IMG/VR virus record: IMGVR_UViG_640753023_000007
Reading direction: 5' to 3' (one strand)
DNA: 41,597 bases
Source: a virus
Lineage: Duplodnaviria; Heunggongvirae; Uroviricota; Caudoviricetes
Below are positions 1 to 41,597 of this stretch, one piece after another (positions within the stretch are counted from its first letter, which is position 1; each line of letters begins with the position of its first letter). Both the position numbers and the translations under genes were made by a program. The notes beneath the pieces are model-generated. The model was not told the origin of the DNA, searched no databases, and worked only from the letters and a program-made list of their open reading frames with translations.

Positions 1-1143
1 CTATGCTGTTTTGATATCTACGATAATCCAGTCTTTACCACGATCATCATTGTATCGGTCGGTCATTTTTCTGGATTTATGGCCTAACAACTTTTGCGTA
101 TCCAGACCCTGTTCCCGATATAACCGTTCTGACAGAGATCGCTGCTCATGAAATGTGGGCGCAGTTCCTTGCTCCCATTTTATGCCACATTTTTCCCGGG
201 CCTTTTTAAAAGCCGTTGTCAGAGTATTCGCAGAAACCTGGTCTCCTCTGTTTGCTTGAGAGGTAGTGTGACGGTAATGGACCAGATATTTACTAACAAC
301 AGCATCCCTGCACTGAGATATAACTTCACGAAGGGTAATATTCAGAGCATCGCATTTCAGGTTAAGCGGAATAGCAAGTTTTGAACCGGTTTTTTCCTGA
401 GTAATGTGCAACATGTCGTCCCATATATCAGAGAATTTCAAATTGCAGATATCGCCTAAACGTTGTCCAGTAACAAGAGCAAGTAGCATGCCGCATTTTA
501 AATAGGGCTGCCGTCTGCTTACGCTGTCAAATATTGCCTGCCATTCGGGCAGTGACAATCTTTGGCGGTTTACTCGATTTCGTGGTTGTTTTGTTGCCTG
601 CGCTGGGTTAAATCCTGGCGGAACATGTCCTGCGTGTTGTGCTTCTTTGAAGACGTCGATCAACACCATTCTCACGACTTGCGCCATCCTGTTATGACCT
701 TCAGCCTTTACAGCATCAATTATTTCGGCAATATCAAGTGCGGTAATATCCTTGAGGTGTTGCATTCCACAATGCTCACGGAAAAGACGAATGGGTTTGC
801 CTTTTTGCCGATAGGAGTTGGGTCTTAGTTCATTATGTTGCAGCCTGTCCTCTTGGATAGAAATATATTTATCAAGCCATTCTGTCACCGTAATGTCTGA
901 GCGCCTGCCTTTCATTCTTTCCAGACGCTCATTGACGCTTAATATTTGTCTGGTACGTTGTTCAGCAATAATGGTATTTGCTTCAGTAGCAACTTGTTTT
1001 GCTTCATTCTCATCAGTTCCTAAGCTATGAAAACGACCGGATAGTGGATGTTTGTATTGCCAATATACCTTTCCGGTTCGCTTATCTAATTTGCAATATA
1101 AATTGGGTATAGAGATTTTGTGAGATCGGGGTCTAGCAGCCAT
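1..1143 (-). CDS. int: Tyrosine integrase (lambda Int family, divergent from lambda Int itself)
   Basis: 380-aa minus-strand ORF whose stop codon is at window positions 1-3; C-terminal region carries tyrosine-recombinase-like segments (TFHEQRSLSERLY, LLGHKSRKMTDRY) alignable to lambda Int; overlaps the upstream xis-like ORF as in lambda. Confidence 0.9.
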   Translation of the reverse strand: MAARPRSHKISIPNLYCKLDKRTGKVYWQYKHPLSGRFHSLGTDENEAKQVATEANTIIAEQRTRQILSVNERLERMKGRRSDITVTEWLDKYISIQEDRLQHNELRPNSYRQKGKPIRLFREHCGMQHLKDITALDIAEIIDAVKAEGHNRMAQVVRMVLIDVFKEAQHAGHVPPGFNPAQATKQPRNRVNRQRLSLPEWQAIFDSVSRRQPYLKCGMLLALVTGQRLGDICNLKFSDIWDDMLHITQEKTGSKLAIPLNLKCDALNITLREVISQCRDAVVSKYLVHYRHTTSQANRGDQVSANTLTTAFKKAREKCGIKWEQGTAPTFHEQRSLSERLYREQGLDTQKLLGHKSRKMTDRYNDDRGKDWIIVDIKTA

Positions 1144-1369
1144 CAGCGATTATCCTTTGGAGTTTTGGGTTTGCGTTTATTGGGAGTTGCGGTTCTGCAA
1201 GCGTTCCTACAAAACGGGAATTTCGGTCAATCATCCAGTAGCGACCAACTTTTATAGCGGGTGGGGCCATCATTTTCCCTTGCGCGTATTTTTTCAGAAC
1301 TCGCTCACTTGGTGCTAAGTCCCCAAATTCTTCTTTAGCCCAGTCCTGTAAAGTGATTAGTCGAGACAT
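1133..1369 (-). CDS. xis: Excisionase-like protein
   Basis: 78-aa ORF immediately upstream of int and overlapping its start by 11 nt; small size and position match an excisionase; identity by position and size rather than clear motif. Confidence 0.65.
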   Translation of the reverse strand: MSRLITLQDWAKEEFGDLAPSERVLKKYAQGKMMAPPAIKVGRYWMIDRNSRFVGTLAEPQLPINANPKLQRIIADGC

Positions 1370-1508
1370 TTGTCCTCCTCTTAGCTGCTGAGGGAGTTTG
1401 TGACCGATATATCTGACATGATATTAAGCTCATGGCAGGTACATCTCTTGACTGGTCATAGAGATAAATTTAATGCTGAGAAATGCAGTATTGAATTTAT
1501 CAATTTTT

Positions 1509-1748
1509 CTATTTCCTGCGCATGTCACGTAACTTCTTAATGTGTTCTGCCGTTTCGATCTCTTCTGCTATCCGATCTGCATCAGCTTTATTCACAGGTT
1601 CAAAGTCATGATTAAAGCGGAACATGCTGGCGATACATGTTCTGCCTTTTCGGATGTAGTGAACTTTGTTGTGGGTAGAACGCAGGATTTTGCAGGGAGT
1701 GCCGTGGTGGTCGACGTACCAGGTGTTAGGGTCAATCACTCTGAACAT
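1509..1748 (-). CDS. Hypothetical phage protein (79 aa)
   Basis: ORF in the accessory region between xis and the recombination genes; overlaps the upstream ORF end by 17 nt, suggesting an operon; no recognisable motif. Confidence 0.45.
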   Translation of the reverse strand: MFRVIDPNTWYVDHHGTPCKILRSTHNKVHYIRKGRTCIASMFRFNHDFEPVNKADADRIAEEIETAEHIKKLRDMRRK

Positions 1749-2061
1749 TCTTGACCTTGTGTTGTGCGGATTGATATTCAGTGCTGATATTCACCTTTAT
1801 AGCGAACACCTTTACCGGTTTATCGCCAAAGTGCGGATGTGTGATTGTCTTCACTTCATATCCGTCATACGGAACATCAATTCTGCGACTGGAATCGTCG
1901 CGCTTCGGATATCCCTTTGTGATAATCAGGCGGTCATATTCCCGGAACATAATTCGCTTATTCCAGTAGTCATTACACAAGCGATACTCTTCCGTTTTCT
2001 CTCCGCGAATCATGGCATCGAAGTATTCACTTTTAACAGCAAGTTGCAGGTTAGCCATCAC
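1732..2061 (-). CDS. Hypothetical protein, possible ASCH/PUA-like fold
   Basis: 109-aa ORF; N-terminal pattern (EYFDAMIRGEKTEEYR then REYDRLI) resembles ASCH-superfamily proteins; ATGA start-stop overlap with the upstream TraR-like gene. Confidence 0.45.
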   Translation of the reverse strand: MMANLQLAVKSEYFDAMIRGEKTEEYRLCNDYWNKRIMFREYDRLIITKGYPKRDDSSRRIDVPYDGYEVKTITHPHFGDKPVKVFAIKVNISTEYQSAQHKVKNVQSD

Positions 2062-2279
2062 TTAATCCCCCTTTGTTTGCGGATAAGCTCCAGATCTTGC
2101 TGGCAACTGGCGCAAGTCCGACAACCCTGAACGGCCAGGCGTCTTCGTTCATCTATCGGATCGCCACACTCACAACAATGAGTGGCAGATACAGCCAGGT
2201 AGTTCAGGCGGCGCATTTTTATTGCTGTGTTGCGCTGTAATTCTTCTATTTCTGATGCTGAATCAATGATGTCTGCCAT
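2058..2279 (-). CDS. TraR/DksA-family C4 zinc-finger protein
   Basis: 73-aa ORF with two Cys pairs (CCEC ... CRTC) typical of the small TraR/DksA zinc-finger proteins found in lambdoid prophages. Confidence 0.7.
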   Translation of the reverse strand: MADIIDSASEIEELQRNTAIKMRRLNYLAVSATHCCECGDPIDERRRLAVQGCRTCASCQQDLELIRKQRGIK

Positions 2280-2331
2280 CTTTCATTAATCCCTGAACTG
2301 TTGGTTAATACGCTTGAGGGTGAATGCGAAC

Positions 2332-2355
2332 AATAAAAAAGGAGCCTGTAGCTCC
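2332..2355 (-). terminator. Candidate intrinsic terminator on the leftward (pL-derived) transcript
   Basis: On the minus strand a 5-bp GC stem (GGAGC / GCTCC, loop of 5 nt) is followed directly by TTTTTTATT; short stem, so weak. Confidence 0.35.
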
Positions 2356-2472
2356 CTGATAATTTTGCTTTTCATGTTCATCGTTCCTTAAAGACGCCGT
2401 TTAACATGCCGATTGCCAGGCTTAAATGAGTCGGTGTGAATCCCTTCAGCGTTACCGTTTCGCGGTGCTTCT

Positions 2473-2655
2473 TCAGTACGCTACGGCAAATGTCATTGAC
2501 GTTTTTGGAAACTGCTGTCTGACTTTTTTGATTTCAGAATTAGCCTGACGGGCAATGCTGCGAAGGGCGTTTTCTTGCTGAGGTGTCACTGAACAAGCCC
2601 CATGTCGGCAAGCATAAGCACACAGAATATGAAGCCCGCTGCCAGAAAAATGCAT
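2473..2655 (-). CDS. Hypothetical small protein in the position of lambda orf61
   Basis: 60-aa ORF downstream of the orf63-like gene on the leftward operon; assignment by position only. Confidence 0.35.
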   Translation of the reverse strand: MHFSGSGLHILCAYACRHGACSVTPQQENALRSIARQANSEIKKVRQQFPKTSMTFAVAY

Positions 2656-2665
2656 TCAGTGGTTG

Positions 2666-2857
2666 TCATACCTGGTCTCTCTCATCTGCTTCTGCTTTCG
2701 CCACCATCATTTCCAGCTTTTGTGAAAGGGATGTGGCTAACGTATGAAATTCTTCGTCTGTTTCTGCTGGTATTGGCACAAACCTGACTCCAATTTGAGC
2801 AAGGCTATGTGCCAAATCAATACTCGTTCTTAACTCAACAGGAGATGCTTTGTGCAT
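2666..2857 (-). CDS. Small protein matching lambda orf63 in size and position
   Basis: 63-aa ORF; its 28-nt overlap with the adjacent exo-proximal ORF matches the lambda orf63/orf60a arrangement as I recall it. Confidence 0.55.
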   Translation of the reverse strand: MHKASPVELRTSIDLAHSLAQIGVRFVPIPAETDEEFHTLATSLSQKLEMMVAKAEADERDQV

Positions 2858-3012
2858 ACCGCCCCCCGTTTATTATTTATCTCCTCAGCCAGCCGCTGGG
2901 CTTTCAGCGGATTTCGGATAACAGAAAGACCGTGAAATACCCAGCCTCGCTTTGTAACGGAGTAGACGAAAGTGATCGCGCCTACCCGGATATTATCGTG
3001 AGGATGGGTCAT
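2830..3012 (-). CDS. Small protein matching lambda orf60a in size and position
   Basis: Track ORF 2830-3018; starting at the second Met gives 60 aa and a 4-nt ATGA overlap with the exo stop, as in lambda. Confidence 0.5.
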
Positions 3013-3689
3013 CGCCATTGCTCTCCAAATACAAAACCAATTTCAGCCAGTGCTTCGTCCATTTTTTCGATGAACTCCGGCACCATCTCGTCAAAACTCG
3101 CCATGTACTTTTCATCCCGCTCAACCACGACATAATGCAGGCCTTCACGCTTCATTCGTGGGTCATAGTTGGCAAAGTACCAGGCATCTTTTCGTGTCAC
3201 CCACATGCTGTACTGCACCTGGGCCATGTAAGCCGACTTTATGGCCTCGAAACCACCGAGCCGGAACTTCATGAAATCCCGGGAGGTAAACGGGCATTTC
3301 AGCTCAAGGCCATTGCCGTCACTGCATAAACCATCGGGAGAGCAGGCGGTGCGCATACTTTCGTCGCGATAGATGATCGGGGATTCAGTAACATTCACGC
3401 CGGAAGTGAATTCAAACAGGGTTCTGGCGTCGTTCTCGTACTGTTTTCCCCACGCCAGCGCCTTAGCATTAACTTCCGGAGCCACACCGGTGCAAACCTC
3501 AGCCAGCAGGGTGTGGAAGTAGGACATTTTCATGTCAGGCCACTTCTTTCCTGAGCGGGGCTTTGCTATCACGTTGTGAACTTCTGAAGCGGTGATGACG
3601 CCGAGCCGTAATTTGTGCCATGCATCATCCCCCTGTTCGACAGCTCTCACGTCGATCCCGGTACGCTGCAGGATAATGTCCGGTGTCAT
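3009..3689 (-). CDS. exo: Lambda exonuclease (Red alpha)
   Basis: 226-aa ORF whose sequence ([39 protein letters not shown]...) matches lambda Exo essentially throughout as recalled; overlaps bet stop. Confidence 0.95.
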
Positions 3690-4471
3690 GCTGCCACCTT
3701 CTGCTCAGTGGCTTTCTGTTTCAGGAATCCAAGAGCTTTCACTGCTTCGGCCTGTGTCAGTTCTGACGATGCGCGAATGTCGCGGCGAAATATCTGGGAA
3801 CAGAGCGGCAATAAGTCGTCATCCCATGTTTTGTCCAGGGCAATCAGCAGAGTGTTAATCTCCTGCATGGTTTCATCGTTAACCGGAGTGATGTCGCGTT
3901 CCGGCTGACGTTCTGCAGTGTATGCGGTATTTTCGACAATGCGCTCGGCTTCATCCTTGTCATAGATACCAGCAAATCCGAAGGCCAGACGGGCACACTG
4001 AATCATGGCTTTATGCCGTAACATCCGTTTGGGATGCGACTGCCACGGCCCCGTGATTTCTCTGCCTTCGCGGGTTTTGAATGGTTCGCGGCGGCATTCA
4101 TCCATCCACTCGGTAACGCAGATCGGATGATTGCGGTCTTTGCGGTAAATCCGGCATGTACATGATTCATTGTCCTGCTCAAAGTCCATACCATCAAACT
4201 GCTGGTTTTCATTGATGATGCGGGACCAGCCATCAACGCCCACCACCGGAACAATGCCGTTCTGCTTATCAGGGAAGGCGTAAATTTCTTTCGTCCACGG
4301 ATTAAGGCCGTACTGGTTGGCGACGATCAACAATGCGATGAACTGCGCATCGCTGGCATCACCTTTAAATGCCGTCTGGCGAAGAGTGGTGATCAGTTCC
4401 TGTGGGTCGACAGAATCCATGCCGACACGTTCAGCCAGCTTCCCTGCCAGCGTTGCGAGTGCTGTACTCAT
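3686..4471 (-). CDS. bet: Recombination protein Bet (Red beta, single-strand annealing)
   Basis: 261-aa ORF matching lambda Bet ([59 protein letters not shown]...). Confidence 0.95.
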
Positions 4472-4476
4472 CCGTT

Positions 4477-4773
4477 TTATACCTCTGAATCAATATCAGC
4501 CTGATGGTGAGCAATGGTTTCAACTATGTACCGGATGTGTTCTGCCATGCGCTCCTGAAACTCAACATCGTCATCAAACGCACGGGTAATGGCTTTTTTG
4601 CTGGCCCCGTGGCGTTGTAAATGATCGATGCATAGCGATTCAAACAGGTGCTGGGGCAGGCCTTTTTCCATGTCGTCTGCCAGTTCTGCCTCTTTCTCTT
4701 CACGGGCGATCTGCTGGTAGTGACGCGCCCAGCTCTGAGCCTCAAGACGATCCTGAATGTAATAAGCGTTCAT
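4477..4773 (-). CDS. gam: Gam, RecBCD inhibitor (short GamS-length form, 98 aa)
   Basis: [24 protein letters not shown]... matches lambda Gam from its internal Met; the long-form start upstream is present but out of frame (see findings). Confidence 0.9.
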
Positions 4774-4848
4774 GGCTGAACTCCTGAAAATGGCTGTGAA
4801 AATATCGCCCGCGAAATGCCAGGCTGATTAGGAAAACAGGAAAGGGGG

Positions 4849-4992
4849 TTAGTGAATGCTTTTGCTTGATCTCAGTTTCAGTATTAATATCCATTTTTTA
4901 TAAGCGTCGACGGCCTCACGAAACATCTTTTCATCGCCAATAAAAGTGGCGATAGTGAATTTAGTCTGGATAGCCATAATTGTTTGATCCAT
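4849..4992 (-). CDS. kil: Kil (host FtsZ-targeting killing protein), 47 aa
   Basis: Internal Met of track ORF 4849-5118 gives [47 protein letters not shown], matching lambda Kil in length; overlaps the cIII 3-prime end. Confidence 0.8.
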
Positions 4993-5125
4993 TTTTTGGG
5001 ACTCCTGGCTGATTAAGTATGTCGATAAGGCGTTTCCATCCGTCACGTAATTTACGGGTGATTCGTTCAAGTAAAGATTCGGAAGGGCAGCCAGCAACAG
5101 GCCACCCTGCAATGGCATATTGCAT
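4961..5125 (-). CDS. cIII: CIII (FtsH/HflB protease inhibitor), 54 aa
   Basis: Translated by hand from the minus strand: [54 protein letters not shown], 54 codons plus stop; below the ORF-track size cutoff. Confidence 0.85.
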   Translation of the reverse strand: MQYAIAGWPVAGCPSESLLERITRKLRDGWKRLIDILNQPGVPKNGSNNYGYPD

Positions 5126-5197
5126 GGTGTGCTCCTTATTTATACATAACGAAAAACGCCTCGAGTGAAGCGTAATTGGTATGCGGTAACGCCGCGC

Positions 5198-5566
5198 TCA
5201 GGCGGCCTTGATAGTCATATCATCTGAATCAAATATTCCTGATGTATCGATATCGGTAATTCTTATTCCTTCACTACCATCCATTGGAGGCCATCCTTCC
5301 TGACCATTTCCATCATTCCAGTCGAACTCACACACAACACCATATGCATTTAAGTCGCTTGAAATTGCTATAAGCAGAGCATGTTGCGCCAGCATGATTA
5401 ATACAGCATTTAATACAGAGCCGTGTTTATTGAGTCGGTATTCAGAGTCTGACCAGAAATTATTAATCTGGTGAAGTTTTTCCTCTGTCATTACGTCATG
5501 GTCAATTTCAATTTCTATTGATGCTTTCCAGTCGTAATCAATGATGTATTTTTTGATGTTTGACAT
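5198..5566 (-). CDS. ea10: Ea10-like early protein
   Basis: 122-aa ORF in the cIII-ral interval, same size and position as lambda ea10. Confidence 0.8.
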   Translation of the reverse strand: MSNIKKYIIDYDWKASIEIEIDHDVMTEEKLHQINNFWSDSEYRLNKHGSVLNAVLIMLAQHALLIAISSDLNAYGVVCEFDWNDGNGQEGWPPMDGSEGIRITDIDTSGIFDSDDMTIKAA

Positions 5567-5588
5567 CTATTCATATCCTCATAGATAA

Positions 5589-5612
5589 AAAATCGCCCTC
5601 ACACTGGAGGGC
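5589..5612 (-). terminator. Candidate intrinsic terminator between ral and ea10 (tL-type)
   Basis: Minus-strand hairpin GCCCTC-(6 nt loop)-GAGGGC followed by GATTTTTTATCT. Confidence 0.45.
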
Positions 5613-5748
5613 AAAGAAGATTTCCAATAATCAGAACAAGTCGGCTCCTGTTTAGTTACGAGCGACATTGCTCCGTGTATTCACTCGTTGGAATGAATAC
5701 ACAGTGCAGTGTTTATTCTGTTATTTATGCCAAAAATAAAGGCCACTA

Positions 5749-5949
5749 TCAGGCAGCTTTGTTGTTCTGTTTACCAAGTTCTCTGGCAATCATTGCCGTC
5801 GTTCGTATTGCCCATTTATCGACATATTTCCCATCTTCCATTACAGGAAACATTTCTTCAGGCTTAACCATGCATTCCGATTGCAGCTTGCATCCATTGC
5901 ATCGTTTGAATTGTCCACACCATTGATTTGTATCAATAGTCGTAGTCAT
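5749..5949 (-). CDS. ral: Ral, restriction alleviation protein
   Basis: 66-aa ORF MTTTIDTNQWCGQFKRCNGCKLQSECMVKPEEMFPVMEDGKYVDKWAIRTTAMIARELGKQNNKAA matching lambda Ral. Confidence 0.9.
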   Translation of the reverse strand: MTTTIDTNQWCGQFKRCNGCKLQSECMVKPEEMFPVMEDGKYVDKWAIRTTAMIARELGKQNNKAA

Positions 5950-6019
5950 ACGGATAGTCCTGGTATTGTTCCATCACATCTTGAGGATGCTCTTCGAACT
6001 CTTCAAATTCTTCTTCCAT
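5933..6019 (-). CDS. Small acidic ORF (28 aa) in the position of lambda orf28
   Basis: Hand translation MEEEFEEFEEHPQDVMEQYQDYPYDYDY; AAGGTG Shine-Dalgarno-like sequence 5 nt upstream of the ATG; overlaps the ral start. Confidence 0.4.
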   Translation of the reverse strand: MEEEFEEFEEHPQDVMEQYQDYPYDYDY

Positions 6020-6162
6020 ATATCACCTTAAATAGTGGATTGCGGTAGTAAAGATTGTGCCTGTCTTTTAACCACATCAGGCTCGGTGGTTCTCGTGTAC
6101 CCCTACAACGAGAAATCGGATAAACTCTATTCACCCCTACAGAGAGCAAAAGAGAAACGCCG

Positions 6163-6744
6163 ATGAACAACTCATGGTGGCAGGAACTAATGCATTTTTT
6201 CCTGCAAGGAATGACACTTAAACAGTTGATTCATATGCTAATCATCCTGATCATATTGATTATTGTTATGCCGGTAAGCGTAAAAGAATGGATAAACCTG
6301 CATAATCCAGAAATCCTTCCTCATTACTGGATGTATTACATCCTGTTGTTTTGCGTTAGCTATGTGCTTAACGGCGTTGTTAATTCCGCTTATCACGCTG
6401 TGACTGAAAGAATTGAGGTATTCGCTGCTCAGAAGCGCAAATCTAAAGAAGAAAAATATGTGCAAGATTTGTTTGATTCGTTAACTCTTGGAGAAAGAGC
6501 GTATTTGGCATTCGCTGTAGCCGCTAATAACCAGCTACAAACGGAAAAGGGCGCTCATGAATCAATTTCATTGCTCAAAAAAGGACTCCTCGTTCGAAGG
6601 CCTCCTGCTGTTGGATATCCTGATACCGACCGTTTCGTTATCCCTGAAAGCTATAGACATGAGTGCTACATTAGGTTTGCCGGGAAGGCAGACAGCCTTA
6701 TGGATGAACTTATCGCTCAGGATAAGCATGGCAAAAACAAGTAA
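6163..6744 (+). CDS. sieB: SieB superinfection exclusion protein
   Basis: 193-aa plus-strand ORF with hydrophobic N-terminal region (LIHMLIILIILIIVMPV) matching lambda SieB; opposite orientation to flanking genes, as in lambda. Confidence 0.9.
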   Translation: MNNSWWQELMHFFLQGMTLKQLIHMLIILIILIIVMPVSVKEWINLHNPEILPHYWMYYILLFCVSYVLNGVVNSAYHAVTERIEVFAAQKRKSKEEKYVQDLFDSLTLGERAYLAFAVAANNQLQTEKGAHESISLLKKGLLVRRPPAVGYPDTDRFVIPESYRHECYIRFAGKADSLMDELIAQDKHGKNK

Positions 6745-6760
6745 TTAGCAAATGAATTTA

Positions 6761-7033
6761 TCATCTCGCCGTCAGTTGTTTTGATTTCCGGTAGCCTGCC
6801 GCGTAAAGAGCTACGTTCGGAAGACAAGTTGAACCTTCATATTTTCTGGTCAACGTTGTCAGAGTTATCACTTCTGCTCTCATTGCTGGTTTGAGCTTGC
6901 ATTGCAAGACCACTCGTGAAGGGGTTGGCCTGTGTAGCTTGTCGGAGCTGATCGCCTCCTGACTTTGCAGATTTGCGCGACGAGCTCTACGGCGAGAAGC
7001 TGCGGTGCCTTTAAATTCTGTTTTTCTGGACAT
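6761..7033 (-). CDS. N: Antitermination protein N (933W/H-19B-like type, not lambda N)
   Basis: Track ORF 6761-7105; start taken at internal Met (MSRKTEFKGTAASRRRARRANLQ, arginine-rich motif) preceded by GGGAGG at 5-nt spacing; C-terminus CLPNVALYAAGYRKSKQLTAR resembles N of 933W-type phages and P22 gp24. Confidence 0.8.
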   Translation of the reverse strand: MSRKTEFKGTAASRRRARRANLQSQEAISSDKLHRPTPSRVVLQCKLKPAMRAEVITLTTLTRKYEGSTCLPNVALYAAGYRKSKQLTAR

Positions 7034-7131
7034 GGATTCCTCCCGAATAAACTTTGGCGATGCAATCTCGAAGCTCCTCCTGAGACGGTTGCTTCGGCAT
7101 TGCATCCCACAGCTTATGTGGTTGGGTGATC

Positions 7132-7177
7132 TGGCTTTTCAGCCACGTAGTCGAGAGTCGACGTTGTTTAAAGAGCC
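7132..7177 (-). promoter_or_regulatory. nutL candidate (boxA-like GGCTCTTTAAACAACG plus boxB-like hairpin UGGCU-GAAA-AGCCA)
   Basis: On the minus strand, a boxA-like element and a 5-bp stem hairpin with GAAA loop, 16 nt apart, about 100 nt upstream of N; mirrored by a similar pair downstream of cro. Confidence 0.6.
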
Positions 7178-7179
7178 TG

Positions 7180-7300
7180 CCAGTCTGTTCCATTTGGCTT
7201 CCAGCGTCCTGCTGACGGTTAAATAGTACGATATGTACTTTACAAGATCAATACAATTTGTTGTAAGTTGGCGTGGTTTTTTATAACGCTTTGTATTTAA
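7180..7300 (-). promoter_or_regulatory. Probable pL promoter / OL operator region
   Basis: Intergenic region upstream of nutL and N; contains a 17-bp near-palindrome TAGTACGATATGTACTT (7224-7240) related to a motif in the cI-cro intergenic region; promoter hexamers not confidently assigned. Confidence 0.4.
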
Positions 7301-7438
7301 TAGTGTTGTTTTTTAGCGTGGATGTATTGCCTCGGCGATGTAAGGAGAGATCAGAATTGCGTGGTTTAGTGGGTTGCATCTATTTATTTTTCAATAAATA
7401 TAATTGGTTATGTGTTTTTAGGTGGGCGAACGTGAGGC

Positions 7439-7466
7439 AAAGAAAACCCGGCGCTGAGGCCGGGTT
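7439..7466 (-). terminator. Intrinsic terminator ending the cI-orfA-orfB transcript (analogous position to lambda tIMM)
   Basis: Minus-strand hairpin AACCCGGC-(loop)-GCCGGGTT followed by TTTTCTTTG, starting 3 nt after the orfB stop codon. Confidence 0.65.
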
Positions 7467-7469
7467 GTA

Positions 7470-8222
7470 TTATGCTGCAAGTCTCTTAACCCAAGTCTCT
7501 CTTTTGGAGAATGGTAGAACTTGGCTTGATTCATGGAAGAGTAAGGAGAGTTGTTGCATTTGATCACCAATTGCTTCGCTGTCTATAACAACAAATCTGT
7601 TGTTATACTCCTCACTTGAAGCTTTAAGATCAATTAGTTTCCCAAGCAATGAGTAAGCACTATTCCAGCTTCCTCCGTGTTTCACGCTTGATGTAAAAAC
7701 GTATTTAGGTATGTCGGTTTTTATTGTTACAGGGACGGTAATTTGATGTCCACTCAAGCCATATACGTTTTCACGAAGAGAAAGTGCGTCTCTAAGCTCT
7801 GTGTGATATAGATAATCAATAACCATACTTTCAAACTTTTCAGCTTGAACTGGCTGATACCAGTCTAACGACAAAGTTGATGCGAGTATACCAGCTCTAA
7901 TTATGTTCGATGTAATCGCACCGACATCCTTTTCTGTTGCCCAAGCAATGATTTCTCCTCGAGCATTGAGTTCTGCGCCTTCTTTAAGCAGTAATTGTCG
8001 TATCTCATCAAGTCGTTTTTTGGTAAGCGAGATCCCTCTTGCCTCCATATTCATTAAGGCATCGCATCTGTCACTAACTAAATACCTACCATTGACTTCA
8101 CGGATAAAGGCACCGACATGCTCTCCATCATCACAGTAAGTGAATGGACTGATAATTCTCAAGGTCTTGCCTATTGGATGGCATTCGAAACCTAGTTGTG
8201 AGATCACTGTTGAGCACATCAT
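7470..8222 (-). CDS. Hypothetical protein orfB (250 aa), second gene of the cassette in the rexAB position
   Basis: Long ORF with ATG start overlapping the orfA stop (ATGA); no transmembrane segment or catalytic motif recognised by eye; AT-rich relative to flanking genes; followed by a terminator. Confidence 0.65.
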   Translation of the reverse strand: MMCSTVISQLGFECHPIGKTLRIISPFTYCDDGEHVGAFIREVNGRYLVSDRCDALMNMEARGISLTKKRLDEIRQLLLKEGAELNARGEIIAWATEKDVGAITSNIIRAGILASTLSLDWYQPVQAEKFESMVIDYLYHTELRDALSLRENVYGLSGHQITVPVTIKTDIPKYVFTSSVKHGGSWNSAYSLLGKLIDLKASSEEYNNRFVVIDSEAIGDQMQQLSLLFHESSQVLPFSKRETWVKRLAA

Positions 8223-8776
8223 ATTCCAAACCCCATTTGCCCCGACTCATCTTCAAGCGGTAAAGGTATTCTCCCAGAGTAAGTTATGTTCAGATGTTTA
8301 CAGAAGTAATTCCAATACCCTACCAGGTCATCTGGGTTTATGTCATCTTCGATTGGAAACGCTATTCTATCACTATAGTATCCAGCTTCTTCATAGTATA
8401 CATGGTAGTGAGCACCGTAAATGATATCTTGGTACTTCGGATGATCGACCTTGTAACTATTCGTGTGTTTGTCAAAGTGATAGGTATCTACCGCGAAAAC
8501 CCTCTTGTTATGATAGAAAGCAATAATATTTATTTTAGGGTAAGAAATCGGGTCATCAGGTTCTGAATCCTGATCTGGTTTCCATTTCAGTTCAAACTTT
8601 AGCCCTTGTATAGGTATACAATCCTCATCCAAGGGGATGATATGGGCTTGTAGCCACATATCAGAGCGACTTGGTTTCTGTTTCCATTTAACGCCAGAAA
8701 AGTTAACTATTTTTTTACAATAAAGTACTTTATCAACTTCTACTTGGCTTGGCTGATAATCATCTATTTTTGCCAA
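8219..8776 (-). CDS. Hypothetical protein orfA (185 aa), first gene of the cassette directly downstream of cI
   Basis: ORF bounded upstream by an in-frame stop; first possible start is TTG at 8776 (next in-frame ATG is 39 codons in); acidic, Tyr/His/Trp-rich; no motif recognised; AT-rich. Confidence 0.55.
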   Translation of the reverse strand: MAKIDDYQPSQVEVDKVLYCKKIVNFSGVKWKQKPSRSDMWLQAHIIPLDEDCIPIQGLKFELKWKPDQDSEPDDPISYPKINIIAFYHNKRVFAVDTYHFDKHTNSYKVDHPKYQDIIYGAHYHVYYEEAGYYSDRIAFPIEDDINPDDLVGYWNYFCKHLNITYSGRIPLPLEDESGQMGFGI

Positions 8777-8815
8777 TGTTTACCGCCCTGTAAATTGTAG
8801 ATAAAAGTGGTTTCA

Positions 8816-9469
8816 TCACCCAAACGTCTCTTCAGGCCATTGGCTGGCGATAACTTTCCCCACAACGGAACAACTCTCATTGCATGGGATCATTGGGTAT
8901 TGTGGGTTTAGTGGCTGTAGAAACACCTGACCGCTATCCCTGATCAGTTTCTTGAAGGTAAATTCATCACCACCAAGTCTGGCTATGCAGAAATCGCCGG
9001 GCTCAACAGCTTGCTCAGGGTCAACCAGAATTAACATCCCGTCAGGAAAGCTGGGTTTGGAACCTGTTGGTGCGGTCATTGAGTTACCTTCAACCTCAAG
9101 CCAGAATGCAGAGTCACTGGCTTTTTTGGTTGTGCTTACCAATCTCTCCGCATCGCCTTTGGTAAAGGTTCTGAGTTCTGGAGAGAACATCCCAGCCTGA
9201 ACATGAGAAAAAACAGGGTACTCATATTGTTTTTTAACTGGGGCCGATGAGTATTCGCCAACAGGTGAAAATGTCCCGTCGTGGTTGAATGATATGTTAT
9301 CAATACCAAGGTATTTAAACACCACACCAATATCACTAAGAGATGGATGACGAGATCCGCGCAACCAGTGTCCAATCCCACCCTGCGTCATACCTAGCTC
9401 TTCGGCTAACTTCTCTTGAGTTATGCCGAGCTCTTTCATTCTGGATCTAGCCAGTTCATACCATTTCAT
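8816..9469 (-). CDS. cI: CI-type prophage repressor (HTH domain plus LexA/S24-like autocleavage domain)
   Basis: Track ORF 8816-9517; N-terminal HTH ([23 protein letters not shown]) and C-terminal S24-peptidase-like region (WLEVEGNSM ... FKKL); start placed at Met with AAGGA 7 nt upstream (9469); 9475 also possible. Confidence 0.85.
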
Positions 9470-9585
9470 TTTCATGTCCTTATTATTACGCTCTGTACTG
9501 GAACCATCCATGCACAATGTGTATTTTTACTTGTATTCGCAAAGTACATATTGTATTTTTTATTCGTGTTTACTATGGAGGGCAT
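9470..9585. promoter_or_regulatory. Divergent pRM/pR promoter and OR operator region
   Basis: 116-bp AT-rich intergenic region between divergent cI and cro; contains AAGTACATATTGTATTT (9542-9558), matching the reverse complement of the OL-region motif at 14 of 17 positions, plus a 9-bp palindrome CACAATGTG. Confidence 0.5.
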
Positions 9586-9801
9586 ATGAGCAACCTACGA
9601 AAATATCGAGAGTCACTGAATATCTCTCAAACAACACTTGCTAAGGCAGTTGGATGCACACAGGGAGCTATCGGACATTGGGAATCTGGTCGTCGCTTCC
9701 CAGACCTTAAAACATGCCGTGCTCTTGTTGCGTGCCTAAACAAGTTAGGCGCAAAAGTCAGTCTTGATGACGTGTTCCCGCCGGAACACAAAGCCGCTTA
9801 A
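9586..9801 (+). CDS. cro: Cro-like HTH repressor
   Basis: Track ORF 9517-9801; start taken at MSNLRKYRESLNISQTTLAKAVG preceded by GGAGG; HTH motif; divergent from cI. Confidence 0.8.
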   Translation: MSNLRKYRESLNISQTTLAKAVGCTQGAIGHWESGRRFPDLKTCRALVACLNKLGAKVSLDDVFPPEHKAA

Positions 9802-9811
9802 TAAGCGGATC

Positions 9812-9857
9812 CGCTCTTTGTAACAACGGACATTCGTCCTACGTCGCTGAAAAGCGA
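9812..9857 (+). promoter_or_regulatory. nutR candidate (boxA CGCTCTTTGTAACAAC plus boxB hairpin UCGCU-GAAA-AGCGA)
   Basis: boxA-like element and 5-bp stem/GAAA-loop hairpin 16 nt apart, just downstream of cro; stem differs from the nutL boxB by compensatory base changes. Confidence 0.6.
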
Positions 9858-9942
9858 GTTCCAAGATATCTGACCAACTAAGGCCATATGCGTTTCCACG
9901 CATACCTTTCAACTAACTATTCACTATTGGAAATCTTAAGAA

Positions 9943-10239
9943 ATGGAAAGAACAAGTTACAGCAAACTATCACAGCGTGACGTTGATCGCGCAGAAACAG
10001 ATTTACTTATCAATCTGTCAGCTATTACCCAGCGCGGTCTGGCAAAGATGATTGGCTGTCATGAATCGAAGATAAGCAGAACGGACTGGAGATTTATTGC
10101 TTCGGTCTTGTGTGCTTTCGGAATGGCATCAGACATCAGTCCGATTAGCAGGGCTTTTAAGTATGCGCTTGATGGACTCACCAATAAAAAACGCCCGGCG
10201 GCAACCGAGCGTTCTGAACAAATCCAGATGGAATTCTGA
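9943..10239 (+). CDS. cII: CII-like transcriptional activator
   Basis: 98-aa ORF; C-terminal segment TNKKRPAATERSEQIQMEF matches lambda CII, N-terminal part divergent. Confidence 0.8.
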   Translation: MERTSYSKLSQRDVDRAETDLLINLSAITQRGLAKMIGCHESKISRTDWRFIASVLCAFGMASDISPISRAFKYALDGLTNKKRPAATERSEQIQMEF

Positions 10240-10271
10240 GGTCATTACTGGATCAATCCACAGGAGTCATT

Positions 10272-11171
10272 ATGACAAATACAGCAAAAATACTCAACTT
10301 CTGCAGAGGTAACTTTGCCAAACAGGAGCGTAATGTGGCAGATCTCGATGATGGTTACGCCAGACTATCAAATATGCTGCTTGAGGCTTATTCAGGCGCA
10401 GATCTGACCAAGCGACAGTTTAAAGTGCTGCTTGCCATTCTGCGTAAAACCTATGGATGGAATAAACCAATGGACAGAATCACCGATTCTCAACTTAGCG
10501 AGATTACAAAGTTACCCGTCAAACGGTGCAATGAAGCCAAGTTAGAACTCGTCAGAATGAATATTATCAAGCAGCAAGGCGGCATGTTTGGACCAAATAA
10601 AAACATCTCAGAATGGTGTATCCCTCAAAACGAGGGAAAATCCCCTAAAACGAGGGATAAAACATCCCTCAAATTGGGGGATTGCTATCCCTCAAAACAG
10701 GGGGACACAAAAGACACTATTACAAAAGAAAAAAGAAAAGATTATTCGTCAGAGAATTCTGGCGAATCCTCTGACCAGCCAGAAAACGACCTTTCTGTGG
10801 TGAAACCGGATGCTGCAATTCAGAGCGGCAGCAAGTGGGGGACAGCAGAAGACCTGACCGCCGCAGAATGGATGTTTGACATGGTGAAGACCATCGCGCC
10901 ATCAGCCAGAAAACCGAATTTTGCAGGGTGGGCTAACGATATCCGCCTGATGCGTGAACGTGACGGACGTAACCATCGCGACATGTGTGTACTGTTCCGC
11001 TGGGCATGCCAGGACAACTTCTGGTCCGGTAACGTGCTGAGCCCGGCCAAACTCCGCGACAAGTGGACCCAGCTCGAAATCAACCGTAACAAGCAACAGG
11101 CAGGTGTGACAGCCTGCAAACCAAAACTCGACCTGACAAACACTGACTGGATTTACGGGGTGGATTTATGA
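10272..11171 (+). CDS. O: Replication initiator O
   Basis: 299-aa ORF matching lambda O (MTNTAKILNFCRGNFAKQERNVADLDDGYARLSNMLLEAY...); contains the ori iterons. Confidence 0.95.
   Translation: MTNTAKILNFCRGNFAKQERNVADLDDGYARLSNMLLEAYSGADLTKRQFKVLLAILRKTYGWNKPMDRITDSQLSEITKLPVKRCNEAKLELVRMNIIKQQGGMFGPNKNISEWCIPQNEGKSPKTRDKTSLKLGDCYPSKQGDTKDTITKEKRKDYSSENSGESSDQPENDLSVVKPDAAIQSGSKWGTAEDLTAAEWMFDMVKTIAPSARKPNFAGWANDIRLMRERDGRNHRDMCVLFRWACQDNFWSGNVLSPAKLRDKWTQLEINRNKQQAGVTACKPKLDLTNTDWIYGVDL
10619..10750 (+). repeat. Lambda-type replication origin: four iterons plus AT-rich region inside O
   Basis: Four direct repeats of about 18-20 bp (consensus ATCCCTCAAAACGAGGGA) at roughly 10619-10705, followed by an A-rich stretch (ACAAAAGAAAAAAGAAAAG). 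Confidence 0.85.
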
Positions 11172-11869
11172 AAAACATCGCCGCACAGATGGTTAATTTT
11201 GACCGTGAGCAGATGCGTCGGATCGCCAACAACATGCCGGAACAGTACGACGAAAAGCCGCAGGTACAGCAGGTAGCGCAGATCATCAACGGTGTGTTCA
11301 GCCAGTTACTGGCAACTTTCCCGGCGAGTCTGGCTAACCGTGACCAGAACGAACTGAACGAAATCCGCCGCCAGTGGGTTCTGGCTTTCCGGGAAAACGG
11401 GATCACCACAATGGAACAGGTTAACGCAGGAATGCGCGTAGCCCGTCGGCAGAATCGACCATTTCTGCCATCACCCGGGCAGTTTGTTGCATGGTGCCGG
11501 GAAGAAGCATCCGTTATCGCCGGACTGCCAAACGTCAGCGAGCTGGTTGATATGGTTTACGAGTATTGCCGGAAGCGAGGCCTGTATCCGGATGCAGAGT
11601 CTTATCCGTGGAAATCGAACGCGCACTACTGGCTGGTTACCAACCTGTACCAGAACATGCGGGCCAATGCGCTGACTGACGCGGAATTACGACGCAAGGC
11701 TGCCGATGAACTGACCTGTATGACAGCGCGAATTAACCGTGGTGAGACGATACCTGAACCAGTAAAACAACTTCCTGTCATGGGCGGCAGACCTCTAAAT
11801 CGTGTTCAGGCGCTGGCGAAGATCGCAGAAATTAAAGCTAAGTTAGGACTGAAAGGAGCAAGTGTATGA
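11168..11869 (+). CDS. P: Replication protein P (DnaB helicase loader)
   Basis: 233-aa ORF matching lambda P; ATGA overlap with O stop. Confidence 0.95.
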   Translation: MKNIAAQMVNFDREQMRRIANNMPEQYDEKPQVQQVAQIINGVFSQLLATFPASLANRDQNELNEIRRQWVLAFRENGITTMEQVNAGMRVARRQNRPFLPSPGQFVAWCREEASVIAGLPNVSELVDMVYEYCRKRGLYPDAESYPWKSNAHYWLVTNLYQNMRANALTDAELRRKAADELTCMTARINRGETIPEPVKQLPVMGGRPLNRVQALAKIAEIKAKLGLKGASV

Positions 11870-12156
11870 CGGGCAAAGAGGCAATTATTCATTACCTGGG
11901 GACGCATAATAGCTTCTGTGCGCCGGACGTTGCCGCGCTAACAGGCGCAACAGTAACCAGCATAAATCAGGCCGCGGCTAAAATGGCACGGGCAGGTCTT
12001 CTGGTTATCGAAGGTAAGGTCTGGCGAACGGTGTATTACCGGTTTGCTACCAAGGAAGAACGGGAAGGAAAGATGAGCACGAACCTGATTTTTAAGGAGT
12101 GTCGCCAGAGTGCCACGATGAAACGGATATTGGCGGTATATGGAGTTAAAAGATGA
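11866..12156 (+). CDS. ren: Ren (Rex exclusion relief protein)
   Basis: 96-aa ORF overlapping the P stop; matches lambda Ren in size and position. Confidence 0.8.
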   Translation: MTGKEAIIHYLGTHNSFCAPDVAALTGATVTSINQAAAKMARAGLLVIEGKVWRTVYYRFATKEEREGKMSTNLIFKECRQSATMKRILAVYGVKR

Positions 12157-12181
12157 CCATCTACATCACTGAGCTAATAAC

Positions 12182-12213
12182 AGGCCTGCAGGTAATCGCA
12201 GGCCTTTTTATTT
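12182..12213 (+). terminator. Intrinsic terminator between ren and ninB (tR2-like)
   Basis: Perfect 8-bp stem AGGCCTGC / GCAGGCCT with 8-nt loop followed by TTTTTATTT. Confidence 0.7.
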
Positions 12214-12229
12214 GGGGGAGAGGGAAGTC

Positions 12230-12670
12230 ATGAAAAAACTAACCTTTGAAATTCGATCTCCGGCACATCAGCAAAACGCTATTCACGCAGTACAGCAAAT
12301 CCTTCCAGACCCAACCAAACCAATCGTAGTAACCATTCAGGAACGCAACCGCAGCTTAGACCAAAACAGGAAGCTATGGGCCTGCTTAGGTGACGTCTCT
12401 CGTCAGGTTGAATGGCATGGTCGCTGGCTGGATGCAGAAAGCTGGAAGTGTGTGTTTACCGCAGCATTAAAGCAGCAGGATGTTGTTCCTAACCTTGCCG
12501 GGAATGGCTTTGTGGTAATAGGCCAGTCAACCAGCAGGATGCGTGTAAGCGAATTTGCGGAGCTATTAGAGCTTATACAGGCATTCGGTACAGAGCGTGG
12601 CGTTAAGTGGTCAGACGAAGCGCGACTGGCTCTCGAATGGAAAGCGCGATGGGGAGATCGGGCTGCATGA
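12230..12670 (+). CDS. ninB: NinB (recombination mediator Orf family)
   Basis: Track ORF 12212-12670; start at MKKLTFEIRSPAHQQNAIHAVQQILPDPTKPIVVTIQERNRSLDQNRKLW preceded by GGAG; matches lambda NinB. Confidence 0.85.
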   Translation: MKKLTFEIRSPAHQQNAIHAVQQILPDPTKPIVVTIQERNRSLDQNRKLWACLGDVSRQVEWHGRWLDAESWKCVFTAALKQQDVVPNLAGNGFVVIGQSTSRMRVSEFAELLELIQAFGTERGVKWSDEARLALEWKARWGDRAA

Positions 12671-13194
12671 CTATCAAATCAAATACGCCAGCACACGACA
12701 AGGACTGCTGGCAAACGCCGCTTTGGCTTTTTGATGCACTGGATATTGAGTTTGGATTCTGGCTGGATTCGGCAGCGAGCGACAAAAATGCTCTGTGCGC
12801 TCACTGGCTAACTGAGGACGACGACGCGCTCAATTCTGAGTGGGTAAGCCACGGTGCAATCTGGAATAACCCACCGTACAGCAATATCAGGCCGTGGGTG
12901 GAAAAAGCCGCTGAGCAGTGTATACAACAGCGACAGACGGTAGTGATGCTTGTGCCAGAGGATATGTCTGTCGGATGGTTCAGCAAGGCTCTGGAGAGTG
13001 TTGACGAAGTTCGTATTATCACTGATGGACGGATTAATTTTATCGAACCATCGACAGGGCTGGAGAAGAAGGGAAACAGCAAAGGCTCCATGCTGCTGAT
13101 TTGGCGACCGTTCATCAGTCCTCGACGGATGTTTACTACCGTATCCAAAGCGGCATTGATGGCGATCGGGCAGGGCGTCAGGAGGGCTGCATGA
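12667..13194 (+). CDS. Phage DNA N6-adenine methyltransferase (Dam-like)
   Basis: Track ORF 12607-13194; start at Met overlapping ninB stop (ATGA); contains NPPY motif (WNNPPYSN) typical of N6-adenine methyltransferases; occupies the ninC position. Confidence 0.75.
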
Positions 13195-13367
13195 GACGAC
13201 AGCGACGAAGCATCACCGACATAATCTGCGAAAACTGCAAATACCTTCCAACGAAACGCTCCAGAAATAAACGCAAGCTAATCCCAAAAGAATCTGACGT
13301 AAAAACCTTCAATTACACAGCCCACCTGTGGGATATCCGGTGGCTAAGATATCGTGCGAGGAAATGA
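13191..13367 (+). CDS. ninE: NinE
   Basis: Track ORF 13101-13367; internal start [27 protein letters not shown]... matches lambda NinE; ATGA overlap with methylase stop. Confidence 0.7.
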
Positions 13368-13369
13368 CA

Positions 13370-13711
13370 ATGGATTATTCACAGTTAAGTGATTTTGAAA
13401 TTAACAGAATGGTAGGAGACATAATTTTTAAAGGCCTTTGGGCAAGTAAACCGGAAACATCAGGGAATAACACCAACAAATGGTATTACGGAAATGCTGA
13501 TACAACTTTTGAGCCATTAAATCATTTGCCTGACTACTGCAATGATCCGAGCGCTTCATGGCCGATTATTGAGAAATACAGGATTTCTATCTTAGACCAG
13601 TTAACTGAATGGTGTGTGGATGCAAAAGGCGTAAGCCCAATATTTGATACCAGACCTCTCCGCGCCGCCATGATTGTCTTTCTCCTGATGCAGGAGGCCA
13701 ATAATGCTTAG
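13370..13711 (+). CDS. Hypothetical nin-region protein (NinX-like)
   Basis: Track ORF 13328-13711; start placed at Met with AGGA 8 nt upstream; position between ninE and ninF. Confidence 0.45.
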
Positions 13712-13898
13712 CCCATCTCAATCCCTTCAATACCTGAAAGAAAGCATAGAGCGGGCTTCAATGTGCACAGAGTGGATTCTATCTAGGTTTAGCGCATACA
13801 GAAGATTGCCGGTAAAGGGCATGCCAAGCAAGTCGATGCTGCATATGCAAAAGAATGCGCGCTGGAAGGTATGGCGAGAACACAGGTTATGTGGCTGA
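13704..13898 (+). CDS. ninF: NinF-like protein with divergent C-terminal part
   Basis: 64-aa ORF; first 18 residues ([18 protein letters not shown]) resemble lambda NinF, remainder does not; overlaps upstream ORF stop. Confidence 0.5.
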
Positions 13899-13917
13899 AA
13901 GAGGGGGTTATTAAGGC

Positions 13918-14280
13918 GTGAATACCTACAGCATCACATTACCCTGGCCTCCGAGCAATAATCGCTATTACCGCCATAATCGCGGGCGCACGCACGTCAG
14001 CGCAGAGGGGCAGGCATACCGCGATAACGTCGCCCGAATCATTAAAAACGCAATGCTGGATATCGGCCTGGCTATGCCTGTGAAAATCCGCATTGAGTGC
14101 CACATGCCGGATCGCCGTCGCCGTGACCTGGATAATCTGCAAAAAGCCGCTTTTGACGCACTCACTAAAGCAGGTTTCTGGCTGGATGATGCTCAGGTCG
14201 TTGATTACCGCGTTGTGAAGATGCCTGTTACCAAAGGTGGGAGGCTGGAACTGACCATCACCGAAATGGGGAATGAATGA
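13918..14280 (+). CDS. rusA: RusA Holliday junction resolvase
   Basis: 120-aa [47 protein letters not shown]... matching E. coli DLP12 RusA; occupies the ninG slot. Confidence 0.9.
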
Positions 14281-14417
14281 TGTTTGAGTTTAATATGGCA
14301 GAACTTCTTCGCCACCGCTGGGGGCGTCTGCGCTTATATCGTTTCCTCGGTTCTGTTTTGACCGATTACCGAATACTGAAGAATTACGCCAAAACCCTGA
14401 CAGGAACAGGAGTATGA
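14280..14417 (+). CDS. ylcG: Small protein YlcG-like (45 aa)
   Basis: Hand translation [45 protein letters not shown]; ATG overlaps rusA stop; matches the small gene following rusA in DLP12 as recalled. Confidence 0.5.
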   Translation: MFEFNMAELLRHRWGRLRLYRFLGSVLTDYRILKNYAKTLTGTGV

Positions 14418-14502
14418 AGTCAGAGATAACAATCAACTAATACTGTTTTGTTGATTTTTGCTTGTAATTGGCGTTCTGGTCTGATTTTTGTGGAGTAAGT
14501 TG

Positions 14503-14886
14503 ATGCGTGATATTCAGATGGTTCTTGAGCGTTGGGGTGCGTGGGCGGCTAATAATCATGAAGATGTGACCTGGTCGTCCATTGCCGCCGGTTTTAAGGG
14601 ATTAATTCCTTCAAAAGTAAAATCTCGCCCGCAATGTTGTGACGATGACGCGATGATCATTTGCGGGTGCATGGCCCGTCTGAAAAAGAACAACAGCGAT
14701 TTACACGATTTATTAGTAGATTATTATGTATGTGGTATGACATTCATGTCACTGGCAAGTAAGCATTGCTGCTCGGATGGTTATATCGGGAAAAGGTTAC
14801 AGAAGGCTGAGGGCATAATTGAAGGGATGTTAATGGCATTAGATATCCGGTTAGATATGGATATCGTTGCTAATAATTCTAATTGA
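14503..14886 (+). CDS. Q: Late gene antiterminator Q (DLP12 QuuD / phage 82-like type)
   Basis: Track ORF 14488-14886 begins with TTG; ATG at 14503 is preceded by GGAG; sequence [24 protein letters not shown]... with Cys-rich zinc-binding region matches QuuD-type Q. Confidence 0.85.
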
Positions 14887-14909
14887 TATGCAATTGTTTA
14901 CTAAAAGTT

Positions 14910-14936
14910 ATTAAAAATGGGGCGTGGAAACGCCCC
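14910..14936 (-). terminator. Candidate intrinsic terminator for the nmpC transcript
   Basis: Hairpin GGGGCG-(6 nt)-CGCCCC; on the minus strand it is followed by ATTTTTAAT. Confidence 0.45.
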
Positions 14937-15025
14937 CAAAATAAAGGGTAATATATAACAGAAGGTTTATATAGTAAGAAGCAAGGTAGTGCTTCTAAAG
15001 GAAGTGGCTTGAGGGCTCCACTTAT

Positions 15026-15064
15026 ATGTTGCGGAGGCAAAGCCTCCCGCAACATATCTTTTTC
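15026..15064 (+). terminator. Candidate tR-prime-like terminator about 140-180 nt downstream of Q
   Basis: 12-bp stem with one bulge (ATGTTGCGGAGG / CCTCCCGCAACAT, loop CAAAG) followed by ATCTTTTTCG on the plus strand; spacing from Q fits a short pR-prime transcript; promoter hexamers only tentatively placed near 14883-14911. Confidence 0.5.
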
Positions 15065-15074
15065 GTAAGTCAGA

Positions 15075-16157
15075 TTAGAACTGATAAACCAGACCTACAG
15101 CGACGATGTCGTCGGTATCAATACCAGCTGTTTTGGTAAACTTACTATCGTCAATTAAGTTGATTTTGTAATCAACAAAAGTGGACATGTTTTTATTAAA
15201 GTAGTAAGTAGCACCGACATCGACATACTTGACTAAGTCTCGGTCACCATGAACACCAAGGTCTTTACCTTTTGACTGAAGGTAAGCAACAGATGGACGC
15301 AGACCGAAGTCAAACTGATATTGTGCTACTGCTTCAAAGTTTTGTGCTTTGTTTGCAATATGGTTATTACCAAAAACGGTCATATTCTGAGTTTCAGAAT
15401 ATGTGGTAGCCAGATAGATATTGTTCGCATCATATTTCAGGCCTGCAGCCCATACTTCCGCATTTTTGCCGGAGGCATTGAATTTGCTCTTACCATAGGC
15501 GACCTGACCGTCAGTGCGATCTGATTTAGCATAGGTTGCACCCACGCCGAATCCTTCATACTCATAAGTAGTGGAGAAACCGAAACCATCACCATTGGCT
15601 TCAGTTACGTCAGTGCGGTCATTTTTACCCTGATACTGAGCAGCAAAGTTCAGGCCATCGACCAGACCAAAGAAGTCGTTGTTACGATAAGTTGCAACAC
15701 CAGTAGTGCGACCAGTCATGAACACATCTGTTTGGGTCCAGGTATCACCACCGAATTCTGGCAGAACGTCAGTCCACGCACCGATGTCGTATGCTACACC
15801 GTAGTTACGGCCGTAATCGATTGAGCCGTAATCACCAAATTTCAGGCCTGCAAATGCAAGACGGGTTTTGTCTTTGGAAGAACCTTGAGATTCAGCACGG
15901 TTGCCTTTGAATTCATATTCCCACTGACCGAAACCAGTCAGTTGATCGTTGATTTGGGTTTCACCTTTGAAGCCAAGACGGGCATAAGTAGTATCACCAT
16001 CATCTGCATCATTAGAGGAGAAGTAGTGCTTGGCATTAACTTTCCCGTATAGATCCAGCTTGTTACTGTCTTTATTATAAATTTCAGCTGCCTGAGCAGA
16101 CATCGCCATCAGTACTGATGCAGCTACAGCAGAAATTGCCACTGTTAATTTTTTCAT
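15075..16157 (-). CDS. nmpC: Outer membrane porin NmpC/OmpD-like (lysogenic conversion moron)
   Basis: Track ORF 15075-16217; start at [23 protein letters not shown] (signal peptide); C-terminal residue F; general-porin family features; inserted antisense between Q and the lysis genes as in DLP12. Confidence 0.9.
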
Positions 16158-16582
16158 TGTACGCCCTTTTTTTGAACTATTATTAAAAAATGATGTCACT
16201 GCGCGATAAATATTCATCTAATCAATGTGATTATTTCAAGATGTAAGTTTTAGTTTCTCATTTAATTTGTGAAGTAGATCTCTATTTTTATCTGAACCTT
16301 TTCTATCTAATCCTATTCATGGCTCTTGTCTGAACAAAAATAAATCTATTAGCTAATTTATATTAATGGCACTTATTTATAAGTGCTCTATAATTCTTTA
16401 GCTTAATTTAAACAAACTAAAAATAACATTGGAAATTATTAACTGGTTATTTGTTGAAGTTTTCTTATGCATTTGTGGTGGTGTTTTGAACACTCGGTGG
16501 CATTCTCACAAATATCATTTAGTAGTTTACGTACGTAAAAAATTGGTTATGCTGTTAAGAGTGGTTACTTCGTCACACAGCT

Positions 16583-16616
16583 TAAACCCGCCGTCGAGCG
16601 GGTTTTTCCATTTTTT
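16583..16616 (+). terminator. Candidate intrinsic terminator upstream of the lysis cassette
   Basis: Plus-strand hairpin AAACCCGC-(6 nt)-GCGGGTTT followed by TTCCATTTTTTG, about 130 nt before the holin start. Confidence 0.5.
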
Positions 16617-16745
16617 GAGTCTCGATATTAGCTGATAACCCAATACCTGAGTTATTCACTGACTCCGAATCTGTTACGTTTCTGCCTTTATTGCGATACG
16701 TAGTATCCCCTTAATTTACACCCGCTTTGTCTGCGAGGTGGGGTT

Positions 16746-16961
16746 ATGAAATCCATGGATAAGTTAACAACGGGTGTCGCCTATGGTACCTCAGCAGGTA
16801 GTGCCGGGTACTGGTTTTTACAGTTGCTCGATAAAGTCACGCCCTCACAGTGGGCGGCAATAGGTGTGCTGGGTAGCCTGGTATTTGGCCTGCTGACGTA
16901 CCTGACAAACCTTTATTTCAAGATTAAAGAAGATAAGCGCAAGGCTGCGAGAGGTGAATAA
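16746..16961 (+). CDS. S: Holin, phage 21 S-type pinholin
   Basis: 71-aa [34 protein letters not shown]...; two TM segments; closely resembles S21 pinholin. Confidence 0.9.
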
Positions 16962-17458
16962 TGCCTCCATCATTACGAAAAGCCGTTGCTGCTGCTATTG
17001 GTGGCGGAGCAATTGCTATAGCATCAGTGTTAATCACTGGCCCAAGTGGTAACGATGGTCTGGAAGGTGTCAGCTACATACCATACAAAGATATTGTTGG
17101 TGTATGGACTGTATGTCACGGGCATACAGGAAAAGACATCATGCTCGGTAAAACGTATACCAAAGCAGAATGCAAAGCCCTCCTGAATAAAGACCTTGCC
17201 ACGGTCGCCAGACAAATTAACCCGTACATCAAAGTCGATATACCGGAAACAATGCGCGGCGCTCTTTACTCATTCGTTTACAACGTGGGTGCTGGCAATT
17301 TCAGAACATCGACGCTTCTTCGCAAAATAAACCAGGGCGATATCAAAGGCGCATGTGATCAGCTACGTCGCTGGACATATGCTGGCGGTAAGCAATGGAA
17401 AGGTCTCATGACTCGTCGTGAGATTGAGCGTGAAATCTGTTTGTGGGGTCAGCAATGA
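16961..17458 (+). CDS. R: SAR endolysin (lysozyme with N-terminal signal-anchor-release domain)
   Basis: 165-aa ORF with Gly/Ala-rich hydrophobic N-terminus ([20 protein letters not shown]) followed by lysozyme domain; matches phage 21 R. Confidence 0.9.
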
Positions 17459-17916
17459 ACAGAGTAACCGCGATTATCTCCGCTCTGGTTATCTGCATCA
17501 TCGTCTGCCTGTCATGGGCTGTTAATCATTACCGTGATAACGCCATTACCTACAAAGCCCAGCGCGACAAAAATGCCAGAGAACTGACGCTGGCGAACGC
17601 GGTAATTACTGACATACAGATGCGTCAGCGTGATGTTGCTGCGCTCGATGCAAAATACACGAAGGAGTTAGCTGATGCGAAAGCTGAAAATGATGCTCTG
17701 CGTGATGATGTTGCCGCTGGTCGTCGTCGGTTGCACATCAAAGCAGTCTGTCAGTCAGTGCGTGAAGCCACCACCGCCTCCGGCGTGGATAATGCAGCCT
17801 CCCCCCGACTGGCAGACACCGCTGAACGGGATTATTTCACCCTCAGAGAGAGGCTGATCACTATGCAAAAACAACTGGAAGGAACCCAGAAGTATATTAA
17901 TGAGCAGTGCAGATAG
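17455..17916 (+). CDS. Rz: Rz i-spanin
   Basis: Track ORF 17443-17916; ATG at 17455 overlaps the endolysin stop; N-terminal TM segment then coiled-coil-like region. Confidence 0.85.
17675..17857 (+). CDS. Rz1: Rz1 o-spanin lipoprotein, embedded in Rz in the +1 frame
   Basis: 60-aa ORF with lipobox (LVVVGC) and proline-rich mature region; GAAGGAG upstream of ATG. Confidence 0.8.
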
Positions 17917-17947
17917 AGCTGCCCATATCGATGGGCAACTCATGCAA

Positions 17948-18241
17948 TTATTGTGAGCAATACACACGCGCTTCCAGCGGAGTATAAATGCCTAAAGTAA
18001 TAAAACCGAGCAATCCATTTACGAATGTTTGCTGGGTTTCTGTTTTAACAACATTTTCTGCACCACCACAAATTTTTGCTGCATCGACAGTTTTCTTCTG
18101 CCCAATTCCCGAAACGAAGAAATGATGGGTGATGGTTTCCTTTGGTGTTACTGCTGTAGGTTTGTTTCCAACAGTAAACGTCTGTTGAGCACATCCTGTA
18201 ATAAGCATTGCCAGAGCGGCAGAAAACAACATTTTTTTCAT
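17948..18241 (-). CDS. bor: Bor lipoprotein (serum resistance)
   Basis: Track ORF 17948-18289; start at MKKMLFSAALAMLITGCAQQ (lipobox LITGC); 97 aa; matches lambda Bor. Confidence 0.9.
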   Translation of the reverse strand: MKKMLFSAALAMLITGCAQQTFTVGNKPTAVTPKETITHHFFVSGIGQKKTVDAAKICGGAENVVKTETQQTFVNGLLGFITLGIYTPLEARVYCSQ

Positions 18242-18721
18242 CTTATTATCCTGCATTGTTAAAAACGGCAGAATCCTATGTGACAACAATTAAACGATAG
18301 TTAAATGGATTGATGAAAATTAAAACTACACAGGTGGGCTCAGACTATTGGAGGAAGTTGGGGACACTCAGAATCCTGTGGAATGAAATAAACCGGTCTA
18401 TCCGTCCATTACCCTTTTAGCTGCGCTGTATCGTCGCCGTATTCCCGCATTAACCATGACCGTAGCCCGACGGGGAATTCCTTCTGCGTGAGTGTGCGGG
18501 AATAATTAAAAACGATGCACACCGGGTTTTTACCGCGTTAATGATTCGCGGGTTTATCCCGGTGCGATGGTGGAAGAAACAGGAAGCTGTATTACAGAAA
18601 GTGCTACTACTGTATCCCGATGCGATGTATGTAATGTGAGTCAGATAATGGCACAGGATGTGGTGATGTGGCAGTCTGGAACACAGGATATATTGTCAGA
18701 ATAAGACCCGTAGGAATAAAA

Positions 18722-19048
18722 ATGAAAAGACGCCTTTTACTACTTTTTCTGTTATCTGTCCTGGCAGTGGGATGCTCGCAGCAAAAAGCTGATGAGCCCC
18801 GGCAATTAGTGACGGTGTATCCACGATATCCGGAATATGCTGCAGCAAATTATATCAAGGGGCTGGTTGAGGTTAAGTTCGATATTGGTGCTGATGGGAC
18901 TGTGACACGGATCGTTTTTCTCCGCTCAGAGCCTCATAATTTGTTTCGTGATGAAGTGGTGAAGGCCATGGCGAAATGGCGATTTGAAAAGAATCGCCCC
19001 TGTCAGGGAGTGAAGAGACAATTTATCTTTACGCCGTCACGTCCTTGA
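18722..19048 (+). CDS. Lipoprotein with TonB C-terminal-like domain (moron)
   Basis: Track ORF 18668-19048; start at MKRRLLLLFLLSVLAVGCSQ (signal peptide plus lipobox) preceded by AGGA; body resembles TonB-C fold pattern (YPRYPEYAAANYIKGLVEVKFDIGADGTV ... VKAMAKWRF). Confidence 0.55.
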   Translation: MKRRLLLLFLLSVLAVGCSQQKADEPRQLVTVYPRYPEYAAANYIKGLVEVKFDIGADGTVTRIVFLRSEPHNLFRDEVVKAMAKWRFEKNRPCQGVKRQFIFTPSRP

Positions 19049-19170
19049 TGCTTCCAGGTAGAGAGGGGCTGGAAGCAGGAGAAAAATGAAAGAGCCAGCG
19101 GTTATATTTTTGTCATGGCTGACGAGGAATGATGGAAGAAGGCGTTGTATGCCACACAACGCCTCACTGT

Positions 19171-19524
19171 TCATTTCTTCTTTTTCTCTGGTGGAACCCG
19201 ATGAATAAGAGTTGCACTGGTTTCCGATGAGATGGCGATATACTCGGGCAAAGTATGCTGGCAGTTTTCCAACTGGTCAAAAATACCTGCTCTCGTCTGT
19301 TGCAATGCCTGCAGCATGCGGCGGCAATGCGCCTTGCTTTTACTAACCATCTTTCCTTCCTCTATCAGTCGCTGCGTGAACTCATCATGGAATACCAGGT
19401 AAATGCGGATGTTATCGGTTTTGGCTACGCAGCATAGTACAAAACGGACAGGTGCATCCCGGGACGGGGGAGGCGTCACATGTCCCTGTGATGGTTGTTC
19501 CGGGTAATGTACTGTGTGGGGCAT
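19171..19524 (-). CDS. Hypothetical ORF, possibly the 3-prime part of the same disrupted gene
   Basis: 117-aa ORF in another frame overlapping the previous ORF by about 113 nt; no motif recognised. Confidence 0.25.
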   Translation of the reverse strand: MPHTVHYPEQPSQGHVTPPPSRDAPVRFVLCCVAKTDNIRIYLVFHDEFTQRLIEEGKMVSKSKAHCRRMLQALQQTRAGIFDQLENCQHTLPEYIAISSETSATLIHRVPPEKKKK

Positions 19525-19663
19525 AAAAATGTCCGATAATTTTACTTTCTACCGCAGTTAGTTGATTCGTTGGTCCTGGTAGCACATTGGGCGAGGATTT
19601 AAATGCCAGGCAACTGAAGGATGATGTCGCAAGGGAGATAGCGAGAATATTTCTGATTTTCAT
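19412..19663 (-). CDS. Hypothetical secreted Cys-rich protein (83 aa from internal Met)
   Basis: Track ORF 19412-19732; internal start MKIRNILAISLATSSFSCLA looks like a signal peptide; may be the 5-prime part of a gene disrupted by frameshift (see findings). Confidence 0.3.
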   Translation of the reverse strand: MKIRNILAISLATSSFSCLAFKSSPNVLPGPTNQLTAVESKIIGHFYAPHSTLPGTTITGTCDASPVPGCTCPFCTMLRSQNR

Positions 19664-19908
19664 TTGATGATGCCTCTGTGTGAAATGACGGTAAACGACG
19701 CACTTGTGCCGGCACATAATAGCAAGCACCATAATAGATCAGATTCGATTCTTGCTGTAAGTCAGGGAAAATCGTGTCGGTACTTCTCGAATATAACTTT
19801 TTGTTTTTTTTAATATTGCATCCGTAAAGGTCCGACATGAAAGTGTCCGAAAATGCCTTTTTCTGGCGTTTTCATGTCGGGCCTTGTATTTGATAATGGG
19901 TTGTTTTC

Positions 19909-20457
19909 ATGAAGGTTAATAAAAAGAGGCTTGCCGAAATTTTCAACGTGGACCCGCGGACGATTGAACGCTGGCAGTCTCAGGGACTCCCTTGCGCCTC
20001 CAAAGGTAGTAAGGGCATTGAATCTGTATTTGATACTGCCATGGCAATTCAGTGGTATGCGCAGAGGGAAACTGATATCGAAAACGAAAAGCTCCGCAAA
20101 GAACTGGCCGATTTGCGTGCGGCAGCGGAGTCAGATTTACAACCCGGCACCATTGACTATGAACGCTACCGGCTCACAAAAGCGCAGGCAGATGCGCAGG
20201 AACTGAAAAATGCCCGTGAAGACGGAGTAGTGCTGGAAACTGAACTGTTTACCTTCATTCTGCAACGTGTGGCACAGGAGATTTCGGGGATACTTGTGCG
20301 TGTGCCGTTGACATTACAGCGTAAATATCCGGACATTTCACCATCACACCTTGATGTGGTGAAAACTGAAATCGCGAAAGCCTCCAATGTTGCAGCTAAG
20401 GCCGGTGAAAACGTGGGCGGGTGGATCGATGATTTCAGACGCGCAGAAGGCAGCTAA
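19909..20457 (+). CDS. nu1: Terminase small subunit (Nu1 homologue)
   Basis: 182-aa [31 protein letters not shown]... with conserved middle region ([47 protein letters not shown]) matching lambda Nu1; N-terminal DNA-binding part divergent. Confidence 0.9.
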
Positions 20458-22357
20458 TGCAGCCGGTGCGATAGCTACAGGGCTTTTATCTCTCATTATT
20501 CCTGTTCCACTGACGACAGTTCAGTGGGCCAATAAACATTATTACCTTCCTAAAGAGTCGTCTTATACCCCGGGGCGATGGGAAACACTGCCGTTTCAGG
20601 TTGGCATCATGAACTGTATGGGCAACGATCTGATTCGCACGGTTAACCTGATTAAATCTGCCCGTGTTGGTTATACAAAGATGTTGCTGGGAGTGGAGGC
20701 TTATTTTATTGAGCATAAATCACGCAACAGCCTTCTTTTTCAGCCCACGGACTCAGCTGCTGAAGATTTTATGAAATCTCATGTTGAGCCAACGATAAGG
20801 GATGTTCCTGCATTGCTGGAGCTGGCTCCATGGTTCGGAAGAAAACACCGCGATAATACGCTCACCCTGAAGCGTTTTTCCTCCGGTGTGGGGTTCTGGT
20901 GTCTGGGTGGTGCGGCAGCAAAAAACTACCGTGAAAAATCCGTGGATGTGGTCTGTTATGACGAGCTTTCCTCGTTCGAACCGGATGTTGAAAAAGAGGG
21001 TTCGCCAACCCTGCTGGGGGATAAACGTATTGAGGGCTCTGTATGGCCAAAATCCATTCGCGGCTCGACGCCTAAAATCAAAGGCTCCTGCCAGATCGAA
21101 AAAGCCGCTAACGAGTCGGCACACTTCATGCGTTTTTATGTGCCCTGTCCGCACTGTGGGGAGGAGCAGTATCTGAAATTTGGCGATGATGCCTCGCCTT
21201 TCGGTCTTAAGTGGGAGAAGAATAAGCCAGAAAGTGTTTTCTACCTTTGTGAGCATCATGGCTGTGTGATCCATCAGTCTGAGCTTGACCAGAGTAACGG
21301 GCGGTGGATCTGTGAAAACACGGGCATGTGGACCCGTGACGGCCTGATGTTTTTCAGCGCCCGGGGTGATGAAATTCCGCCGCCGCGCTCCATCACTTTC
21401 CATATCTGGACGGCGTACAGTCCGTTCACCACCTGGGTACAGATTGTCTATGACTGGCTGGATGCACTGAAAGATCCCAACGGCCTGAAAACCTTTGTGA
21501 ACACCACGCTGGGCGAGACCTGGGAAGAGGCTGTGGGCGAAAAACTCGATCACCAGGTGCTGATGGATAAGGTTGTGCGTTACACGGCGGCGGTGCCTGC
21601 CCGGGTGGTTTATCTGACGGCGGGCATTGACTCGCAGCGAAACCGTTTTGAGATGTATGTCTGGGGATGGGCTCCGGGAGAGGAAGCCTTTCTGGTGGAT
21701 AAAATCATCATTATGGGGCGTCCCGATGAGGAAGAGACGCTGTTACGTGTGGATGCGGCGATCAACAAAAAATACCGCCATGCAGACGGAACCGAAATGA
21801 CCATTTCCCGTGTCTGCTGGGACATCGGGGGGATCGATGGCGAAATCGTTTATCAGAGGTCAAAAAAACACGGTGTTTTCCGGGTGCTGCCGGTAAAAGG
21901 CGCATCTGTCTATGGCAAGCCGGTGATCACCATGCCAAAAACCCGCAATCAGCGGGGCGTGTATCTGTGTGAAGTGGGGACGGACACCGCAAAAGAAATT
22001 CTCTATGCCCGTATGAAAGCCGATCCCACGCCTGTGGATGAAGCCACGTCGTATGCTATCCGTTTTCCTGATGATCCGGAGATTTTTTCGCAGACAGAGG
22101 CGCAGCAACTGGTCGCGGAAGAGCTTGTGGAGAAGTGGGAAAAAGGAAAGATGCGTCTGCTGTGGGATAACAAAAAGCGGCGTAACGAAGCGCTGGACTG
22201 CCTGGTGTATGCCTACGCGGCATTACGTGTGTCCGTGCAACGCTGGCAGCTTGATCTGGCTGTACTGGCAAAATCCCGGGAAGAAGAGACGACCCGGCCA
22301 ACCCTTAAAGAACTGGCAGCGAAGCTGTCCGGAGGAGTGAATGGTTACAGTCGCTGA
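20429..22357 (+). CDS. A: Terminase large subunit (gpA)
   Basis: Track ORF 20387-22357; ATG at 20429 overlaps nu1 3-prime end; long stretches match lambda gpA ([25 protein letters not shown], endonuclease and ATPase regions). Confidence 0.95.
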
Positions 22358-22547
22358 ACTGCAGGCGCTGCGTCAGGCGCGCCTTGATTTATTAACCGGT
22401 AAACGGGTGGTGTCTGTCCAGAAAGATGGTCGCAGAATTGAATATACGGCGGCTTCTCTGGATGAGCTTAACCGGGCGATCAATGATGCGGAGTCGGTAC
22501 TGGGGACAACCCGGTGTCGCCGTCGTCCGCTGGGAGTGAGGTTATGA
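22341..22547 (+). CDS. W: Head-tail joining protein W
   Basis: 68-aa ORF; TGKRVVSVQKDGRRIEYTAASL matches lambda gpW. Confidence 0.85.
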   Translation: MVTVAELQALRQARLDLLTGKRVVSVQKDGRRIEYTAASLDELNRAINDAESVLGTTRCRRRPLGVRL

Positions 22548-24136
22548 AACGAACGCCTGTCCTGATTGATGTGAACGGCGTTCCGCTTCGTGAGAGTCTC
22601 AGCTACAACGGGGGCGGTGCAGGATTTGGCGGGCAAATGGCTGAGTGGTTGCCACCGGCGCAGAGTGCCGATGCGGCCCTGCTGCCCGCGTTGCGTCTGG
22701 GGAATGCCCGGGCAGATGATCTGGTGCGCAATAACGGAATAGCGGCTAATGCGGTGGCTCTGCATAAGGATCACATTGTCGGGCATATGTTTCTGATCAG
22801 CTACCGTCCGAACTGGCGCTGGCTGGGGATGCGGGAGACCGCAGCAAAAAGCTTTGTCGATGAGGTGGAGGCGGCCTGGTCGGAATACGCCGAAGGGATG
22901 TTTGGCGAGATCGACGTGGAAGGAAAACGCACGTTCACGGAATTTATCCGTGAAGGTGTGGGCGTTCATGCGTTTAACGGCGAAATCTTTGTGCAGCCGG
23001 TCTGGGATACGGAAACCACGCAGTTATTCCGTACGCGTTTTAAAGCCGTGAGTCCGAAACGGGTGGACACGCCTGGACACGGTATGGGGAACCGTTTTCT
23101 GCGGGCCGGTGTGGAGGTCGATCGATATGGCCGTGCCGTCGCGTACCATATCTGTGAGGATGATTTTCCGTTCTCTGGTAGTGGACGATGGGAACGGATC
23201 CCGCGTGAACTTCCCACCGGGCGTCCGGCCATGCTGCATATTTTCGAGCCGGTGGAGGACGGGCAGACCCGTGGGGCTAATCAGTTTTACAGCGTCATGG
23301 AACGGCTGAAGATGCTCGATTCCCTGCAGGCAACACAGCTTCAGTCGGCCATAGTGAAGGCGATGTATGCAGCGACGATTGAAAGTGAACTTGATACCGA
23401 AAAGGCCTTTGAATATATCGCCGGCGCGCCACAGGAGCAGAAGGATAATCCGCTTATTAATATTCTGGAGAAGTTTTCCAGCTGGTATGACACGAATAAC
23501 GTGACACTGGGCGGTGTCAAAATTCCGCACCTTTTCCCTGGTGATGATCTGAAACTACAGACTGCGCAGGATTCAGACAATGGATTTTCTGCGCTTGAAC
23601 AGGCGCTGCTGCGGTATATCGCCGCCGGTCTTGGCGTTTCCTACGAACAGTTGTCCCGTGATTACTCGAAGGTCAGTTACTCAAGTGCCCGCGCCTCCGC
23701 CAATGAGTCGTGGCGCTATTTTATGGGGCGGCGAAAATTTATTGCGGCCCGGCTGGCCACGCAGATGTTTTCCTGCTGGCTGGAAGAGGCACTTCTTCGG
23801 GGGATTATTCGTCCGCCACGGGCACGTTTTGATTTTTATCAGGCGCGATCAGCCTGGTCACGGGCAGAGTGGATTGGTGCCGGAAGAATGGCCATTGACG
23901 GGCTCAAGGAAGTCCAGGAATCAGTGATGCGCATTGAGGCCGGACTGAGCACGTATGAGAAAGAGCTGGCGCTGATGGGCGAGGATTATCAGGACATTTT
24001 CCGCCAGCAGGTCAGGGAATCTGCTGAGCGGCAAAAAGCCGGACTCTCACGTCCGGTGTGGATAGAGCAGGCGTATCAGCAGCAGATAGCGGAGAGTCGC
24101 AGGCCGGAAGAGGAGACAACACCACGTGAGACGTAA
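22544..24136 (+). CDS. B: Portal protein (gpB)
   Basis: Track ORF 22514-24136; ATG at 22544 overlaps W stop (ATGA); matches lambda portal. Confidence 0.95.
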   Translation: MKRTPVLIDVNGVPLRESLSYNGGGAGFGGQMAEWLPPAQSADAALLPALRLGNARADDLVRNNGIAANAVALHKDHIVGHMFLISYRPNWRWLGMRETAAKSFVDEVEAAWSEYAEGMFGEIDVEGKRTFTEFIREGVGVHAFNGEIFVQPVWDTETTQLFRTRFKAVSPKRVDTPGHGMGNRFLRAGVEVDRYGRAVAYHICEDDFPFSGSGRWERIPRELPTGRPAMLHIFEPVEDGQTRGANQFYSVMERLKMLDSLQATQLQSAIVKAMYAATIESELDTEKAFEYIAGAPQEQKDNPLINILEKFSSWYDTNNVTLGGVKIPHLFPGDDLKLQTAQDSDNGFSALEQALLRYIAAGLGVSYEQLSRDYSKVSYSSARASANESWRYFMGRRKFIAARLATQMFSCWLEEALLRGIIRPPRARFDFYQARSAWSRAEWIGAGRMAIDGLKEVQESVMRIEAGLSTYEKELALMGEDYQDIFRQQVRESAERQKAGLSRPVWIEQAYQQQIAESRRPEEETTPRET

Positions 24137-25631
24137 TCTTTCACACATTATTGCCGCAGCATTCAATGAACCGCTGCTTCTGGAGCCCGCCTATGCGCGG
24201 GTTTTCTTTTGCGCGCTCGGGCGCGAGATGGGGGCAGCAAGTCTTTCGGTACCACAACAGCAGGTACAGTTTGATGCTCCCGGAATGCTGGCTGAAACGG
24301 ACGAGTACATGGCCGGAGGTAAACGACCGGCCCGTGTTTACCGGGTGGTGAACGGTATTGCTGTACTGCCGGTGACCGGCACGCTGGTGCACCGGCTGGG
24401 TGGTATGCGGCCATTTTCCGGAATGACAGGCTATGACGGCATTGTCGCCTGTCTTCAGCAGGCAATGGCGGATAGCCAGGTGCGGGGCGTACTGCTGGAC
24501 ATTGACAGTCCGGGCGGGCAGGCCGCCGGCGCGTTTGACTGCGCTGACATGATTTACCGCCTCCGTCAGCAGAAGCCGGTCTGGGCACTGTGCAATGACA
24601 CGGCCTGTTCTGCAGCCATGCTGCTGGCGTCGGCCTGCTCCCGACGGCTGGTTACCCAGACATCCCGTATCGGCTCCATTGGCGTGATGATGAGCCATGT
24701 CAGCTATGCCGGTCATCTGGCGCAGGCCGGTGTGGATATCACGCTGATTTACTCAGGGGCGCACAAGGTGGATGGCAATCAGTTTGAAGCGTTGCCGGCA
24801 GAGGTTCGCCAGGACATGCAGCAGCGGATTGATGCGGCGCGCCGGATGTTTGCCGAAAAAGTGGCGATGTATACCGGTCTGTCTGTTGATGCCGTCACGG
24901 GAACAGAGGCTGCCGTTTTTGAAGGTCAGTCCGGCATTGAGGCCGGGCTGGCGGATGAATTAATCAATGCGTCGGATGCCATCAGTGTGATGGCCACGGC
25001 GCTGAACAGTAATGTCAGAGGAGGCACTATGCCGCAATTAACTGCAACGGAAGCCGCCGCGCAGGAGAACCAGCGAGTGATGGGGATCCTGACATGCCAG
25101 GAAGCGAAAGGACGTGAACAGCTTGCCACGATGCTGGCAGGACAACAGGGCATGAGCGTTGAACAGGCCCGGGCGATTCTGGCCGCGGCGGCACCGCAGC
25201 AGCCGGTGGCATCCACGCAGAGTGAAGCCGATCGCATTATGGTGTGTGAAGAAGCGAACGGTCGTGAACAACTGGCGGCAACGCTGGCGGCGATGCCGGA
25301 GATGACGGTGGAAAAAGCCCGCCCGATCCTGGCTGCTTCACCGCAGGCGGATGCCGGACCATCACTCCGTGATCAGATCATGGCACTGGATGAGGCAAAA
25401 GGGGCTGAGGCGCAGGCTGAACAGCTGGCTGCCTGCCCGGGAATGACAGTGGAGAGCGCCCGGGCTGTGCTGGCTGCGGGATCAGGTAAGGCAGAACCGG
25501 TCTCTGCATCCACAACCGCCATGTTTGAACATTTCATGGCGAACCATTCACCGGCAGCGGTACAGGGTGGCGTGGCACAGACGTCAGCAGACGGTGATGC
25601 GGACGTGAAAATGCTCATGGCCATGCCATGA
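24126..25631 (+). CDS. C: Head maturation protease / scaffold fusion (gpC, S49 peptidase family)
   Basis: 501-aa ORF; N-terminal protease region matches lambda C (AFNEPLLLEPAYARVFFCAL ... KVDGNQFEALP); C-terminal part contains three degenerate repeats. Confidence 0.9.
   Translation: MRRNLSHIIAAAFNEPLLLEPAYARVFFCALGREMGAASLSVPQQQVQFDAPGMLAETDEYMAGGKRPARVYRVVNGIAVLPVTGTLVHRLGGMRPFSGMTGYDGIVACLQQAMADSQVRGVLLDIDSPGGQAAGAFDCADMIYRLRQQKPVWALCNDTACSAAMLLASACSRRLVTQTSRIGSIGVMMSHVSYAGHLAQAGVDITLIYSGAHKVDGNQFEALPAEVRQDMQQRIDAARRMFAEKVAMYTGLSVDAVTGTEAAVFEGQSGIEAGLADELINASDAISVMATALNSNVRGGTMPQLTATEAAAQENQRVMGILTCQEAKGREQLATMLAGQQGMSVEQARAILAAAAPQQPVASTQSEADRIMVCEEANGREQLAATLAAMPEMTVEKARPILAASPQADAGPSLRDQIMALDEAKGAEAQAEQLAACPGMTVESARAVLAAGSGKAEPVSASTTAMFEHFMANHSPAAVQGGVAQTSADGDADVKMLMAMP
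25029..25631 (+). CDS. nu3: Candidate Nu3-like scaffold protein from in-frame internal start within C
   Basis: In-frame ATG at 25029 (MPQLTATEAAAQENQRVMGIL) preceded by AGGAGG; same nested arrangement as lambda C/Nu3. Confidence 0.5.
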   Translation: MPQLTATEAAAQENQRVMGILTCQEAKGREQLATMLAGQQGMSVEQARAILAAAAPQQPVASTQSEADRIMVCEEANGREQLAATLAAMPEMTVEKARPILAASPQADAGPSLRDQIMALDEAKGAEAQAEQLAACPGMTVESARAVLAAGSGKAEPVSASTTAMFEHFMANHSPAAVQGGVAQTSADGDADVKMLMAMP

Positions 25632-25667
25632 AGTCAGTGCTGACCATCAATAGGAGGTTTTTACAAT

Positions 25668-26015
25668 ATGGTGACGAAAACCATCACTGAACAGCGTGCG
25701 GAAGTACGTATTTTTGCCGGTAATGATCCGGCTCATACCGCCACAGGCAGCAGCGGGATTTCCTCGCCAACACCGGCACTGACGCCCCTGATGCTGGATG
25801 AAGCCACCGGGAAACTGGTGGTCTGGGACGGACAGAAAGCCGGTAGTGCGGTTGGCATACTGGTACTGCCGCTTGAAGGCACAGAGACGGCGCTGACGTA
25901 TTACAAGTCGGGAACCTTTGCGACGGAGGCAATCCACTGGCCTGAAAGTGTGGATGAACACAAAAAGGCCAACGCCTTTGCTGGCAGTGCCCTGAGTCAC
26001 GCGGCGCTGCCGTAA
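25668..26015 (+). CDS. D: Head decoration protein D
   Basis: 115-aa ORF; NDPAHTATGS, TPLMLDEATGKLVVWDG and YYKSGTF match lambda gpD. Confidence 0.9.
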   Translation: MVTKTITEQRAEVRIFAGNDPAHTATGSSGISSPTPALTPLMLDEATGKLVVWDGQKAGSAVGILVLPLEGTETALTYYKSGTFATEAIHWPESVDEHKKANAFAGSALSHAALP

Positions 26016-26072
26016 CACGTTATCAGGCCACCGCGGTGGCCTGACTGATTTCTGAATGAAAGGAACTGATTT

Positions 26073-27101
26073 ATGGGATTGTTTACGACCCGCCAGTTAC
26101 TCGGTTATACCGAACAAAAAGTTAAATTTCGTGCGCTGTTTCTGGAGCTGTTTTTCCGCCGTACGGTGAATTTCCATACCGAAGAGGTGATGCTGGACAA
26201 AATTACCGGAAAAACGCCGGTGGCGGCCTATGTCTCCCCGGTTGTTGAAGGAAAAGTGCTGCGTCATCGTGGTGGTGAAACCCGCGTGTTGCGTCCGGGC
26301 TACGTCAAGCCGAAACACGAATTTAATTACCAGCAGGCGGTTGAGCGCCTTCCTGGTGAAGATCCATCTCAACTGAATGATCCGGCTTACCGCCGTCTGC
26401 GTATCATTACCGATAACCTCAAACAGGAAGAGCACGCGATTGTCCAGGTGGAAGAAATGCAGGCGGTAAATGCTGTGTTGTATGGCAAATACACCATGGA
26501 AGGAGACCAGTTCGAGAAAATTGAGGTCGATTTTGGCAGGTCGACGAAGAATAACATCACTCAGGGTAGTGGTAAGGAGTGGTCAAAACAGGATCGTGAC
26601 ACGTTCGATCCTACACATGATATTGACCTCTACTGCGACCTGGCCAGCGGTCTTGTGAATATTGCCATTATGGACGGTACCGTCTGGCGTCTTCTGAATG
26701 GTTTTAAGCTGTTCCGCGAAAAACTGGATACCCGTCGCGGTTCAAATTCTCAACTCGAAACGGCAGTGAAAGATCTGGGCGCAGTGGTGTCCTTCAAGGG
26801 GTATTACGGCGATCTGGCCATTGTGGTGGCGAAAACGTCTTATATAGCAGAAGACGGTACCGAAAAACGTTATCTTCCAGATGGCATGCTGGTTCTGGGG
26901 AATACTGCTGCAGATGGGATCCGTTGTTACGGTGCCATTCAGGATGCTCAGGCGTTGTCCGAAGGTGTGGTGGCCTCTTCCCGTTATCCGAAACACTGGC
27001 TGACGGTAGGGGATCCCGCCCGTGAATTTACCATGACGCAGTCCGCGCCGCTGATGGTGTTGCCGGACCCGGATGAGTTTGTGGTGGTACAGGTGAAATA
27101 A
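26073..27101 (+). CDS. E: Major capsid protein E
   Basis: 342-aa ORF; extensive match to lambda gpE (PGYVKPKHE, QVEEMQAVNAVLYGKYTM, KLDTRRGSNSQLETAVKDLG, GDPAREFTMTQSAPLM). Confidence 0.95.
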   Translation: MGLFTTRQLLGYTEQKVKFRALFLELFFRRTVNFHTEEVMLDKITGKTPVAAYVSPVVEGKVLRHRGGETRVLRPGYVKPKHEFNYQQAVERLPGEDPSQLNDPAYRRLRIITDNLKQEEHAIVQVEEMQAVNAVLYGKYTMEGDQFEKIEVDFGRSTKNNITQGSGKEWSKQDRDTFDPTHDIDLYCDLASGLVNIAIMDGTVWRLLNGFKLFREKLDTRRGSNSQLETAVKDLGAVVSFKGYYGDLAIVVAKTSYIAEDGTEKRYLPDGMLVLGNTAADGIRCYGAIQDAQALSEGVVASSRYPKHWLTVGDPAREFTMTQSAPLMVLPDPDEFVVVQVK

Positions 27102-27109
27102 TCCGTGAG

Positions 27110-27138
27110 CGGGGGCGAAATGCCCCCGTGTCTTTTTT
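27110..27138 (+). terminator. Candidate intrinsic terminator / attenuator after the major capsid gene
   Basis: 7-bp GC stem CGGGGGC-(GAAAT)-GCCCCCG followed by TGTCTTTTTTCA, beginning 9 nt after the E stop. Confidence 0.55.
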
Positions 27139-27152
27139 CACAGGGGGCTGAT

Positions 27153-27527
27153 ATGGCAACGAAAGAGCAAAATCTGAAACGGCTTGATGAACTGGCCCTG
27201 ATTCTGGGGCGTGAGCCGGATATATCCGGGAGTGCCGCAGAGATAGCGCAGCGGGTGGCAGAATGGGAAGAGGAAATGCAGTCATCCGGCGATGATGTAC
27301 AGGTTATGAATATGGATATCCGGGAGCGGGAAACCGCGGCTCATGATGTTCGTGAGGAAACATCCGGCGCGTTAACGCGCATCAGAGTTCTGACCTGCCT
27401 CCATCTCTGTGGCGTTGATGGTGAAACGGGGGAATCCGTTGAGCTTGCGGATGTTGGTCGGGTGATTCTGATTATGTCCTCAGATGCAAAAACACACGTT
27501 GATGGTGGAATGGCTGTTTATGCGTGA
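27153..27527 (+). CDS. FI: DNA packaging protein FI-like
   Basis: Track ORF 27105-27527; start at MATKEQNLKRL preceded by GGGGG; assigned by position between E and FII; sequence diverges from lambda FI as I recall it. Confidence 0.55.
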   Translation: MATKEQNLKRLDELALILGREPDISGSAAEIAQRVAEWEEEMQSSGDDVQVMNMDIRERETAAHDVREETSGALTRIRVLTCLHLCGVDGETGESVELADVGRVILIMSSDAKTHVDGGMAVYA

Positions 27528-27873
27528 TTTTCAGAATGCCTTTGATGCCGCCCTTGCCGGGGTGGACAGTACGATTGTTGAAGTGATGGGCATCAGTGCG
27601 CAGTTCACCTCCGGTGCACAGCGTGGCGGCGAGGTTCATGGCGTTTTTGACGATCCGGAGTCGCTGGGTTTTGCCAGTAGTGGGATCCGTATTGAAGGAA
27701 GTAACCCGTCATTATTTGTGCTTACGGATACGGTTTGTGCTGTACGGCGTGGTGACACGCTGACCATTAACGGCGAGATGTTCTGGGTGGACCGTGTTTC
27801 TCCGGATGACGGAGGGAGTTGTTATCTCTGGCTCAACCGGGGGCAACCACCTGCCGCCAGCCGTCGCCGCTGA
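27520..27873 (+). CDS. FII: Head completion protein FII
   Basis: Track ORF 27484-27873; internal start MRDFQNAFDAALAG gives 117 aa matching lambda FII (WVDRVSPDDGGSCYLWL). Confidence 0.9.
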   Translation: MRDFQNAFDAALAGVDSTIVEVMGISAQFTSGAQRGGEVHGVFDDPESLGFASSGIRIEGSNPSLFVLTDTVCAVRRGDTLTINGEMFWVDRVSPDDGGSCYLWLNRGQPPAASRRR

Positions 27874-27884
27874 AAGGGGGATGT

Positions 27885-28463
27885 ATGGCCATAAAAGGTC
27901 TTGAGCAGGCCGTTGAAAACCTCAGCCGTATCAGCAAAACGGCAGTGCCTGGTGCCGCCGCAATGGCCATTAACCGCGTTGCTTCATCCGCGATATCGCA
28001 GTCGGCGTCACTGGTTGCCCGTGAGACAAAGGTACGCCGGAAACTGGTAAAGGAAAGGGCCAGGCTGAAAAGGGCCACGGTCAAAAATCCGCAGGCCAGA
28101 ATCAAAGTTAACCGGGGGGATTTGCCCGTAATCAGGCTGGGTAACGCGCGGGTTGTCCTGTCCCGACGCAGGCGTCGTAAAAAGGGGCAGCGTTCATCCC
28201 TGAAAGGTGGCGGCAGCGTGCTTGTGGTGGGAAACCGTCGTATTCCCGGCGCGTTTATTCAGCAACTGAAAAATGGCCGGTGGCATGTCATGCAGCGTGT
28301 GGCCGGGAAAAACCGTTACCCCATTGATGTGGTGAAAATCCCGATGGCGGTGCCGCTGACCACGGCGTTTAAACAGAATATTGAGCGGATACGGCGTGAG
28401 CGTCTTCCGAAAGAGCTGGGCTATGCGCTGCAGCATCAACTGAGAATGGTAATAAAGCGATGA
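27885..28463 (+). CDS. Z: Tail completion protein Z
   Basis: Track ORF 27819-28463; start MAIKGLEQAVENLSRISKTAVPGAAAMAINRV matches lambda Z, 192 aa. Confidence 0.9.
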   Translation: MAIKGLEQAVENLSRISKTAVPGAAAMAINRVASSAISQSASLVARETKVRRKLVKERARLKRATVKNPQARIKVNRGDLPVIRLGNARVVLSRRRRRKKGQRSSLKGGGSVLVVGNRRIPGAFIQQLKNGRWHVMQRVAGKNRYPIDVVKIPMAVPLTTAFKQNIERIRRERLPKELGYALQHQLRMVIKR

Positions 28464-28855
28464 AACATACTGAACTCCGTGCAGCCGTACTGGATGCACT
28501 GGAGAAGCATGACACCGGGGCGACGCTTTTTGATGGTCGCCCTGCTGTTTTTGATGAGGAAGATTTTCCGGCAATTGCCGTTTATCTCACCGGCGCTGAA
28601 TACACGGGCGAAGAGCTGGACAGCGATACCTGGCAGGCGGAGCTGCATATTGAAGTTTTCCTGCCTGCTCAGGTGCCGGATTCAGAGCTGGATTCGTGGA
28701 TGGAGTCCCGGATTTATCCGGTGATGAGCGATATCCCGGCACTGTCAGATTTGATCACCAGTATGGTGGCCAGTGGCTATGACTACCGGCGCGACGATGA
28801 TGCGGGCCTGTGGAGTTCAGCCGATCTGACTTATGTCATTACCTATGAAATGTGA
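28460..28855 (+). CDS. U: Tail terminator protein U
   Basis: 131-aa [57 protein letters not shown] matching lambda U; ATGA overlap with Z. Confidence 0.9.
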
Positions 28856-28862
28856 GGACGAT

Positions 28863-29603
28863 ATGCCAACACCAAATCCTCGGGCACCGGTGAAAGGGGC
28901 CGGGACCACACTGTGGGTTTATAACGGGAGCGGCGACCCTTATGCAAACCCGCTTTCAGACAATGACTGGTCGCGTCTGGCAAAAATTAAAGACCTGACG
29001 CCCGGCGAACTGACCGCTGAGTCCTATGACGACAGTTATCTCGATGATGAAGATGCGGACTGGACCGCGACCGGGCAGGGGCAGAAATCCGCCGGAGATA
29101 CCAGCTTCACGCTGGCGTGGATGCCCGGAGAGCAGGGGCAGCAGGCGCTGCTGGCGTGGTTTAATGAAGGTGATACCCGTGCCTATAAAATCCGCTTCCC
29201 GAACGGCACGGTCGATGTGTTCCGTGGCTGGGTCAGCAGTATCGGTAAGGCGGTGACGGCGAAGGAAGTGATCACCCGTACGGTGAAGGTCACCAATGTG
29301 GGCCGTCCGTCAATGGCAGAAGATCGCAGTACGGTGACGGCGGCAACCGGTATGACCGTGACGCCTGCCAGCTCCTCGGTGGTGAAAGGGCAGAGCACCA
29401 CGCTGACCGTGGCCTTCCAGCCGGAGGGCGCAACTGACAAGAGCTTCCGTGCGGTGTCAGCGGATAAAACAAAAGCCACCGTGTCGGTCAGTGGTATGAC
29501 CATCACCGTGAACGGCGTTGCTGCAGGCAAGGTCAACATTCCGGTTGTATCCGGTAATGGTGAACTTGCTGCGGTTGCAGAAATCACTGTCACCGACAGT
29601 TAA
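28863..29603 (+). CDS. V: Major tail protein V
   Basis: Track ORF 28833-29603; start [20 protein letters not shown] preceded by GAGGA; 246 aa matching lambda V including C-terminal Ig-like region. Confidence 0.95.
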
Positions 29604-29618
29604 TCCGGAGAGTCAGCG

Positions 29619-30041
29619 ATGTTCCTGAAAACCGAATCATTTGAACATAACGGCGTGACCGTCACGCTTTCTGAACTGTCAGCCCTGCAGCGTATTGAGC
29701 ATCTCGCCCTGATGAAACAGCAGGCAGAACAGGCGGAGTCAGACAGCAACCGGCAGGTTACTGTGGAAGACGCCATCAGAACCGGTGCTTTTGTGGTGGC
29801 GATGTCCCTGTGGCATAACCATCCGCAGAAGACAAAGCAGCCTTCCATGAATGAAGCCGTTAAACAGATTGAGCAGGAAGTGCTTACCACCTGGCCCGCG
29901 GAGGCAATTTCTCATGCTGAAAACGTGGTGTACCGGCTGTCCGGTATGTATGGGTTTGTGGTGAATGATGCCCCTGACCAGGCAGAGGACTCCGGGCCTG
30001 CAGAGCCTGTTTCTGCGGGAAAGTGTTCGACGGTGAGCTGA
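29619..30041 (+). CDS. G: Tail assembly chaperone G
   Basis: 140-aa ORF matching lambda G; slippery heptamer GGGAAAG near its 3-prime end. Confidence 0.9.
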   Translation: MFLKTESFEHNGVTVTLSELSALQRIEHLALMKQQAEQAESDSNRQVTVEDAIRTGAFVVAMSLWHNHPQKTKQPSMNEAVKQIEQEVLTTWPAEAISHAENVVYRLSGMYGFVVNDAPDQAEDSGPAEPVSAGKCSTVS

Positions 30042-30457
30042 GTTTTGCCCTGAAACTGGCGCGAGAGATGGGGCGACCTGACTGGCGCGCCATGCTTGCC
30101 GGGATGTCATCCACGGAGTATGCCGACTGGCACCGCTTTTACAGTACCCATTATTTTCATGATGTTCTGCTGAATATGCACTTTTCCGGGCTGACGTACA
30201 CTGTGCTCAGCCTGTTTTTCAGCGATCCGGATATGCATCCGCTGGATTTCAGTTTGCTGAACCGGCGTGAGGATGACGAAGAGCCTGAAGATGATGTGCT
30301 GATGCAGAAAGCGGCAGGGCTTACCGGAGGCGTCCGCTTTGACCCGGACGGAAATGAAGTTATCCCCGCTTCCCCGGATATGGCGGGCATGACGGAGGAT
30401 GACGTAATGCTGATGACAGTATCAGAAGGGATCGCAGGAGGAGTCCGGTATGGCTGA
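29619..30457 (+). CDS. T: Tail assembly chaperone G-T fusion via programmed -1 ribosomal frameshift
   Basis: Slippery site G GGA AAG at 30017-30023; the -1 frame continues (VFDGELSFALKLAREMGRPDW...) to 30457, matching lambda gpT. Confidence 0.85.
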
Positions 30458-33011
30458 ACCGGTAGGCGATCTGGTCGTTGATTTAAGTCTGGATGCGGCC
30501 AGATTTGACGAGCAGATGGCCAGAGTCAGGCGTCATTTTTCCGGTACGGAAAGTGATGCGAAAAAAACAGCGGCAGTCGTTGAACAGTCGCTGAGCCGAC
30601 AGGCGCTGGCTGCACAGAAAGCGGGGATTTCCGTCGGGCAGTATAAAGCCGCCATGCGTATGCTGCCTGCACAGTTCACCGACGTGGCCACGCAGCTTGC
30701 AGGCGGGCAAAGCCCGTGGCTGATCCTGCTGCAACAGGGTGGTCAGGTTAAGGACTCCTTCGGCGGGATGATCCCCATGTTCCGGGGGCTTGCCGGTGCG
30801 ATCACCCTGCCGATGGTCGGGGCCACCTCGCTGGCGGTGGCGACCGGTGCGCTGGCGTATGCCTGGTATCAGGGTAACTCAACCCTGTCCGATTTCAACA
30901 AAACGCTGGTCCTTTCCGGCAATCAGTCGGGTCTGACGGCAGATCGTATGCTGGTCCTGTCCAGAGCCGGGCAGGCGGCAGGGCTGACGTTTAACCAGAC
31001 CAGCGAGTCACTCAGCGCACTGGTTAAGGCGGGAGTAAGCGGTGAGGCTCAGATTGCATCCATCAGCCAGAGTGTGGCGCGTTTCTCCTCTGCATCCGGC
31101 GTGGAGGTGGACAAGGTCGCTGAAGCCTTCGGGAAGCTGACCACTGACCCGACGTCGGGGCTGACGGCGATGGCGCGCCAGTTCCATAACGTAACGGCGG
31201 AGCAGATTGCGTATGTTGCTCAGTTGCAGCGTTCCGGCGATGAATCCGGGGCATTGCAGGCGGCGAACGAGGCCGCAACGAAAGGGTTTGATGACCAGAC
31301 CCGACGCCTGAAAGAGAACATGGGCACGCTGGAAACCTGGGCAGACAGGACAGCACGGGCATTCAAATCCATGTGGGATGCGGTGCTGGATATTGGTCGT
31401 CCTGATACCGCTCAGGAGATGCTGATTAAGGCAGAGGCTGCGTTTAAGAAAGCGGACGACATCTGGAATCTGCGCAAGGATGATTATTTTGTTAACGATG
31501 AAGCGCGGGCGCGTTACTGGGATGATCGTGAAAAGGCCCGTCTTGCGCTTGAAGCCGCCCGAAAGAAGGCTGAACAGCAGAGTCAACAGGACAAAAATGC
31601 GCAGCAGCAGAGCGATACCGAAGCATCACGGCTGAAATATACCGAAGAGGCGCAGAAGGCTTACGAACGGCTGCAGACACCGCTGGAGAAATATACCGCC
31701 CGTCAGGAAGAACTGAACAAGGCACTGAAAGACGGGAAAATCCTGCAGGCAGATTACAACACGCTGATGGCGGCGGCGAAAAAGGATTATGAAGCGACGC
31801 TGAAAAAGCCGAAACAGTCCGGCGTGAAGGTGTCTGCGGGCGATCGTCAGGAAGACAGTGCTCATGCTGCCCTGCTGACGCTTCAGGCTGAACTCCGGAC
31901 GCTGGAGAAGCATGCCGGAGCAAATGAGAAAATCAGCCAGCAGCGCCGGGATTTGTGGAAGGCGGAGAGTCAGTTCGCGGTACTGGAGGAGGCGGCGCAA
32001 CGTCGCCAGCTGTCTGCACAGGAGAAATCCCTGCTGGCGCATAAAGATGAGACGCTGGAGTACAAACGCCAGCTGGCTGCACTTGGCGACAAGGTTACGT
32101 ATCAGGAGCGCCTGAACGCGCTGGCGCAGCAGGCGGATAAATTCGCACAGCAGCAACGGGCAAAACGGGCCGCTATTGATGCGAAAAGCCGGGGGCTGAC
32201 TGACCGGCAGGCAGAACGGGAAGCCACGGAACAGCGCCTGAAGGAACAGTATGGCGATAATCCTCTGGCGCTGAATAACGTCATGTCAGAGCAGAAAAAG
32301 ACCTGGGCGGCTGAAGACCTGCTTCGCGGGAACTGGATGGCAGGCCTGAAGTCCGGCTGGAGTGAGTGGGAAGAGAGTGCCACGGACAGTATGTCGCAGG
32401 TTAAAAGTGCTGCCACGCAGACCTTTGATGGTATTGCGCAGAATATGGCGGCGATGCTGACCGGCAGTGAACAGAACTGGCGCAGCTTCACCCGTTCCGT
32501 GCTGTCCATGATGACAGAAATTCTGCTTAAGCAGGCAATGGTGGGGATTGTCGGGAGTATCGGCAGCGCTATTGGCGGGGCTGTTGGTGGCGGCGCATCC
32601 GCGTCAGGCGGTACAGCCATTCAGGCCGCTGCGGCGAAACTCCATTTTGCAACCGGAGGATTTACGGGAACCGGCGGCAAATATGAGCCAGCGGGGATTG
32701 TTCACCGTGGTGAATTTGTCTTCACGAAGGAGGCAACCAGCCGGATTGGCGTGGGAAATCTCTACCGGCTGATGCGCGGCTATGCCACCGGCGGTTATGT
32801 CGGTGGCACCGGAAGTCCGGCGCAAATGCGGCGTTCAGAGGGTATCAGGTTTGAGCAGAACAACAACGTGGTGATTCAGAACGACGGTACGAATGGTCTG
32901 CCAGGTCCACAGATGATGAAGGCGGTGTATGACATGGCCCGCAAGGGTGCCCGTGATGAAATCCAGGCACAGATGCGCGATGGTGGTCTGTTCTCCGGAG
33001 GTGGACGATGA
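30450..33011 (+). CDS. H: Tail tape measure protein H
   Basis: 853-aa ORF, same length as lambda gpH, with matching N-terminus (MAEPVGDLVVDLSLDAARFDEQMARV). Confidence 0.95.
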   Translation: MAEPVGDLVVDLSLDAARFDEQMARVRRHFSGTESDAKKTAAVVEQSLSRQALAAQKAGISVGQYKAAMRMLPAQFTDVATQLAGGQSPWLILLQQGGQVKDSFGGMIPMFRGLAGAITLPMVGATSLAVATGALAYAWYQGNSTLSDFNKTLVLSGNQSGLTADRMLVLSRAGQAAGLTFNQTSESLSALVKAGVSGEAQIASISQSVARFSSASGVEVDKVAEAFGKLTTDPTSGLTAMARQFHNVTAEQIAYVAQLQRSGDESGALQAANEAATKGFDDQTRRLKENMGTLETWADRTARAFKSMWDAVLDIGRPDTAQEMLIKAEAAFKKADDIWNLRKDDYFVNDEARARYWDDREKARLALEAARKKAEQQSQQDKNAQQQSDTEASRLKYTEEAQKAYERLQTPLEKYTARQEELNKALKDGKILQADYNTLMAAAKKDYEATLKKPKQSGVKVSAGDRQEDSAHAALLTLQAELRTLEKHAGANEKISQQRRDLWKAESQFAVLEEAAQRRQLSAQEKSLLAHKDETLEYKRQLAALGDKVTYQERLNALAQQADKFAQQQRAKRAAIDAKSRGLTDRQAEREATEQRLKEQYGDNPLALNNVMSEQKKTWAAEDLLRGNWMAGLKSGWSEWEESATDSMSQVKSAATQTFDGIAQNMAAMLTGSEQNWRSFTRSVLSMMTEILLKQAMVGIVGSIGSAIGGAVGGGASASGGTAIQAAAAKLHFATGGFTGTGGKYEPAGIVHRGEFVFTKEATSRIGVGNLYRLMRGYATGGYVGGTGSPAQMRRSEGIRFEQNNNVVIQNDGTNGLPGPQMMKAVYDMARKGARDEIQAQMRDGGLFSGGGR

Positions 33012-33337
33012 AAACCTTCCGCTGGAAAGTGAAACCCGGGATGGATGTGACATCGGCTCCTTCCGTCAGGGAGGTGCGCTTTGGTGATGGCTATTCCCAG
33101 CGTGCGCCTGCCGGGCTGAACGCTGACCTGAAAACGTACAGCGTGACGCTGTCTGTCTCCCGTGAGGAGGCCACGGCGCTGGAGTCGTTTCTGGCTGAGC
33201 ACGGGGGCTGGAAGGCCTTTCTGTGGACGCCGCCTTATGGTTACAGGCAGATAAAGGTGACCTGCGCAAAATGGTCGTCGCGGGTCAGTATGCTGCGTGT
33301 TGAGTTCAGCGCAGAGTTTGAACAGGTGGTGAACTGA
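33008..33337 (+). CDS. M: Minor tail protein M
   Basis: 109-aa ORF MKTFRWKVKPGMDVTSAPSVREVRFGDGYSQRAPAGLNADLKTYSVTLSV matching lambda M; ATGA overlap with H. Confidence 0.9.
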   Translation: MKTFRWKVKPGMDVTSAPSVREVRFGDGYSQRAPAGLNADLKTYSVTLSVSREEATALESFLAEHGGWKAFLWTPPYGYRQIKVTCAKWSSRVSMLRVEFSAEFEQVVN

Positions 33338-34035
33338 TGCAGGATATCCGGCAGGAAACATTGAATGAATGCACCCGTGCGGAGCAGTCGGCCAGCGTGG
33401 TGCTCTGGGAAATCGATCTGACAGAGGTCGGTGGAGAACGTTATTTTTTCTGTAATGAGCAGAACGAAAAAGGTGAGCCGGTCACCTGGCAGGGGCGACA
33501 GTATCAGCCGTATCCCATTCAGGGGAGTAGTTTTGAACTGAATGGCAAAGGCACCAGTACGCGCCCCACGCTGACGGTTTCTAACCTGTACGGTATGGTC
33601 ACCGGGATGGTGGAAGATCTGCAGAGTCTGGTCGGCGGAACGGTGGTCAGGCGTAAGGTTTACGCCCGTTTTCTGGATGCGGTGAACTTCGTCAACGGAA
33701 ACAGCGACGCCGATCCGGAGCAGGAGGTGATCAGCCGCTGGCGCATCGAGCAGTGCAGCGAACTGAGTGCGGTCAGTGCCTCCTTTGTACTGTCCACACC
33801 GACGGAAACGGATGGTGCCGTTTTTCCGGGGCGCATCATGCTGGCTAATACCTGCACCTGGACCTATCGCGGTGATGAGTGCGGTTATCACGGTCCGGCG
33901 GTCGCGGATGAATATGATCAGCCGACTTCCGATATCACGAAGGATAAATGCAGCAAATGCCTGAGCGGCTGTAAGTTTCGCAATAACGTCGGCAACTTTG
34001 GCGGCTTCCTTTCCATTAACAAACTTTCGCAGTAA
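33337..34035 (+). CDS. L: Minor tail protein L
   Basis: 232-aa ORF matching lambda L, including C-terminal Cys cluster (CSKCLSGCKFRNN). Confidence 0.9.
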   Translation: MQDIRQETLNECTRAEQSASVVLWEIDLTEVGGERYFFCNEQNEKGEPVTWQGRQYQPYPIQGSSFELNGKGTSTRPTLTVSNLYGMVTGMVEDLQSLVGGTVVRRKVYARFLDAVNFVNGNSDADPEQEVISRWRIEQCSELSAVSASFVLSTPTETDGAVFPGRIMLANTCTWTYRGDECGYHGPAVADEYDQPTSDITKDKCSKCLSGCKFRNNVGNFGGFLSINKLSQ

Positions 34036-34040
34036 ATCCC

Positions 34041-34784
34041 ATGACAGAGACAGAATCAGCGATTCTGGCGCATGCCCGGCGATGTGCGCCAGCGGAGTCG
34101 TGCGGCTTCGTGGTGAGAGCGCCGGAGGGGGAAAGATATTTTCCCTGCGTGAATATCTCCGGTGAGCCGGAGGCGTATTTCCGGATGGCTCCGGAGGACT
34201 GGCTGCAGGCAGAGATGCAGGGTGAGATTGTGGCGCTGGTCCACAGTCATCCCGGTGGTCTGCCCTGGCTGAGTGAGGCCGACCGGCGGCTGCAGGTGCA
34301 GAGTGATTTGCCGTGGTGGCTGGTCTGCCGGGGGGCGATTCATAAGTTCCGCTGTGTGCCGCATCTCACCGGGCGGCGCTTTGAGCACGGGGTGACGGAC
34401 TGTTACACGCTGTTCCGGGACGCTTACCATCTGGCGGGGATTGAGATGCCGGACTTTCATCGTGAGGATGACTGGTGGCGTAACGGCCAGAATCTCTATC
34501 TTGATAATCTGGAGGCCACAGGGCTGTATCAGGTGCCGTTGTCAGCGGCGCAGCCGGGCGATGTGCTGCTGTGCTGCTTTGGTTCATCGGTGCCGAATCA
34601 TGCCGCTATTTACTGTGGTGACGGCGAGCTGCTGCACCATATTCCTGAACAACTGAGTAAACGAGAGAGGTATACCGACAAATGGCAGCGACGCACACAC
34701 TCCCTCTGGCGTCACCGGGCATGGCGCGCATCTGCCTTTACGGGGATTTACAACGATTTGGCCGCCGCATCGACCTTCGTGTGA
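34041..34784 (+). CDS. K: Tail assembly protein K (JAB/MPN and NlpC/P60-like domains)
   Basis: 247-aa ORF; HSHPGG motif (JAB-type) and Cys/His peptidase-like region; matches lambda K. Confidence 0.9.
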   Translation: MTETESAILAHARRCAPAESCGFVVRAPEGERYFPCVNISGEPEAYFRMAPEDWLQAEMQGEIVALVHSHPGGLPWLSEADRRLQVQSDLPWWLVCRGAIHKFRCVPHLTGRRFEHGVTDCYTLFRDAYHLAGIEMPDFHREDDWWRNGQNLYLDNLEATGLYQVPLSAAQPGDVLLCCFGSSVPNHAAIYCGDGELLHHIPEQLSKRERYTDKWQRRTHSLWRHRAWRASAFTGIYNDLAAASTFV

Positions 34785-35353
34785 AAACGGGGGCTGAAGC
34801 CATCCGCGCACTGGCCACACAGCTCCCGGTGTTTCGTCAGAAACTGAGCGACGGCTGGTATCAGGTACGGATTGCCGGGCGGGACGTCAGCACGTCCGGG
34901 TTAACGGCGCAGTTACATGAGACTCTGCCTGATGGCGCTGTGATTCATATTGTTCCCAGAGTCGCCGGGGCCAAGTCAGGTGGCGTATTCCAGATTGTCC
35001 TGGGGGCTGCCGCCATTGCCGGATCATTCTTTACCGCCGGAGCCACCCTTGCAGCATGGGGGGCAGCCATTGGGGCCGGTGGTATGACCGGCATCCTGTT
35101 TTCTCTCGGTGCCAGTATGGTGCTCGGTGGTGTGGCGCAGATGCTGGCACCGAAAGCCAGAACTCCCCGTACACAGACAACGGATAACGGCAAACAGAAC
35201 ACCTATTTCTCCTCACTGGATAACATGGTTGCCCAGGGCAATGTTCTGCCGGTTCTGTACGGTGAAATGCGCGTGGGGTCACGCGTGGTTTCTCAGGAGA
35301 TCAGCACGGCAGACGAAGGGGATGGTGGTCAGGTTGTGGTGATTGGTCGCTGA
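34682..35353 (+). CDS. I: Tail assembly protein I
   Basis: 223-aa ORF matching lambda I (ubiquitin-like N-terminus, Gly/Ala-rich hydrophobic region); the true start may be an internal Met, since the ORF overlaps the K 3-prime end by about 100 nt. Confidence 0.85.
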   Translation: MAATHTLPLASPGMARICLYGDLQRFGRRIDLRVKTGAEAIRALATQLPVFRQKLSDGWYQVRIAGRDVSTSGLTAQLHETLPDGAVIHIVPRVAGAKSGGVFQIVLGAAAIAGSFFTAGATLAAWGAAIGAGGMTGILFSLGASMVLGGVAQMLAPKARTPRTQTTDNGKQNTYFSSLDNMVAQGNVLPVLYGEMRVGSRVVSQEISTADEGDGGQVVVIGR

Positions 35354-35413
35354 TGCAAAATGTTTTATGTGAAACCGCCTCCGGGCGGTTTTATCGTTTA
35401 TGGAGCATGAGGA

Positions 35414-38400
35414 ATGGGTAAAGGCAGCAGTAAGGGGCATACCCCGCGCGAAGCGAAGGACAACCTGAAATCATCCCAGATGCTGAGCGTGATAGACGCC
35501 ATCAGCGAAGGGCCGGTTGAAGGTCCGGTGGATGGATTAAAAAGCGTGCTGCTGAACAGTACGCCGGTGCTGGACAGTGAGGGGAATACCAATATATTCG
35601 GCGTCACGGTGGTGTTCCGGGCCGGTGAGCAGGAGCAGACTCCGCCGGAGGGATTTGAATCCTCCGGCTCCGAGACGGTGCTCGGTACAGAAGTGAAATA
35701 TGACACGCCGATCACCCGGACCATCACGTCGGCAAACATTGACCGTCTGCGTTTTACTTTCGGCGTGCAGGCACTGGTGGAAACCACCTCAAAGGGGGAC
35801 AGGAATCCATCGGAAGTCCGCCTGCTGGTTCAGATTCAACGTAACGGTGGCTGGGTGACGGAAAAAGACATCACCATTAAGGGCAAAACCACGTCGCAGT
35901 ATCTGGCCTCGGTGGTGGTGGATAACCTGCCGCCGCGCCCGTTTAATATCCGGATGCGCAGGATGACGCCGGACAGCACCACAGACCAGTTGCAGAACAA
36001 AACGCTCTGGTCGTCATACACCGAAATCATCGATGTGAAACAGTGCTACCCGAACACGGCACTGGTCGGCGTACAGGTGGACTCGGAGCAGTTCGGCAGC
36101 CAGCAGGTGAGCCGTAATTATCATCTTCGCGGGCGCATTCTGCAGGTGCCGTCGAACTATAACCCGCAGACGCGGCAATACAGCGGTATCTGGGACGGAA
36201 CGTTTAAGCCAGCATACAGCAACAACATGGCCTGGTGTCTGTGGGATATGCTGACCCATCCGCGCTACGGCATGGGGAAACGTCTTGGTGCGGCAGATGT
36301 GGATAAATGGGCGCTGTATGTCATCGGCCAGAATTGCGACCAGTCAGTGCCGGACGGCTTTGGCGGCACGGAGCCGCGCATCACCTGTAATGCGTACCTG
36401 ACCACACAGCGCAAGGCGTGGGATGTGCTCAGTGATTTTTGCTCGGCGATGCGCTGTATGCCGGTATGGAACGGGCAGACGCTGACATTCGTGCAGGACC
36501 GACCGTCGGATAAGGTGTGGACCTATAACCGCAGTAATGTGGTGATGCCGGATGATGGCGCGCCGTTCCGCTACAGCTTCAGCGCCCTGAAAGACCGCCA
36601 TAATGCCGTTGAGGTGAACTGGATTGACCCGGATAACGGCTGGGAGACGGCGACAGAGCTTGTGGAGGACACGCAGGCCATTGCCCGTTACGGTCGTAAC
36701 GTCACGAAGATGGATGCCTTTGGCTGTACCAGCCGGGGGCAGGCACACCGCGCCGGGCTGTGGCTGATTAAAACGGAGCTGCTGGAAACGCAGACCGTGG
36801 ACTTCAGCGTGGGTGCAGAAGGGCTTCGCCATGTACCGGGTGATGTCATTGAAATCTGTGATGATGACTATGCGGGGATCAGCATCGGCGGGCGCGTGCT
36901 GGCGGTGAACAACCAGACGCGGACACTGACGCTCGACCGTGAAATCACGCTGCCATCCTCCGGCACCACGCTGATAAGCCTGGCTGACGGACAGGGGAAT
37001 CCGGTCAGCGTGGAGGTCCAGTCCGTCACCGACGGCGTGAAGGTAAAAGTGAGCCGTGTTCCTGACGGCGTTGCAGAATACAGCGTGTGGGGGCTGAAGT
37101 TGCCAACGTTGCGCCAGCGCCTGTTCCGCTGTGTGAGTATCCGTGAGAACGATGACGGCACGTATGCCATCACTGCCGTGCAGCATGTACCGGAAAAAGA
37201 GGCCATCGTGGATAACGGGGCGCACTTTGACGGCGACCAGAGCGGCACGGTGAATGGTGTCACGCCGCCAGCGGTGCAGCACCTGACTGCCGAAGTCACC
37301 GCAGACAGCGGGGAATATCAGGTGCTGGCGCGCTGGGACACGCCGAAGGTGGTGAAGGGGGTGAGCTTTATGCTTCGCCTGACCGTGGCAGCGGATGACG
37401 GCAGTGAGCGGCTGGTCAGCACGGCCCGGACGACGGAAACCACATACCGCTTCAGGCAACTGGCGCTGGGGAACTACAGGCTGACAGTCCGGGCGGTAAA
37501 TGCGTGGGGGCAGCAGGGCGATCCGGCATCGGTATCGTTCCGGATTGCCGCACCGGCAGCGCCGTCGCAGATTGAGCTGACACCGGGGTATTTTCAGATA
37601 ACCGCCACGCCGCATCTTGCGGTTTATGATCCGACGGTACAGTTTGAGTTCTGGTTCTCGGAAAAGCGGATTGCGGATATCAGGCAGGTTGAAACCACAG
37701 CACGCTATCTTGGCACGGCGCTGTACTGGATAGCCGCCAGTATCAATATCAAACCGGGCCATGATTATTATTTTTACATCCGCAGTGTGAACACCGTTGG
37801 CAAATCGGCATTTGTGGAGGCTGTTGGCCAGCCGAGTGATGATGCATCCGGCTATCTGAATTTTTTCAAAGGAGAGATAGGGAAAACCCATCTGGCTCAG
37901 GAGTTGTGGACGCAGATTGATAACGGTCAGCTTGCGCCTGACCTGGCTGAAATCAGGACGTCCATTACGGGTGTCAGCAATGAAATCACGCAGACCGTCA
38001 ATAAGAAACTGGAAGACCAGAGTGCAGCGATCCAGCAGATACAGAAGGTTCAGGTTGATACAAATAATAACCTGAACAGCATGTGGGCTGTGAAGCTGCA
38101 GCAGATGCAGGACGGACGCCTTTATATCGCGGGTATTGGTGCCGGTGTTGAGAATACTCCCTGACGGTATGCAGAGTCAGGTGCTGCTGGCGGCGGACAG
38201 GATTGCGATGATTAATCCTGCGAATGGCAACACAAAGCCGATGTTTGTTGGGCAGGGCGATCAGATATTCATGAACGAAGTGTTCCTGAAATATCTGACG
38301 GCTCCCACCATTACCAGCGGTGGCAATCCCCCAACGTTTTCACTGACACCTGATGGTCGACTTTCTGCGAAAAATGCGGATATCAGCGGTAACGTGAACG

Positions 38401-38897
38401 CGAACTCCGGGACGCTCAACAACGTCACGATTAATCAGAACTGTCGGATTCTGGGAAAACTGTCAGCTAACCAGATTGAAGGTGATATTGTCAAAACGGT
38501 GGGAAAAGCCTTTCCGAGAAATGGCAGTTATGCCAGCGGTACAATAACGGTCACTGTGTACGATGACCAGGCTTTTGACCGTCAGATAGTAGTCCCCCCC
38601 GTTCTGTTTCGTGGGGGTAAGCATGAAAACTTCAACAGCAACAACCAACAGTCATACTGGTATTCAACCTGTAAGCTGCAGGTACTGAAGAACGGACAGG
38701 AAATCTTTCAGCAACCCGCGACGGATGTCAGCAGGGTATTTTCATCAGTCATTGATATGCCTGCCGGACACGGCCATGTCACCCTGACTTTCAATGTTTC
38801 TTCATATGGTGCTAATAACTGGACGCCAACGACCAGTATCAGCGACCTTCTTGTTGTTGTGATGAAGAAATCTACAGCCGGTATCAGTATCAGTTGA
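35414..38897 (+). pseudogene. J: Tail tip / host specificity protein J, split by an apparent +1 frameshift at 38159-38161
   Basis: Frame A ORF 35414-38164 ends ...[10 protein letters not shown] then TGA; the protein continues in another frame as [23 protein letters not shown]... to 38897; an extra C in the CCC run at 38159-38161 explains the shift. Confidence 0.8.
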
Positions 38898-38915
38898 ATT
38901 TTATAACCCAGATAC

Positions 38916-38944
38916 GGGCGCCAGAAATGGCGCCTTTTTTATTT
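38916..38944 (+). terminator. Intrinsic terminator after J
   Basis: Stem GGCGCC-(AGAAAT)-GGCGCC followed by TTTTTTATTT, about 20 nt after the J stop. Confidence 0.65.
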
Positions 38945-38955
38945 GTGGAGTGAAT

Positions 38956-41016
38956 ATGGCAGTACAGATTTCAGGCGTGCTGAAAGACGGTGCAGGAAAA
39001 CCGATACAGAACTGCACCATTCAGCTCAAAGCAAAACGTAACAGCACCACGGTTGTGGTGAACACGGTGGCCTCAGAAAATCCGGATGAAGCCGGACGTT
39101 ACAGCATGGATGTCGAGTATGGCCAGTACAGCGTTATCCTGCTGGTTGAAGGTTTTCCGCCTTCACATGCCGGGGCCATCACCGTGTATGAGGATTCTAA
39201 GCCGGGGACATTGAATGATTTTCTGGGCGCTGCAACAGAAGATGATGTTCGTCCGGAGGCACTGTATCGTTTTGAAAAGATGGTGGAAGAGGTGGCACGC
39301 AACGCTGAAGCCGCCTCTCAGAGCGCAGCGGCAGCAAAGAAATCAGAAACAGCAGCGGCATCGTCCAGGAATGCGGCGAAAACATCAGAGACGAATGCAG
39401 GTAACAGCGCGAAAGCGGCAGCTTCTTCAAAAACAGCCGCACAAAACGCAGCAACAGCGGCAGAACGTTCAGAGACAAATGCCCGTGCGTCAGAAGAAGC
39501 CTCCGCAGACAGTGAAGAGGCTTCCCGCCGTAATGCAGAGTCAGCCGCTGAAAATGCCGGAGTCGCCACCACAAAAGCGCGGGAGGCCGCAGCAGACGCA
39601 ACAAAGGCCGGGCAGAAAAAGGATGAGGCTCTGTCGGCAGCGACACGGGCTGAAAAGGCGGCAGACCGCGCAGAAGTCGCAGCGGAAGTGACTGCAGAGC
39701 CCTATGCGAATATAGTGCCGCCGCTGCCTGATGTGTGGATACCGTTTAACGATTCACTGGATATGATTGCGGGTTTTTCTCCGGGCTATAAAAAAATAGC
39801 TATTGGTGACGATGTGGTTCAGGTCGCCAGTGATAAACAGGTTAATTTCAGTCGCGCATCAACGGCAACATATATCAACAAATCTGGCGAACTGAAAACG
39901 GCGGAAATTAATGAGCCGCGATTTGAGTGTGATGGCCTGCTTATTGAGGGACAAAGAACGAACTACATGCTCAATTCGGAAAGTCCAGCCAGCTGGGGGA
40001 AGTCATCAAACATGGATGTGCCCGAAACCGGGACAGATAGTTTTGGTTTTACTTATGGAAAGTTTGTCTGCAACGATTCTCTGGTTGGGCAAACTTCGGC
40101 TATTAATATGGCATCAATTGCTGCAACAAAGTCAGTTGATGTCTCAGGCGATAACAAGTACGTGACAACCTCATGCCGTTTTAAAACAGAACGACAGGTA
40201 AGGTTACGTATACGGTTTGATAAGTATGATGGTAGTGCAACAACTTTTCTTGGCGATGCGTACATTGATACGCAAACGCTTGAAATTAATATGACAGGTG
40301 GGGCTGCCGGCAGAATTACGGCACGAGTCAGGAAGGATAAGACCACAGGCTGGATTTTTGCAGAGGCAACGATTCAGGCAATTGATGGTGAGTTAAAAAT
40401 AGGCTCTCAGATACAGTATTCTCCTGAGCGGGGTGGGGCAACAGTATCTGGTGACTATATTTATCTTGCCACCCCACAAGTAGAGAATGGGCCGTGTGTA
40501 TCATCATTTATTATTTCAGGAGGCAGCGCAACGACAAGAGCCAGTGATTTGGTTAGTATCCCCACCAGAAATAATCTTTATAAGTTACCATTTACTTTTT
40601 TACTTGAGATTCATAAAAACTGGGATATTGCACCAAACGCCGCACCCCGCGTGTGGGATATAGCAGCAGCCAATACCGGGCAATCAGCAATTGCAGCAAT
40701 CAACAGAGGTAGTGGTAAGTTATATATGAGTCTGTCAAACCCTTCAGGCTTGTATGTTAATAGCGCAGCGACAGATGTATTTGCAGAGAAAACCACATTT
40801 GGATGTATTGCAAAAGCTGATGGTCACTTTCATGTGGTGACAAATGGTAAAGCGGTTAATGAAGTTTATTGTGAATATAATGGTGTGACCGCTGATAAAA
40901 ATATCCGATTTGGAGGGCAGACGAATACTGGAGAACGACATCTGTTTGGCCATATTCGCAATTTCCGCATATGGCATAAAGAATTAAATGACAGGCAATT
41001 AAAAGAGGTCGTATGA
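38956..41016 (+). CDS. stf: Side tail fibre protein (Stf-like)
   Basis: Track ORF 38950-41016 starts with GTG; ATG at 38956 preceded by GGAG; N-terminal 120 aa match lambda Stf (AVQISGVLKDGAGKPIQNCTIQLKAKRNSTTVVVN), followed by an Ala/Ser/Thr-rich low-complexity segment and an AT-rich C-terminal domain. Confidence 0.85.
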   Translation: MAVQISGVLKDGAGKPIQNCTIQLKAKRNSTTVVVNTVASENPDEAGRYSMDVEYGQYSVILLVEGFPPSHAGAITVYEDSKPGTLNDFLGAATEDDVRPEALYRFEKMVEEVARNAEAASQSAAAAKKSETAAASSRNAAKTSETNAGNSAKAAASSKTAAQNAATAAERSETNARASEEASADSEEASRRNAESAAENAGVATTKAREAAADATKAGQKKDEALSAATRAEKAADRAEVAAEVTAEPYANIVPPLPDVWIPFNDSLDMIAGFSPGYKKIAIGDDVVQVASDKQVNFSRASTATYINKSGELKTAEINEPRFECDGLLIEGQRTNYMLNSESPASWGKSSNMDVPETGTDSFGFTYGKFVCNDSLVGQTSAINMASIAATKSVDVSGDNKYVTTSCRFKTERQVRLRIRFDKYDGSATTFLGDAYIDTQTLEINMTGGAAGRITARVRKDKTTGWIFAEATIQAIDGELKIGSQIQYSPERGGATVSGDYIYLATPQVENGPCVSSFIISGGSATTRASDLVSIPTRNNLYKLPFTFLLEIHKNWDIAPNAAPRVWDIAAANTGQSAIAAINRGSGKLYMSLSNPSGLYVNSAATDVFAEKTTFGCIAKADGHFHVVTNGKAVNEVYCEYNGVTADKNIRFGGQTNTGERHLFGHIRNFRIWHKELNDRQLKEVV

Positions 41017-41291
41017 AAGATTTAACTTTGAAGTTTCATGACAAACTGCAGTTTAAGGCCTTCCTGTCATCTCTTGACTGGGAGGAGGATGAAGACCTCC
41101 AGAATAAACTGTTAGTCGATGAAATTGGTTTCACCTACACAGAAACAGGGGTAACAGAAGAGGGAGAACCTGTCTGTGTCCGGAATGACGGTTATTTTGT
41201 CAACATTCGCATTCTTGATGACTTGTTTGATGTTTCTGTATTCTCTGATTATGTCGTGGAGCTGGAAACACCGCTTCGGGAATGGAGCTGA
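41013..41291 (+). CDS. Hypothetical acidic protein (92 aa) directly downstream of stf
   Basis: ORF with ATGA overlap on the stf stop; acidic (DWEEDEDLQNKLLVDE); occupies the slot where a tail fibre assembly gene is expected but does not resemble lambda Tfa. Confidence 0.4.
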   Translation: MKDLTLKFHDKLQFKAFLSSLDWEEDEDLQNKLLVDEIGFTYTETGVTEEGEPVCVRNDGYFVNIRILDDLFDVSVFSDYVVELETPLREWS

Positions 41292-41303
41292 AAGGAGGAA
41301 ATA

Positions 41304-41597
41304 ATGGATATAAGCCCCTTACTTCATGCGCTTTGTGCTGTGGCTGCGCAGATACTGGTTGGTCTTTTTACCGGAAACTGGGCTTACGGAGCGATAGCCG
41401 GTTGTACGTTCTTCATTGCGCGTGAACATACCCAGGCAGAATATCGCTGGATTGAAATGTTCGGGCATGGCAAGCGAATGAATATGCCGTGGTGGGGCGG
41501 TTTTGATCCGCGAGCTTGGGATGTGGCAAGCCTGATGGATTTTGCTGTGCCGGTGGTGGCGTGTCTGCTGGTCTGGCTGTTGGTTAATCGTGGGTGA
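41304..41597 (+). CDS. Hypothetical small membrane protein (97 aa)
   Basis: ORF preceded by AAGGAGG; two hydrophobic segments (LLHALCAVAAQILVGLFTGNWAYGAIAGCTFFIA and LMDFAVPVVACLLVWLLV); stop codon at the window end. Confidence 0.4.
   Translation: MDISPLLHALCAVAAQILVGLFTGNWAYGAIAGCTFFIAREHTQAEYRWIEMFGHGKRMNMPWWGGFDPRAWDVASLMDFAVPVVACLLVWLLVNRG

What the first reader, a model, noticed from the sequence alone, without database searches (positions are those of the whole stretch)
16583..16616. Additional plus-strand intrinsic terminator about 130 nt upstream of the holin gene
A strong hairpin (8-bp stem AAACCCGC/GCGGGTTT) followed by a T-tract lies in the AT-rich region between the nmpC promoter side and the lysis cassette, on the late-transcript strand. 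It would block unmodified polymerase from reaching the lysis genes and require Q antitermination. Alternatively it may terminate a small plus-strand transcript arising in the nmpC upstream region.
Basis: seen in the sequence. Interest (0 to 1): 0.35.

Follow-up and report, generated by a model that had tools for sequence, protein, structure and literature searches.

The report
Late-promoter terminator (tR') of DLP12-like prophage
The hairpin is a real transcription terminator, but it is the standard stop signal placed about 25 bases after the prophage's own late promoter, which the phage Q protein must override to switch on the lysis genes, so it is an ordinary, already understood kind of element.

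Summary
The hairpin (16584-16605, T-run to 16607) exists as described and is not a chance feature. It is not an extra terminator. It is the promoter-proximal terminator (tR') of the late regulatory module of a DLP12-like lambdoid prophage. The late promoter pR' lies directly upstream (-35 TTTACG 16526-16531, -10 TATGCT 16548-16553, +1 at A16560), so the hairpin spans +25 to +46. The porin gene (nmpC-type) is cargo inserted between Q (quuD) and pR', not between pR' and the holin. Evidence: the segment 16523-16607 is homologous to the annotated pR' and first terminator of 933W-type Stx phages. In cargo-free relatives it sits 18-41 nt after the Q stop. Across Enterobacterales the hairpin keeps its pairing despite sequence turnover (95% paired, 5 of 7 pairs compensatory). 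In E. coli K-12, whose module is identical, public data place a TSS at the nucleotide equivalent to 16560 and an RNA 3' end at the equivalent of 16608, giving a 49-nt leader RNA. Phage 21, archetype of this Q family, has a documented terminator ending near +50. Q-dependent readthrough is inferred, not shown here. Known kind; low interest.

The parts
14503..14886 (+). quuD, the late antiterminator Q (127 aa), Q21 family
   Evidence: Pfam PF06530, E 6.7e-54. 81% identical to Q of a 933W-type Stx phage. Annotated quuD in S88 and MG1655. Distant homologue of the solved Q21 structure.
15024..15057 (+). Strong hairpin followed by CTTTTTCG on the plus strand. It probably ends the early-right/Q transcript before the cargo. 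On the minus strand it lies in the ipeX/nmpC 3' region.
   Evidence: Fold -22 kcal/mol, z -4.4 on both strands. A K-12 minus-strand 3' terminus annotated ipeX lies at the equivalent hairpin.
15075..16157 (-). Porin gene (nmpC/ompC-like), cargo inserted between Q and pR'
   Evidence: Pfam Porin_1, E 1.9e-151. Homology to the cargo-free 933W type is interrupted from about 14836 to 16522.
16178..16190 (+). Upstream constitutive plus-strand promoter: -10 TATTAT at 16178-16183, TSS at A16190. Its transcript runs towards the hairpin.
   Evidence: Cappable-seq TSS in MG1655 at U00096.2 576081, score 90.2, equivalent to window 16190 after the +777 coordinate shift.
16526..16539 (+). Palindrome TTTACGTACGTAAA followed by an A-tract, spanning -34 to -21. 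Candidate Q-binding element that overlaps the -35 (TTTACG, 16526-16531).
   Evidence: Palindromes of different sequence occupy the same position in other module copies, and their class tracks the class of the Q C-terminal half. Phage 21 has its QBE between -35 and -10.
16548..16553 (+). -10 hexamer TATGCT of the late promoter pR'
   Evidence: Aligns with the annotated pR' -10 of SC370. This position fits TAnnnT in nearly all unfiltered copies while the inner bases vary.
16560..16560 (+). Transcription start (+1) of pR'
   Evidence: Cappable-seq TSS at U00096.2 576452 = NC_000913.3 577229 = window 16560. The 258-nt distance from TSS to tR' published for Sakai Stx phages fits the same nucleotide in the 933W type.
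16557..16583 (+). Conserved start region and leader AAGAGTGGTTACTTCGTCACACAGCTT. It contains a small 5' hairpin GUGGU..GUCAC and presumably the sigma-dependent pause and Q-loading signals.
   Evidence: Unique in the window. Found in E. coli, Shigella, Citrobacter, Yersinia, Serratia, Kosakonia and others. RNAalifold predicts the 5' hairpin.
16584..16607 (+). The finding: terminator hairpin (stem 16584-16591 / 16598-16605, loop 16592-16597) with T-run 16603-16607, at +25 to +48 of the pR' transcript
   Evidence: structure, rarity. (homology; 3' edge of the shared module). (covariation). (RNA 3' end at K-12 577277 = window 16608).
16611..16617 (+). Second T-run (TTTTTT) after CCA, a possible back-up release site
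   Evidence: Sequence. The mapped 3'-end peak spans K-12 577275-577283 = window 16606-16614.
16746..17916 (+). Lysis cassette: pinholin essD (S21-like) 16746-16961, SAR endolysin rrrD 16961-17458, spanin rzpD 17443-17916. These are the first genes protected by the terminator.
   Evidence: Pfam PF04971 and PF00959. Annotation in S88 and MG1655.

Best explanation
The hairpin is tR', the promoter-proximal intrinsic terminator of the late-gene regulatory module of this DLP12-like lambdoid prophage. Sigma-70 RNA polymerase starts at pR' (+1 = A16560). Without Q it transcribes 49 nt. The stem-loop at +25 to +46 forms in the RNA exit channel, and the transcript is released in the U-run, with its 3' end near 16608. 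When QuuD (a Q21-family antiterminator) is made, it binds its site inside pR', probably the palindrome TTTACGTACGTAAA at -34 to -21. It then loads onto the polymerase paused in the conserved leader. By analogy with Q21 it narrows the RNA exit channel so the hairpin cannot form. Polymerase then reads through into essD-rrrD-rzpD and the rest of the late operon. Because the porin cargo sits between Q and pR', the same hairpin also stops Q-unmodified plus-strand transcription that arises in the cargo region (strong TSS at 16190), which insulates the lysis genes. Shown: the structure, its conservation, the promoter position, the TSS and the RNA 3' end (the last two in K-12, whose module is identical). 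Inferred: Q binding, Q loading and Q-dependent readthrough.
For: (1) Window 16523-16607 is homologous to the Q-3'end/pR'/first-terminator segment of 933W-type Stx phages, where records annotate 'pR'' and 'possible rho-independent terminator' at the aligned positions. (2) In cargo-free relatives the same leader and hairpin lie 18 nt (933W type) or 41 nt (PhiR5_1 type) after the Q stop. Homology to both ends exactly at the last T of the T-run, 16607. (3) QuuD, Q933W and the PhiR5_1 Q are all PF06530. The sequence class of the promoter-internal palindrome follows the class of the Q C-terminal half, with no exception seen among the 71 loci listed. (4) The hairpin is selected as a structure. In 20 diverse copies 95% of cells pair, against 40-55% with slid partners. 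5 of 7 pairs have compensatory changes, and 0 of 500 shuffles reach this. 64 of 88 distinct copies keep a hairpin of -7 kcal/mol or better plus a T-run, even where the stem sequence is replaced. (5) Experimental data for K-12, whose sequence over -60 to +110 of the module differs from the window at four upstream bases only and is identical from the -35 through the T-run: Cappable-seq TSS at the nucleotide equivalent to 16560, and a 3' terminus with dominant position 577277 = window 16608, annotated essD 5' UTR, adjusted p 0 / 4e-5 / 3e-3. (6) Phage 21, archetype of the family, has a curated pR' with QBE between -35 and -10, SDPE at +2 to +8 and a terminator at +3 to +50. (7) The leader occurs once in the window, so there is no second pR' next to Q.
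Against: In Sakai Stx phages the main pR' transcript is 258 nt and ends at a second terminator, so the orthologous hairpin is read through at least partly without Q. The window's version has an interrupted T-tract and only a modest terminator score of 8.1, so efficiency may be partial. One curated K-12 Term-seq set lists no 3' end here. The Cappable-seq signal at the pR' TSS is weak, at 1.7. No clear -10-like pause element could be identified in the leader. DLP12 literature, as cited in PMC7918800, places the '+1' of the lysis-cassette promoter about 350 nt further upstream and reports RpoE dependence. About a quarter of distinct copies carry weakened or lost hairpins.
Confidence: 0.85

Rival explanations
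1. Its main role is to end a separate, Q-independent plus-strand transcript that starts in the porin upstream region (TSS at 16190, possibly a leaderless 18-codon ORF or an antisense RNA to the nmpC 5' region). Under this view pR' is a minor contributor.
For: The Cappable-seq score of the upstream TSS is 90.2, against 1.7 for the pR' TSS. No other plus-strand terminator-like site lies between 16190 and 16584. The DLP12 literature places the lysis-cassette '+1' in this upstream area.
Against: The hairpin travels with the pR' leader, not with the porin region. It occurs in phages without any porin, and in phages with unrelated cargo or none. Homology to cargo-free phages starts only at 16523. 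The low read score of a 49-nt RNA may reflect library bias against very short RNAs. This role is compatible with, and secondary to, the tR' role.
Confidence: 0.08
2. The hairpin is not mainly a terminator. It would be a structural RNA element of the late leader, for example a pause or Q-engagement aid or an mRNA stabiliser, and real termination would occur elsewhere.
For: In Stx phages the published pR' transcript passes the orthologous hairpin and ends at +258. The leader upstream of the hairpin is exceptionally conserved.
Against: A 3' end maps in the U-run in K-12. The T-run is conserved together with the stem even where the stem sequence is replaced. In the window no second plus-strand terminator lies between it and essD. 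Phage 21's documented terminator has the same position.
Confidence: 0.05
3. It is a chance inverted repeat in AT-rich intergenic DNA with no function, or a minus-strand signal.
For: The fold-energy z-score of the 56-nt stretch is only -1.2 on either strand. Generic terminator-like patterns are common (15 found against 9 expected).
Against: Under strict criteria such hairpins are about 35-fold enriched over shuffles. There is covariation across genera and a mapped RNA 3' end. The minus-strand tail has only three T.
Confidence: 0.01

Closest known systems
Phage 21 late regulatory cassette (Q21, pR'21, QBE, SDPE, promoter-proximal terminator), as curated in GenBank OL657228 with PMID 1704887 and PMID 31455742
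   Same: Same Q protein family (PF06530). Q site placed between -35 and -10. A terminator hairpin plus U-run ends at about +48 to +50, so the terminated leader RNA is about 50 nt. An S21-type pinholin and SAR endolysin lie downstream.
   Different: QuuD is only distantly related to Q21 (E 4e-8 over 80 residues). There is no sequence similarity in the promoter, leader or hairpin. Phage 21's QBE is a direct repeat (ATTGAGCA AATGAGCA), whereas here the candidate is a palindrome. Phage 21 has Q directly next to pR' and two tRNA genes after the terminator. Here a porin cargo separates Q from pR'.
pR' and first 'possible rho-independent terminator' of 933W/H-19B-type Stx phages (for example GenBank AF548457 features 494-522 and 555-577)
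   Same: True orthologue: 78% identity over 85 nt. It shares the same -35/palindrome, the same leader and the same stem (AACCCGC/GCGGGTT). Q is 81% identical.
   Different: In Stx phages Q overlaps pR', the T-run is uninterrupted (T7), and two further terminators, tRNA genes and stx follow. Homology to the window stops right after the T-run.
StxS small RNA / tR' at +258 of Stx phages (Sy, Lan and Tree 2020, PMC7547250)
   Same: It is also a short RNA made constitutively from pR' by premature termination in lysogens, and from the orthologous promoter.
   Different: StxS is the 3' 74 nt of a 258-nt RNA that ends at the second terminator. That segment is absent from the window, where the RNA would be 49 nt. 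No Hfq binding or trans function is known for it.
Phage lambda pR'-tR' and its 6S leader RNA (textbook knowledge)
   Same: Same logic: a constitutive late promoter, a terminated short leader RNA, and Q loading at a promoter-proximal pause that allows readthrough into S-R-Rz.
   Different: Lambda Q belongs to an unrelated family (PF03589). By my own recollection tR' lies at about +194 rather than about +49.

Membership tests
Intrinsic (Rho-independent) terminator | G+C-rich stem-loop in the RNA | tested here: met
   Perfect 8-bp stem with 5 G-C pairs and a 6-nt loop, about -12 kcal/mol.
Intrinsic (Rho-independent) terminator | U-rich tract directly after the stem | tested here: met
   UUUUU overlaps or follows the 3' arm, then CCA, then UUUUUU. 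The discriminant score is 8.1, positive but modest.
Intrinsic (Rho-independent) terminator | Transcript 3' ends map in the U-tract in vivo | tested here: met
   K-12 3' terminus at 577275-577283, dominant 577277 = window 16608. The element's sequence is identical. It is absent from one other curated set.
Intrinsic (Rho-independent) terminator | Pairing maintained in evolution | tested here: met
   95% of cells paired, 5 of 7 pairs compensatory, 0 of 500 shuffles reach this, slid controls 40-55%.
Intrinsic (Rho-independent) terminator | Factor-independent release by purified RNA polymerase | not testable with these tools
   Needs in vitro transcription.
Lambdoid Q antitermination cassette (Q, pR' with QBE, pause element, tR', late genes) | Q antiterminator gene upstream on the same strand | tested here: met
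   quuD at 14503-14886, PF06530. It lies 1.67 kb upstream because of the cargo.
Lambdoid Q antitermination cassette (Q, pR' with QBE, pause element, tR', late genes) | Promoter with a mapped start just upstream of the terminator | tested here: met
   The -35/-10 align with the annotated pR' of Stx phages. Cappable-seq TSS at the equivalent of 16560.
Lambdoid Q antitermination cassette (Q, pR' with QBE, pause element, tR', late genes) | Q-binding element within the promoter, specific to the Q allele | tested here: inconclusive
   A palindrome at -34 to -21 changes class together with the Q C-terminal half. No binding data were examined.
Lambdoid Q antitermination cassette (Q, pR' with QBE, pause element, tR', late genes) | Sigma-dependent pause element (-10-like) in the initial transcribed region | tested here: inconclusive
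   The leader is highly conserved, but no hexamer with both the conserved A and the conserved final T could be assigned. TACTTC at +7 to +12 is TACATT in the 933W type.
Lambdoid Q antitermination cassette (Q, pR' with QBE, pause element, tR', late genes) | Late (lysis) genes directly downstream of the terminator | tested here: met
   essD, rrrD and rzpD start 140 nt downstream, with no other plus-strand terminator-like site in between.
Lambdoid Q antitermination cassette (Q, pR' with QBE, pause element, tR', late genes) | Readthrough depends on Q | not testable with these tools
   Inferred from homology. PMC7918800 cites work showing Q-type control of the DLP12 lysis operon, but the primary papers were not available.
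StxS small RNA | 258-nt pR' transcript whose 3' 74 nt carry the regulatory seed | tested here: not met
   Homology with 933W-type phages ends at 16607. The StxS segment is absent.

The most novel reading that the evidence does not exclude
The 49-nt pR' leader RNA (an invariant 24-nt 5' part with a small hairpin, then the terminator hairpin) may be more than a by-product. Its leader is conserved from E. coli to Yersinia and Serratia while everything around it is mosaic. It could be a trans-acting small RNA made constitutively by lysogens, as StxS is. Alternatively the leader, together with the allele-specific palindromes, could define a Q-loading mode for the Q933W/QuuD subgroup that differs from Q21, with a symmetric dimer site instead of direct repeats and a non-canonical pause signal.
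Probability: 0.12. Interest if true: 0.5.

Novelty: already known. Interest (0 to 1): 0.2.

Why it matters
It fixes the map of this prophage's late control region. The late promoter and its terminator sit next to the lysis genes, and the porin gene is cargo placed upstream of the promoter, so it is not transcribed antisense by the late operon. For DLP12 biology this is useful. Published reporter constructs for the K-12 lysis cassette include both this module and an upstream promoter, and they place '+1' about 350 nt away from the conserved Q-type promoter. Reported effects of Q and RpoE may therefore need to be reassigned between two starts. Beyond that the element is a textbook device.

Tried and rejected
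- Rfam with permissive thresholds over 14000-18500 gave only two chance-level hits and nothing at the hairpin.
- The fold-energy z-score of the local stretch is uninformative, at -1.2. I replaced it with a strict pattern test.
- The primary DLP12 papers (PMID 23378572, 25998262) and Plunkett 1999 (PMC93574) are not held. I inferred the literature '+1' indirectly from primer sequences.
- The curated Term-seq tables of Adams 2021 list no 3' end at 5768xx-5773xx.
- The SMRT-Cappable-seq supplements contain nothing for this locus.
- No supplements are held for the StxS paper, so I could not check for a 3' end at the orthologous hairpin in Sakai.
- The genome-collection scan returned many chance matches in unrelated phyla. 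I set these aside by requiring the promoter signature.
- I could not assign a sigma-dependent pause element.
- I considered and rejected a minus-strand terminator role (only three T follow) and a pR' next to Q (the leader is unique; the hairpins there serve the Q transcript and nmpC/ipeX).

Full report
**Observation.** The window carries a lambdoid prophage that is 100% identical over this region to prophages of E. coli S88, ATCC 11775 and many other strains. 3279 of 5426 complete E. coli genomes have a related segment. The local gene order is:
- rusA, ylcG and quuD (Q) on the plus strand;
- a porin gene (nmpC/ompC-like) on the minus strand;
- a 590-nt AT-rich gap;
- then essD (S21-type pinholin), rrrD and rzpD on the plus strand.

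The local folding z-score is unremarkable. Hairpins of this quality (perfect 8-bp stem, at least 5 G-C pairs, T-rich tail) occur 0.23 +/- 0.42 times per shuffled window on both strands, against 8 observed strand-hits at 5 sites. A classical terminator discriminant is positive (8.1) but weaker than for orthologues with an uninterrupted T-run (22 and 23.6).

**What it belongs to.** A sensitive search of phage records showed that window 16523-16607 matches the 3' end of Q, pR' and the first terminator of 933W-type Stx phages. Two records annotate 'pR'; putative late promoter' and 'possible rho-independent terminator' at exactly the aligned positions.
- By alignment the window has -35 TTTACG (16526-16531), -10 TATGCT (16548-16553) and a start near A16560.
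- In phage PhiR5_1, which has a quuD-like Q and no porin gene, the same leader and hairpin lie about 40 nt after the Q stop.
- Pairwise comparison defines the junctions. Homology to the 933W type runs through Q to about 14835, is interrupted by about 1.69 kb, resumes at 16523 and ends at 16607, the last T of the T-run. Homology to PhiR5_1 covers 16553-16607.

So the porin gene is cargo inserted between Q and pR', and the hairpin is the 3' edge of a conserved promoter-leader-terminator unit. The leader occurs only once in the window, so there is no second late promoter next to Q. The two hairpins between Q and the porin stop codon are better explained as the end of the Q transcript (15024-15057, plus strand, -22 kcal/mol, tail CUUUUUCG) and as the nmpC/ipeX terminator (14919-14936, minus strand).

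**Breadth and selection.** Across these copies:
- The position 7-12 nt upstream of the start fits TAnnnT in nearly all unfiltered copies while the inner bases vary.
- Further upstream there is a palindrome plus A-tract centred near -27. It falls into discrete classes: TTTACG(TA/AT)CGTAAA, GCGTACGC, GCGGTCCGC, TGGAATTCCA, TGTTATAACA and TTCGTTACGAA.
- The palindrome class follows the class of the C-terminal half of the upstream Q protein, with no exception seen among the 71 loci where Q was found.
- QuuD is 81% identical to Q933W, which shares its palindrome type. It is only 51% identical to the PhiR5_1 Q, which has another type.

This is what a Q-binding element would look like. It supports 16526-16553 as the promoter that QuuD acts on, although no binding was tested.

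The hairpin itself turns over in sequence (ACCCGCC/GGCGGGT, ACCTCGC/GCGGGGT, ACCCTGCC/GGCGGGGT, ACCTCG/CGAGGT, GCCTCA/TGAGGT) but stays a G+C-rich stem followed by T's. In an alignment of 20 diverse copies:
- 95% of cells form standard pairs, against 40-55% when partners are slid;
- 5 of 7 pairs show changes on both sides;
- none of 500 shuffles reaches the observed values.

Of 88 distinct copies, 64 keep a hairpin of -7 kcal/mol or better with a T-run. Its 3' end is at +46 in the main class and at +51 to +61 in others. About 19 copies have weakened versions and 4-5 have none. The caveat is that these copies were ascertained by the leader pattern, and many are close relatives.

**Experimental anchors.** E. 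coli K-12 MG1655 carries a module that is identical from the -35 through the T-run.
- *Transcription starts.* The Cappable-seq list for MG1655 (PMC4782308, U00096.2 coordinates) has only two plus-strand starts between nmpC and essD: 576081 (score 90.2) and 576452 (score 1.7). I converted with the +777 offset between genome versions. That offset is my own knowledge (a 776-bp IS1 at crl plus 1 bp at ylbE). It is checked by the fact that both starts then fall exactly 7 nt after good -10 hexamers. The starts become 576858 (window 16190, -10 TATTAT) and 577229 (window 16560, the predicted pR' start).
- *3' end.* The TRS study (PMC10687069, Supplementary Data 3) lists a 3' terminus at chr + 577275-577283, dominant 577277, annotated essD 5' UTR. 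Its signal is 0.83 and its adjusted p-values are 0, 4e-5 and 3e-3, with our hairpin in the fold column. That position is window 16608, three bases after the stem.
- *Resulting RNA.* Start and end together define a 49-nt RNA.
- *Stx phages.* In Sakai Stx phages, dRNA-seq and Term-seq place the pR' start 258 nt upstream of the tR' 3' end (PMC7547250). That distance fits exactly if the start is the orthologous A and the end lies in the U-run of the second annotated terminator.
- *Negative results.* A curated Term-seq set (PMC7815308) has no 3' end here, and the SMRT-Cappable-seq supplements have nothing.

**Comparison with the archetype.** QuuD, Q933W and relatives are PF06530, the Q21 family, although QuuD is only distantly related to Q21 itself. 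The curated record of phage 21 (OL657228) annotates:
- the pR' -35;
- a QBE of two direct repeats between -35 and -10;
- the start;
- a sigma-dependent pause element at +2 to +8;
- a terminator at +3 to +50, citing PMID 1704887.

Its leader folds into a -20 kcal/mol hairpin followed by U7 that ends near +48. A terminator ending about 50 nt after the late start is therefore the documented design of this family, and the window's element reproduces it with unrelated sequence.

**Mechanism.** The best-supported reading has four steps:
1. Sigma-70 polymerase starts at 16560.
2. Without Q it terminates at 16606-16609 and releases a 49-nt leader RNA.
3. With QuuD bound at the promoter-internal site and loaded at a promoter-proximal pause, hairpin formation is blocked. 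This follows the Q21 nozzle mechanism described in bioRxiv 10.1101/651190.
4. The polymerase then continues into the lysis cassette and late operon.

The first two steps rest on data for the identical K-12 module. Steps 3 and 4 are inferred from family membership.

A second, compatible role follows from the layout. The strong cargo-side start at 16190 sends Q-unmodified polymerases towards essD, and no other plus-strand terminator-like site lies in between. The hairpin therefore also insulates the lysis genes from that transcription.

Termination efficiency is unknown. The interrupted T-run, the modest score and the readthrough of the orthologue in Stx phages suggest it may be partial. This would fit the low basal expression of the DLP12 lysis genes discussed in PMC7918800.

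**Relation to the literature on DLP12.** PMC7918800 states that the operon is controlled by a Q-type antiterminator, RpoE and Hha. It describes a reporter fragment 'from -121 to +650' that cites the RpoE study. Its forward primer maps to window 16085-16104. This puts that '+1' near 16206, next to a sigma-E-like GAACT-N17-TCACT and 16 nt from the strong Cappable-seq start. That is about 350 nt upstream of the conserved pR'. I could not read the primary papers, so this discrepancy is only noted. The reporter fragment contains both promoters and the hairpin.

**Verdict.** The kind of element is textbook, the orthologue is annotated in Stx phage records, and the K-12 3' end is already in a public table, so novelty is low. 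The least ordinary readings that remain open are a trans-acting role for the conserved 49-nt leader RNA and a distinct, palindrome-based Q-loading mode in this subgroup. I give these together about 12%.

Noticed in passing
window 14836-16522; loci L005, L014, L022, L025, L026, L049, L057, L066, L097: The gap between the Q stop and pR' is a cargo hot spot in QuuD/Q933W-type phages. There are 47 distinct gaps of 0.6-2.9 kb holding unrelated genes, mostly on the strand opposite to late transcription. They include a porin, a 443-aa P-loop-like ORF, lipoprotein-like ORFs and two- or three-gene sets. In 20 of 71 copies Q abuts pR'; in 51 it is more than 600 nt away.
   Followed up: partly
window 16526-16545 and the same position in L002, L004, L007-L191: Promoter-internal palindromes followed by an A-tract fall into discrete classes that co-vary with the Q C-terminal half. 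They are candidate Q-binding elements. They are symmetric, unlike the direct repeats annotated for phage 21.
   Followed up: partly
window 16178-16246: A strong plus-strand TSS in K-12 (Cappable-seq score 90.2) maps to window A16190, the A of an ATG that opens an 18-codon ORF ([18 protein letters not shown]). It lies 33 nt from the nmpC start codon on the other strand. It could be a leaderless mRNA or an antisense RNA to the nmpC 5' region. No gene is annotated there.
   Followed up: partly
window about 16174-16206: The '+1' used in DLP12 reporter work ('-121 to +650', PMC7918800, citing the RpoE study) falls near 16206, beside a sigma-E-like GAACT...TCACT. That is about 350 nt upstream of the conserved pR' start at 16560.
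   Followed up: partly
window 14919-14936 and 15024-15057: Two hairpins lie between the Q stop and the porin stop. The first is a minus-strand terminator (tail AUUUUUAAUA). The second is a -22 kcal/mol hairpin with a plus-strand tail CUUUUUCG, which would end the Q transcript. On the minus strand it lies in the ipeX region, where K-12 has a mapped 3' end.
   Followed up: partly
loci L007, L017, L021, L023, L037, L091, L157, L158 and others: A common DLP12-like variant has GAGCTGG instead of GAGCGGG in the 3' arm, which breaks a central G-C pair (best fold about -5 kcal/mol). Another lineage has GCGG followed by T7. These are possibly weakened terminators in cryptic prophages.
   Followed up: no
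L002 555-577 and 758-786; Sakai Sp5 (L127): In Stx phages the published pR' RNA (StxS precursor, 258 nt) ends at the second terminator. The orthologue of this hairpin is therefore read through at least partly without Q. Whether a roughly 50-nt RNA is also made there was not reported in the text I could read.
   Followed up: partly
window 16561-16576: A small 5' hairpin (GUGGU-UACUUC-GUCAC) at +2 to +17 of the leader is predicted in all copies. Because the retrieval pattern fixed most of these bases, its conservation cannot be judged from this sample.
   Followed up: no
window 7445-7466, 12182-12205, 26023-26044, 35372-35391: These are the other hairpins that pass the strict terminator test. 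The one at 12182-12205 lies between ren and ninB, the position of lambda tR2, and has T-runs on both strands.
   Followed up: no
window 16700-16745: The sequence just upstream of the essD dual start (Met1/Met4) can pair (CACCCGC...GCGAGGTGGGG) over the ribosome-binding site. By my own recollection this resembles the start-selection stem-loops described for class II holin genes.
   Followed up: no

What the first reader, a model, noticed from the sequence alone, without database searches (positions are those of the whole stretch)
17948..19048. Bor plus a second lipoprotein with TonB C-terminal-like domain downstream of the lysis genes
Besides the known serum-resistance lipoprotein Bor, a 108-aa lipoprotein (lipobox LAVGCS) carries a pattern resembling the TonB C-terminal domain. 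A periplasm-facing TonB-C-like protein could interfere with TonB-dependent uptake of colicins or phages, or otherwise modify the envelope, but that is speculative.
Basis: partly seen in the sequence, partly recalled or inferred. Interest (0 to 1): 0.45.

Follow-up and report, generated by a model that had tools for sequence, protein, structure and literature searches.

The report
Prophage lipoprotein: a motor-less TonB domain
Next to the known Bor gene, this E. coli prophage encodes a small outer-membrane lipoprotein that is only the receptor-docking end of the TonB energy transducer; about 30% of complete E. coli genomes carry it, and its function has never been tested.

Summary
Window 17948-18241 (-) is Bor, 93% identical to lambda Bor. 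Window 18722-19048 (+) encodes a 108-aa protein with a lipoprotein signal peptide (AVGC, Cys18, +2 Ser) followed only by a TonB C-terminal domain. The domain passes Pfam (E 7e-13). The AF2 domain model has pLDDT above 95 and superposes on E. coli TonB at 0.9-1.5 A, including TonB bound to FhuA and BtuB.

The DNA is 100% identical to phage 21, where the gene is already annotated, and to the Nissle 1917 prophage. The gene is in 1616 of 5426 complete E. coli genomes. It is under purifying selection (dN/dS 0.12).

It belongs to a clade of single-domain TonB_C lipoproteins. Some sit between the lysis and terminase genes of unrelated prophages. Others are chromosomal.

Most relatives carry a near-perfect Fur box about 30 nt upstream of the start codon. 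That ties the family to iron and TonB-dependent transporters rather than to lysis. The window's allele has lost this box.

The likeliest mechanism is an inference, not a result: an energy-uncoupled, outer-membrane-tethered binder of TonB boxes that competes with TonB. I found no functional study.

The parts
17948..18241 (-). bor/iss: Bor outer-membrane lipoprotein, 97 aa; coordinates include the stop codon
   Evidence: Pfam Lambda_Bor E 1.1e-30. 93% identical to lambda Bor. Annotated as iss in Nissle 1917.
18242..18529 (.). Intergenic region upstream of bor, shared with phage lambda. It presumably holds the bor promoter. Similarity to lambda ends at 18529, which is the left edge of the TonB_C module.
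   Evidence: blastn of the window against lambda: 17900-18295 at 90% and 18419-18529 at 83%, nothing beyond.
18530..18721 (+). Upstream leader of the TonB_C gene, absent from lambda. It contains a conserved extended -10-like motif TGTCAGAAT at 18694-18702 and the RBS AGGA at 18712-18715. Relative to allele B, a 13-nt deletion removes the right half of the Fur-box-like sequence. The 45-aa ORF at 18567-18704 is probably not coding.
   Evidence: Alignment with allele B. No consensus sigma-70 site on the + strand. No Fur-box match of 12/19 or better. The 45-aa ORF is interrupted after 14 codons in allele B (read directly from the and 65 sequences).
18722..18775 (+). Lipoprotein signal peptide (residues 1-17) and lipobox A-V-G-C. 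Cys18, codon 18773-18775, is the predicted lipidated first residue of the mature protein. The +2 residue is Ser, which implies Lol sorting to the outer membrane.
   Evidence: Sequence. The lipobox Cys is conserved at residues 16-21 across the clade, and +2 is S, T or A, never D.
18776..18796 (+). Short tether, residues 19-25 (SQQKADE), predicted disordered
   Evidence: AF2 pLDDT is below 50 for residues 17-21 and the domain starts at about residue 26. The distance from Cys to the PxYP motif is 16-24 residues in all clade members.
18797..19048 (+). TonB C-terminal domain, residues 26-108, plus the stop codon. It corresponds to E. coli TonB residues 153-235 and lacks TonB's last four residues.
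   Evidence: Pfam TonB_C E 7.3e-13. phmmer alignment to 1u07, 2gsk and 2grx in register n+127. AF2 pLDDT above 95 with elements E28-30, H38-42, E47-55, E61-70, H76-83, E94-103. Foldseek TM 0.91-0.92.
16746..17916 (+). Context: a complete phage-21-type lysis cassette with pinholin S21, SAR endolysin, Rz and embedded Rz1 (17675-17857). The TonB_C lipoprotein is therefore not the spanin.
   Evidence: Pfam Phage_holin_2_1 2e-35, Phage_lysozyme 1.3e-45, Phage_lysis 1.6e-53, Rz1 2.9e-20.
19909..22357 (+). Context: terminase Nu1 and gpA. The module sits in the late operon between the lysis and packaging genes.
   Evidence: Pfam Phage_Nu1 1.1e-80. ORF list. Phage 21 annotation.

Best explanation
Window 18722-19048 encodes a 91-residue mature lipoprotein. 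[quoted passage not shown] It has no transmembrane anchor, no proline-rich rod and no link to ExbB/ExbD, so it cannot transduce energy.

The most likely mechanism has three steps:
1. The tethered domain sits at the periplasmic mouths of TonB-dependent transporters.
2. It pairs its exposed beta-3 edge strand with their TonB-box strands, and possibly with the TonB boxes of incoming group B colicins or with TonB's own C-terminal domain.
3. This occupies the site that TonB must reach, damping or blocking TonB-dependent entry of phages such as T1 and phi80, of group B colicins, and of siderophores.

Shown here: the gene, the lipobox, the fold, purifying selection, the conserved position in prophages, and Fur boxes in relatives.

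Inferred: outer-membrane location, TonB-box binding, and the inhibitory outcome.

In this prophage the gene lies in the Q-dependent late operon and has at most a weak promoter of its own. In relatives it is an iron-starvation (Fur) gene.
For: - Domain and fold: Pfam and TIGRFAM scores above their cut-offs. It is about 40% identical to E. coli TonB 153-235. The AF2 model matches TonB as seen bound to BtuB (rmsd 1.0 A) and to FhuA (0.9 A).
- Conserved residues: Y163/P164, G186 and the aromatic residues F180, F202, W213, Y215(F) and F230 of TonB are kept, and the beta-3 strand that pairs with TonB boxes is intact (TonB box to beta-3 pairing as described in PMC11658791).
- Architecture: the lipobox with a non-Asp +2 residue and a 16-24-residue spacing to the domain is conserved in about 25 relatives.
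- It is a real gene: dN/dS is 0.12 between the two E. coli phage alleles, with dS 1.46. It is present in 1616 of 5426 complete E. coli genomes.
- Same slot in unrelated prophages: after the spanins and before the terminase in E. coli, Salmonella, Klebsiella and Rahnella, with different holins, endolysins and terminases.
- Link to iron and the transporters: Fur boxes of 14-15/15 or 15-17/19 at -28 to -37 in Salmonella L004, L016 and L023-L028, with weaker ones in L021, L022 and allele B.
- Precedents: overexpressed periplasmic TonB domain inhibits TonB-dependent import (Howard 2001, cited in PMC9841981). Phage outer-membrane lipoproteins Llp and Cor inactivate FhuA from the periplasmic side (bioRxiv 10.64898/2026.03.26.714494).
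Against: - No binding or phenotype data exist. No paper on this protein was found.
- Many clade members are chromosomal and Fur-controlled. A blanket inhibitor of siderophore uptake induced by iron starvation would hurt its own host, so the effect may be selective, modulatory or even positive.
- The clade replaces TonB Arg166 with Tyr. From my own knowledge, Arg166 contacts the FhuA plug. The way the domain engages transporters may therefore differ.
- The window's allele has no Fur box and no consensus promoter, so expression in the lysogen is unproven. Late-lytic expression alone gives little time for exclusion to matter.
- PADLOC has no match.
Confidence: 0.38

Rival explanations
1. It is a positive or modulatory accessory of iron uptake rather than a blocker. 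The outer-membrane-tethered domain might help assemble or park newly made transporters. It might pre-organise TonB boxes, or dock periplasmic binding proteins near the transporters during iron starvation. Prophages would carry it as a fitness or virulence gene alongside Bor and SitABCD.
For: Fur boxes are conserved at the promoters of most relatives, and several of those are ordinary chromosomal genes. Phage 21 and the Nissle prophage also carry sitABCD, another iron-acquisition gene set.
Against: No known mechanism lets a motor-less TonB domain promote transport. Experimentally, free periplasmic TonB domain inhibits it. The window's allele has lost the Fur box.
Confidence: 0.2
2. It is an envelope-stabilising or serum-resistance-type lipoprotein. 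The TonB-like domain would bind peptidoglycan or another envelope protein and strengthen the link between outer membrane and cell wall, acting alongside Bor with no effect on TonB-dependent transport.
For: It lies next to bor/iss in this prophage. It is a small outer-membrane lipoprotein. From my own knowledge, TonB's C-terminal domain has been reported to associate with peptidoglycan and with outer-membrane proteins.
Against: Bor is absent from the Salmonella, Klebsiella and Rahnella prophage loci that carry the TonB_C gene, so the pairing with Bor is not conserved. Fur control points to iron rather than to general envelope strength.
Confidence: 0.15
3. It is a lysis accessory or spanin-like protein, as the PHROG 1267 label 'Rz-like spanin' and its position after the lysis genes suggest.
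For: PHROG 1267 E 5e-43, labelled 'Rz-like spanin'. It always follows the spanin genes in prophage copies.
Against: The window already has a complete Rz and embedded Rz1 pair. The protein has no Rz1 Pfam hit and has a globular TonB fold, unlike the short proline-rich o-spanins. Relatives are chromosomal, Fur-regulated and far from any lysis gene. The PHROG label most likely comes from the lipoprotein signal plus the position.
Confidence: 0.07
4. It is a functionless relic: a fragment of a host tonB gene picked up by illegitimate recombination and drifting.
For: Old annotations call it a 'partial' or 'truncated tonB-like membrane protein'. Many frameshifted or truncated copies exist in databases.
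Against: dN/dS is 0.12 between alleles that are 73% identical in DNA. A dedicated signal peptide and lipobox is conserved across genera. The clade is separate from enterobacterial TonB C-terminal domains. Intact full-length copies are in about 30% of E. coli genomes.
Confidence: 0.03

Closest known systems
TonB energy transducer, C-terminal domain (E. coli TonB residues 150-239; PDB 1u07, 1xx3, 2gsk, 2grx)
   Same: It is homologous, about 40% identical over 80 residues. The secondary-structure order is the same and the structures superpose at 0.9-1.5 A. The YP motif, G186, the five aromatic residues and the beta-3 strand used for TonB-box pairing are conserved.
   Different: There is no N-terminal transmembrane helix, no proline-rich spacer and no ExbB/ExbD coupling. 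A lipoprotein signal anchors the domain to the opposite membrane. TonB's last four residues are missing, and Arg166 is replaced by Tyr in the whole clade.
Phage superinfection-exclusion lipoproteins Llp (T5) and Cor (phi80, N15, HK022)
   Same: These are small phage-encoded outer-membrane lipoproteins that act on a TonB-dependent transporter (FhuA) from the periplasmic side. This is the functional model closest to the proposed mechanism.
   Different: They are not homologous and have a different fold. No PHROG or Pfam link to Cor or Llp was found for the 108-aa protein. Llp and Cor are specific for FhuA, whereas a TonB-box binder would in principle address all TonB-dependent transporters. The activity of the window protein is untested.
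Experimentally overproduced periplasmic TonB fragments (Howard, Herrmann, Stratilo and Braun 2001)
   Same: A TonB periplasmic domain uncoupled from the inner-membrane motor competitively inhibits import through TonB-dependent transporters (cited in PMC9841981).
   Different: Those are artificial, soluble and overexpressed. The window protein is natural, shorter, lipid-anchored to the outer membrane and evolutionarily distinct.
Phage 21 gene CPT_21_73, RefSeq WP_000830178.1 and PHROG 1267
   Same: The sequence is identical. The gene is already catalogued as 'TonB C-terminal domain protein' or 'TonB family protein'.
   Different: These are annotation only. No function has been assigned, and the PHROG label 'Rz-like spanin' is contradicted here.

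Membership tests
TonB_C domain family (Pfam PF03544 / TIGR01352) | Sequence score above the curated threshold | tested here: met
   PF03544 scores 49.2 bits against a gathering score of 24.6. TIGR01352 scores 47.4 bits against 27.1.
TonB_C domain family (Pfam PF03544 / TIGR01352) | [quoted passage not shown] | tested here: met
   The AF2 domain has pLDDT above 95. Foldseek against the PDB puts E. coli TonB C-terminal domains in the top hits, with probability 1.00, TM 0.91-0.92 and rmsd 0.9-1.5 A.
TonB energy transducer (NCBIfam PRK10819 equivalogs) | Whole-protein score above the equivalog cut-off | tested here: not met
   The best score is 69.2 bits against a cut-off of 315, and only the C-terminal 85 profile positions match.
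TonB energy transducer (NCBIfam PRK10819 equivalogs) | N-terminal inner-membrane anchor and proline-rich periplasmic spacer | tested here: not met
   The protein is 108 aa. Its N-terminus is a lipoprotein signal peptide cleaved before Cys18, and only 8 residues separate Cys18 from the domain.
TonB energy transducer (NCBIfam PRK10819 equivalogs) | Functional coupling to ExbB/ExbD and energy-dependent action on transporters | not testable with these tools
   None of the neighbouring ORFs I ran against Pfam is an ExbB or ExbD. Without a membrane anchor, coupling is structurally implausible; that is an inference.
Bacterial outer-membrane lipoprotein | Signal peptide ending in a lipobox [LVI..][ASTV..][GAS]C, with a +2 residue other than Asp | tested here: met
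   L-A-V-G-C18 followed by S-Q. The feature is conserved in clade members. Lipidation and localisation themselves were not tested.
Rz1-type o-spanin (the label on PHROG 1267) | Short proline-rich outer-membrane lipoprotein paired with an i-spanin gene and needed for outer-membrane disruption | tested here: not met
   The window has its own Rz (PF03245, 1.6e-53) and embedded Rz1 (PF06085, 2.9e-20). The 108-aa protein has no Rz1 hit and is globular. Relatives occur far from lysis genes.
Llp/Cor superinfection-exclusion lipoproteins | Homology to Llp or Cor | tested here: not met
   There is no Cor or Llp family among the PHROG or Pfam hits of the 108-aa protein, and the fold is TonB C-terminal domain.
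Llp/Cor superinfection-exclusion lipoproteins | Blocks phage infection through a TonB-dependent transporter | not testable with these tools
   This needs plating and uptake assays.
Fur regulon | A Fur box overlapping the promoter | tested here: not met
   The 300 nt upstream in the window hold no 19-mer match of 12/19 or better. Relatives meet the criterion: L004, L023 and L028 at 15/15 core, L024-L027 at 14/15, L016 at 17/19. The window allele carries a 13-nt deletion at that spot.
Lambda Bor / Iss (Pfam PF06291) | Sequence membership, for the neighbouring gene 17948-18241 | tested here: met
   106 bits against a cut-off of 25. 93% identity to lambda Bor.

The most novel reading that the evidence does not exclude
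Single-domain, outer-membrane-tethered TonB C-terminal domains form an unrecognised, Fur-controlled class of 'anti-TonB' gatekeepers. Temperate phages have repeatedly captured one to close the TonB-dependent entry route to rival phages and group B colicins. In the phage 21 and Nissle lineage the same prophage also supplies TonB-independent iron and manganese import (SitABCD, plus an extra porin in this window). The lysogen's iron supply would then be re-routed rather than starved.
Probability: 0.15. Interest if true: 0.75.

Novelty: new variant of a known kind. Interest (0 to 1): 0.5.

Why it matters
TonB-dependent transporters are the entry points for many phages, colicins, microcins and siderophore-antibiotic conjugates such as cefiderocol-type drugs. 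A natural, lipid-anchored TonB decoy is carried by about 30% of complete E. coli genomes, including the probiotic Nissle 1917, ExPEC strains and Stx phages. If it works as proposed, it would be a new kind of superinfection exclusion with broad reach. It could also alter iron acquisition and susceptibility to 'Trojan horse' antibiotics.

The family-wide Fur box found here makes the question directly testable: induce with iron chelation, delete the gene, and score TonB-dependent phenotypes. The work also corrects a database label, since PHROG 1267 'Rz-like spanin' is wrong for this protein.

If the protein proves inert towards TonB functions, this is an ordinary, already annotated accessory prophage gene.

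Tried and rejected
- **Colicin link.** A Serratia homologue (P0184) lies just upstream of, and in the same orientation as, a colicin-immunity gene. That gene faces a pore-forming colicin with a TonB-box-like DSMTV motif at residues 18-22. I dropped this as evidence for three reasons. The Serratia protein has no lipobox. It falls outside the lipoprotein clade. In other Serratia strains the same gene borders different cargo, a SIR2-type gene.
- **Spanin reading.** The PHROG 'Rz-like spanin' label is rejected.
- **Decayed tonB fragment.** Rejected by dN/dS of 0.12.
- **Promoter.** The consensus promoter and terminator scan found nothing on the + strand upstream of the gene. Only a conserved TGTyAGAAT motif was seen by eye in the alignment. 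It is weak evidence.
- **Defence and viral-fold libraries.** PADLOC gave no hit. BFVD gave no hit with E below 0.2.
- **Locus searches.** The search for related loci with the broad alignments A1 and A4 failed for lack of conserved stretches. The narrower A5 worked.
- **sitABCD co-occurrence.** All six allele-A phages carry sitA. Many sitA phages lack the TonB_C gene, and allele-B phages lack sitA. This is linkage within a mosaic, not proof of a functional pairing.
- **Literature.** Nine searches found no functional study. Howard et al. 2001 could not be opened and is cited second-hand.

Full report
**1. The observation**

The window is an integrated lambdoid prophage. Its layout is: integrase at 1-1143 (-), Q at 14488-14883, a porin gene at 15078-16157 (-), the phage-21 lysis cassette at 16746-17916, then the region in question, then terminase from 19909.

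The ORF ending at 17948 on the minus strand is Bor. It is 97 aa from MKKMLF and occupies 17948-18241. It scores Pfam Lambda_Bor E 1.1e-30 and is 93% identical to lambda Bor.

On the plus strand an ATG at 18722 is preceded by AGGA and opens a 108-codon gene ending at 19048. Its product starts MKRRLLLLFLLSVLAVGC|SQQ.

**2. The TonB resemblance is real**

- Pfam TonB_C scores 49.2 bits against a gathering score of 24.6 (E 7.3e-13). TIGR01352 scores 47.4 bits against 27.1.
- phmmer against PDB sequences aligns residues 24-103 with E. coli TonB 151-230 without gaps, at E 1.4e-14 and about 40% identity.
- An AlphaFold2 model built on 23 family sequences has pLDDT above 95 for residues 26-108. Its elements are E28-30, H38-42, E47-55, E61-70, H76-83 and E94-103.
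- Foldseek against the PDB returns only TonB C-terminal domains at the top: 1u07 (TM 0.91), 2gsk_B, which is TonB bound to BtuB (TM 0.92, rmsd 1.0 A), and 2grx_C, which is TonB bound to FhuA (TM 0.91, rmsd 0.9 A).

The protein is not a TonB. The TonB equivalog models score 69 bits against cut-offs of 265-448. There is no membrane anchor and no proline-rich spacer. Only about 8 residues separate the lipidated Cys18 from the domain.

**3. It is already catalogued but not characterised**

The 901 bases around the gene are 100% identical to phage 21, where the gene is CPT_21_73, 'TonB C-terminal domain protein'. They are also identical to phages ev017, PhiR47_2, PhiR57_1 and PhiR63_2, and 99.9% identical to phage Perceval. 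Many E. coli chromosomes, including Nissle 1917, match at 100%, annotated as 'TonB family protein' WP_000830178.1.

The gene alone is found in 1616 of 5426 complete E. coli genomes. Of these, 1224 carry this allele and 392 carry a second allele about 73% identical in DNA.

The phage 21 genome announcement says nothing about the gene. Nine literature searches found no functional work. A review of superinfection exclusion mentions only Cor and FhuA in this context.

PHROG 1267, to which the protein belongs at E 5e-43, is labelled 'Rz-like spanin'. That label is wrong for this protein, because the window has its own Rz and embedded Rz1 and the protein is a globular TonB domain.

**4. It is a working gene in a distinct family**

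The window allele and allele B (phage Lys8385Vzw, L005) give dS 1.46, dN 0.18 and dN/dS 0.12.

A search of 1.84 billion representative proteins and a profile search found many proteins of 107-133 residues with the same architecture. In a neighbour-joining tree of the domain they form a clade apart from enterobacterial TonB C-terminal domains. The clade's signatures are SEPxHLFD, KWRFE and Tyr in place of TonB Arg166.

In this clade the lipobox Cys lies at residue 16-21. The +2 residue is Ser, Thr or Ala and never Asp. The PxYP motif follows 16-24 residues later. By the established +2 sorting rule, this predicts outer-membrane localisation on a short leash.

**5. Genomic context**

Prophage copies occupy the same slot, after the spanins and before the small terminase subunit, in phages that otherwise differ:
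- S21 pinholin, SAR endolysin and lambda-type terminase here and in phage 21.
- Lambda-family holin, GH19 endolysin and P27-type terminase in Salmonella (L004).
- Another cassette in Klebsiella phage ST13-OXA48phi12.4.
- Holin 8/3_7, GH19 and GpA in Rahnella.
- Allele B in Stx1a phages, JLK-2012 and Lys8385Vzw.

Bor is absent from the non-E. coli loci, so the Bor and TonB_C pairing is a local accident.

Other clade members are ordinary chromosomal genes. One lies next to the bcs cellulose operon. Others lie near lacZ/lacI, DUF1440 and MlrA in Klebsiella, or near EAL and GNAT genes in Raoultella.

Relative to lambda, similarity stops at window 18529. The module is therefore an insertion beginning there.

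**6. The family carries Fur boxes**

The Salmonella prophage copy has a perfect TGATAATtATTATCA at -29 to -15. It overlaps a promoter-like TTGAGT-18-TATTAT. L016 has TATAATGATAATCGTTATC, 17/19 of the Fur consensus, at -36.

Nine further loci came from a genome-collection scan. Eight of them have a Fur-box match at -28 to -37:
- L023 and L028 match at 15/15.
- L024 to L027 match at 14/15.
- L021 and L022 are weaker.

The 41.6-kb window contains no match of 13/15 or better anywhere.

E. coli allele B has a degenerate box, 13/19, at the same place. The window allele has a 13-nt deletion that removes its right half. Phage copies thus tend to have eroded Fur control. That fits their additional transcription from the late promoter, which is an inference from lambda biology: the gene is co-oriented with, and lies between, the lysis and packaging genes.

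Fur control ties the family to the physiology of iron starvation, when TonB-dependent transporters are derepressed. It argues against a lysis role.

**7. Mechanism**

What can be stated from the anatomy is this. The protein is a TonB docking domain with an intact beta-3 edge strand, which is the element that pairs with TonB boxes (PMC11658791). It is held within a few nanometres of the outer-membrane inner leaflet and is disconnected from any energy source.

The simplest consequence is competition with TonB for TonB boxes, for the TonB boxes of incoming colicins, or for TonB itself. The precedent is inhibition of import by overproduced periplasmic TonB domain (Howard 2001, via PMC9841981). The analogy is the phage lipoproteins Llp and Cor, which inactivate FhuA from the periplasm. 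I put this at about 0.38.

The main reservation is that chromosomal, iron-starvation-induced relatives would be harming their own iron supply. The effect may therefore be selective or modulatory, or even helpful (rival, 0.2). An envelope-strengthening role alongside Bor (0.15), a lysis accessory role (0.07) and a dead relic (0.03) are less likely, for the reasons given under each rival.

**8. Verdict**

The interference hypothesis is plausible but untested.

The gene itself is not new, since it has identical annotated copies. Three things appear not to have been described in the literature I could search: its architecture as a motor-less, outer-membrane-tethered TonB domain; its clade; and the clade's Fur regulation. 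It is a moderately interesting and readily testable lead.

Noticed in passing
L004 3927-3941; L016 about -36 from the start at 386; L021-L028 at -28 to -37 from starts near 6001: Near-perfect Fur boxes sit at a fixed position upstream of most relatives of the TonB_C lipoprotein: 15/15 core in Salmonella, Raoultella lignicola and Klebsiella sp. R390, and 17/19 in L016. The window's allele lacks it because of a 13-nt deletion, and allele B keeps a degenerate 13/19 box.
   Followed up: yes
window 38159, within J (35414-38897): A one-base insertion (CCC where phage 21 and the Nissle prophage have CC) splits the tail-tip gene J into ORFs 35414-38164 and 38136-38897. Either this prophage has a defective host-recognition protein or it is a sequencing error.
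   Followed up: partly
just beyond the window end (41597); L019 7468 onward and L020 7461-10910: In phage 21 and the Nissle 1917 prophage, the genes that end this window are followed immediately by sitDCBA, a TonB-independent iron/manganese ABC importer. All six phages with this TonB_C allele carry sitA, but many sitA phages lack TonB_C.
   Followed up: partly
window 15078-16157 (-): A full-length OmpC/NmpC-type porin gene (Pfam Porin_1, E 1.9e-151) sits between Q and the holin, as in the Nissle prophage. Phage 21 has two tRNA genes there instead. The porin, Bor and the TonB_C lipoprotein make three outer-membrane accessory genes in one prophage.
   Followed up: partly
window 18567-18704 (+): The 45-aa ORF annotated as a hypothetical protein in phage 21 (CPT_21_72) is interrupted after 14 codons in allele B, although the DNA is homologous. 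It is probably not a gene.
   Followed up: yes
window 18419-18600: The DNA upstream of the module is more conserved between the two alleles (above 85%) than the coding sequence is (73%). Part of it, 18419-18529, is shared with lambda at 83%. It may hold bor regulatory signals or an unrecognised element.
   Followed up: no
L012 6001-8510 (Serratia ureilytica): A soluble, non-lipoprotein TonB_C protein lies upstream of a colicin-E1-type immunity gene. That gene faces a pore-forming colicin whose N-terminus carries a TonB-box-like DSMTV motif. In other Serratia strains the neighbouring cargo is a SIR2-type gene instead.
   Followed up: partly
window 19762 versus L002 6463-6554: The Nissle prophage has 91 extra bases, relative to the window, in the region between the TonB_C module and Nu1. 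Otherwise the two are 99.8-100% identical across this stretch.
   Followed up: no
L003 232-858 and L024 6749-7309: A DUF1440 membrane-protein gene lies next to the chromosomal TonB_C lipoprotein gene in Klebsiella sp. I138. One also occurs a few kb from the TonB_C gene in Klebsiella phage ST13-OXA48phi12.4. This may be a trace of capture from the host chromosome.
   Followed up: no

Follow-up and report, generated by a model that had tools for sequence, protein, structure and literature searches.

A phage 21-type cos region without its cosN segment in the Escherichia coli APEC O1 prophage record, a probable artefact of vector screening

Terminase genes and cosB boxes upstream of gene 1

The DNA analysed here (41,597 nucleotides, referred to below as the window) carries two terminase genes, and the interval preceding them can be assigned by sequence comparison to the cos region of a phage-21-type lambdoid prophage. 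In a megablast search of phage records, positions 19300–20460 were 99.9% identical to phage 21 (M81255, X02501, OL657228) and to the same degree to the prophage-order records PhiR57_1 and PhiR63_2; over the cos region, the overall identity with phage 21 was 99.9–100%. The small terminase subunit TerS (Nu1, encoded by gene 1) is recognized by its Pfam match (Table 1) and is of the 21 type by its identity to phage 21 gp1 (181/182 residues), the lone change at residue 67 lying outside the DNA-binding domain, while it shares only 53% identity with lambda Nu1 and differs from it in the recognition helix. The large subunit TerL is encoded by gene 2; the index of a public assembly collection lists the same 642-aa protein in 10,765 blocks. 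Between bp 42 of the phage 21 cos and the first part of gene 2, gene 1 included, the window departs from phage 21 only in the single changed residue of gp1.

The earlier note, which was made from the letters alone, had described a perfect 11-bp inverted repeat, a half-copy, and TCCG decamers in this interval, and all of them were found as described when the sequence was checked. CCGACATGAAA lies at 19832–19842 and its reverse complement, TTTCATGTCGG, at 19870–19880; a 27-nt imperfect palindrome (19827–19853 and 19859–19885, 81% complementary) encloses both arms, and the half-copy together with the TCCG decamers corresponds to a direct repeat, AAAGGTCCGA / AAGTGTCCGA, at 19826 and 19841 with a spacing of 15 bp (repeat family D1). 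The two arms of the inverted repeat belong to the cosB boxes R2 and R1 of coliphage 21, as annotated in M81255 and OL657228, which agrees with the earlier proposal that the repeats are cosB-type sites for the N-terminal DNA-binding domain of Nu1.

Two further elements, R3 and the IHF site I1, had been overlooked in the earlier note and lie to the left of these repeats (Table 1). The three-box consensus TCRTGTCGGNNCTT gave three matches in the whole window at ≤1 mismatch, where 0.37 would be expected, at 19772 (+), 19827 (−), and 19872 (+), all inside 115 bp and in the order forward, reverse, forward. This is the 21-type arrangement of R3, R2, and R1 upstream of the small terminase gene, and R2 is likewise annotated in OL657228 as oppositely oriented to R3 and R1. 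The predicted I1 lies between R3 and R2, as in the 21 type, and has the same sequence as the I1 annotated in phage 21; by the M81255 annotation (238–252), it would extend over 19792–19806. R3, I1, R2, and R1 agree with those of phage 21 in sequence, orientation, and spacing, and the 21-specific G:C pair at R3 bp 56 is present at 19776. R3 is the critical TerS site, in which bp 56 and 59 have a role (PMC4669245). The putative IHF site I0 is found directly 5′ of gene 1 and overlaps the ribosome-binding site. The promoter and terminator scan of the interval gave nothing above chance.

Table 1. Features of the cos region and the terminase genes, with positions in the window
Feature	Position	Strand	Sequence, counterpart or domain
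R3	19770–19785	+	AATCGTGTCGGTACTT; exact match to OL657228 feature 50–65 and M81255 feature 216–231
IHF site I1 (predicted)	19794–19806	+	TAACTTTTTGTTT; between R3 and R2; same as OL657228 feature 74–86
R2	19827–19842	−	TTTCATGTCGGACCTT (reverse-strand reading); holds the first repeat arm; OL657228 feature 107–122
R1	19870–19886	+	TTTCATGTCGGGCCTTG; holds the second repeat arm; OL657228 feature 150–166, M81255 feature 316–331
Putative IHF site I0	19892–19906	+	M81255 feature 338–352, transferred at 100% sequence identity
Gene 1 (Nu1, small terminase subunit TerS)	19909–20457	+	Pfam Phage_Nu1, E = 1e-80
Gene 2 (large terminase subunit TerL)	20429–22357	+	Intact ORF; Pfam GpA_ATPase and GpA_nuclease

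The elements of the coliphage 21 cos follow each other in the order cosQ-cosN-I2-R3-I1-R2-R1-gene 1 (M81255, X02501, OL657228). The lambda cos (cosQ-cosN-I2-R3-I1-R2-R1-Nu1) has the same architecture, its cosQ and cosN core are the same in the intact relatives of the window, and the cosN and cosQ of phage 21 are identical to those of lambda (PMC4669245). In both phages, the bend that IHF introduces at I1 enables a TerS (gp1) dimer to dock on R3 and R2 through its winged helix-turn-helix domains, R1 being accessory; the bound TerS anchors TerL for the staggered nicking of cosN, which lies about 47 bp upstream of R3 (PMC4669245, PMC9026076). Initiation requires cosN and cosB, while termination at the next cos requires cosQ, cosN, and I2 (PMC4669245, PMC9026076).

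The R boxes of the window follow TCRTGTCGGNNCTT, while those of lambda are of the CGTTTCC type; the lambda-type R box CGTTTCCNTTCT had a sole match in the whole window, at 13067 with 1 mismatch, which is at chance level and far from cos. Neither the boxes near cos nor the Nu1 protein are thus those expected for lambda packaging specificity, and the suggestion of the earlier note that the specificity differs from that of lambda fits well with the literature, where lambda and 21 are the classic pair with distinct packaging specificities and cross-packaging is >1000-fold less efficient (PMC4669245). The site also differs from the simple cosB of the N15 type, which consists of a single R3 site without an IHF site and in which TerS starts at a distance of about 89 bp from the left end (PMC9026076): three R boxes and I1 are present in the window, and the ATG lies 186–189 bp from cosN in intact relatives.

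The missing segment and the relatives of the prophage

The absence of the lambda cosN upstream of nu1, reported in the earlier note, was borne out by exact and degenerate searches of both the interval and the whole window. The cosN 12-mer GGGCGGCGACCT had no match in the entire 41.6-kb window at 0 or 1 mismatch, and at ≤3 mismatches 33 matches were obtained against 31.8 expected by chance. The 23-mer GTTACGGGGCGGCGACCTCGCGG, containing cosN and its conserved flanks, was absent from the window at ≤3 mismatches, and the cosQ query CGGGTCCTTTCC gave in the window only chance-level matches inside tail genes.

Alignment with M81255, OL657228, and PhiR57_1 revealed a single clean 91-bp gap between positions 19761 and 19762, with perfectly identical flanks, which had escaped the earlier note. 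Unlike the phage 21 cos, the window lacks bp −50 to +41 in phage 21 coordinates (TGATAATTATTCTCGTTTTCGGGTCCTTTCCGTCGATCCAACAGGTTACG / GGGCGGCGACCTCGCGGTTTTTCACTATTTATGAAAATTTT). These 91 bp hold cosQ (GGGTCCT, −30 to −24), the cosN cohesive-end 12-mer (1–12), and most of I2, of which only the last 3 bp of the annotated site remain. The junction reads GATTCTTGCTGTAAG on its left and TCAGGGAAAATCGTG on its right side, and one T is ambiguous, that is, the microhomology amounts to 1 nt. In phage 21, cosN starts 188 bp upstream of the gene 1 ATG; in the window, there is no cosN about 47 bp upstream of R3, and termination would be affected as well, since cosQ falls inside the missing 91 bp and I2 is reduced to its remnant. 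The window agrees with phage 21 in cosB and TerS, and its lack of cosN and cosQ is accounted for by the 91-bp hole alone. The record as written contains intact terminase genes and an intact cosB with no site to cut. As judged from the alignment, cosN is absent since the cutting module is missing, and cos is neither divergent nor located elsewhere. The idea that the repeats stand in the place of cosN, or that cos lies elsewhere, did not survive: the hole removed cosN, and no alternative cos was found in the window.

Several origins of the gap were rejected. An IS or other insertion parting cosN from cosB would have left inserted bases, while the gap is a pure loss of 91 bp. Replication slippage or short-homology recombination is unlikely because the microhomology is only 1 nt. 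A divergent cosN or a cos at another place was discarded, as the whole-window searches with the cosN 12-mer and 23-mer and with cosQ remained at chance. Finally, the deletion is not peculiar to this copy of the sequence, since GenBank CP000468.1 has the same junction: positions 18833–41597 of the window are byte-identical to E. coli APEC O1 CP000468.1, junction included (position 915 of locus L021). This source was identified by exact-protein look-ups, in which the frameshifted J fragment and an old-style 256-aa call of gpV were on record for APEC O1 CP000468.1 only. Two further calls of the old annotation, a 656-aa TerL and a 157-aa Rz, each occur a single time in APEC O1.

The junction 50-mer had no match among 5,426 complete E. 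coli genomes or in 50,697 phage records; the E. coli collection excludes APEC O1, which explains why its search came out empty. The junction 30-mer GATTCTTGCTGTAAGTCAGGGAAAATCGTG likewise gave no match in IMG/VR, the JGI metagenomes, or the representative genomes of GTDB, and look-ups of ORFs crossing the junction retrieved no other carrier. All relatives that could be evaluated keep the module. The 60 best E. coli matches listed all span 391 bp rather than 300 bp, that is, they retain the 91 bp, and cosN is present 187–188 bp upstream of the ATG in each of the 10 contigs encoding an identical TerL. Among the IMG/VR loci with a 21-type Nu1, the module was kept in 77/77 evaluable cases, in 73 of them with the exact 12-mer 186–189 bp upstream. 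An identical gpV was found in nine loci, and the two showing the upstream marker ORF (L024 and L030) have a gene 1 spacing which implies that the 91 bp are present. In UTI89, cosN precedes the ATG of gene 1 by 189 bp, and S88 keeps the 91 bp as judged by gene spacing. Two variants of cosN, GGGCGGCGACCC (IMG/VR L061) and GGGCGGCAGCGG (L113–L115), were seen about 188 bp upstream of gene 1 beside a 21-type cosB and Nu1.

The window belongs with a group of inducible 21-like phages and prophages from ExPEC and ECOR strains, namely PhiR57_1, PhiR63_2, ev017, the prophage of ATCC 11775, and close relatives in CFT073, Nissle 1917, S88, and UTI89, with 99.4–100% identity over the window. The gene order from int to the side tail fibre is common to all of them; the relatives all keep the 91 bp, while the window lacks them. 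Apart from the 91-bp hole, only 4 SNPs and two 1-bp indels distinguish the window from the ATCC 11775 prophage. That prophage is located between icd and sitABCD, and by comparison with this near-identical relative the window prophage would also adjoin icd. The window starts at the stop codon of the integrase gene (int) and ends, at 41597, with the last phage ORF, which in the relatives precedes sitD; with both ends at gene boundaries, its borders look like those of a gene-based provirus prediction, and the att sites and icd fall outside.

The surroundings of the module were variable in other loci. Left of cosN, the 70 bp are mosaic in IMG/VR L036–L115, with at least 5 unrelated left flanks joined at about −50 or about −31. 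In many ST131 and O157 prophages, the 91-bp module alone is common with phage 21, and the shared stretch stops at +41. The cosQ-cosN-I2 block acts as a conserved cassette amid variable neighbours. In one locus, L116 (GCA_002109575.1, ADII01000021.1), no Bor, Nu1, or 5′ TerL genes were called downstream of Rz, and the sequence from just past Rz had no blastn match to the reference Bor-to-gene-1 region, which may reflect either a gap in the assembly or the deletion of a large segment.

Cargo genes are found in the part of the late region that precedes cos (15000–19100), namely a gene for an OmpC/NmpC-like porin, which has Q on one side and the lysis genes on the other, a Bor homologue at 17948–18241 (Iss in the ATCC 11775 annotation), and a partial TonB-like gene at 18668–19048. 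At 9555, a T run has 6 T, compared with 7 in ATCC 11775. In PhiR63_2 (L004), ren and ninB are separated by an IS200-family element of about 705 bp (12346–13050), which is absent from the window (at about 12207–12212) and from ATCC 11775; otherwise the window is collinear with PhiR63_2. In the window, gene J contains an extra C at 38159 (CCC, compared with CC in ATCC 11775), so that the 1160-aa tail-tip protein is broken into two pieces, one of 916 aa and one of about 252 aa (ORFs 35414–38164 and 38136–38897). This frameshift is on record only in APEC O1 CP000468.1, where either J is a true pseudogene or the extra base is a sequencing error. The draft GCA_012777355.1 was considered as independent support for the frameshift and rejected, as its contig (L020, AATFXS010000055.1) ends 3 nt past the site and has the wild-type sequence; the contig end corresponds to window position 38161, and the partial product equals the truncated APEC O1 J, giving a false second occurrence. 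The contig end may coincide with a mosaic boundary inside J that interrupts assemblies.

Origin of the 91-bp hole

The 91 bp were most likely removed computationally, by vector screening in the 2007 Sanger assembly of APEC O1, an explanation to which we assign a probability of roughly 0.65; the real APEC O1 prophage would then have an ordinary phage 21 cos. Smith–Waterman alignment of the 21-type cos with the lambda cos under the cross_match defaults (+1/−2, gaps −4/−3) gave one strong alignment with a score of 60, which spans exactly −50 to +41, the 91 missing bp; the next-best alignment scored 24 and lay elsewhere. Blastn at +1/−2 resulted in the same endpoints. The missing segment is thus, base for base, the local alignment to a component of cloning vectors. 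In Sanger-era phred/phrap pipelines, cross_match with the -screen option was the standard means of vector masking, and the lambda cos is present in cosmid, fosmid, and BAC vectors, of the kind against which reads were screened. The presence of lambda cosN in BAC vectors is documented (PMC8314000). A physical deletion would have no reason to end, to the base on both sides, where the similarity to lambda ends, and the chance that both ends of the hole coincide with those of the lambda-cos alignment can be put at about 1e-3 to 1e-4, which is a rough estimate rather than a computed statistic and allows for the several scoring schemes tried. With other scoring, the alignment runs from −31 to +41 (VecScreen-like, or +1/−3) or from −56 to +93 and beyond (default megablast).

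Some observations weigh against vector screening. The exact coincidence of the endpoints depends on one scoring scheme, though this was the standard of that era, and the Sanger-era genomes UTI89 and S88 retained cos. Masked bases normally remain as X characters, or the contig breaks at that point. As the sequence is instead silently joined between 19761 and 19762, an extra step is needed, in which the Xs were stripped or the contigs abutted. Nevertheless, computational removal is the best explanation, because the endpoints match, the hole is unique to one 2007 record, the microhomology is negligible, and the other lesion of the record in this window, the extra C in gene J, likewise has no independent support.

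The main rival, less likely but serious, is that the 91-bp deletion is real, that is, that a strain-specific event in APEC O1 removed cosQ, cosN, and I2. The hole stands with clean flanks in a deposited finished genome, and the extra C that interrupts gene J there is what a decaying prophage would be expected to show; the frameshift, however, has no independent support. Such a deletion might have arisen if the terminase cut the prophage cos in place and limited resection was followed by microhomology-poor end joining, or else by a random illegitimate deletion. The first route is consistent with the position of the hole, which is approximately centred on the nick sites (50 bp on the left, 41 bp on the right), with the 1 nt of microhomology, which fits break and rejoining, and with the remark that prophage cos sites can be cut in place, leading to dead-end packaging (Feiss et al., PMC4669245). 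However, the level of late-gene expression at which the terminase cuts normally lyses the cell too, and break and repair would ignore the ends of the lambda-cos local alignment, which both ends of the hole match to the base. Moreover, loss of cosN was seen in none of the several hundred relatives inspected.

An artefact of some kind other than cross_match masking, such as segment loss in a clone, a finishing error, or removal after a contamination screen, seems highly improbable. It would also agree with a hole that is unique to one Sanger-era record, and in a VecScreen-type search the lambda-like core does count as a strong match to vector (score 42); such scoring, however, delimits −31 to +41, which is 72 bp and not 91 bp, and clone instability or a finishing error is not expected to reproduce the boundaries of homology.

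A non-lambda cohesive-end site, or a cos elsewhere in the prophage with the repeats functionally replacing cosN, is barely credible and can be regarded as refuted for practical purposes: only the absence of cosN in the window speaks for it, while the window has the cosB and terminase genes of phage 21, a phage with the cosN and cosQ of lambda (PMC4669245), relatives with the same Nu1 all carry cosN 186–189 bp upstream of the ATG, no cosQ- or cosN-like site rises above chance elsewhere in the window, and the sequence now at cosN distance from R3 (19721–19732), a spacing that is critical in lambda (PMC4669245), is unlike cosN.

Consequences for the packaging of the prophage

As the record is written, the prophage resembles laboratory cosN-deletion prophages (the lambda cos2 helpers), which have terminase and structural genes and no cosN and are unpackageable in cis; 'lambda-P1:5R KnR cI857 nin5 cos2' is such a cosN deletion phage (PMC4669245). 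The lambda cos2-type deletions were made or selected in the laboratory, whereas that of the window stands in the record of a wild-type 21-like prophage and is probably not physically real.

Were the deletion real, terminase and capsids would be made on induction, and packaging of the prophage's own DNA would be neither started nor finished, which would make it the natural counterpart of the laboratory cosN-deletion helper prophages. We consider it unlikely that the hole is a physically real, clean natural loss of cosQ-cosN-I2 in an almost intact 21-like prophage, by which self-packaging was abolished while the 21-specific terminase and capsids are still expressed. Such a loss could be a footprint of in-place cutting by the terminase and end joining, and the prophage might serve as a natural 'cos-less helper' whose packaging is confined to other DNA in the cell that bears the phage 21 cos (islands or other prophages).

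The biology of the site is already known: it represents no new kind of packaging signal but the phage 21 cos plus a probable database artefact. Mapping and genetic work on the phage 21 cosB, R boxes included, goes back decades. A finished reference genome, APEC O1 CP000468.1, appears to be without a 91-bp functional site, likely due to the resemblance of this site to a cloning-vector component, and the gap mimics a biological peculiarity, 'a lambda-type terminase without cosN'. Predictions of prophage viability or of cos from CP000468.1 would therefore wrongly give a packaging-dead or 'novel' prophage. If the deletion should nevertheless prove real, it would provide a natural example of the cis inactivation of an otherwise complete prophage, a finding of modest weight.

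What the first reader, a model, noticed from the sequence alone, without database searches (positions are those of the whole stretch)
38156..38165. Apparent +1 frameshift splitting the tail tip protein gene J
The J reading frame ends at TGA (38162-38164) directly after ...GAGVENTP, and the protein sequence continues without gap in another frame ([23 protein letters not shown]...) to 38897. One extra C in the CCC run at 38159-38161 accounts for it. If real, the prophage would make a truncated J lacking the receptor-binding end and be defective for adsorption; if a homopolymer error, J is intact.
Basis: seen in the sequence. Interest (0 to 1): 0.6.

Follow-up and report, generated by a model that had tools for sequence, protein, structure and literature searches.

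The report
One-base frameshift in prophage J gene
The tail-tip gene J of a phage-21-like prophage is split by one extra C that occurs only in the 2006 E. coli APEC O1 genome record, so it is either a sequencing error or a strain-private pseudogene and is ordinary either way.

Summary
J (35414-38164, 916 codons) stops at TGA 38162-38164. The rest of J continues in the +1 frame to 38897. CFT073 and phage 21 read ACT-CCT-GAC where the window reads ACT-CCC-TGA. Removing one C gives a 1160-aa J identical to CFT073 WP_000515327.1.

The window is the icd-integrated, phage-21-like prophage of E. coli APEC O1 (CP000468.1). The extra C was found nowhere else:
- 0 of 916 complete-genome records that carry this stretch;
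- 0 viral or metagenome contigs, against 9 and 24 with the wild-type sequence;
- both split products are recorded only for APEC O1.

My best reading is a base-call or assembly error in the 2006 record (about 0.65). The insertion sits in a 2-base run, next to a column that differs between J paralogues.

The main rival is a real, strain-private insertion (about 0.33). It would remove the receptor-binding domain. It also creates CCC_UGA_C, a known +1 "shifty stop", and a +1 slip there gives back exactly wild-type J, so the defect would be leaky.

It is not a programmed frameshift, because no homologue shares it. The same record also lacks 91 bp covering cosQ and cosN, so as written this prophage cannot package its DNA. 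Interest is low.

The parts
35414..38164 (+). N-terminal part of tail-tip (host specificity) gene J: 916 codons plus a premature TGA. It is GenBank ABJ00567.1 of E. coli APEC O1.
   Evidence: Pfam hits: FNIII-A_GpJ, Phage-tail_3, Ig_J, Ig_J_second, and the first 44 positions of Phage_Tail_Tip.
38159..38161 (+). CCC run holding the one extra base. Relatives read CC here (ACT-CCT-GAC). This is CP000468.1 position about 1217013.
   Evidence: Alignments. None of 916 complete-genome records carries it. It is also absent from viral, metagenome and species-representative contigs.
38162..38164 (+). Premature TGA stop created by the insertion, followed by C at 38165. Together with the run it forms CCC_UGA_C.
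38159..38165 (+). CCC_UGA_C 'shifty stop'. If peptidyl-tRNAPro re-pairs from CCC to CCU (+1), the next codon is GAC and the wild-type J sequence is restored. This step is inferred, not shown.
   Evidence: An in-silico +1 shift gives a protein identical to CFT073 J. CCC_UGA is generally shift-prone at no more than about 2% in E. coli, and 15% in pheL (PMC3082878). There is no SD-like stimulator at RF2-type spacing.
38163..38897 (+). Remainder of J in the +1 frame (residues 917-1160 of intact J): the rest of the tail-tip fibre domain and the C-terminal receptor-binding domain. GenBank calls it ABJ00568.1, a separate 252-aa CDS starting at GTG 38139.
   Evidence: Pfam Phage_Tail_Tip positions 45-138 and Ig_GpJ_C.
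36841..36841 (+). Second change in J private to this record: a synonymous GGC to GGT substitution. T is the allele of a divergent J homologue (Stx2a_WGPS6).
   Evidence: None of 1656 records has it. Homologue alignment.

Best explanation
The extra C is most likely an error in the deposited 2006 (Sanger-era, from my own knowledge) chromosome sequence of E. coli APEC O1 (CP000468.1). In the living strain, J would then be the same intact 1160-aa tail-tip protein found in every other copy of this phage-21-like prophage. A plausible route is a consensus or base-call mistake in a gene that exists as several paralogous copies per genome. Other J genes read ACC-CCT where this one reads ACT-CCT, and the record's ACT-C-CCT is what results if both the T and the C of that column are kept. 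What is shown: the insertion exists in the record, is unique to it, and is the only thing interrupting J. What is inferred: that it arose during sequencing or assembly rather than in the cell.
For: 1. Source. The window matches CP000468.1 exactly over 25414-41597.
2. Uniqueness among complete genomes. None of the 916 records that carry this 70-bp stretch has CCC.
3. Close relatives. APEC E16002 (O1:K1:H7) differs over window 19762-41597 only by this C and one synonymous base. The top scores of ZJ3920 and APEC E18006 over 20000-41597 fit the same two differences; that is my reading of the bit scores.
4. Other collections. The CCC 33-mer has no hit in viral, metagenome or species-representative contigs. 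The wild-type 32-mer has 9 viral and 24 metagenome hits, but none in the species-representative contigs, so that last collection is uninformative.
5. Protein records. In a 15-billion-protein collection the 916-aa product is recorded only for APEC O1, apart from one draft contig that simply ends after the wild-type CCT codon. The 252-aa product is on one contig only, and neither has a Logan or ENA source.
6. Position. The insertion lies in one of 525 two-base runs, although J has 40 runs of 4 or more bases, where real slippage would be favoured.
7. Paralogue pattern. J carries a second private change 1.3 kb upstream (36841), and both private bases match alleles of divergent J homologues.
8. Precedent. 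Public E. coli genomes of that period carry single-base frameshifts in essential genes that were judged to be sequencing errors, and the APEC O1 annotation was notably incomplete (PMC2617782).
9. The APEC O1 assembly is not in the current RefSeq complete-genome set used here (reason unknown).
Against: No reads were available, so nothing here is direct.
- Sanger chemistry has no strong homopolymer bias, and CC to CCC is not a classic error type.
- No genome has ACTCCCGAC in the same 69-mer, so the paralogue-confusion route is only a lead. APEC O1's own J paralogues could not be examined.
- The same record has a 91-bp deletion centred on the terminase nicking site. That is hard to explain as a base-calling error and suggests this prophage copy really is damaged.
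- Rousset et al. resequenced APEC O1 with Illumina. They reported only a new plasmid, whereas they explicitly reported many errors for another strain. That argues the reference is not riddled with errors.
Confidence: 0.65

Rival explanations
1. The insertion is real and private to the sequenced APEC O1 isolate, making J an early pseudogene in an already defective prophage. Most ribosomes would stop after residue 916, giving a J that lacks two thirds of the tail-tip fibre domain and the whole receptor-binding domain. Because the new sequence is CCC_UGA_C, a small share of ribosomes (probably no more than about 2%) would slip +1 on CCC/CCU and make exactly wild-type J. An AUG at 38169-38171, in the downstream frame and 4 nt past the stop, could also allow re-initiation of a 242-aa C-terminal piece. 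The defect would then be leaky rather than absolute.
For: - The same record lacks 91 bp covering cosQ and cosN (-49 to +42 around the phage 21 cos cut) while keeping cosB. This junction occurs in no other complete genome and looks like a repair scar at a terminase cut. That fits a prophage copy that no longer produces transmissible phage.
- Frameshifted or split J genes occur in other genomes, for example the 242-aa C-terminal fragment P0017 that starts at the same Met.
- The in-silico +1 shift restores CFT073 J exactly.
- CCC_UGA is documented as especially +1 shift-prone (PMC3082878).
Against: - It is unique to one 2006 record among more than 900 copies.
- With only one private substitution in 41.6 kb, a private indel in a 2-base run is a priori rarer than a sequencing error (rates from general knowledge).
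- Losing cos or J does not spare the host from lysis, so selection would not favour these changes.
- There is no SD-like stimulator at 3-nt spacing, so any frameshifting would stay at background level.
- Function of a split J is untested.
Confidence: 0.33
2. The site is a programmed +1 ribosomal frameshift, or a phase-variable switch, used by the phage to make two forms of J.
For: CCC_UGA followed by C resembles the RF2 (CUU_UGA_C) shift site. CCC_UGA is used for programmed frameshifting in tail genes of some Listeria phages (PMC3082878).
Against: - A programmed site must be conserved, and none of 916 homologous loci or any phage record has it.
- Phage 21 itself, a viable phage, has an uninterrupted J.
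- There is no upstream SD-like stimulator at the required spacing.
- A 2-3 base run is far too short for slipped-strand phase variation.
Confidence: 0.02

Closest known systems
Tip attachment / host specificity protein J of phage 21 (OL657228.1, UMO75436.1) and of the icd-integrated prophages of B2 ExPEC E. coli (WP_000515327.1 in CFT073, ATCC 11775, APEC E16002)
   Same: After removing one C, the product is 100% identical to WP_000515327.1 and differs from phage 21 J at one residue. The synteny is the same (L, K, I, J, side tail fibre, then sitDCBA). The integration site next to icd is the same.
   Different: Only the window carries the extra C, so J is written as two ORFs of 916 and 252 aa.
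Lambda gpJ (PDB 8iyk, 8xcj and others)
   Same: Same domain order and a strong sequence match: residues 1-835 to full-length gpJ, and 713-1159 to the gpJ C-terminal fragment. Pfam annotates the C-terminal domain as the receptor-binding domain.
   Different: The C-terminal region is a different allele, so the receptor is not established here. In the window it is interrupted after residue 916.
[quoted passage not shown]
   Same: The slippery P-site codon can re-pair in the +1 frame (CCC to CCU). It is followed by UGA and then C, which I recall from general knowledge to be a poor termination context.
   Different: There is no SD-like stimulator 3 nt upstream and no conservation. It was created by a single insertion in one record, so any frameshifting would be incidental.
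Single-base frameshift errors in early finished bacterial genomes
   Same: An isolated one-base indel interrupts a gene that is intact in all relatives, in a 2006 assembly (compare PMC2617782).
   Different: Not verified by reads here.

Membership tests
Lambda-type tip attachment protein J | Domain series FNIII-A_GpJ, Phage-tail_3, Ig_J, Ig_J_second, Phage_Tail_Tip, Ig_GpJ_C | tested here: met
   All six families score above their Pfam cut-offs on the repaired protein. In the window they are spread over the two ORFs.
Lambda-type tip attachment protein J | Position after the tail genes L, K and I, and before the side tail fibre gene | tested here: met
   Gene order in L004, CFT073 and phage 21.
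Lambda-type tip attachment protein J | A single uninterrupted reading frame of about 1130-1165 codons | tested here: not met
   The window has 916 codons, then TGA, and the rest is in the +1 frame. All relatives examined are intact.
Programmed +1 ribosomal frameshift site | P-site codon whose tRNA can re-pair in the +1 frame, next to a slow A-site codon | tested here: met
   CCC_UGA_C at 38159-38165. A +1 shift gives wild-type J.
Programmed +1 ribosomal frameshift site | Conservation of the shift site among homologues | tested here: not met
   None of 916 genome records has it, and it is absent from phage, viral and metagenome collections.
Programmed +1 ribosomal frameshift site | Stimulatory element, such as an SD-like sequence 3 nt upstream as in prfB | tested here: not met
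   The only candidates are GGTG at 11 and 17 nt upstream.
Programmed +1 ribosomal frameshift site | Measured frameshift product | not testable with these tools
   This needs a reporter assay or mass spectrometry.
Phase-variable homopolymer (contingency) locus | A long mononucleotide tract (typically 7 or more) with length variants among isolates | tested here: not met
   The run is 2 bases in all relatives and 3 in one record.
Sequencing / assembly artefact | Confined to one assembly and absent from near-identical relatives | tested here: met
Sequencing / assembly artefact | Not supported by independent reads of the same strain | not testable with these tools
   A resequenced APEC O1 genome exists (GCA_902880315) but could not be reached. 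Look-ups of ORFs specific to this record found nothing.
Pseudogene of a decaying prophage | Other inactivating lesions in the same element | tested here: met
   A 91-bp deletion of cosQ and cosN, unique to this record.
Pseudogene of a decaying prophage | The lesion is inherited by related isolates | tested here: not met
   No other genome carries it.

The most novel reading that the evidence does not exclude
The extra C is real, and the prophage escapes its own frameshift. The insertion happens to create CCC_UGA_C, so incidental +1 ribosomal slippage restores exactly wild-type J at a level of about a percent. That could be enough to build some functional tails, because each tail needs only three J chains (general knowledge of the lambda tail). 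This would be a natural example of a translationally corrected indel in a phage structural gene.
Probability: 0.2. Interest if true: 0.3.

Novelty: already known. Interest (0 to 1): 0.1.

Why it matters
It matters little beyond curation.

If the C is an error, ABJ00567.1 and ABJ00568.1 should be merged into one J protein. Users of the APEC O1 reference should also know that this prophage region carries several record-private differences.

If it is real, it only marks one isolate's copy of a very common ExPEC prophage as defective in adsorption. This prophage family carries iss, an ompC-like porin gene and, beyond the window, sitABCD. As written, the copy also lacks cos.

The one mildly instructive point is that the insertion creates a textbook +1 shifty stop. 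A truncation read from DNA need not mean complete loss of the protein.

Tried and rejected
- **Programmed frameshift or phase variation.** Rejected: no conservation, no stimulator, and the run is too short.
- **A second independent occurrence.** The exact-protein look-up returned a second contig (GCA_012777355.1). It is a draft contig that ends right after the wild-type CCT codon, so it is not the frameshift.
- **A simple paralogue with ACT-CCC-GAC in the same context.** This could have explained a consensus error, but none exists among complete genomes. More divergent homologues do read ACC-CCT or ACC-CCC, so the idea survives only as a lead.
- **Reaching the resequenced APEC O1 genome.** It is not in the RefSeq complete-genome set (searches find none of the private markers). 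Look-ups of two ORFs spanning the cos-deletion junction found nothing.
- **The 2007 APEC O1 genome paper.** It is not held in the library.
- **Touchon et al. supplementary tables.** They show that many APEC O1 genes were missing from the annotation, but the genes listed are complete, so this says nothing direct about sequencing errors.
- **Chromosomal flank next to the prophage.** Its 6.5 kb shows no indels against APEC E16002, so there is no local sign of a generally error-ridden assembly.

Full report
**What is in the sequence**

The ORF 35414..38164 (+) encodes 916 residues ending ...GAGVENTP and stops at TGA 38162-38164. The +1 frame reads on from ...[23 protein letters not shown]... to a stop at 38895-38897. 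CFT073 and phage 21 differ from the window in this stretch by exactly one base. They read ACT-CCT-GAC where the window reads ACT-CCC-TGA. Removing one C gives a 3483-nt gene. Its 1160-aa product is identical to CFT073 J (WP_000515327.1) and differs from phage 21 J at one residue.

**What the gene is and what would be lost**

The intact protein has the full lambda-J domain series. Phage_Tail_Tip covers residues 872-1000, and the receptor-binding domain Ig_GpJ_C covers 1038-1160. The protein matches solved lambda gpJ structures. The break after residue 916 cuts Phage_Tail_Tip at model position 44/45. It puts the rest of the fibre and the whole receptor-binding domain out of frame.

**Where the window comes from**

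- The exact 916-aa product is on record for E. coli APEC O1, chromosome CP000468.1. That record is identical to the window over 25414-41597.
- The window runs from the integrase gene (1-1143, minus strand) to the last gene before sitD.
- It is a phage-21-like lambdoid prophage inserted next to icd, the phage 21 attachment site (PMC12803456).
- The element is very common in B2 ExPEC strains. The region around the frameshift matches 3973 of 5426 complete genomes.

**How unusual the extra C is**

- None of the 916 complete-genome records that carry this 70-bp stretch has CCC; all best matches show the one-base gap.
- APEC E16002 (O1:K1:H7), compared base by base, differs from window 19762-41597 only by this C and one synonymous base. 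The scores of ZJ3920 and APEC E18006 over 20000-41597 fit the same two differences; that is my reading of the bit scores.
- No phage record has it.
- The CCC 33-mer has no exact match in the viral, metagenome or species-representative contig collections. The wild-type 32-mer has 9 viral and 24 metagenome matches, but none in the species-representative set, so that collection is uninformative.
- Among about 15 billion proteins, the 916-aa product has two accessions. One is APEC O1 ABJ00567.1. The other is a partial protein from a draft contig that ends after the wild-type CCT codon, so it is a coincidence and not a second case.
- The 252-aa downstream product (ABJ00568.1) is on one contig only. 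Neither product has a Logan or ENA source.

**Other differences private to this record**

Compared with ATCC 11775 and APEC E16002, the 41.6-kb window shows four further points.

| Difference | Window position | How widely found |
|---|---|---|
| Synonymous GGC to GGT in J | 36841 | 0 of 1656 records |
| T6 instead of T7, between cI (8816-9511, minus strand) and cro (9586-9801) | 9550-9556 | 2 of 262 records |
| 91-bp deletion | 19762/19763 | junction found in no complete genome |
| Ordinary substitutions shared with some relatives | various | not private |

Mapped on phage 21, the deletion spans -49 to +42 around the cos cut. It removes cosQ and cosN and leaves cosB R3, I1, R2 and R1.

**Real or error?**

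Reads are needed for a firm answer, and I could not reach them. None of the record's private markers appears in the complete-genome set. Look-ups of ORFs that span the cos junction found nothing.

The indirect evidence leans towards error:
- The change is confined to one 2006 assembly.
- It lies in one of 525 two-base runs, although J has 40 runs of four or more bases, where real slippage is favoured.
- J is a multi-copy gene family in these genomes, with a median of 2 and up to 6 matching places per genome.
- Both private changes in J fall on columns that differ between J homologues, and the private base is the homologue's allele. Lambda-like and Ayreon J read AAC-ACC-CCT, and Stx2a_WGPS6 J reads AAC-ACC-CCC. 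The window's ACT-C-CCT is what results if both the T and the C of that column are kept. T at 36841 is the Stx2a_WGPS6 allele.
- Genomes of that period are known to carry single-base frameshift errors, even in essential genes (PMC2617782).

Four points count against error:
- The paralogue idea is only a lead. No genome has ACTCCCGAC in the same 69-mer, and APEC O1's own paralogues were not seen.
- The 6.5-kb chromosomal flank has no indels.
- Rousset et al. reported no large number of errors for APEC O1, whereas they did for another strain.
- The 91-bp cos deletion is hard to explain as a base-calling error. It suggests this prophage copy really is damaged.

I put error at about 0.65 and a real private mutation at about 0.33.

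**If the insertion is real, how it would work**

Most ribosomes would terminate after residue 916, giving a J without its receptor-binding end.

The insertion also creates CCC_UGA_C:
- CCC_UGA is described as especially prone to +1 shifting. The level is generally no more than about 2% in E. coli and reaches 15% at the end of pheL. Some Listeria phages even use it in tail genes (PMC3082878).
- C after UGA is, from my own knowledge, the weakest termination context in E. coli, and it is the context of the RF2 shift site.
- A +1 slip of tRNAPro from CCC to CCU puts GAC in the A site and yields a protein identical to wild-type J.
- There is no SD-like stimulator at the RF2 spacing, so only background slippage is expected.
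- An in-frame AUG (38169-38171) lies 4 nt after the stop and could allow re-initiation of a 242-aa C-terminal piece. Whether a split J could assemble is unknown.

All of this is inference.

**Programmed frameshift and phase variation are excluded**

No homologue shares the site, phage 21 itself has an uninterrupted J, and the run is too short for phase variation.

**Verdict**

It is either an error in an old reference sequence or a one-isolate pseudogene in a very common prophage. GenBank already shows it as two CDSs. The useful by-products are two cautions. First, this record's prophage also lacks cos. Second, a truncation inferred from DNA at a CCC_UGA site may be leaky.

Noticed in passing
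window 19762/19763 (CP000468.1 about 1198616): The window lacks 91 bp present in all relatives examined. On phage 21 the missing piece spans -49 to +42 around the cos cut, so it removes cosQ and cosN (GGGCGGCGACCT) but keeps cosB R3, I1, R2, R1 and Nu1 (19909-20457). No complete E. coli genome has this junction. It is roughly centred on the terminase nicking site, which would fit a repaired terminase cut. As written, the prophage cannot package its DNA.
   Followed up: yes
window 9550-9556: A run of six T where relatives have seven, in the operator region between cI (8816-9511, minus strand) and cro (9586-9801). Only 2 of 262 complete genomes with this stretch share T6. Its effect on the promoters and operators is unknown.
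   Followed up: partly
window 36841: A synonymous GGC to GGT change in J found in no other complete genome (0 of 1656 records). T is the base carried by a divergent J homologue (Stx2a_WGPS6). This hints at paralogue confusion in assembly or at gene conversion.
   Followed up: partly
L002 (phage 21) 7789-8520; L004 16276-19725, just beyond the window's end: The sitABCD iron/manganese transporter operon lies inside the phage 21 genome, downstream of the tail fibre genes. In these ExPEC strains it is therefore prophage cargo, and the prophage extends past the right end of the window to a duplicated icd fragment.
   Followed up: partly
window 17948-18241 (-), 15075-16157 (-): The prophage carries iss (increased serum survival lipoprotein) and an ompC-like porin gene as accessory genes near the lysis module. 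A TonB-family gene lies nearby in relatives.
   Followed up: no
L005 (GCA_012777355.1 contig AATFXS010000055.1) 1140-3887: This draft contig ends exactly after the wild-type CCT codon of J. Its partial product is therefore letter-for-letter the same as the frameshift-truncated 916-aa protein. It is a trap for exact-protein look-ups.
   Followed up: yes
window 38950-41016; L001 5056-7116; L006 10908-12968: The side tail fibre gene is one uninterrupted ORF (686-688 aa) in the window and in phage 21. RefSeq nevertheless annotates the near-identical APEC E16002 copy as an 'incomplete' N-terminal pseudogene plus a separate fibre-domain CDS. CFT073 carries a similar split annotation, which I did not compare base by base. 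This looks like an annotation quirk rather than a lesion.
   Followed up: partly
protein P0017 (242 aa, from a 4.70-Mb contig): Another genome encodes a separate C-terminal J fragment that begins at the same Met (MQSQVLL...) as the one just after the window's frameshift. J is therefore also interrupted nearby in at least one other strain.
   Followed up: no

Follow-up and report, generated by a model that had tools for sequence, protein, structure and literature searches.

The window analysed here (41,597 nucleotides of viral DNA, IMG/VR record IMGVR_UViG_640753023_000007) contains, close to its right end, a fibre gene that begins like lambda stf and runs into an AT-rich distal part, which an initial annotation took for an exchanged receptor-binding domain. 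The locus raises the question of what this distal part is, where along the gene it begins, and what it might serve to bind. Judged by its sequence, the gene is the side tail fibre gene (stf) of a phage 21-like lambdoid prophage, annotated before; it is an ordinary case of tail-fibre mosaicism in a gene that was already known. Its product is probably built from a lambda-type anchor, a coiled-coil shaft and a swappable lectin-like receptor-binding tip, for which a role in recognizing polysaccharide is proposed. The features on which this reading rests are collected in Table 1.

Table 1. Features of the stf region (coordinates are those of the window)
Feature	Position	Strand	Basis
Intrinsic-terminator-like hairpin and T run in the J/stf gap	38916..38941	+	Sequence reading; terminator in phage 21 record
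stf, side tail fibre gene, 686 aa	38956..41016	+	ORF, ribosome-binding site, phage 21 DNA identity, PHROG 1419
Lambda-type N-terminal collar/attachment domain and shaft start (Pfam phage_tail_N)	38956..39348	+	PF08400, 9e7m, lambda orf-401
Overlapping non-coding ORF	39197..39646	-	Product of GCN-rich shaft
Overlapping non-coding ORF, other frame	39215..39691	+	Product of GCN-rich shaft
Ala/Glu/Ser/Thr-rich coiled-coil shaft, ~residues 102-247, putative trimer	39259..39696	+	Composition, periodicity, lambda identity
Overlapping non-coding ORF	39318..39572	-	Product of GCN-rich shaft
Junction motif VPPLPDVWIPFNDSLDM, 5' boundary of exchangeable tip cassette	39715..39765	+	Start of homology in P2-like prophage; conservation
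Tip domain 1, homologous to RcGTA head-spike fibre domain (NF048003)	39940..40542	+	NF048003, Rcc01080, AF2
Tip domain 2, LamG/concanavalin-A-like (predicted)	40633..40998	+	Laminin_G_3 in relatives, fold matches, GC3
92-aa acidic protein, pI 4.1, candidate tip partner/chaperone	41013..41291	+	ATGA overlap with stf stop; linkage
97-aa predicted membrane protein	41304..41597	+	Cassette member in E. coli; PHROG 1443

The gene, its anchor and its shaft

In the list of open reading frames, stf occupies positions 38950..41016 of the + strand and would specify 688 amino acids if started at the GTG at 38950. Translation probably begins at the ATG at 38956, which has a GGAG ribosome-binding site ahead of it, opens a protein of 686 residues (MAVQISGVL...) and agrees with the start annotated in the phage 21 record. 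(The start that had been proposed, 39290, falls within the coding sequence, near residue 112.) The DNA is 100% identical, across the full 2067 bases, to the side tail fibre gene CPT_21_22 of phage 21 (UMO75437.1; GenBank OL657228), phage ev017 has a gene that is likewise 100% identical in DNA sequence, and PHROG 1419 ('tail protein') matches the product at 1102 bits. The phage 21 announcement appeared without analysis of the fibre (PMC9119081).

Hundreds of E. coli genomes have the gene at 99-100% identity; this allele occurs in ~575 of 5426 complete E. coli genomes (~10%, at a coverage of at least 80%), and a representative library includes 2891 clusters of relatives. In most of the E. coli examples inspected, the allele lies beside the sitABCD operon, and strains of B2 type are among those with the prophage. 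In RefSeq the intact gene is often split between a 'pseudogene' and a protein named for a 'head spike fiber', a practice by which annotators of prophages could be misled; 'phage head spike fiber domain-containing protein', as RefSeq has it, is a domain label and says nothing of location.

Upstream, the setting is that of a lambda-like late operon: ORFs of J type, for the central fibre, occupy 35414-38897 and stf begins at 38956, an order also found in phage 21. In lambda, lom lies between J and stf, whereas in the window J directly precedes stf. The window differs from phage 21 in an apparent 1-base insertion in J, a frameshift at 38157-38159, and in being arranged in prophage order; phage 21 otherwise has J upstream of the fibre gene and the genes for proteins of 92 and 97 amino acids downstream of it, as here.

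The anchor is that of lambda. Residues 1-158 share 74% identity with lambda orf-401 in BLASTP and are near-identical to about residue 117, in good agreement with the initial assignment of the first 120 residues to lambda Stf. PF08400 (phage_tail_N) scores 230 bits against a cut-off of 26.6 (E 1e-68), and the solved lambda Stf collar (9e7m, residues 1-94) matches at E 1.4e-49. In Ur-lambda, Stf residues 1-91 form a collar round the gpV/gpM junction (PMC12617516). The collar and the start of the coiled coil are common to Ur-lambda Stf (P03764) and to Stf here; both are encoded after J, and Stf here presumably serves as a side fibre too. By homology to the solved lambda structure, the collar domain (~residues 1-94) would dock the fibre on the tail tip.

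The shaft that follows is a heptad coiled coil related to lambda's shaft and goes beyond mere low complexity. Its composition (37% A, 12% E, 12% S and 8% T over residues 116-247) is the one ascribed to the Ala/Ser/Thr/Glu-rich segment at ~39300-39700; it is free of prolines, and its 3.5-residue periodicity of A/V/L/I/M is matched by 0 of 2000 shuffles. BLASTP aligns it at 53% identity with part of the lambda shaft, and residues 102-393 of lambda Stf are coiled coil (PMC12617516). With about half the length of the proximal coiled coil of Ur-lambda, it can be thought of as a short version of lambda's proximal shaft that would trimerize the fibre chains. Shaft length differs among relatives, the shaft of Tritos being ~100 amino acids longer. 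The segment had also been called repetitive: this is accurate for composition but not for the DNA, in which TRF finds no tandem repeats over the shaft stretch, and the repetition consists of composition and heptads only. Because the shaft is GCN-rich, stop codons are depleted (three non-coding frames out of five contain 0-1), and this is the origin of the spurious ORFs at 39197..39691, two antisense, as had been suspected, and one on the + strand in another frame. Lambda has an annotated antisense ORF, orf206b, at the corresponding place within orf-401.

The tip and its exchange

Distal to the shaft, residues 254-686 would constitute the tip: a neck that is conserved, then a beta-sandwich with homology to the head-spike fibre of RcGTA (the gene transfer agent of Rhodobacter capsulatus), and last a LamG-type domain. 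The protein ends ...GERHLFGHIRNFRIWHKELNDRQLKEVV, which is unlike the Gly/His-rich end of lambda Stf, as had been remarked. When homology to the standard lambda/T4 gp37-type tip is looked for, BLASTP finds no similarity to lambda orf-314 (the gp37-type Stf tip), and no homologue of Tfa follows stf. Ur-lambda Stf continues from its proximal coiled coil into a hinge, a distal coiled coil and a gp37-like Gly/His-rich tip, and is followed by the chaperone Tfa; all of these are absent here.

The first tip domain is identified by NCBIfam NF048003 (55.3 bits against a curated cut-off of 36; Stf residues 331-531 cover positions 1-181 of the 182 of the profile) and by Rcc01080 of RcGTA (chain 6tb9_F3), which matches Stf residues ~299-545 at E 1.4e-9. 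It is all-beta in the AF2 model, and its variable core lies between the conserved sequences EPRFE..GLLIEGQRTN and TPQVE..SSFI..TRASD, in which the breakpoints of mosaics are located. What Rcc01080 shares with the tip is this beta-sandwich domain, including the framework motifs RAS.ATY and TRA.D. In RcGTA, Rcc01080 is a single chain whose N-terminus, an (I/L)-G repeat, holds it on a pentameric spike of the capsid, and only its residues 2-10 are resolved in 6TB9 (PMC7296036). Stf, in contrast, has the lambda tail collar at its N-terminus in place of an (I/L)-G anchor, bears the domain at the end of a tail fibre, and has an extra LamG-type domain after it.

That second domain is the most AT-rich part of the tip (GC3 0.31) and the most variable, with a conserved RHLFGHIRNFRIWHKELNDRQ motif at its end; it differs among phage 21, Tritos and Lambda_2E9. 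Laminin_G_3 (PF13385) reaches 23.9-25.1 bits in Stf, below the cut-off of 27.6, but is found in 34 of the 63 family members (E <= 0.001, best E 1.9e-11). The AF2 model of the tip (pLDDT 93.6, pTM 0.90) is a monomer built from a 63-sequence alignment that includes 50%-cluster representatives; a preceding model from a shallow alignment of 15 close relatives was discarded at pLDDT 51. The top Foldseek matches of the model are baseplate proteins of phages Pa193 and E217, and these span both halves of the tip. The predicted fold is a concanavalin-A-like beta-sandwich, as in lectins and carbohydrate-binding modules, so that the earlier guess at a lectin-like fold is upheld by the model together with the Laminin_G_3 matches in relatives. 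A tandem duplication as the origin of the two halves was considered and ruled out, hhalign detecting no similarity between them (probability 0.1).

The proximal limit of the tip is set by a P2-like prophage (locus L007) whose DNA is homologous to window positions 39715-41586 at 87.8%, the homology starting exactly at residue 254. This prophage has the same tip and both downstream genes on a P2 gpH-type fibre anchor. The boundary of the foreign part thus lies at about residue 254, and not at residue 350, where it had been placed. At this boundary the motif VPPLPDVWIPFNDSLDM is invariant among the lambda-like fibres compared and nearly so across the 63 family members. The proposal of an exchanged domain is borne out by the presence of the same cassette on the P2 gpH-type anchor and on T5-like LtfA fibres, but the unit is larger than the C-terminal domain that had been envisaged, taking in the coupled 92-aa gene as well. 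Anchors found with this tip comprise PF08400, PF12571, PF03406 and Tail_spike_N. The LtfA end of the T5-like phage IrisVonRoten (Bas32) is 52% identical to the whole tip module, and the lateral-fibre tips of rolling, EdH4 and NBEco002 superimpose on the tip with TM-scores of 0.90-0.95. In the fibres of IrisVonRoten and of Drexlerviridae and Dhillonvirus (tonn, rolling, EdH4) the same tip is followed by a homologue of the 92-aa protein, on anchors and in virion types unlike those of phage 21; in several such phages a second fibre gene comes after the one for the 92-aa protein, and phage 21 has no second fibre gene there.

That unrelated phages exchange fibre tips has long been known, and the mosaicism of P2 gpH, lambda Stf and T4 gp37 follows the same principle of a conserved anchor joined to an exchangeable distal part. 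Specificity would change by recombination, with conserved framework motifs flanking variable cores and serving as crossover points; those proposed are PPLPDVWIPF, EPRFE..GLLIEGQRTN, TPQVE..SSFI..TRASD and RHLFGHIRNFRIW. Breakpoints in other lambda-like phages do sit in conserved motifs. (An apparent mosaic boundary at gene position 1934, ~40883, in phages 4C10, 4A7, 1W and 3W was set aside: it looks like truncation by an IS, given the mobile-element genes that come after the shortened fibre of 4C10.) The tip would move together with the translationally coupled 92-aa gene, as a cassette, between lambda-like, P2-like, T1-like and T5-like fibres, and in E. coli the cassette would also carry the gene of the 97-aa membrane protein. 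Lambda Stf has been engineered into functional chimeras that bear tips of P2, K1F, K5 and KL106 (PMC11338833); for lambda- or P2-based chimeras that are to bear the tip described here, the junction at residue 254 and the linked 92-aa gene amount to a concrete recipe.

Base composition and candidate receptors

The AT-richness that had marked the distal part as foreign is real relative to its neighbours: at 0.425, the GC content of 40000-41016 lies below that of the window (0.503) and that of J (0.556), and along stf GC3 falls from 5' to 3' through 0.52, 0.45, 0.43, 0.38 and 0.31. Prophage-wide it is unexceptional, in that 12% of segments of this size are no less AT-rich, every one of them in the non-structural half. 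Low GC could on this account be the usual make-up of the accessory right end of a lambdoid late operon, and the fibre an old resident that is not foreign at all, as would also fit the low GC of the genes downstream of stf (likewise below that of late genes) and the fixation of the same gene at 99-100% identity across hundreds of E. coli genomes. Yet GC3 steps down within the single gene, this cassette recurs on unrelated anchors, in P2-like as well as T5-like phages, and close lambda-like relatives have different cores between the same conserved motifs, which leaves the old-resident explanation with hardly any credibility. The shared cassette and the swapped cores show exchange independently of composition.

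The receptor of lambda's own Stf is a protein, OmpC, and the tip of Stf here might by the same token bind an outer-membrane protein, its lectin-like fold being only a scaffold for protein recognition. We consider this unlikely. The sole characterized homologue, Rcc01080, has been found experimentally to bind capsule polysaccharide (PMC7296036, PMC10218006), the best fold matches of the tip are carbohydrate-binding modules, and lateral fibres of the T1-like and T5-like kinds, for which O-antigens are the supposed targets (PMC8594841), bear the tip as well. Much less probable still is an enzymatic tip, which as a glycanase or depolymerase (concanavalin-A-like glucanase type) would cut surface polysaccharide in the manner of a tailspike; the glycanase motif ExD(x)xE was looked for in Stf and is absent. 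The preferred reading is that the tip would bind surface polysaccharide (O-antigen, LPS or capsule) reversibly, and would so hold the virion at the cell surface until J meets its outer-membrane protein receptor. Glycan binding by the tip is suggested by one distant homologue, by the predicted fold and by general knowledge of lateral fibres. LtfA and LtfB of DT57C were considered as experimental proxies for O-antigen binding and rejected as being of a different tip type: both terminate in an autocleavable S74 chaperone domain. A search of the literature on phage 21 Stf, LamG tail fibres and receptor prediction yielded nothing on this tip.

Genes linked to the tip

A homologue of the 92-aa protein is encoded directly after the tip in 78 of 79 close IMG/VR loci and in all of the distant ones (6/6, from a narrow alignment and all in Enterobacteriaceae), and next to fibre genes in 145 phage records. 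The cassette of the P2-like prophage includes the gene and has after it only a Caudo_TAP remnant of 74 aa. Matches to the protein are absent from Pfam, NCBIfam, PADLOC and PDB, all sources call it hypothetical, and its PHROG (1361) is without function. No lambda-type tfa follows stf; the 92-aa protein does not align with lambda Tfa, has no Caudo_TAP (PF02413) match, and has no detected similarity to any known chaperone.

Tips of the gp37/gpH type require a Tfa/gpG (Caudo_TAP) chaperone, whereas the lectin-like tip has the 92-aa protein as its candidate partner. Gene linkage makes it most likely that this protein replaces lambda Tfa as the assembly or partner protein of the tip. The second fibre gene that follows the 92-aa gene in some phages means that the protein might be an adaptor and not a chaperone. 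A broader proposal, which we put forward tentatively and rate at somewhat under an even chance, is that the 92-aa protein may represent an undescribed class of partner (chaperone or adaptor), obligatorily coupled to the GTA-spike/LamG tip in replacement of Tfa-type chaperones, and that the pair may be a self-contained host-range cassette, portable between lambda-, P2-, T1- and T5-like virions.

The 97-aa protein has no informative match; it falls in PHROG 1443, a family without known function. Its gene is present in 65 of 74 close loci and in none of the 6 distant ones. The version in the P2-like cassette is identical at 77 of 98 residues, and the phage 21 annotation gives the protein 2 transmembrane segments.

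The stf gene and its setting

The stf gene is already known as the annotated side tail fibre of a classical phage. Over its full 2067 bases it shows 100% identity to the 'side tail fiber' gene of Escherichia phage 21 (OL657228, genus Jouyvirus), and equally to the side tail fibre gene of phage ev017. At a coverage of at least 80% it occurs in 575 of the 5426 complete E. coli genomes, and 4458 of these have some match to it, chiefly to its N-terminal part. The description and interpretation given in the initial annotation are right in substance, with the module boundary moved to residue 254 and the Ala-rich segment identified as a coiled coil. The start proposed there, at 39290, is inside the same open reading frame and falls at about residue 112 of the protein; the likely start (see table) agrees with that of lambda Stf and with the one annotated in phage 21.

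Features of the window around stf
Feature	Position	Strand	Remarks
Putative integrase ORF, 380 aa	1..1143	minus	named by position alone
J (central fibre gene)	35414-38897		broken into ORFs 35414..38164 and 38136..38897
Extra C in J	38157-38159		CC to CCC
Hairpin and T run between J and stf	38916-38941		gggcgcc agaaat ggcgcc ttttttt; G+C-rich; annotated terminator in phage 21
stf ORF	38950..41016	+	688 aa counted from GTG
stf likely start	ATG 38956	+	ribosome-binding site before ATG in GGAGTGAATATG; MAVQISGVL..., 686 aa
92-aa gene	41013..41291	+	ATG overlaps stf stop codon (ATGA)
97-aa gene	41304..41597	+	terminates at last base of window

The window is laid out in prophage order, and its final 8.6 kb is 99.4% identical to phage 21; its start shows no match to the sit region of phage 21. 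It ends just short of sitABCD, an iron/manganese transporter operon that comes next in phage 21 and E. coli chromosomes (after the 97-aa gene and on the opposite strand), and probably cuts off this cargo. This endpoint is shared by many IMG/VR prophage calls. If the terminator preceding stf is real, expression of Stf would require Q-mediated read-through or fall below that of J. In phage 21, J is a single 1160-aa gene, whereas the extra C splits it in the window. The best match to the 121-base stretch around this C in all 5426 complete E. coli genomes is 120 bases (99.2%), so that the insertion is either peculiar to this sequence or an error in sequencing.

In E. coli ATCC 25922 (NZ_CP009072), positions 6007-8067 of the retrieved locus are the same DNA as window 38956-41016. 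RefSeq/PGAP divides this intact, 100% identical ORF into a 'pseudo' 'prophage tail fiber N-terminal domain-containing protein, missing C-terminus' and a 417-aa 'phage head spike fiber domain-containing protein' begun at an internal Met, and the same pair of names is found on most E. coli matches. Model-driven naming appears to have produced this split as an artefact of annotation.

Anchor, shaft and base composition

The N-terminus is, as first proposed, that of a lambda-type Stf. It shares 74% identity with lambda orf-401 over residues 1-158, reaches 230 bits against Pfam phage_tail_N, and in a PDB sequence search matches 9e7m, the solved collar domain (residues 1-94) of lambda Stf, at E 1.4e-49. 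The Ala/Ser/Thr/Glu-rich segment that follows is also as described (37% Ala, 12% Glu, 12% Ser and 8% Thr over residues 116-247). Its small hydrophobic residues recur with a period of 3.5 (reached by 0 of 2000 shuffles), it is devoid of proline, and part of it is 53% identical to the shaft of lambda. (In Ur-lambda, residues 102-393 form a trimeric proximal coiled coil; PMC12617516.) These three properties identify the segment as a coiled-coil shaft, shorter than lambda's, and reject plain, meaningless low complexity. No tandem repeat of DNA was found in the shaft; its length differs among relatives, that of phage Tritos being ~100 residues longer.

Three spurious ORFs (84 to 158 aa) overlap stf across 39197-39691; two are antisense, the kind noted initially, and the third lies in another sense frame. 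Over this stretch, three of the five non-coding frames contain no more than one stop codon. Its place corresponds to that of lambda's annotated antisense 'orf206b' within orf-401, and for this reason orf206b (NC_001416, locus L003, 5148-5768, minus strand; hypothetical, in the Ala-rich shaft region) is probably not a real gene. The phage 21 record places an antisense 'CII binding site' (ttgynnnnnnttgy), a pattern match only, in the shaft at 6492-6505 of its locus (~window 39441-39454).

GC content in the shaft is 0.59 with a GC3 of only 0.45, and is thus high as an effect of Ala codons. The C-terminal region was singled out initially as AT-rich, and its GC is 0.425 at 40000-41016 (window, 0.503; J, 0.556), with GC3 taking successive values of 0.52, 0.45, 0.43, 0.38 and 0.31 along stf. 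This drop is real within stf and relative to the late operon; for the prophage as a whole it is not extreme, since 12% of equal-sized windows, all within the non-structural half of the prophage, are equally AT-rich.

The tip as an exchanged module with a predicted lectin-type fold

Exchange of the C-terminal region, initially suggested to be a swapped receptor-binding domain, is shown independently of composition by its anchors, a P2-like prophage, a T5-like phage and mosaicism. The C-terminal end was quoted correctly, and its unlikeness to lambda Stf is confirmed: there is no similarity to the lambda tip, orf-314. In the 50%-cluster library the tip family comprises 2891 clusters at E <= 0.001, of which 459 reach E <= 1e-10; among the best 150 of the 2891 matches, full-length ones terminate at the C-terminus of proteins of ~400-1500 aa. 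The N-termini of tip homologues are varied (lambda-type PF08400, P2 gpH-type PF12571, PF03406 and CBA120-type Tail_spike_N). In the P2-like prophage, which has baseplate genes V, W, J and I upstream, the Stf tip forms the end of a 595-aa fibre whose anchor is of gpH type; downstream come a 92-aa gene, a 97-aa gene and a 74-aa remnant of a P2-type assembly gene. DNA homology with window 39715-41586, at 87.8% identity, starts exactly at residue 254 (motif VPPLPDVWIPFNDSLDM), which replaces the boundary first proposed for the foreign module. LtfA of the T5-like phage IrisVonRoten ends in the same module, with 52% identity across all 435 residues. The tip moves between phages as a cassette.

That lambda-like and P2-like phages exchange fibre tips in mosaic fashion is well established in textbooks, the exchange reportedly having been described by Haggard-Ljungquist and colleagues in 1992. 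Such exchange has been put to use in engineering (PMC11338833). Mosaicism extends into the tip itself. Phage 21, Tritos and Lambda_2E9 have anchor and junction in common; domain 1 of the tip is nearly alike in phage 21 and Tritos and divergent in Lambda_2E9, and domain 2 is different in each. DNA breakpoints at stf positions ~1004 and ~1573 fall within motifs EPRFE..GLLIEGQRTN and TPQVE..SSFI..TRASD, which are conserved in Rcc01080 as well, and we infer that such framework segments may serve as crossover points between variable cores. An apparent swap at stf position 1934 (window ~40883) in phages 4C10, 4A7, 1W and 3W looks instead like truncation by an IS, because mobile-element genes follow the shortened fibre in Lambda_4C10 (4435-6931 of locus L004; the other three have the same cut-off). 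An IS3-family element (ISEc52) splits the stf match in some E. coli genomes, GN02323 and FDAARGOS_1301 (H26, H46) among them; stf appears to have been struck repeatedly by insertion sequences.

The middle domain of Stf is already covered by a curated NCBIfam domain model, NF048003 ('GTA_spike_fiber'; residues 331-531, 55 bits against a cut-off of 36). Residues 299-545 match Rcc01080, the homologous head-spike fibre of the Rhodobacter capsulatus gene transfer agent (PDB sequence search, E 1.4e-9); the match gives homology and no structure, since 6TB9 resolves just residues 2-10. Passages in PMC7296036 (citing Westbye 2016) and PMC10218006 have Rcc01080 fastening RcGTA particles to capsule polysaccharide. 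Pfam Laminin_G_3 falls slightly under cut-off on residues 562-683 and matches 34 of 63 relatives (best E 1.9e-11). AlphaFold does poorly with 15 close homologues (pLDDT 51); with 63 sequences of identity down to 23% it returns an all-beta model (pLDDT 93.6, pTM 0.90). Structure matches of this model score 20.3 for domain 4 of arabinanase AbnA, 16-19 for botulinum and tetanus toxin chains, 17.5 for a Pseudomonas phage Pa193 baseplate protein, 16.0 for the cyanophage Pan3 tailspike, 15-15.6 for sialic-acid-binding CBM40, and 12-14 for pentraxins and LamG. Foldseek against the PDB puts baseplate proteins of Pa193 and E217 on top (380-417 columns, both tip halves), CBM40 domains next; TM-scores of 0.90-0.95 are reached in the viral model library by tail fibres of Escherichia phages rolling, EdH4 and NBEco002. 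The two tip halves have no profile similarity to each other. A lectin-type fold, initially a guess, is thus confidently predicted.

By analogy with Ur-lambda, 12 Stf chains would form four trimeric fibres on a collar. Their tips would bind a surface glycan reversibly and speed adsorption ahead of receptor engagement by J (a passage of PMC12803456 cites LamB as a receptor for phage 21). O-antigens are the thought or shown targets of lateral fibres of small siphophages and T5-like phages (PMC8594841, PMC4728585), and binding of LPS core by a lambda-like Stf is documented for Gifsy-1 (PMC12312913). A protein receptor for the tip is conceivable. The tip is unlikely to act as an enzyme: among its fold matches, enzymes score below binding modules, and it has neither a GH16-type motif nor an enzyme family match.

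The 92-aa and 97-aa proteins

No tfa is apparent downstream of stf; the acidic 92-aa protein (pI 4.1) encoded there neither aligns with lambda Tfa nor matches Caudo_TAP. It is labelled hypothetical in every source and matches nothing in the family libraries or among PDB sequences. A homologue (49-100% identical) begins 0-3 bases past the tip in 78 of the 79 IMG/VR loci with room for it, the tip being truncated in the single exception. It also adjoins the tip in all six distant loci (Leclercia, Silvania, Buttiauxella, Atlantibacter; HMM E 1e-11 to 1e-15); the family members used to find these loci have ~25-30% identity to the window's tip. By tblastn it is present in 145 phage records, and adjoins a fibre gene among the matches listed; its carriers are lambda-like phages, Drexlerviridae (tonn), Nonagvirus (JenP1), Dhillonvirus (rolling) and T5-like phages. 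So consistent a linkage is strong evidence that the protein works with the Stf tip, perhaps as a chaperone or an adaptor. The literature searched says nothing about this linkage or about the tip's receptor, which together make a modest lead and no surprise.

A further gene follows the 92-aa homologue in Tritos, IrisVonRoten, tonn, and Leclercia and Silvania loci, and is annotated as tail fibre only in the first two. This points to lateral fibres that are branched or made of two proteins in these phages and prophages, and makes an adaptor role for the 92-aa protein possible. The 92-aa gene is also present without a second fibre in phage 21 and the P2-like prophage, which favours a role tied to the tip itself. 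The further genes encode 146-574 aa (Tritos, 4879-6546 of L005; IrisVonRoten, 5001-7013 of L095; downstream of the tip in L089-L092); several of those in Leclercia and Silvania start MANRIDS..., and a PinR-type recombinase gene lies close by in Tritos.

The 97-aa protein has two predicted membrane spans in the phage 21 record. Its gene is found in none of the six distant loci; in E. coli it goes with the cassette, being present in 65 of 74 close loci as well as in the P2-like prophage. Some E. coli genomes match the window by this gene alone, beside genes annotated 'tail fiber domain-containing protein', and so it may accompany other fibre types too.

What the first reader, a model, noticed from the sequence alone, without database searches (positions are those of the whole stretch)
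41013..41597. Two unknown small genes after stf where a tail fibre assembly gene is expected
Directly coupled to stf (ATGA overlap) is a 92-aa acidic protein unlike lambda Tfa, followed by a 97-aa protein with two hydrophobic segments and a strong Shine-Dalgarno sequence. The first may be a dedicated chaperone for the novel fibre tip. The membrane protein could be an exclusion or immunity-type function, as cargo is common at tail fibre loci, but this is speculative.
Basis: partly seen in the sequence, partly recalled or inferred. Interest (0 to 1): 0.45.

Follow-up and report, generated by a model that had tools for sequence, protein, structure and literature searches.

The report
Two uncharacterised genes behind tail fibre
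The two small genes after the side tail fibre gene are real and identical to two unstudied genes of coliphage 21: one is a small acidic partner that always follows this type of fibre, the other is a very conserved small membrane protein that sits directly behind receptor-binding genes in many unrelated phages and also occurs alone in some bacteria, and the function of both is unknown.

Summary
orfX (41013-41291, 92 aa, pI 4.1) overlaps the stf stop codon by ATGA. orfY (41304-41597, 97 aa) follows a strong AAGGAGG site. The DNA is 100% identical to phage 21 genes CPT_21_23 and CPT_21_24, annotated "hypothetical" and "putative membrane protein". They belong to PHROG families 1361 and 1443, both of unknown function. 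Neither protein resembles Tfa or any solved structure.

- **orfX:** it always lies directly after, and overlaps, a homologue of the Stf C-terminal lectin-like module. This holds in Escherichia, Pantoea, Comamonas and a virulent Nonagvirus that lacks orfY. An assembly or accessory role for that fibre is the best reading. It does not co-vary with the variable part of the fibre tip.
- **orfY:** a three-helix membrane protein with a nearly invariant REHTQAEYRWI...MPWWGGFD core and dN/dS of 0.07-0.19. It occurs in about 35% of complete E. coli genomes. It sits right behind fibres or tailspikes in lambda-like, P2-like, P22-like and large lytic phages. It also occurs as a lone chromosomal gene in Aeromonas and sphingomonads.

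I found no promoter-like site upstream of orfY. An envelope-directed, exclusion-type role is plausible but untested. These are catalogued sequences with an open function, of moderate interest.

The parts
38950..41016 (+). stf, side tail fibre (688 aa). It has an N-terminal prophage tail fibre domain, an Ala-rich coiled-coil region and a C-terminal 'StfC' module (residues ~265-688) with a head-spike-fibre domain and a LamG-like lectin domain.
   Evidence: PF08400 E = 9.8e-69 and Laminin_G_3 at 562-683, E = 5e-5, below the Pfam cut-off. NF048003 GTA_spike_fiber at 331-531, E = 1.2e-14. phrog_1419 and phrog_5939. 100% identical to phage 21 CPT_21_22. No Peptidase_S74 intramolecular chaperone domain was found.
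41013..41291 (+). orfX, a 92-aa acidic soluble alpha/beta protein (pI 4.1). Its start overlaps the stf stop codon (ATGA). It is the partner of the StfC module.
   Evidence: phrog_1361 E = 8e-42 and phrog_18574 E = 3e-6. AF2 pLDDT 90.3. It always follows a StfC homologue.
41292..41298 (+). Shine-Dalgarno sequence AAGGAGG of orfY, 5 nt upstream of the ATG.
   Evidence: Read directly from the sequence. It is annotated as a ribosome-binding site in phage 21.
41304..41597 (+). orfY, a 97-aa integral membrane protein with three predicted helices and a nearly invariant core, R40-E41-x-x-Q44-A45-E46-Y47-R48-W49 ... R58 ... P62-W-W-G-G-F-D68 ... W72 ... D79 ... P83.
   Evidence: phrog_1443 E = 2.4e-58. 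AF2 pLDDT 92.9 with helices 4-23, 26-52 and 74-96. Family alignments. 438 clusters at 50% identity, all of them short proteins.

Best explanation
The window ends with a three-gene receptor-binding module, stf - orfX - orfY, read as the tail end of the late operon.

**orfX.** It is a small acidic cytoplasmic protein. It is made by translational coupling with the fibre and serves the lectin-tipped StfC module, most likely as a trans-acting folding or assembly factor or a fibre-bound accessory. This fibre type lacks the self-cleaving C-terminal chaperone domain that many other fibres carry.

**orfY.** It is a separate, mobile gene for a three-helix inner-membrane protein. Its conserved polar cluster (H8, R40/E41/Q44, D79) and its Trp-rich loop would lie at one face of the membrane. 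It is co-expressed with receptor-binding proteins of many kinds. It most likely acts on the cell envelope rather than on the virion: an exclusion-type function that limits entry or adsorption at infected or lysogenic cells by acting on a component shared by all Proteobacteria.

**Shown:** the gene structure, the synteny, the conservation, the membrane character and the absence of promoter-like sites.

**Inferred:** late co-expression, the membrane topology, the chaperone role and the exclusion role.
For: **orfX**
- It has an ATGA overlap with stf.
- Every X-type gene found lies directly after, and overlaps, a homologue of Stf residues 265-688. This holds for seven Escherichia-type loci (L001, L002, L003, L008-L011), Comamonas L015, L028 and L035, and Pantoea L024. 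The link between the distant X-type proteins and orfX runs through phrog_18574, with E = 3e-6 and 3e-11, and hhalign E = 0.0018.
- The virulent Nonagvirus ESCO3 carries StfC -> X -> second fibre, and no orfY was found in the 8.5-kb stretch examined.
- Stf has no Peptidase_S74 domain. The second fibre found next to X in other prophages does have one.

**orfY**
- Three confident helices are predicted, and GRAVY is +0.53.
- The core is nearly invariant from Escherichia to sphingomonads.
- dN/dS is 0.07-0.19.
- It lies directly behind receptor-binding genes in lambda-like phages, a P2/HP1-like prophage (L006), a P22-like phage (JEP4), phiHAP-1, the large phages ACP1 and Carin-5 and a Comamonas prophage, one short ORF after a J-like gene.
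- Of 45 non-E. coli-type IMG/VR contigs, 39 have a 357-1165 aa gene directly upstream. Most of these match tail fibre or tailspike families: 27 match phrog_17635 and 23 match phrog_1171. Many carry polysaccharide-degrading domains.
- No sigma-70-like promoter on the coding strand precedes orfX or orfY in phage 21, and none was found on either strand around orfY in JEP4.
- Lone chromosomal copies keep the same core and show conserved synteny: pirin -> Y in five Aeromonas species, and a DNA ligase gene upstream of Y in about three alphaproteobacterial loci.
Against: **orfX**
- It does not co-vary with the variable part of StfC. Phage 21 against L008 gives StfC 44% but X 91% identity. L009 against L003 gives StfC 42% but X 99%. 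Tip-specific chaperones such as Tfa usually travel with their tip.
- This argument is softened because the last ~35 residues of StfC are conserved and could be what X recognises.
- The X type tracks the downstream gene instead. The 93-aa type goes with a second fibre, the 92-aa type with orfY directly after.
- The Chelativorans locus L034 has StfC -> Y without X.

**orfY**
- Exclusion and immunity genes normally evolve fast, whereas this family is extremely conserved.
- The receptor-binding proteins upstream are structurally unrelated, so no receptor-specific mechanism fits.
- Late expression gives little time to change the cell surface.
- There is no PADLOC hit.
- The topology is ambiguous. 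The K+R count in the 40-73 loop (5.0) argues for a cytoplasmic loop, while the basic C-terminal tails argue for a periplasmic one.
- Nothing here measures function.
Confidence: 0.35

Rival explanations
1. orfY is a housekeeping-type small membrane protein of Proteobacteria, for example an ion- or lipid-handling protein or a regulator of a larger membrane protein. Phages picked it up as cargo. It sits behind fibre and spike genes only because operon ends and recombination-prone receptor-binding loci collect foreign genes. It has no phage-specific role.
For: - Lone chromosomal copies with no phage genes in the stretches examined, in conserved positions. Examples are pirin -> Y <- RIO1 in Aeromonas (upstream pirin in L005, L012, L014, L018, L019), a DNA ligase gene upstream of Y in about three alphaproteobacterial loci, and Y -> MetE-like gene in Leclercia.
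- Strong purifying selection, and one conserved face on each helix carrying H8, E41, D79 and P83, which looks like an enzyme or a channel.
- All 438 relatives are stand-alone proteins of about 100 aa.
- In phage 21, JEP4 and many IMG/VR prophages it is the last gene before the prophage edge or other cargo.
- Its GC content (53.1%) differs from that of orfX (42.7%) and stf (47.8%).
Against: - It overlaps or abuts the preceding fibre, spike or accessory gene by 4 nt in several unrelated phage types.
- No promoter of its own was found.
- It lies inside the structural operon of phiHAP-1 (tfa -> Y -> sheath) and between spike and fibre genes of the large phages Carin-5 and ACP1.
- In 39 of 45 diverse viral contigs the upstream neighbour is a 357-1165 aa gene, and most of these match fibre or spike families.
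Confidence: 0.25
2. orfY is needed for receptor-binding proteins themselves. It would be a membrane-anchored maturation or assembly factor for fibres and tailspikes. orfX and orfY might act together as an assembly pair for the StfC fibre.
For: - Tight gene linkage and overlap with receptor-binding genes in all three tail morphotypes, including large phages with no integrase in the stretches shown.
- X -> Y adjacency with 4-nt overlap is conserved in Comamonas and Pantoea.
Against: - The upstream proteins have unrelated folds: beta-helix spikes, P2-type fibres, LamG-tipped fibres, J-like proteins.
- Twelve of the 39 upstream proteins carry their own Peptidase_S74 chaperone domain.
- Virion assembly is cytoplasmic.
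- Chromosomal orphans exist without any fibre gene.
- ESCO3 has StfC and X, but no orfY was found in the stretch examined.
Confidence: 0.12
3. orfX is a structural adaptor rather than a chaperone. It would stay on the fibre and provide the docking site for the second, short fibre encoded after it in most relatives. Phage 21 would have lost that second fibre and kept the adaptor.
For: - The X type follows the downstream gene. The 93-aa type occurs with the 346-aa (or shorter) second fibre in L002, L003, L009, L010, L011 and ESCO3. The 92-aa type occurs where orfY follows directly, in phage 21 and L008.
- X is decoupled from the variable part of StfC.
Against: - Comamonas and Pantoea loci have X -> Y with no second fibre.
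- The 92-aa type is kept intact, with dN/dS about 0.35 against L008, without a second fibre.
- No virion proteome data are available.
Confidence: 0.15
4. orfY is a lysis-timing protein (holin- or antiholin-like). Small membrane protein genes follow tail fibre genes in T7 (gene 17.5) and T4 (gene t).
For: It is a small membrane protein in a late operon. The T7 and T4 precedent comes from my own knowledge and was not tested here.
Against: - Phage 21 is known to have its own S21 pinholin lysis cassette (own knowledge; not checked in this window).
- orfY lacks the charged C-terminal tail typical of holins.
- It is conserved far beyond what holins show.
- It has chromosomal orthologues in stable positions.
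- The PHROG matches carry no lysis annotation.
Confidence: 0.04

Closest known systems
Lambda Tfa / P2 G / Mu U tail fibre assembly proteins
   Same: orfX occupies the same position, immediately after the side tail fibre gene and co-translated with it. Like them, it is a small acidic protein.
   Different: - No sequence match to any tail fibre assembly family in Pfam, NCBIfam or PHROGs.
- About half the length of those proteins.
- The predicted alpha/beta fold matched no tail fibre assembly protein.
- It does not co-vary with the fibre tip.
- A remnant of a true tfa gene lies after orfY in related prophages.
Receptor-binding-gene-linked exclusion proteins: Cor (phi80, N15, T1) and Llp (T5)
   Same: Small envelope proteins encoded next to the receptor-binding genes.
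   Different: - Cor and Llp are outer-membrane lipoproteins that block one receptor, FhuA (own knowledge).
- orfY has no conserved lipobox; C34 is replaced in many relatives.
- It is predicted to be a polytopic inner-membrane protein.
- It accompanies many unrelated receptor-binding proteins, so it cannot be specific for one receptor.
Inner-membrane superinfection exclusion proteins: T4 Imm, HK97 gp15, P22 SieA
   Same: Small phage-encoded inner-membrane proteins that act on incoming phage DNA. HK97 gp15 sits among tail genes (PMC11364771 cites Cumby et al. 2012).
   Different: - No detectable sequence relationship. The only PHROG matches are families of unknown function.
- orfY is far more conserved.
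- It has stable chromosomal orthologues.
- No functional test was done.
O-antigen conversion loci next to tailspike genes (P22 gtrABC, Sf6 oac)
   Same: In the P22-like phage JEP4, orfY lies between the tailspike gene and int. P22 and Sf6 carry their conversion genes in that slot (own knowledge). Many upstream proteins are polysaccharide-degrading spikes.
   Different: - orfY is too small to be a glycosyl- or acyltransferase.
- It has no similarity to Gtr or Oac proteins.
- It shows no promoter of its own.
- It also occurs in large phages (ACP1, Carin-5) with no integrase in the stretches shown.
PHROG families 1361/18574 and 1443 (unknown function)
   Same: orfX and orfY are full-length members, with E = 8e-42 and 2e-58. 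They are identical to phage 21 CPT_21_23 and CPT_21_24.
   Different: Nothing differs. These families have no assigned function, so membership explains nothing.

Membership tests
Tail fibre assembly proteins (lambda Tfa type) | Sequence match to a tail fibre assembly family model | tested here: not met
   orfX has no Pfam hit better than E = 0.064 (LUD_dom, below cut-off). It has no NCBIfam hit. Its only PHROG hits are two families of unknown function.
Tail fibre assembly proteins (lambda Tfa type) | Co-variation with the fibre tip it serves | tested here: not met
   StfC is 42-44% identical where X is 91-99% identical, and StfC is 73% identical where X is 54% identical.
Tail fibre assembly proteins (lambda Tfa type) | Gene immediately downstream of, and coupled to, the fibre gene | tested here: met
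   ATGA overlap in the window. The same overlap occurs in all 12 loci carrying an X-type gene.
PHROG 1361 (orfX) and PHROG 1443 (orfY) | Full-length profile match | tested here: met
   orfX residues 1-91 match profile positions 1-91 of 92, E = 8.1e-42. orfY residues 1-96 match positions 1-96 of 97, E = 2.4e-58.
Cor/Llp-type exclusion lipoproteins | Signal peptide with a conserved lipobox cysteine | tested here: not met
   The IAGC34 of orfY resembles a lipobox. However, C34 is A or S in Leclercia, Chelativorans, sphingomonad and other relatives. The N-terminal helix carries conserved residues (H8, about 91%). AF2 places C34 in the middle of helix 2.
Holins | Location in the lysis cassette and a charged C-terminal tail | tested here: not met
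   orfY lies after stf and ends ...LLVNRG. Its PHROG matches have no lysis annotation.
Known anti-phage defence systems (PADLOC-DB) | Profile match to a defence protein model | tested here: not met
   No hit for orfX or orfY at E <= 1.
Inner-membrane superinfection exclusion proteins (Imm, gp15, SieA type) | Blocks DNA entry of superinfecting phage when expressed alone | not testable with these tools
   This needs plating, adsorption and DNA-entry assays.
Fibres with an intramolecular chaperone (Peptidase_S74) | C-terminal S74 domain in the fibre | tested here: not met
   The window's Stf has none. The 346-aa second fibre of related prophages has one at residues 227-278, E = 4.8e-14.

The most novel reading that the evidence does not exclude
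orfY would define a new, widespread class of phage accessory gene. It would be a universally conserved three-helix inner-membrane protein co-expressed with receptor-binding proteins of every tail type. It would act on a component common to all Proteobacteria, for example the lipid-carrier or surface-polysaccharide pathway, or the inner-membrane step of DNA entry, to control adsorption or entry at producing or lysogenic cells. Bacteria would have repeatedly domesticated it as a single-gene protection. orfX would be the founding member of a new family of trans-acting chaperones for lectin-tipped fibres.
Probability: 0.3. Interest if true: 0.7.

Novelty: new variant of a known kind. Interest (0 to 1): 0.45.

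Why it matters
- **Spread.** orfY-type genes are present in 1902 of 5426 complete E. coli genomes, often in several copies. They accompany the host-range genes of lambda-like, P2-like and P22-like phages and of two large phages (150-240 kb). No function is known, and six full-text searches of the paper library found no paper on them.
- **Engineering.** A conserved partner of receptor-binding genes matters for host-range engineering. Fibre and spike swaps are usually made without such neighbours.
- **Basic questions.** It bears on how infected or lysogenic cells deal with their own and foreign phages. It could also assign a function to a family of bacterial small membrane proteins.
- **orfX.** If orfX is required for lectin-tipped fibres, it should be carried along whenever that fibre module is transplanted.
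- **If both are dispensable.** They would still be useful markers of recombination units in fibre loci.

Tried and rejected
- **Tfa homology of orfX:** rejected.
- **Lipoprotein reading of orfY (IAGC34 lipobox):** rejected. C34 is not conserved and the N-terminal helix is.
- **Holin reading:** rejected on position, sequence features and conservation.
- **Known defence systems:** no PADLOC hit.
- **PDB sequence searches:** nothing.
- **Exhaustive profile search for orfY:** 438 relatives, all short, with no domain fusions to give a functional hint.
- **Tai tail-assembly-inhibition systems:** considered and dropped. Those genes lie upstream of the packaging module and target J.
- **Literature searches** by accession, family id, phage name and topic: nothing on these proteins.
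- **First IMG/VR scan:** returned only near-identical E. coli prophages. A second scan led by a non-E. coli sequence was needed.
- **Co-variation of X with StfC:** looked for as support for a dedicated chaperone and not found.
Full report
**1. What is in the sequence**

The last 2.7 kb of the window holds three co-oriented ORFs.

- **stf** runs 38950-41016 and encodes 688 aa.
- **orfX** runs 41013-41291 and encodes 92 aa. Its ATG overlaps the stf stop codon (ATGA). It is acidic: 22 D+E against 8 K+R, pI 4.10.
- **orfY** runs 41304-41597 and encodes 97 aa. It starts 12 nt after the orfX stop and 5 nt after an AAGGAGG site. It is hydrophobic, GRAVY +0.53.

The whole stretch 38900-41597 is 100% identical to Escherichia phage 21 (OL657228.1) and to phage ev017. 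In phage 21 the two genes are annotated CPT_21_23 'hypothetical protein' and CPT_21_24 'putative membrane protein'. The oppositely oriented sitDCBA genes follow them.

The window is a phage-21-like genome in prophage order. An integrase fragment lies at 1-265, and the tail region is 99.4% identical to phage 21. The window stops exactly at the orfY stop codon, as do dozens of IMG/VR contigs. That end is most likely a prophage-caller boundary, not biology.

**2. Are they genes, and are they known?**

Both are full-length members of PHROG families with no assigned function. orfX matches phrog_1361 (E = 8e-42) and more weakly phrog_18574 (E = 3e-6). orfY matches phrog_1443 (E = 2e-58).

No database links them to anything characterised:
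- Pfam, NCBIfam and PADLOC give nothing significant.
- Profile searches against all PDB sequences give nothing.
- Source names are all 'hypothetical' or 'prophage protein'.
- Six full-text literature searches, by accession, family id, phage name and topic, found nothing on them. A Phi21 coevolution paper cites OL657228 but discusses only J.

AlphaFold2 models are confident. orfX has pLDDT 90.3 and is a small alpha/beta domain. orfY has pLDDT 92.9 with three helices at 4-23, 26-52 and 74-96.

**3. The fibre**

Stf has the prophage tail fibre N-terminal domain (PF08400) and an Ala-rich middle region. Its C-terminal module, here called StfC (residues ~265-688), carries a head-spike-fibre domain and a LamG-like lectin domain. 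It has no Peptidase_S74 intramolecular chaperone domain.

Across E. coli variants the last ~35 residues (...RHLFGHIRNFRIWHKEL...) are conserved. The ~100 residues before them are hypervariable. This is the pattern expected for cassette exchange of binding loops within a fixed lectin scaffold.

**4. orfX goes with StfC**

A profile of orfX finds seven copies in Escherichia-type loci, each directly after a StfC-type fibre gene.

In Comamonas (L015, L028, L035) and Pantoea (L024) a phrog_18574-type protein occupies the same place. It is either free-standing (95 aa) or the N-terminal half of a 171-188 aa protein. It overlaps the end of a ~390-400 aa StfC homologue and the start of an orfY homologue. 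The link between the two X groups rests on three results:
- the shared PHROG family, with E = 3e-6 and 3e-11;
- an hhalign pairwise E of 0.0018;
- a matching pattern of conserved positions.

I rate this link as probable, not proven.

The virulent Nonagvirus ESCO3 carries a StfC-type fibre (E = 2.8e-196), then X, then a second fibre with an S74 domain. No orfY was found in the 8.5-kb stretch examined. X is thus tied to this fibre type even in a lytic phage, and it is separable from orfY.

Against a tip-specific chaperone, X does not co-vary with StfC:
- phage 21 against L008: StfC 44%, X 91% identical;
- L009 against L003: StfC 42%, X 99% identical;
- phage 21 against L009: StfC 73%, X 54% identical.

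The two X types follow what lies downstream. The 93-aa type precedes a second fibre. The 92-aa type precedes orfY directly. Because the StfC scaffold and C-terminus are conserved, a scaffold-recognising chaperone remains possible. An adaptor for the second fibre is a live rival.

Constraint on X is weaker than on Y. Most pairs give dN/dS between about 0.1 and 0.6, and the ESCO3 comparisons with L003 and L009 exceed 1, on few substitutions.

**5. orfY is a separate, very conserved and very mobile gene**

In E. coli the orfY half of the query occurs in 1902 of 5426 complete genomes, with a median of two places per genome that has any and up to seven. The X+Y pair occurs in about 1126 genomes.

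Many prophages have the layout stf - X - 346-aa fibre (with S74 chaperone) - Y - tfa remnant. The phage 21 layout looks like the same module without the second fibre.

The family comprises 577 clusters at 90% identity in the word-indexed search. The exhaustive search finds 438 clusters at 50% identity, and every one of the best 150 listed is a stand-alone protein of 58-146 aa. Members occur in Gamma-, Beta- and Alphaproteobacteria and in Desulfovibrio.

The following residues are kept in at least 88% of 33 diverse members: H8, G29, R40, E41, Q44, A45, E46, Y47, R48, W49, I50, G56, R58, M61, P62, W63, W64, G65, G66, F67, D68, W72, D79 and P83. dN/dS is 0.07-0.19.

From helix geometry I infer that H8, R40/E41/Q44 and D79 lie at similar depth near one membrane face, next to the Trp-rich loop. 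That resembles a binding or catalytic site more than a passive anchor.

Topology is not settled. Basic C-terminal tails and a basic 22-26 turn argue for N-out/C-in with the conserved loop in the periplasm. The loop's own five K+R argue the other way. C34 looks like a lipobox cysteine in E. coli but is not conserved, so the lipoprotein idea is rejected.

**6. Where orfY sits**

In phages it lies directly behind the receptor-binding gene or that gene's accessory, often with a 4-nt overlap:

| Phage or prophage | Layout |
|---|---|
| Lambda-like (phage 21 and relatives) | after stf - X, or after the second fibre |
| P2/HP1-like Aeromonas prophage | after the 875-aa fibre |
| Comamonas prophage | one short ORF after a 2520-aa J-like protein |
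| Comamonas and Pigmentiphaga prophages | between a 370-383 aa protein and a DGR avd gene |
| Leclercia locus L033 | after a tailspike |
| P22-like phage JEP4 | tailspike - Y - int |
| Halomonas phage phiHAP-1 | tfa - Y - sheath |
| Aeromonas phage ACP1 (236 kb) | between two large fibre-like genes |
| Cobetia phage Carin-5 (155 kb) | tailspike - Y - fibre - tailspike |

In a second IMG/VR scan, 39 of 45 non-E. coli-type contigs have a 357-1165 aa gene immediately upstream, with gaps of -8 to +72 nt. Of those 39 proteins:
- 27 match phrog_17635 (tail fibre) and 23 match phrog_1171 (tail spike);
- Pfam finds Peptidase_S74 in 12, pectate-lyase-like beta-helix in 8, Tail_spike_N in 8, P2-type fibre N-terminus in 6, P22 head-binding domain in 3, GDSL esterase in 2 and K1 lyase in 1.

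Many of these are polysaccharide-directed.

No sigma-70-like promoter on the coding strand precedes orfX or orfY in phage 21, and none was found on either strand around orfY in JEP4. Expression as the last cistron of the late transcript is therefore the simplest reading. This is an inference from a crude consensus scan.

orfY also exists as a lone chromosomal gene with conserved neighbours:
- pirin upstream of Y in five Aeromonas species, with RIO1 downstream in the annotated locus;
- a DNA ligase gene upstream of Y in about three alphaproteobacterial loci;
- Y -> MetE-like gene in Leclercia.

**7. Interpretation**

For orfX, strict coupling to one fibre scaffold and the lack of an S74 domain in that fibre favour a trans-acting assembly or accessory role. 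Its presence in a virulent phage points the same way. The lack of co-variation and the link to the downstream fibre keep the adaptor reading open.

For orfY, the diversity of upstream proteins and the self-chaperoning of many of them argue against a chaperone role. So do the membrane location and the chromosomal orphans. The linkage to receptor-binding genes, including those of two large phages, argues against mere cargo.

The reading that fits most facts is an envelope-directed function co-expressed with receptor-binding proteins. It would act on something shared by all Proteobacteria, for instance an inner-membrane step of entry or the display of surface polysaccharide. The extreme conservation is unusual for such genes, and nothing here tests function. 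I give the combined explanation 0.35. The housekeeping-cargo rival gets 0.25.

**8. Comparison and novelty**

In position, orfX resembles Tfa, and orfY resembles Cor/Llp, Imm/gp15 or tailspike-adjacent conversion genes. Neither meets the defining sequence features of those families; the membership table lists each test.

The sequences themselves are already deposited and catalogued. What appears not to be described is the family-wide picture:
- a StfC-X unit shared by temperate and virulent phages;
- a near-invariant small membrane protein that trails receptor-binding genes across tail types and is fixed in some bacterial chromosomes.

I rate this as a new variant of a known kind (accessory genes of receptor-binding loci). 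Interest is moderate.

**9. Limits**

- There are no functional data.
- Promoter scans use a consensus only.
- The homology between the two X groups is remote.
- The topology of orfY is unresolved.
- Context counts rest on simple ORF calling plus profile scans.
- No complex prediction could be run.

Noticed in passing
window 35414-38897 (break at ~38159): The J (central tail fibre) gene has one extra C (CTCCC, against CTCC in phage 21). J is therefore cut to 916 aa, and the C-terminal receptor-binding domain is left in another frame as a 253-aa ORF (38136-38897). This is either a defective prophage or a homopolymer sequencing error.
   Followed up: yes
window 1-265 and 41597: The window is a phage-21-like genome in prophage order. 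It starts inside int and ends exactly at the orfY stop codon. Dozens of IMG/VR contigs end at the same base, so the end looks like a prophage-caller boundary. In phage 21 the sitDCBA iron/manganese transporter genes follow on the other strand.
   Followed up: yes
L002 4298-5002, L003 3919-4959, L009 4918-5958: Most related E. coli prophages carry a second short fibre between orfX and orfY. It is 346 aa and has a Peptidase_S74 intramolecular chaperone domain. A remnant of a tfa gene follows orfY. Phage 21 and this window lack the second fibre.
   Followed up: partly
L141 (Escherichia phage vB_EcoS_ESCO3, 2905-6347): A virulent Nonagvirus shares the orfX - second fibre segment with temperate lambdoid prophages at about 93% nucleotide identity. 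It also has a StfC-type fibre just upstream (protein E = 2.8e-196 to the window's StfC). This points to recent exchange of a receptor-binding module between temperate and virulent phages.
   Followed up: partly
L036 and L039, 4785-6691: In Comamonas nitrativorans and Pigmentiphaga humi prophages, orfY lies between a 370-383 aa protein of unknown family and an Avd gene of a diversity-generating retroelement. It may therefore sit directly behind the variable target gene.
   Followed up: no
L005, L012, L014, L018 and L019 (Aeromonas); about three alphaproteobacterial loci among L047, L048, L051 and L055: Lone chromosomal orfY homologues occur in conserved positions (pirin upstream in Aeromonas, a DNA ligase gene upstream in the alphaproteobacterial loci). 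No phage genes lie in the stretches examined.
   Followed up: partly
window 40600-41016 (Stf residues ~550-688): The last ~35 residues of Stf are conserved across variants (column identity about 0.8). The ~100 residues before them are hypervariable (0.44-0.51). This fits exchange of binding loops within a fixed LamG scaffold.
   Followed up: partly
window 38950-41597: Base composition is mosaic: stf 47.8%, orfX 42.7%, orfY 53.1% and J 57.5% G+C. This is consistent with separate origins for the three genes.
   Followed up: no
L142 3501-3662 (Escherichia phage HC6 and relatives): An unannotated ORF resembling the C-terminal half of orfY (43% identity over residues 41-94) lies right after an 859-aa structural-region protein. 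It occurs in a group of ~48-kb and ~73-kb Escherichia and Salmonella phages.
   Followed up: no
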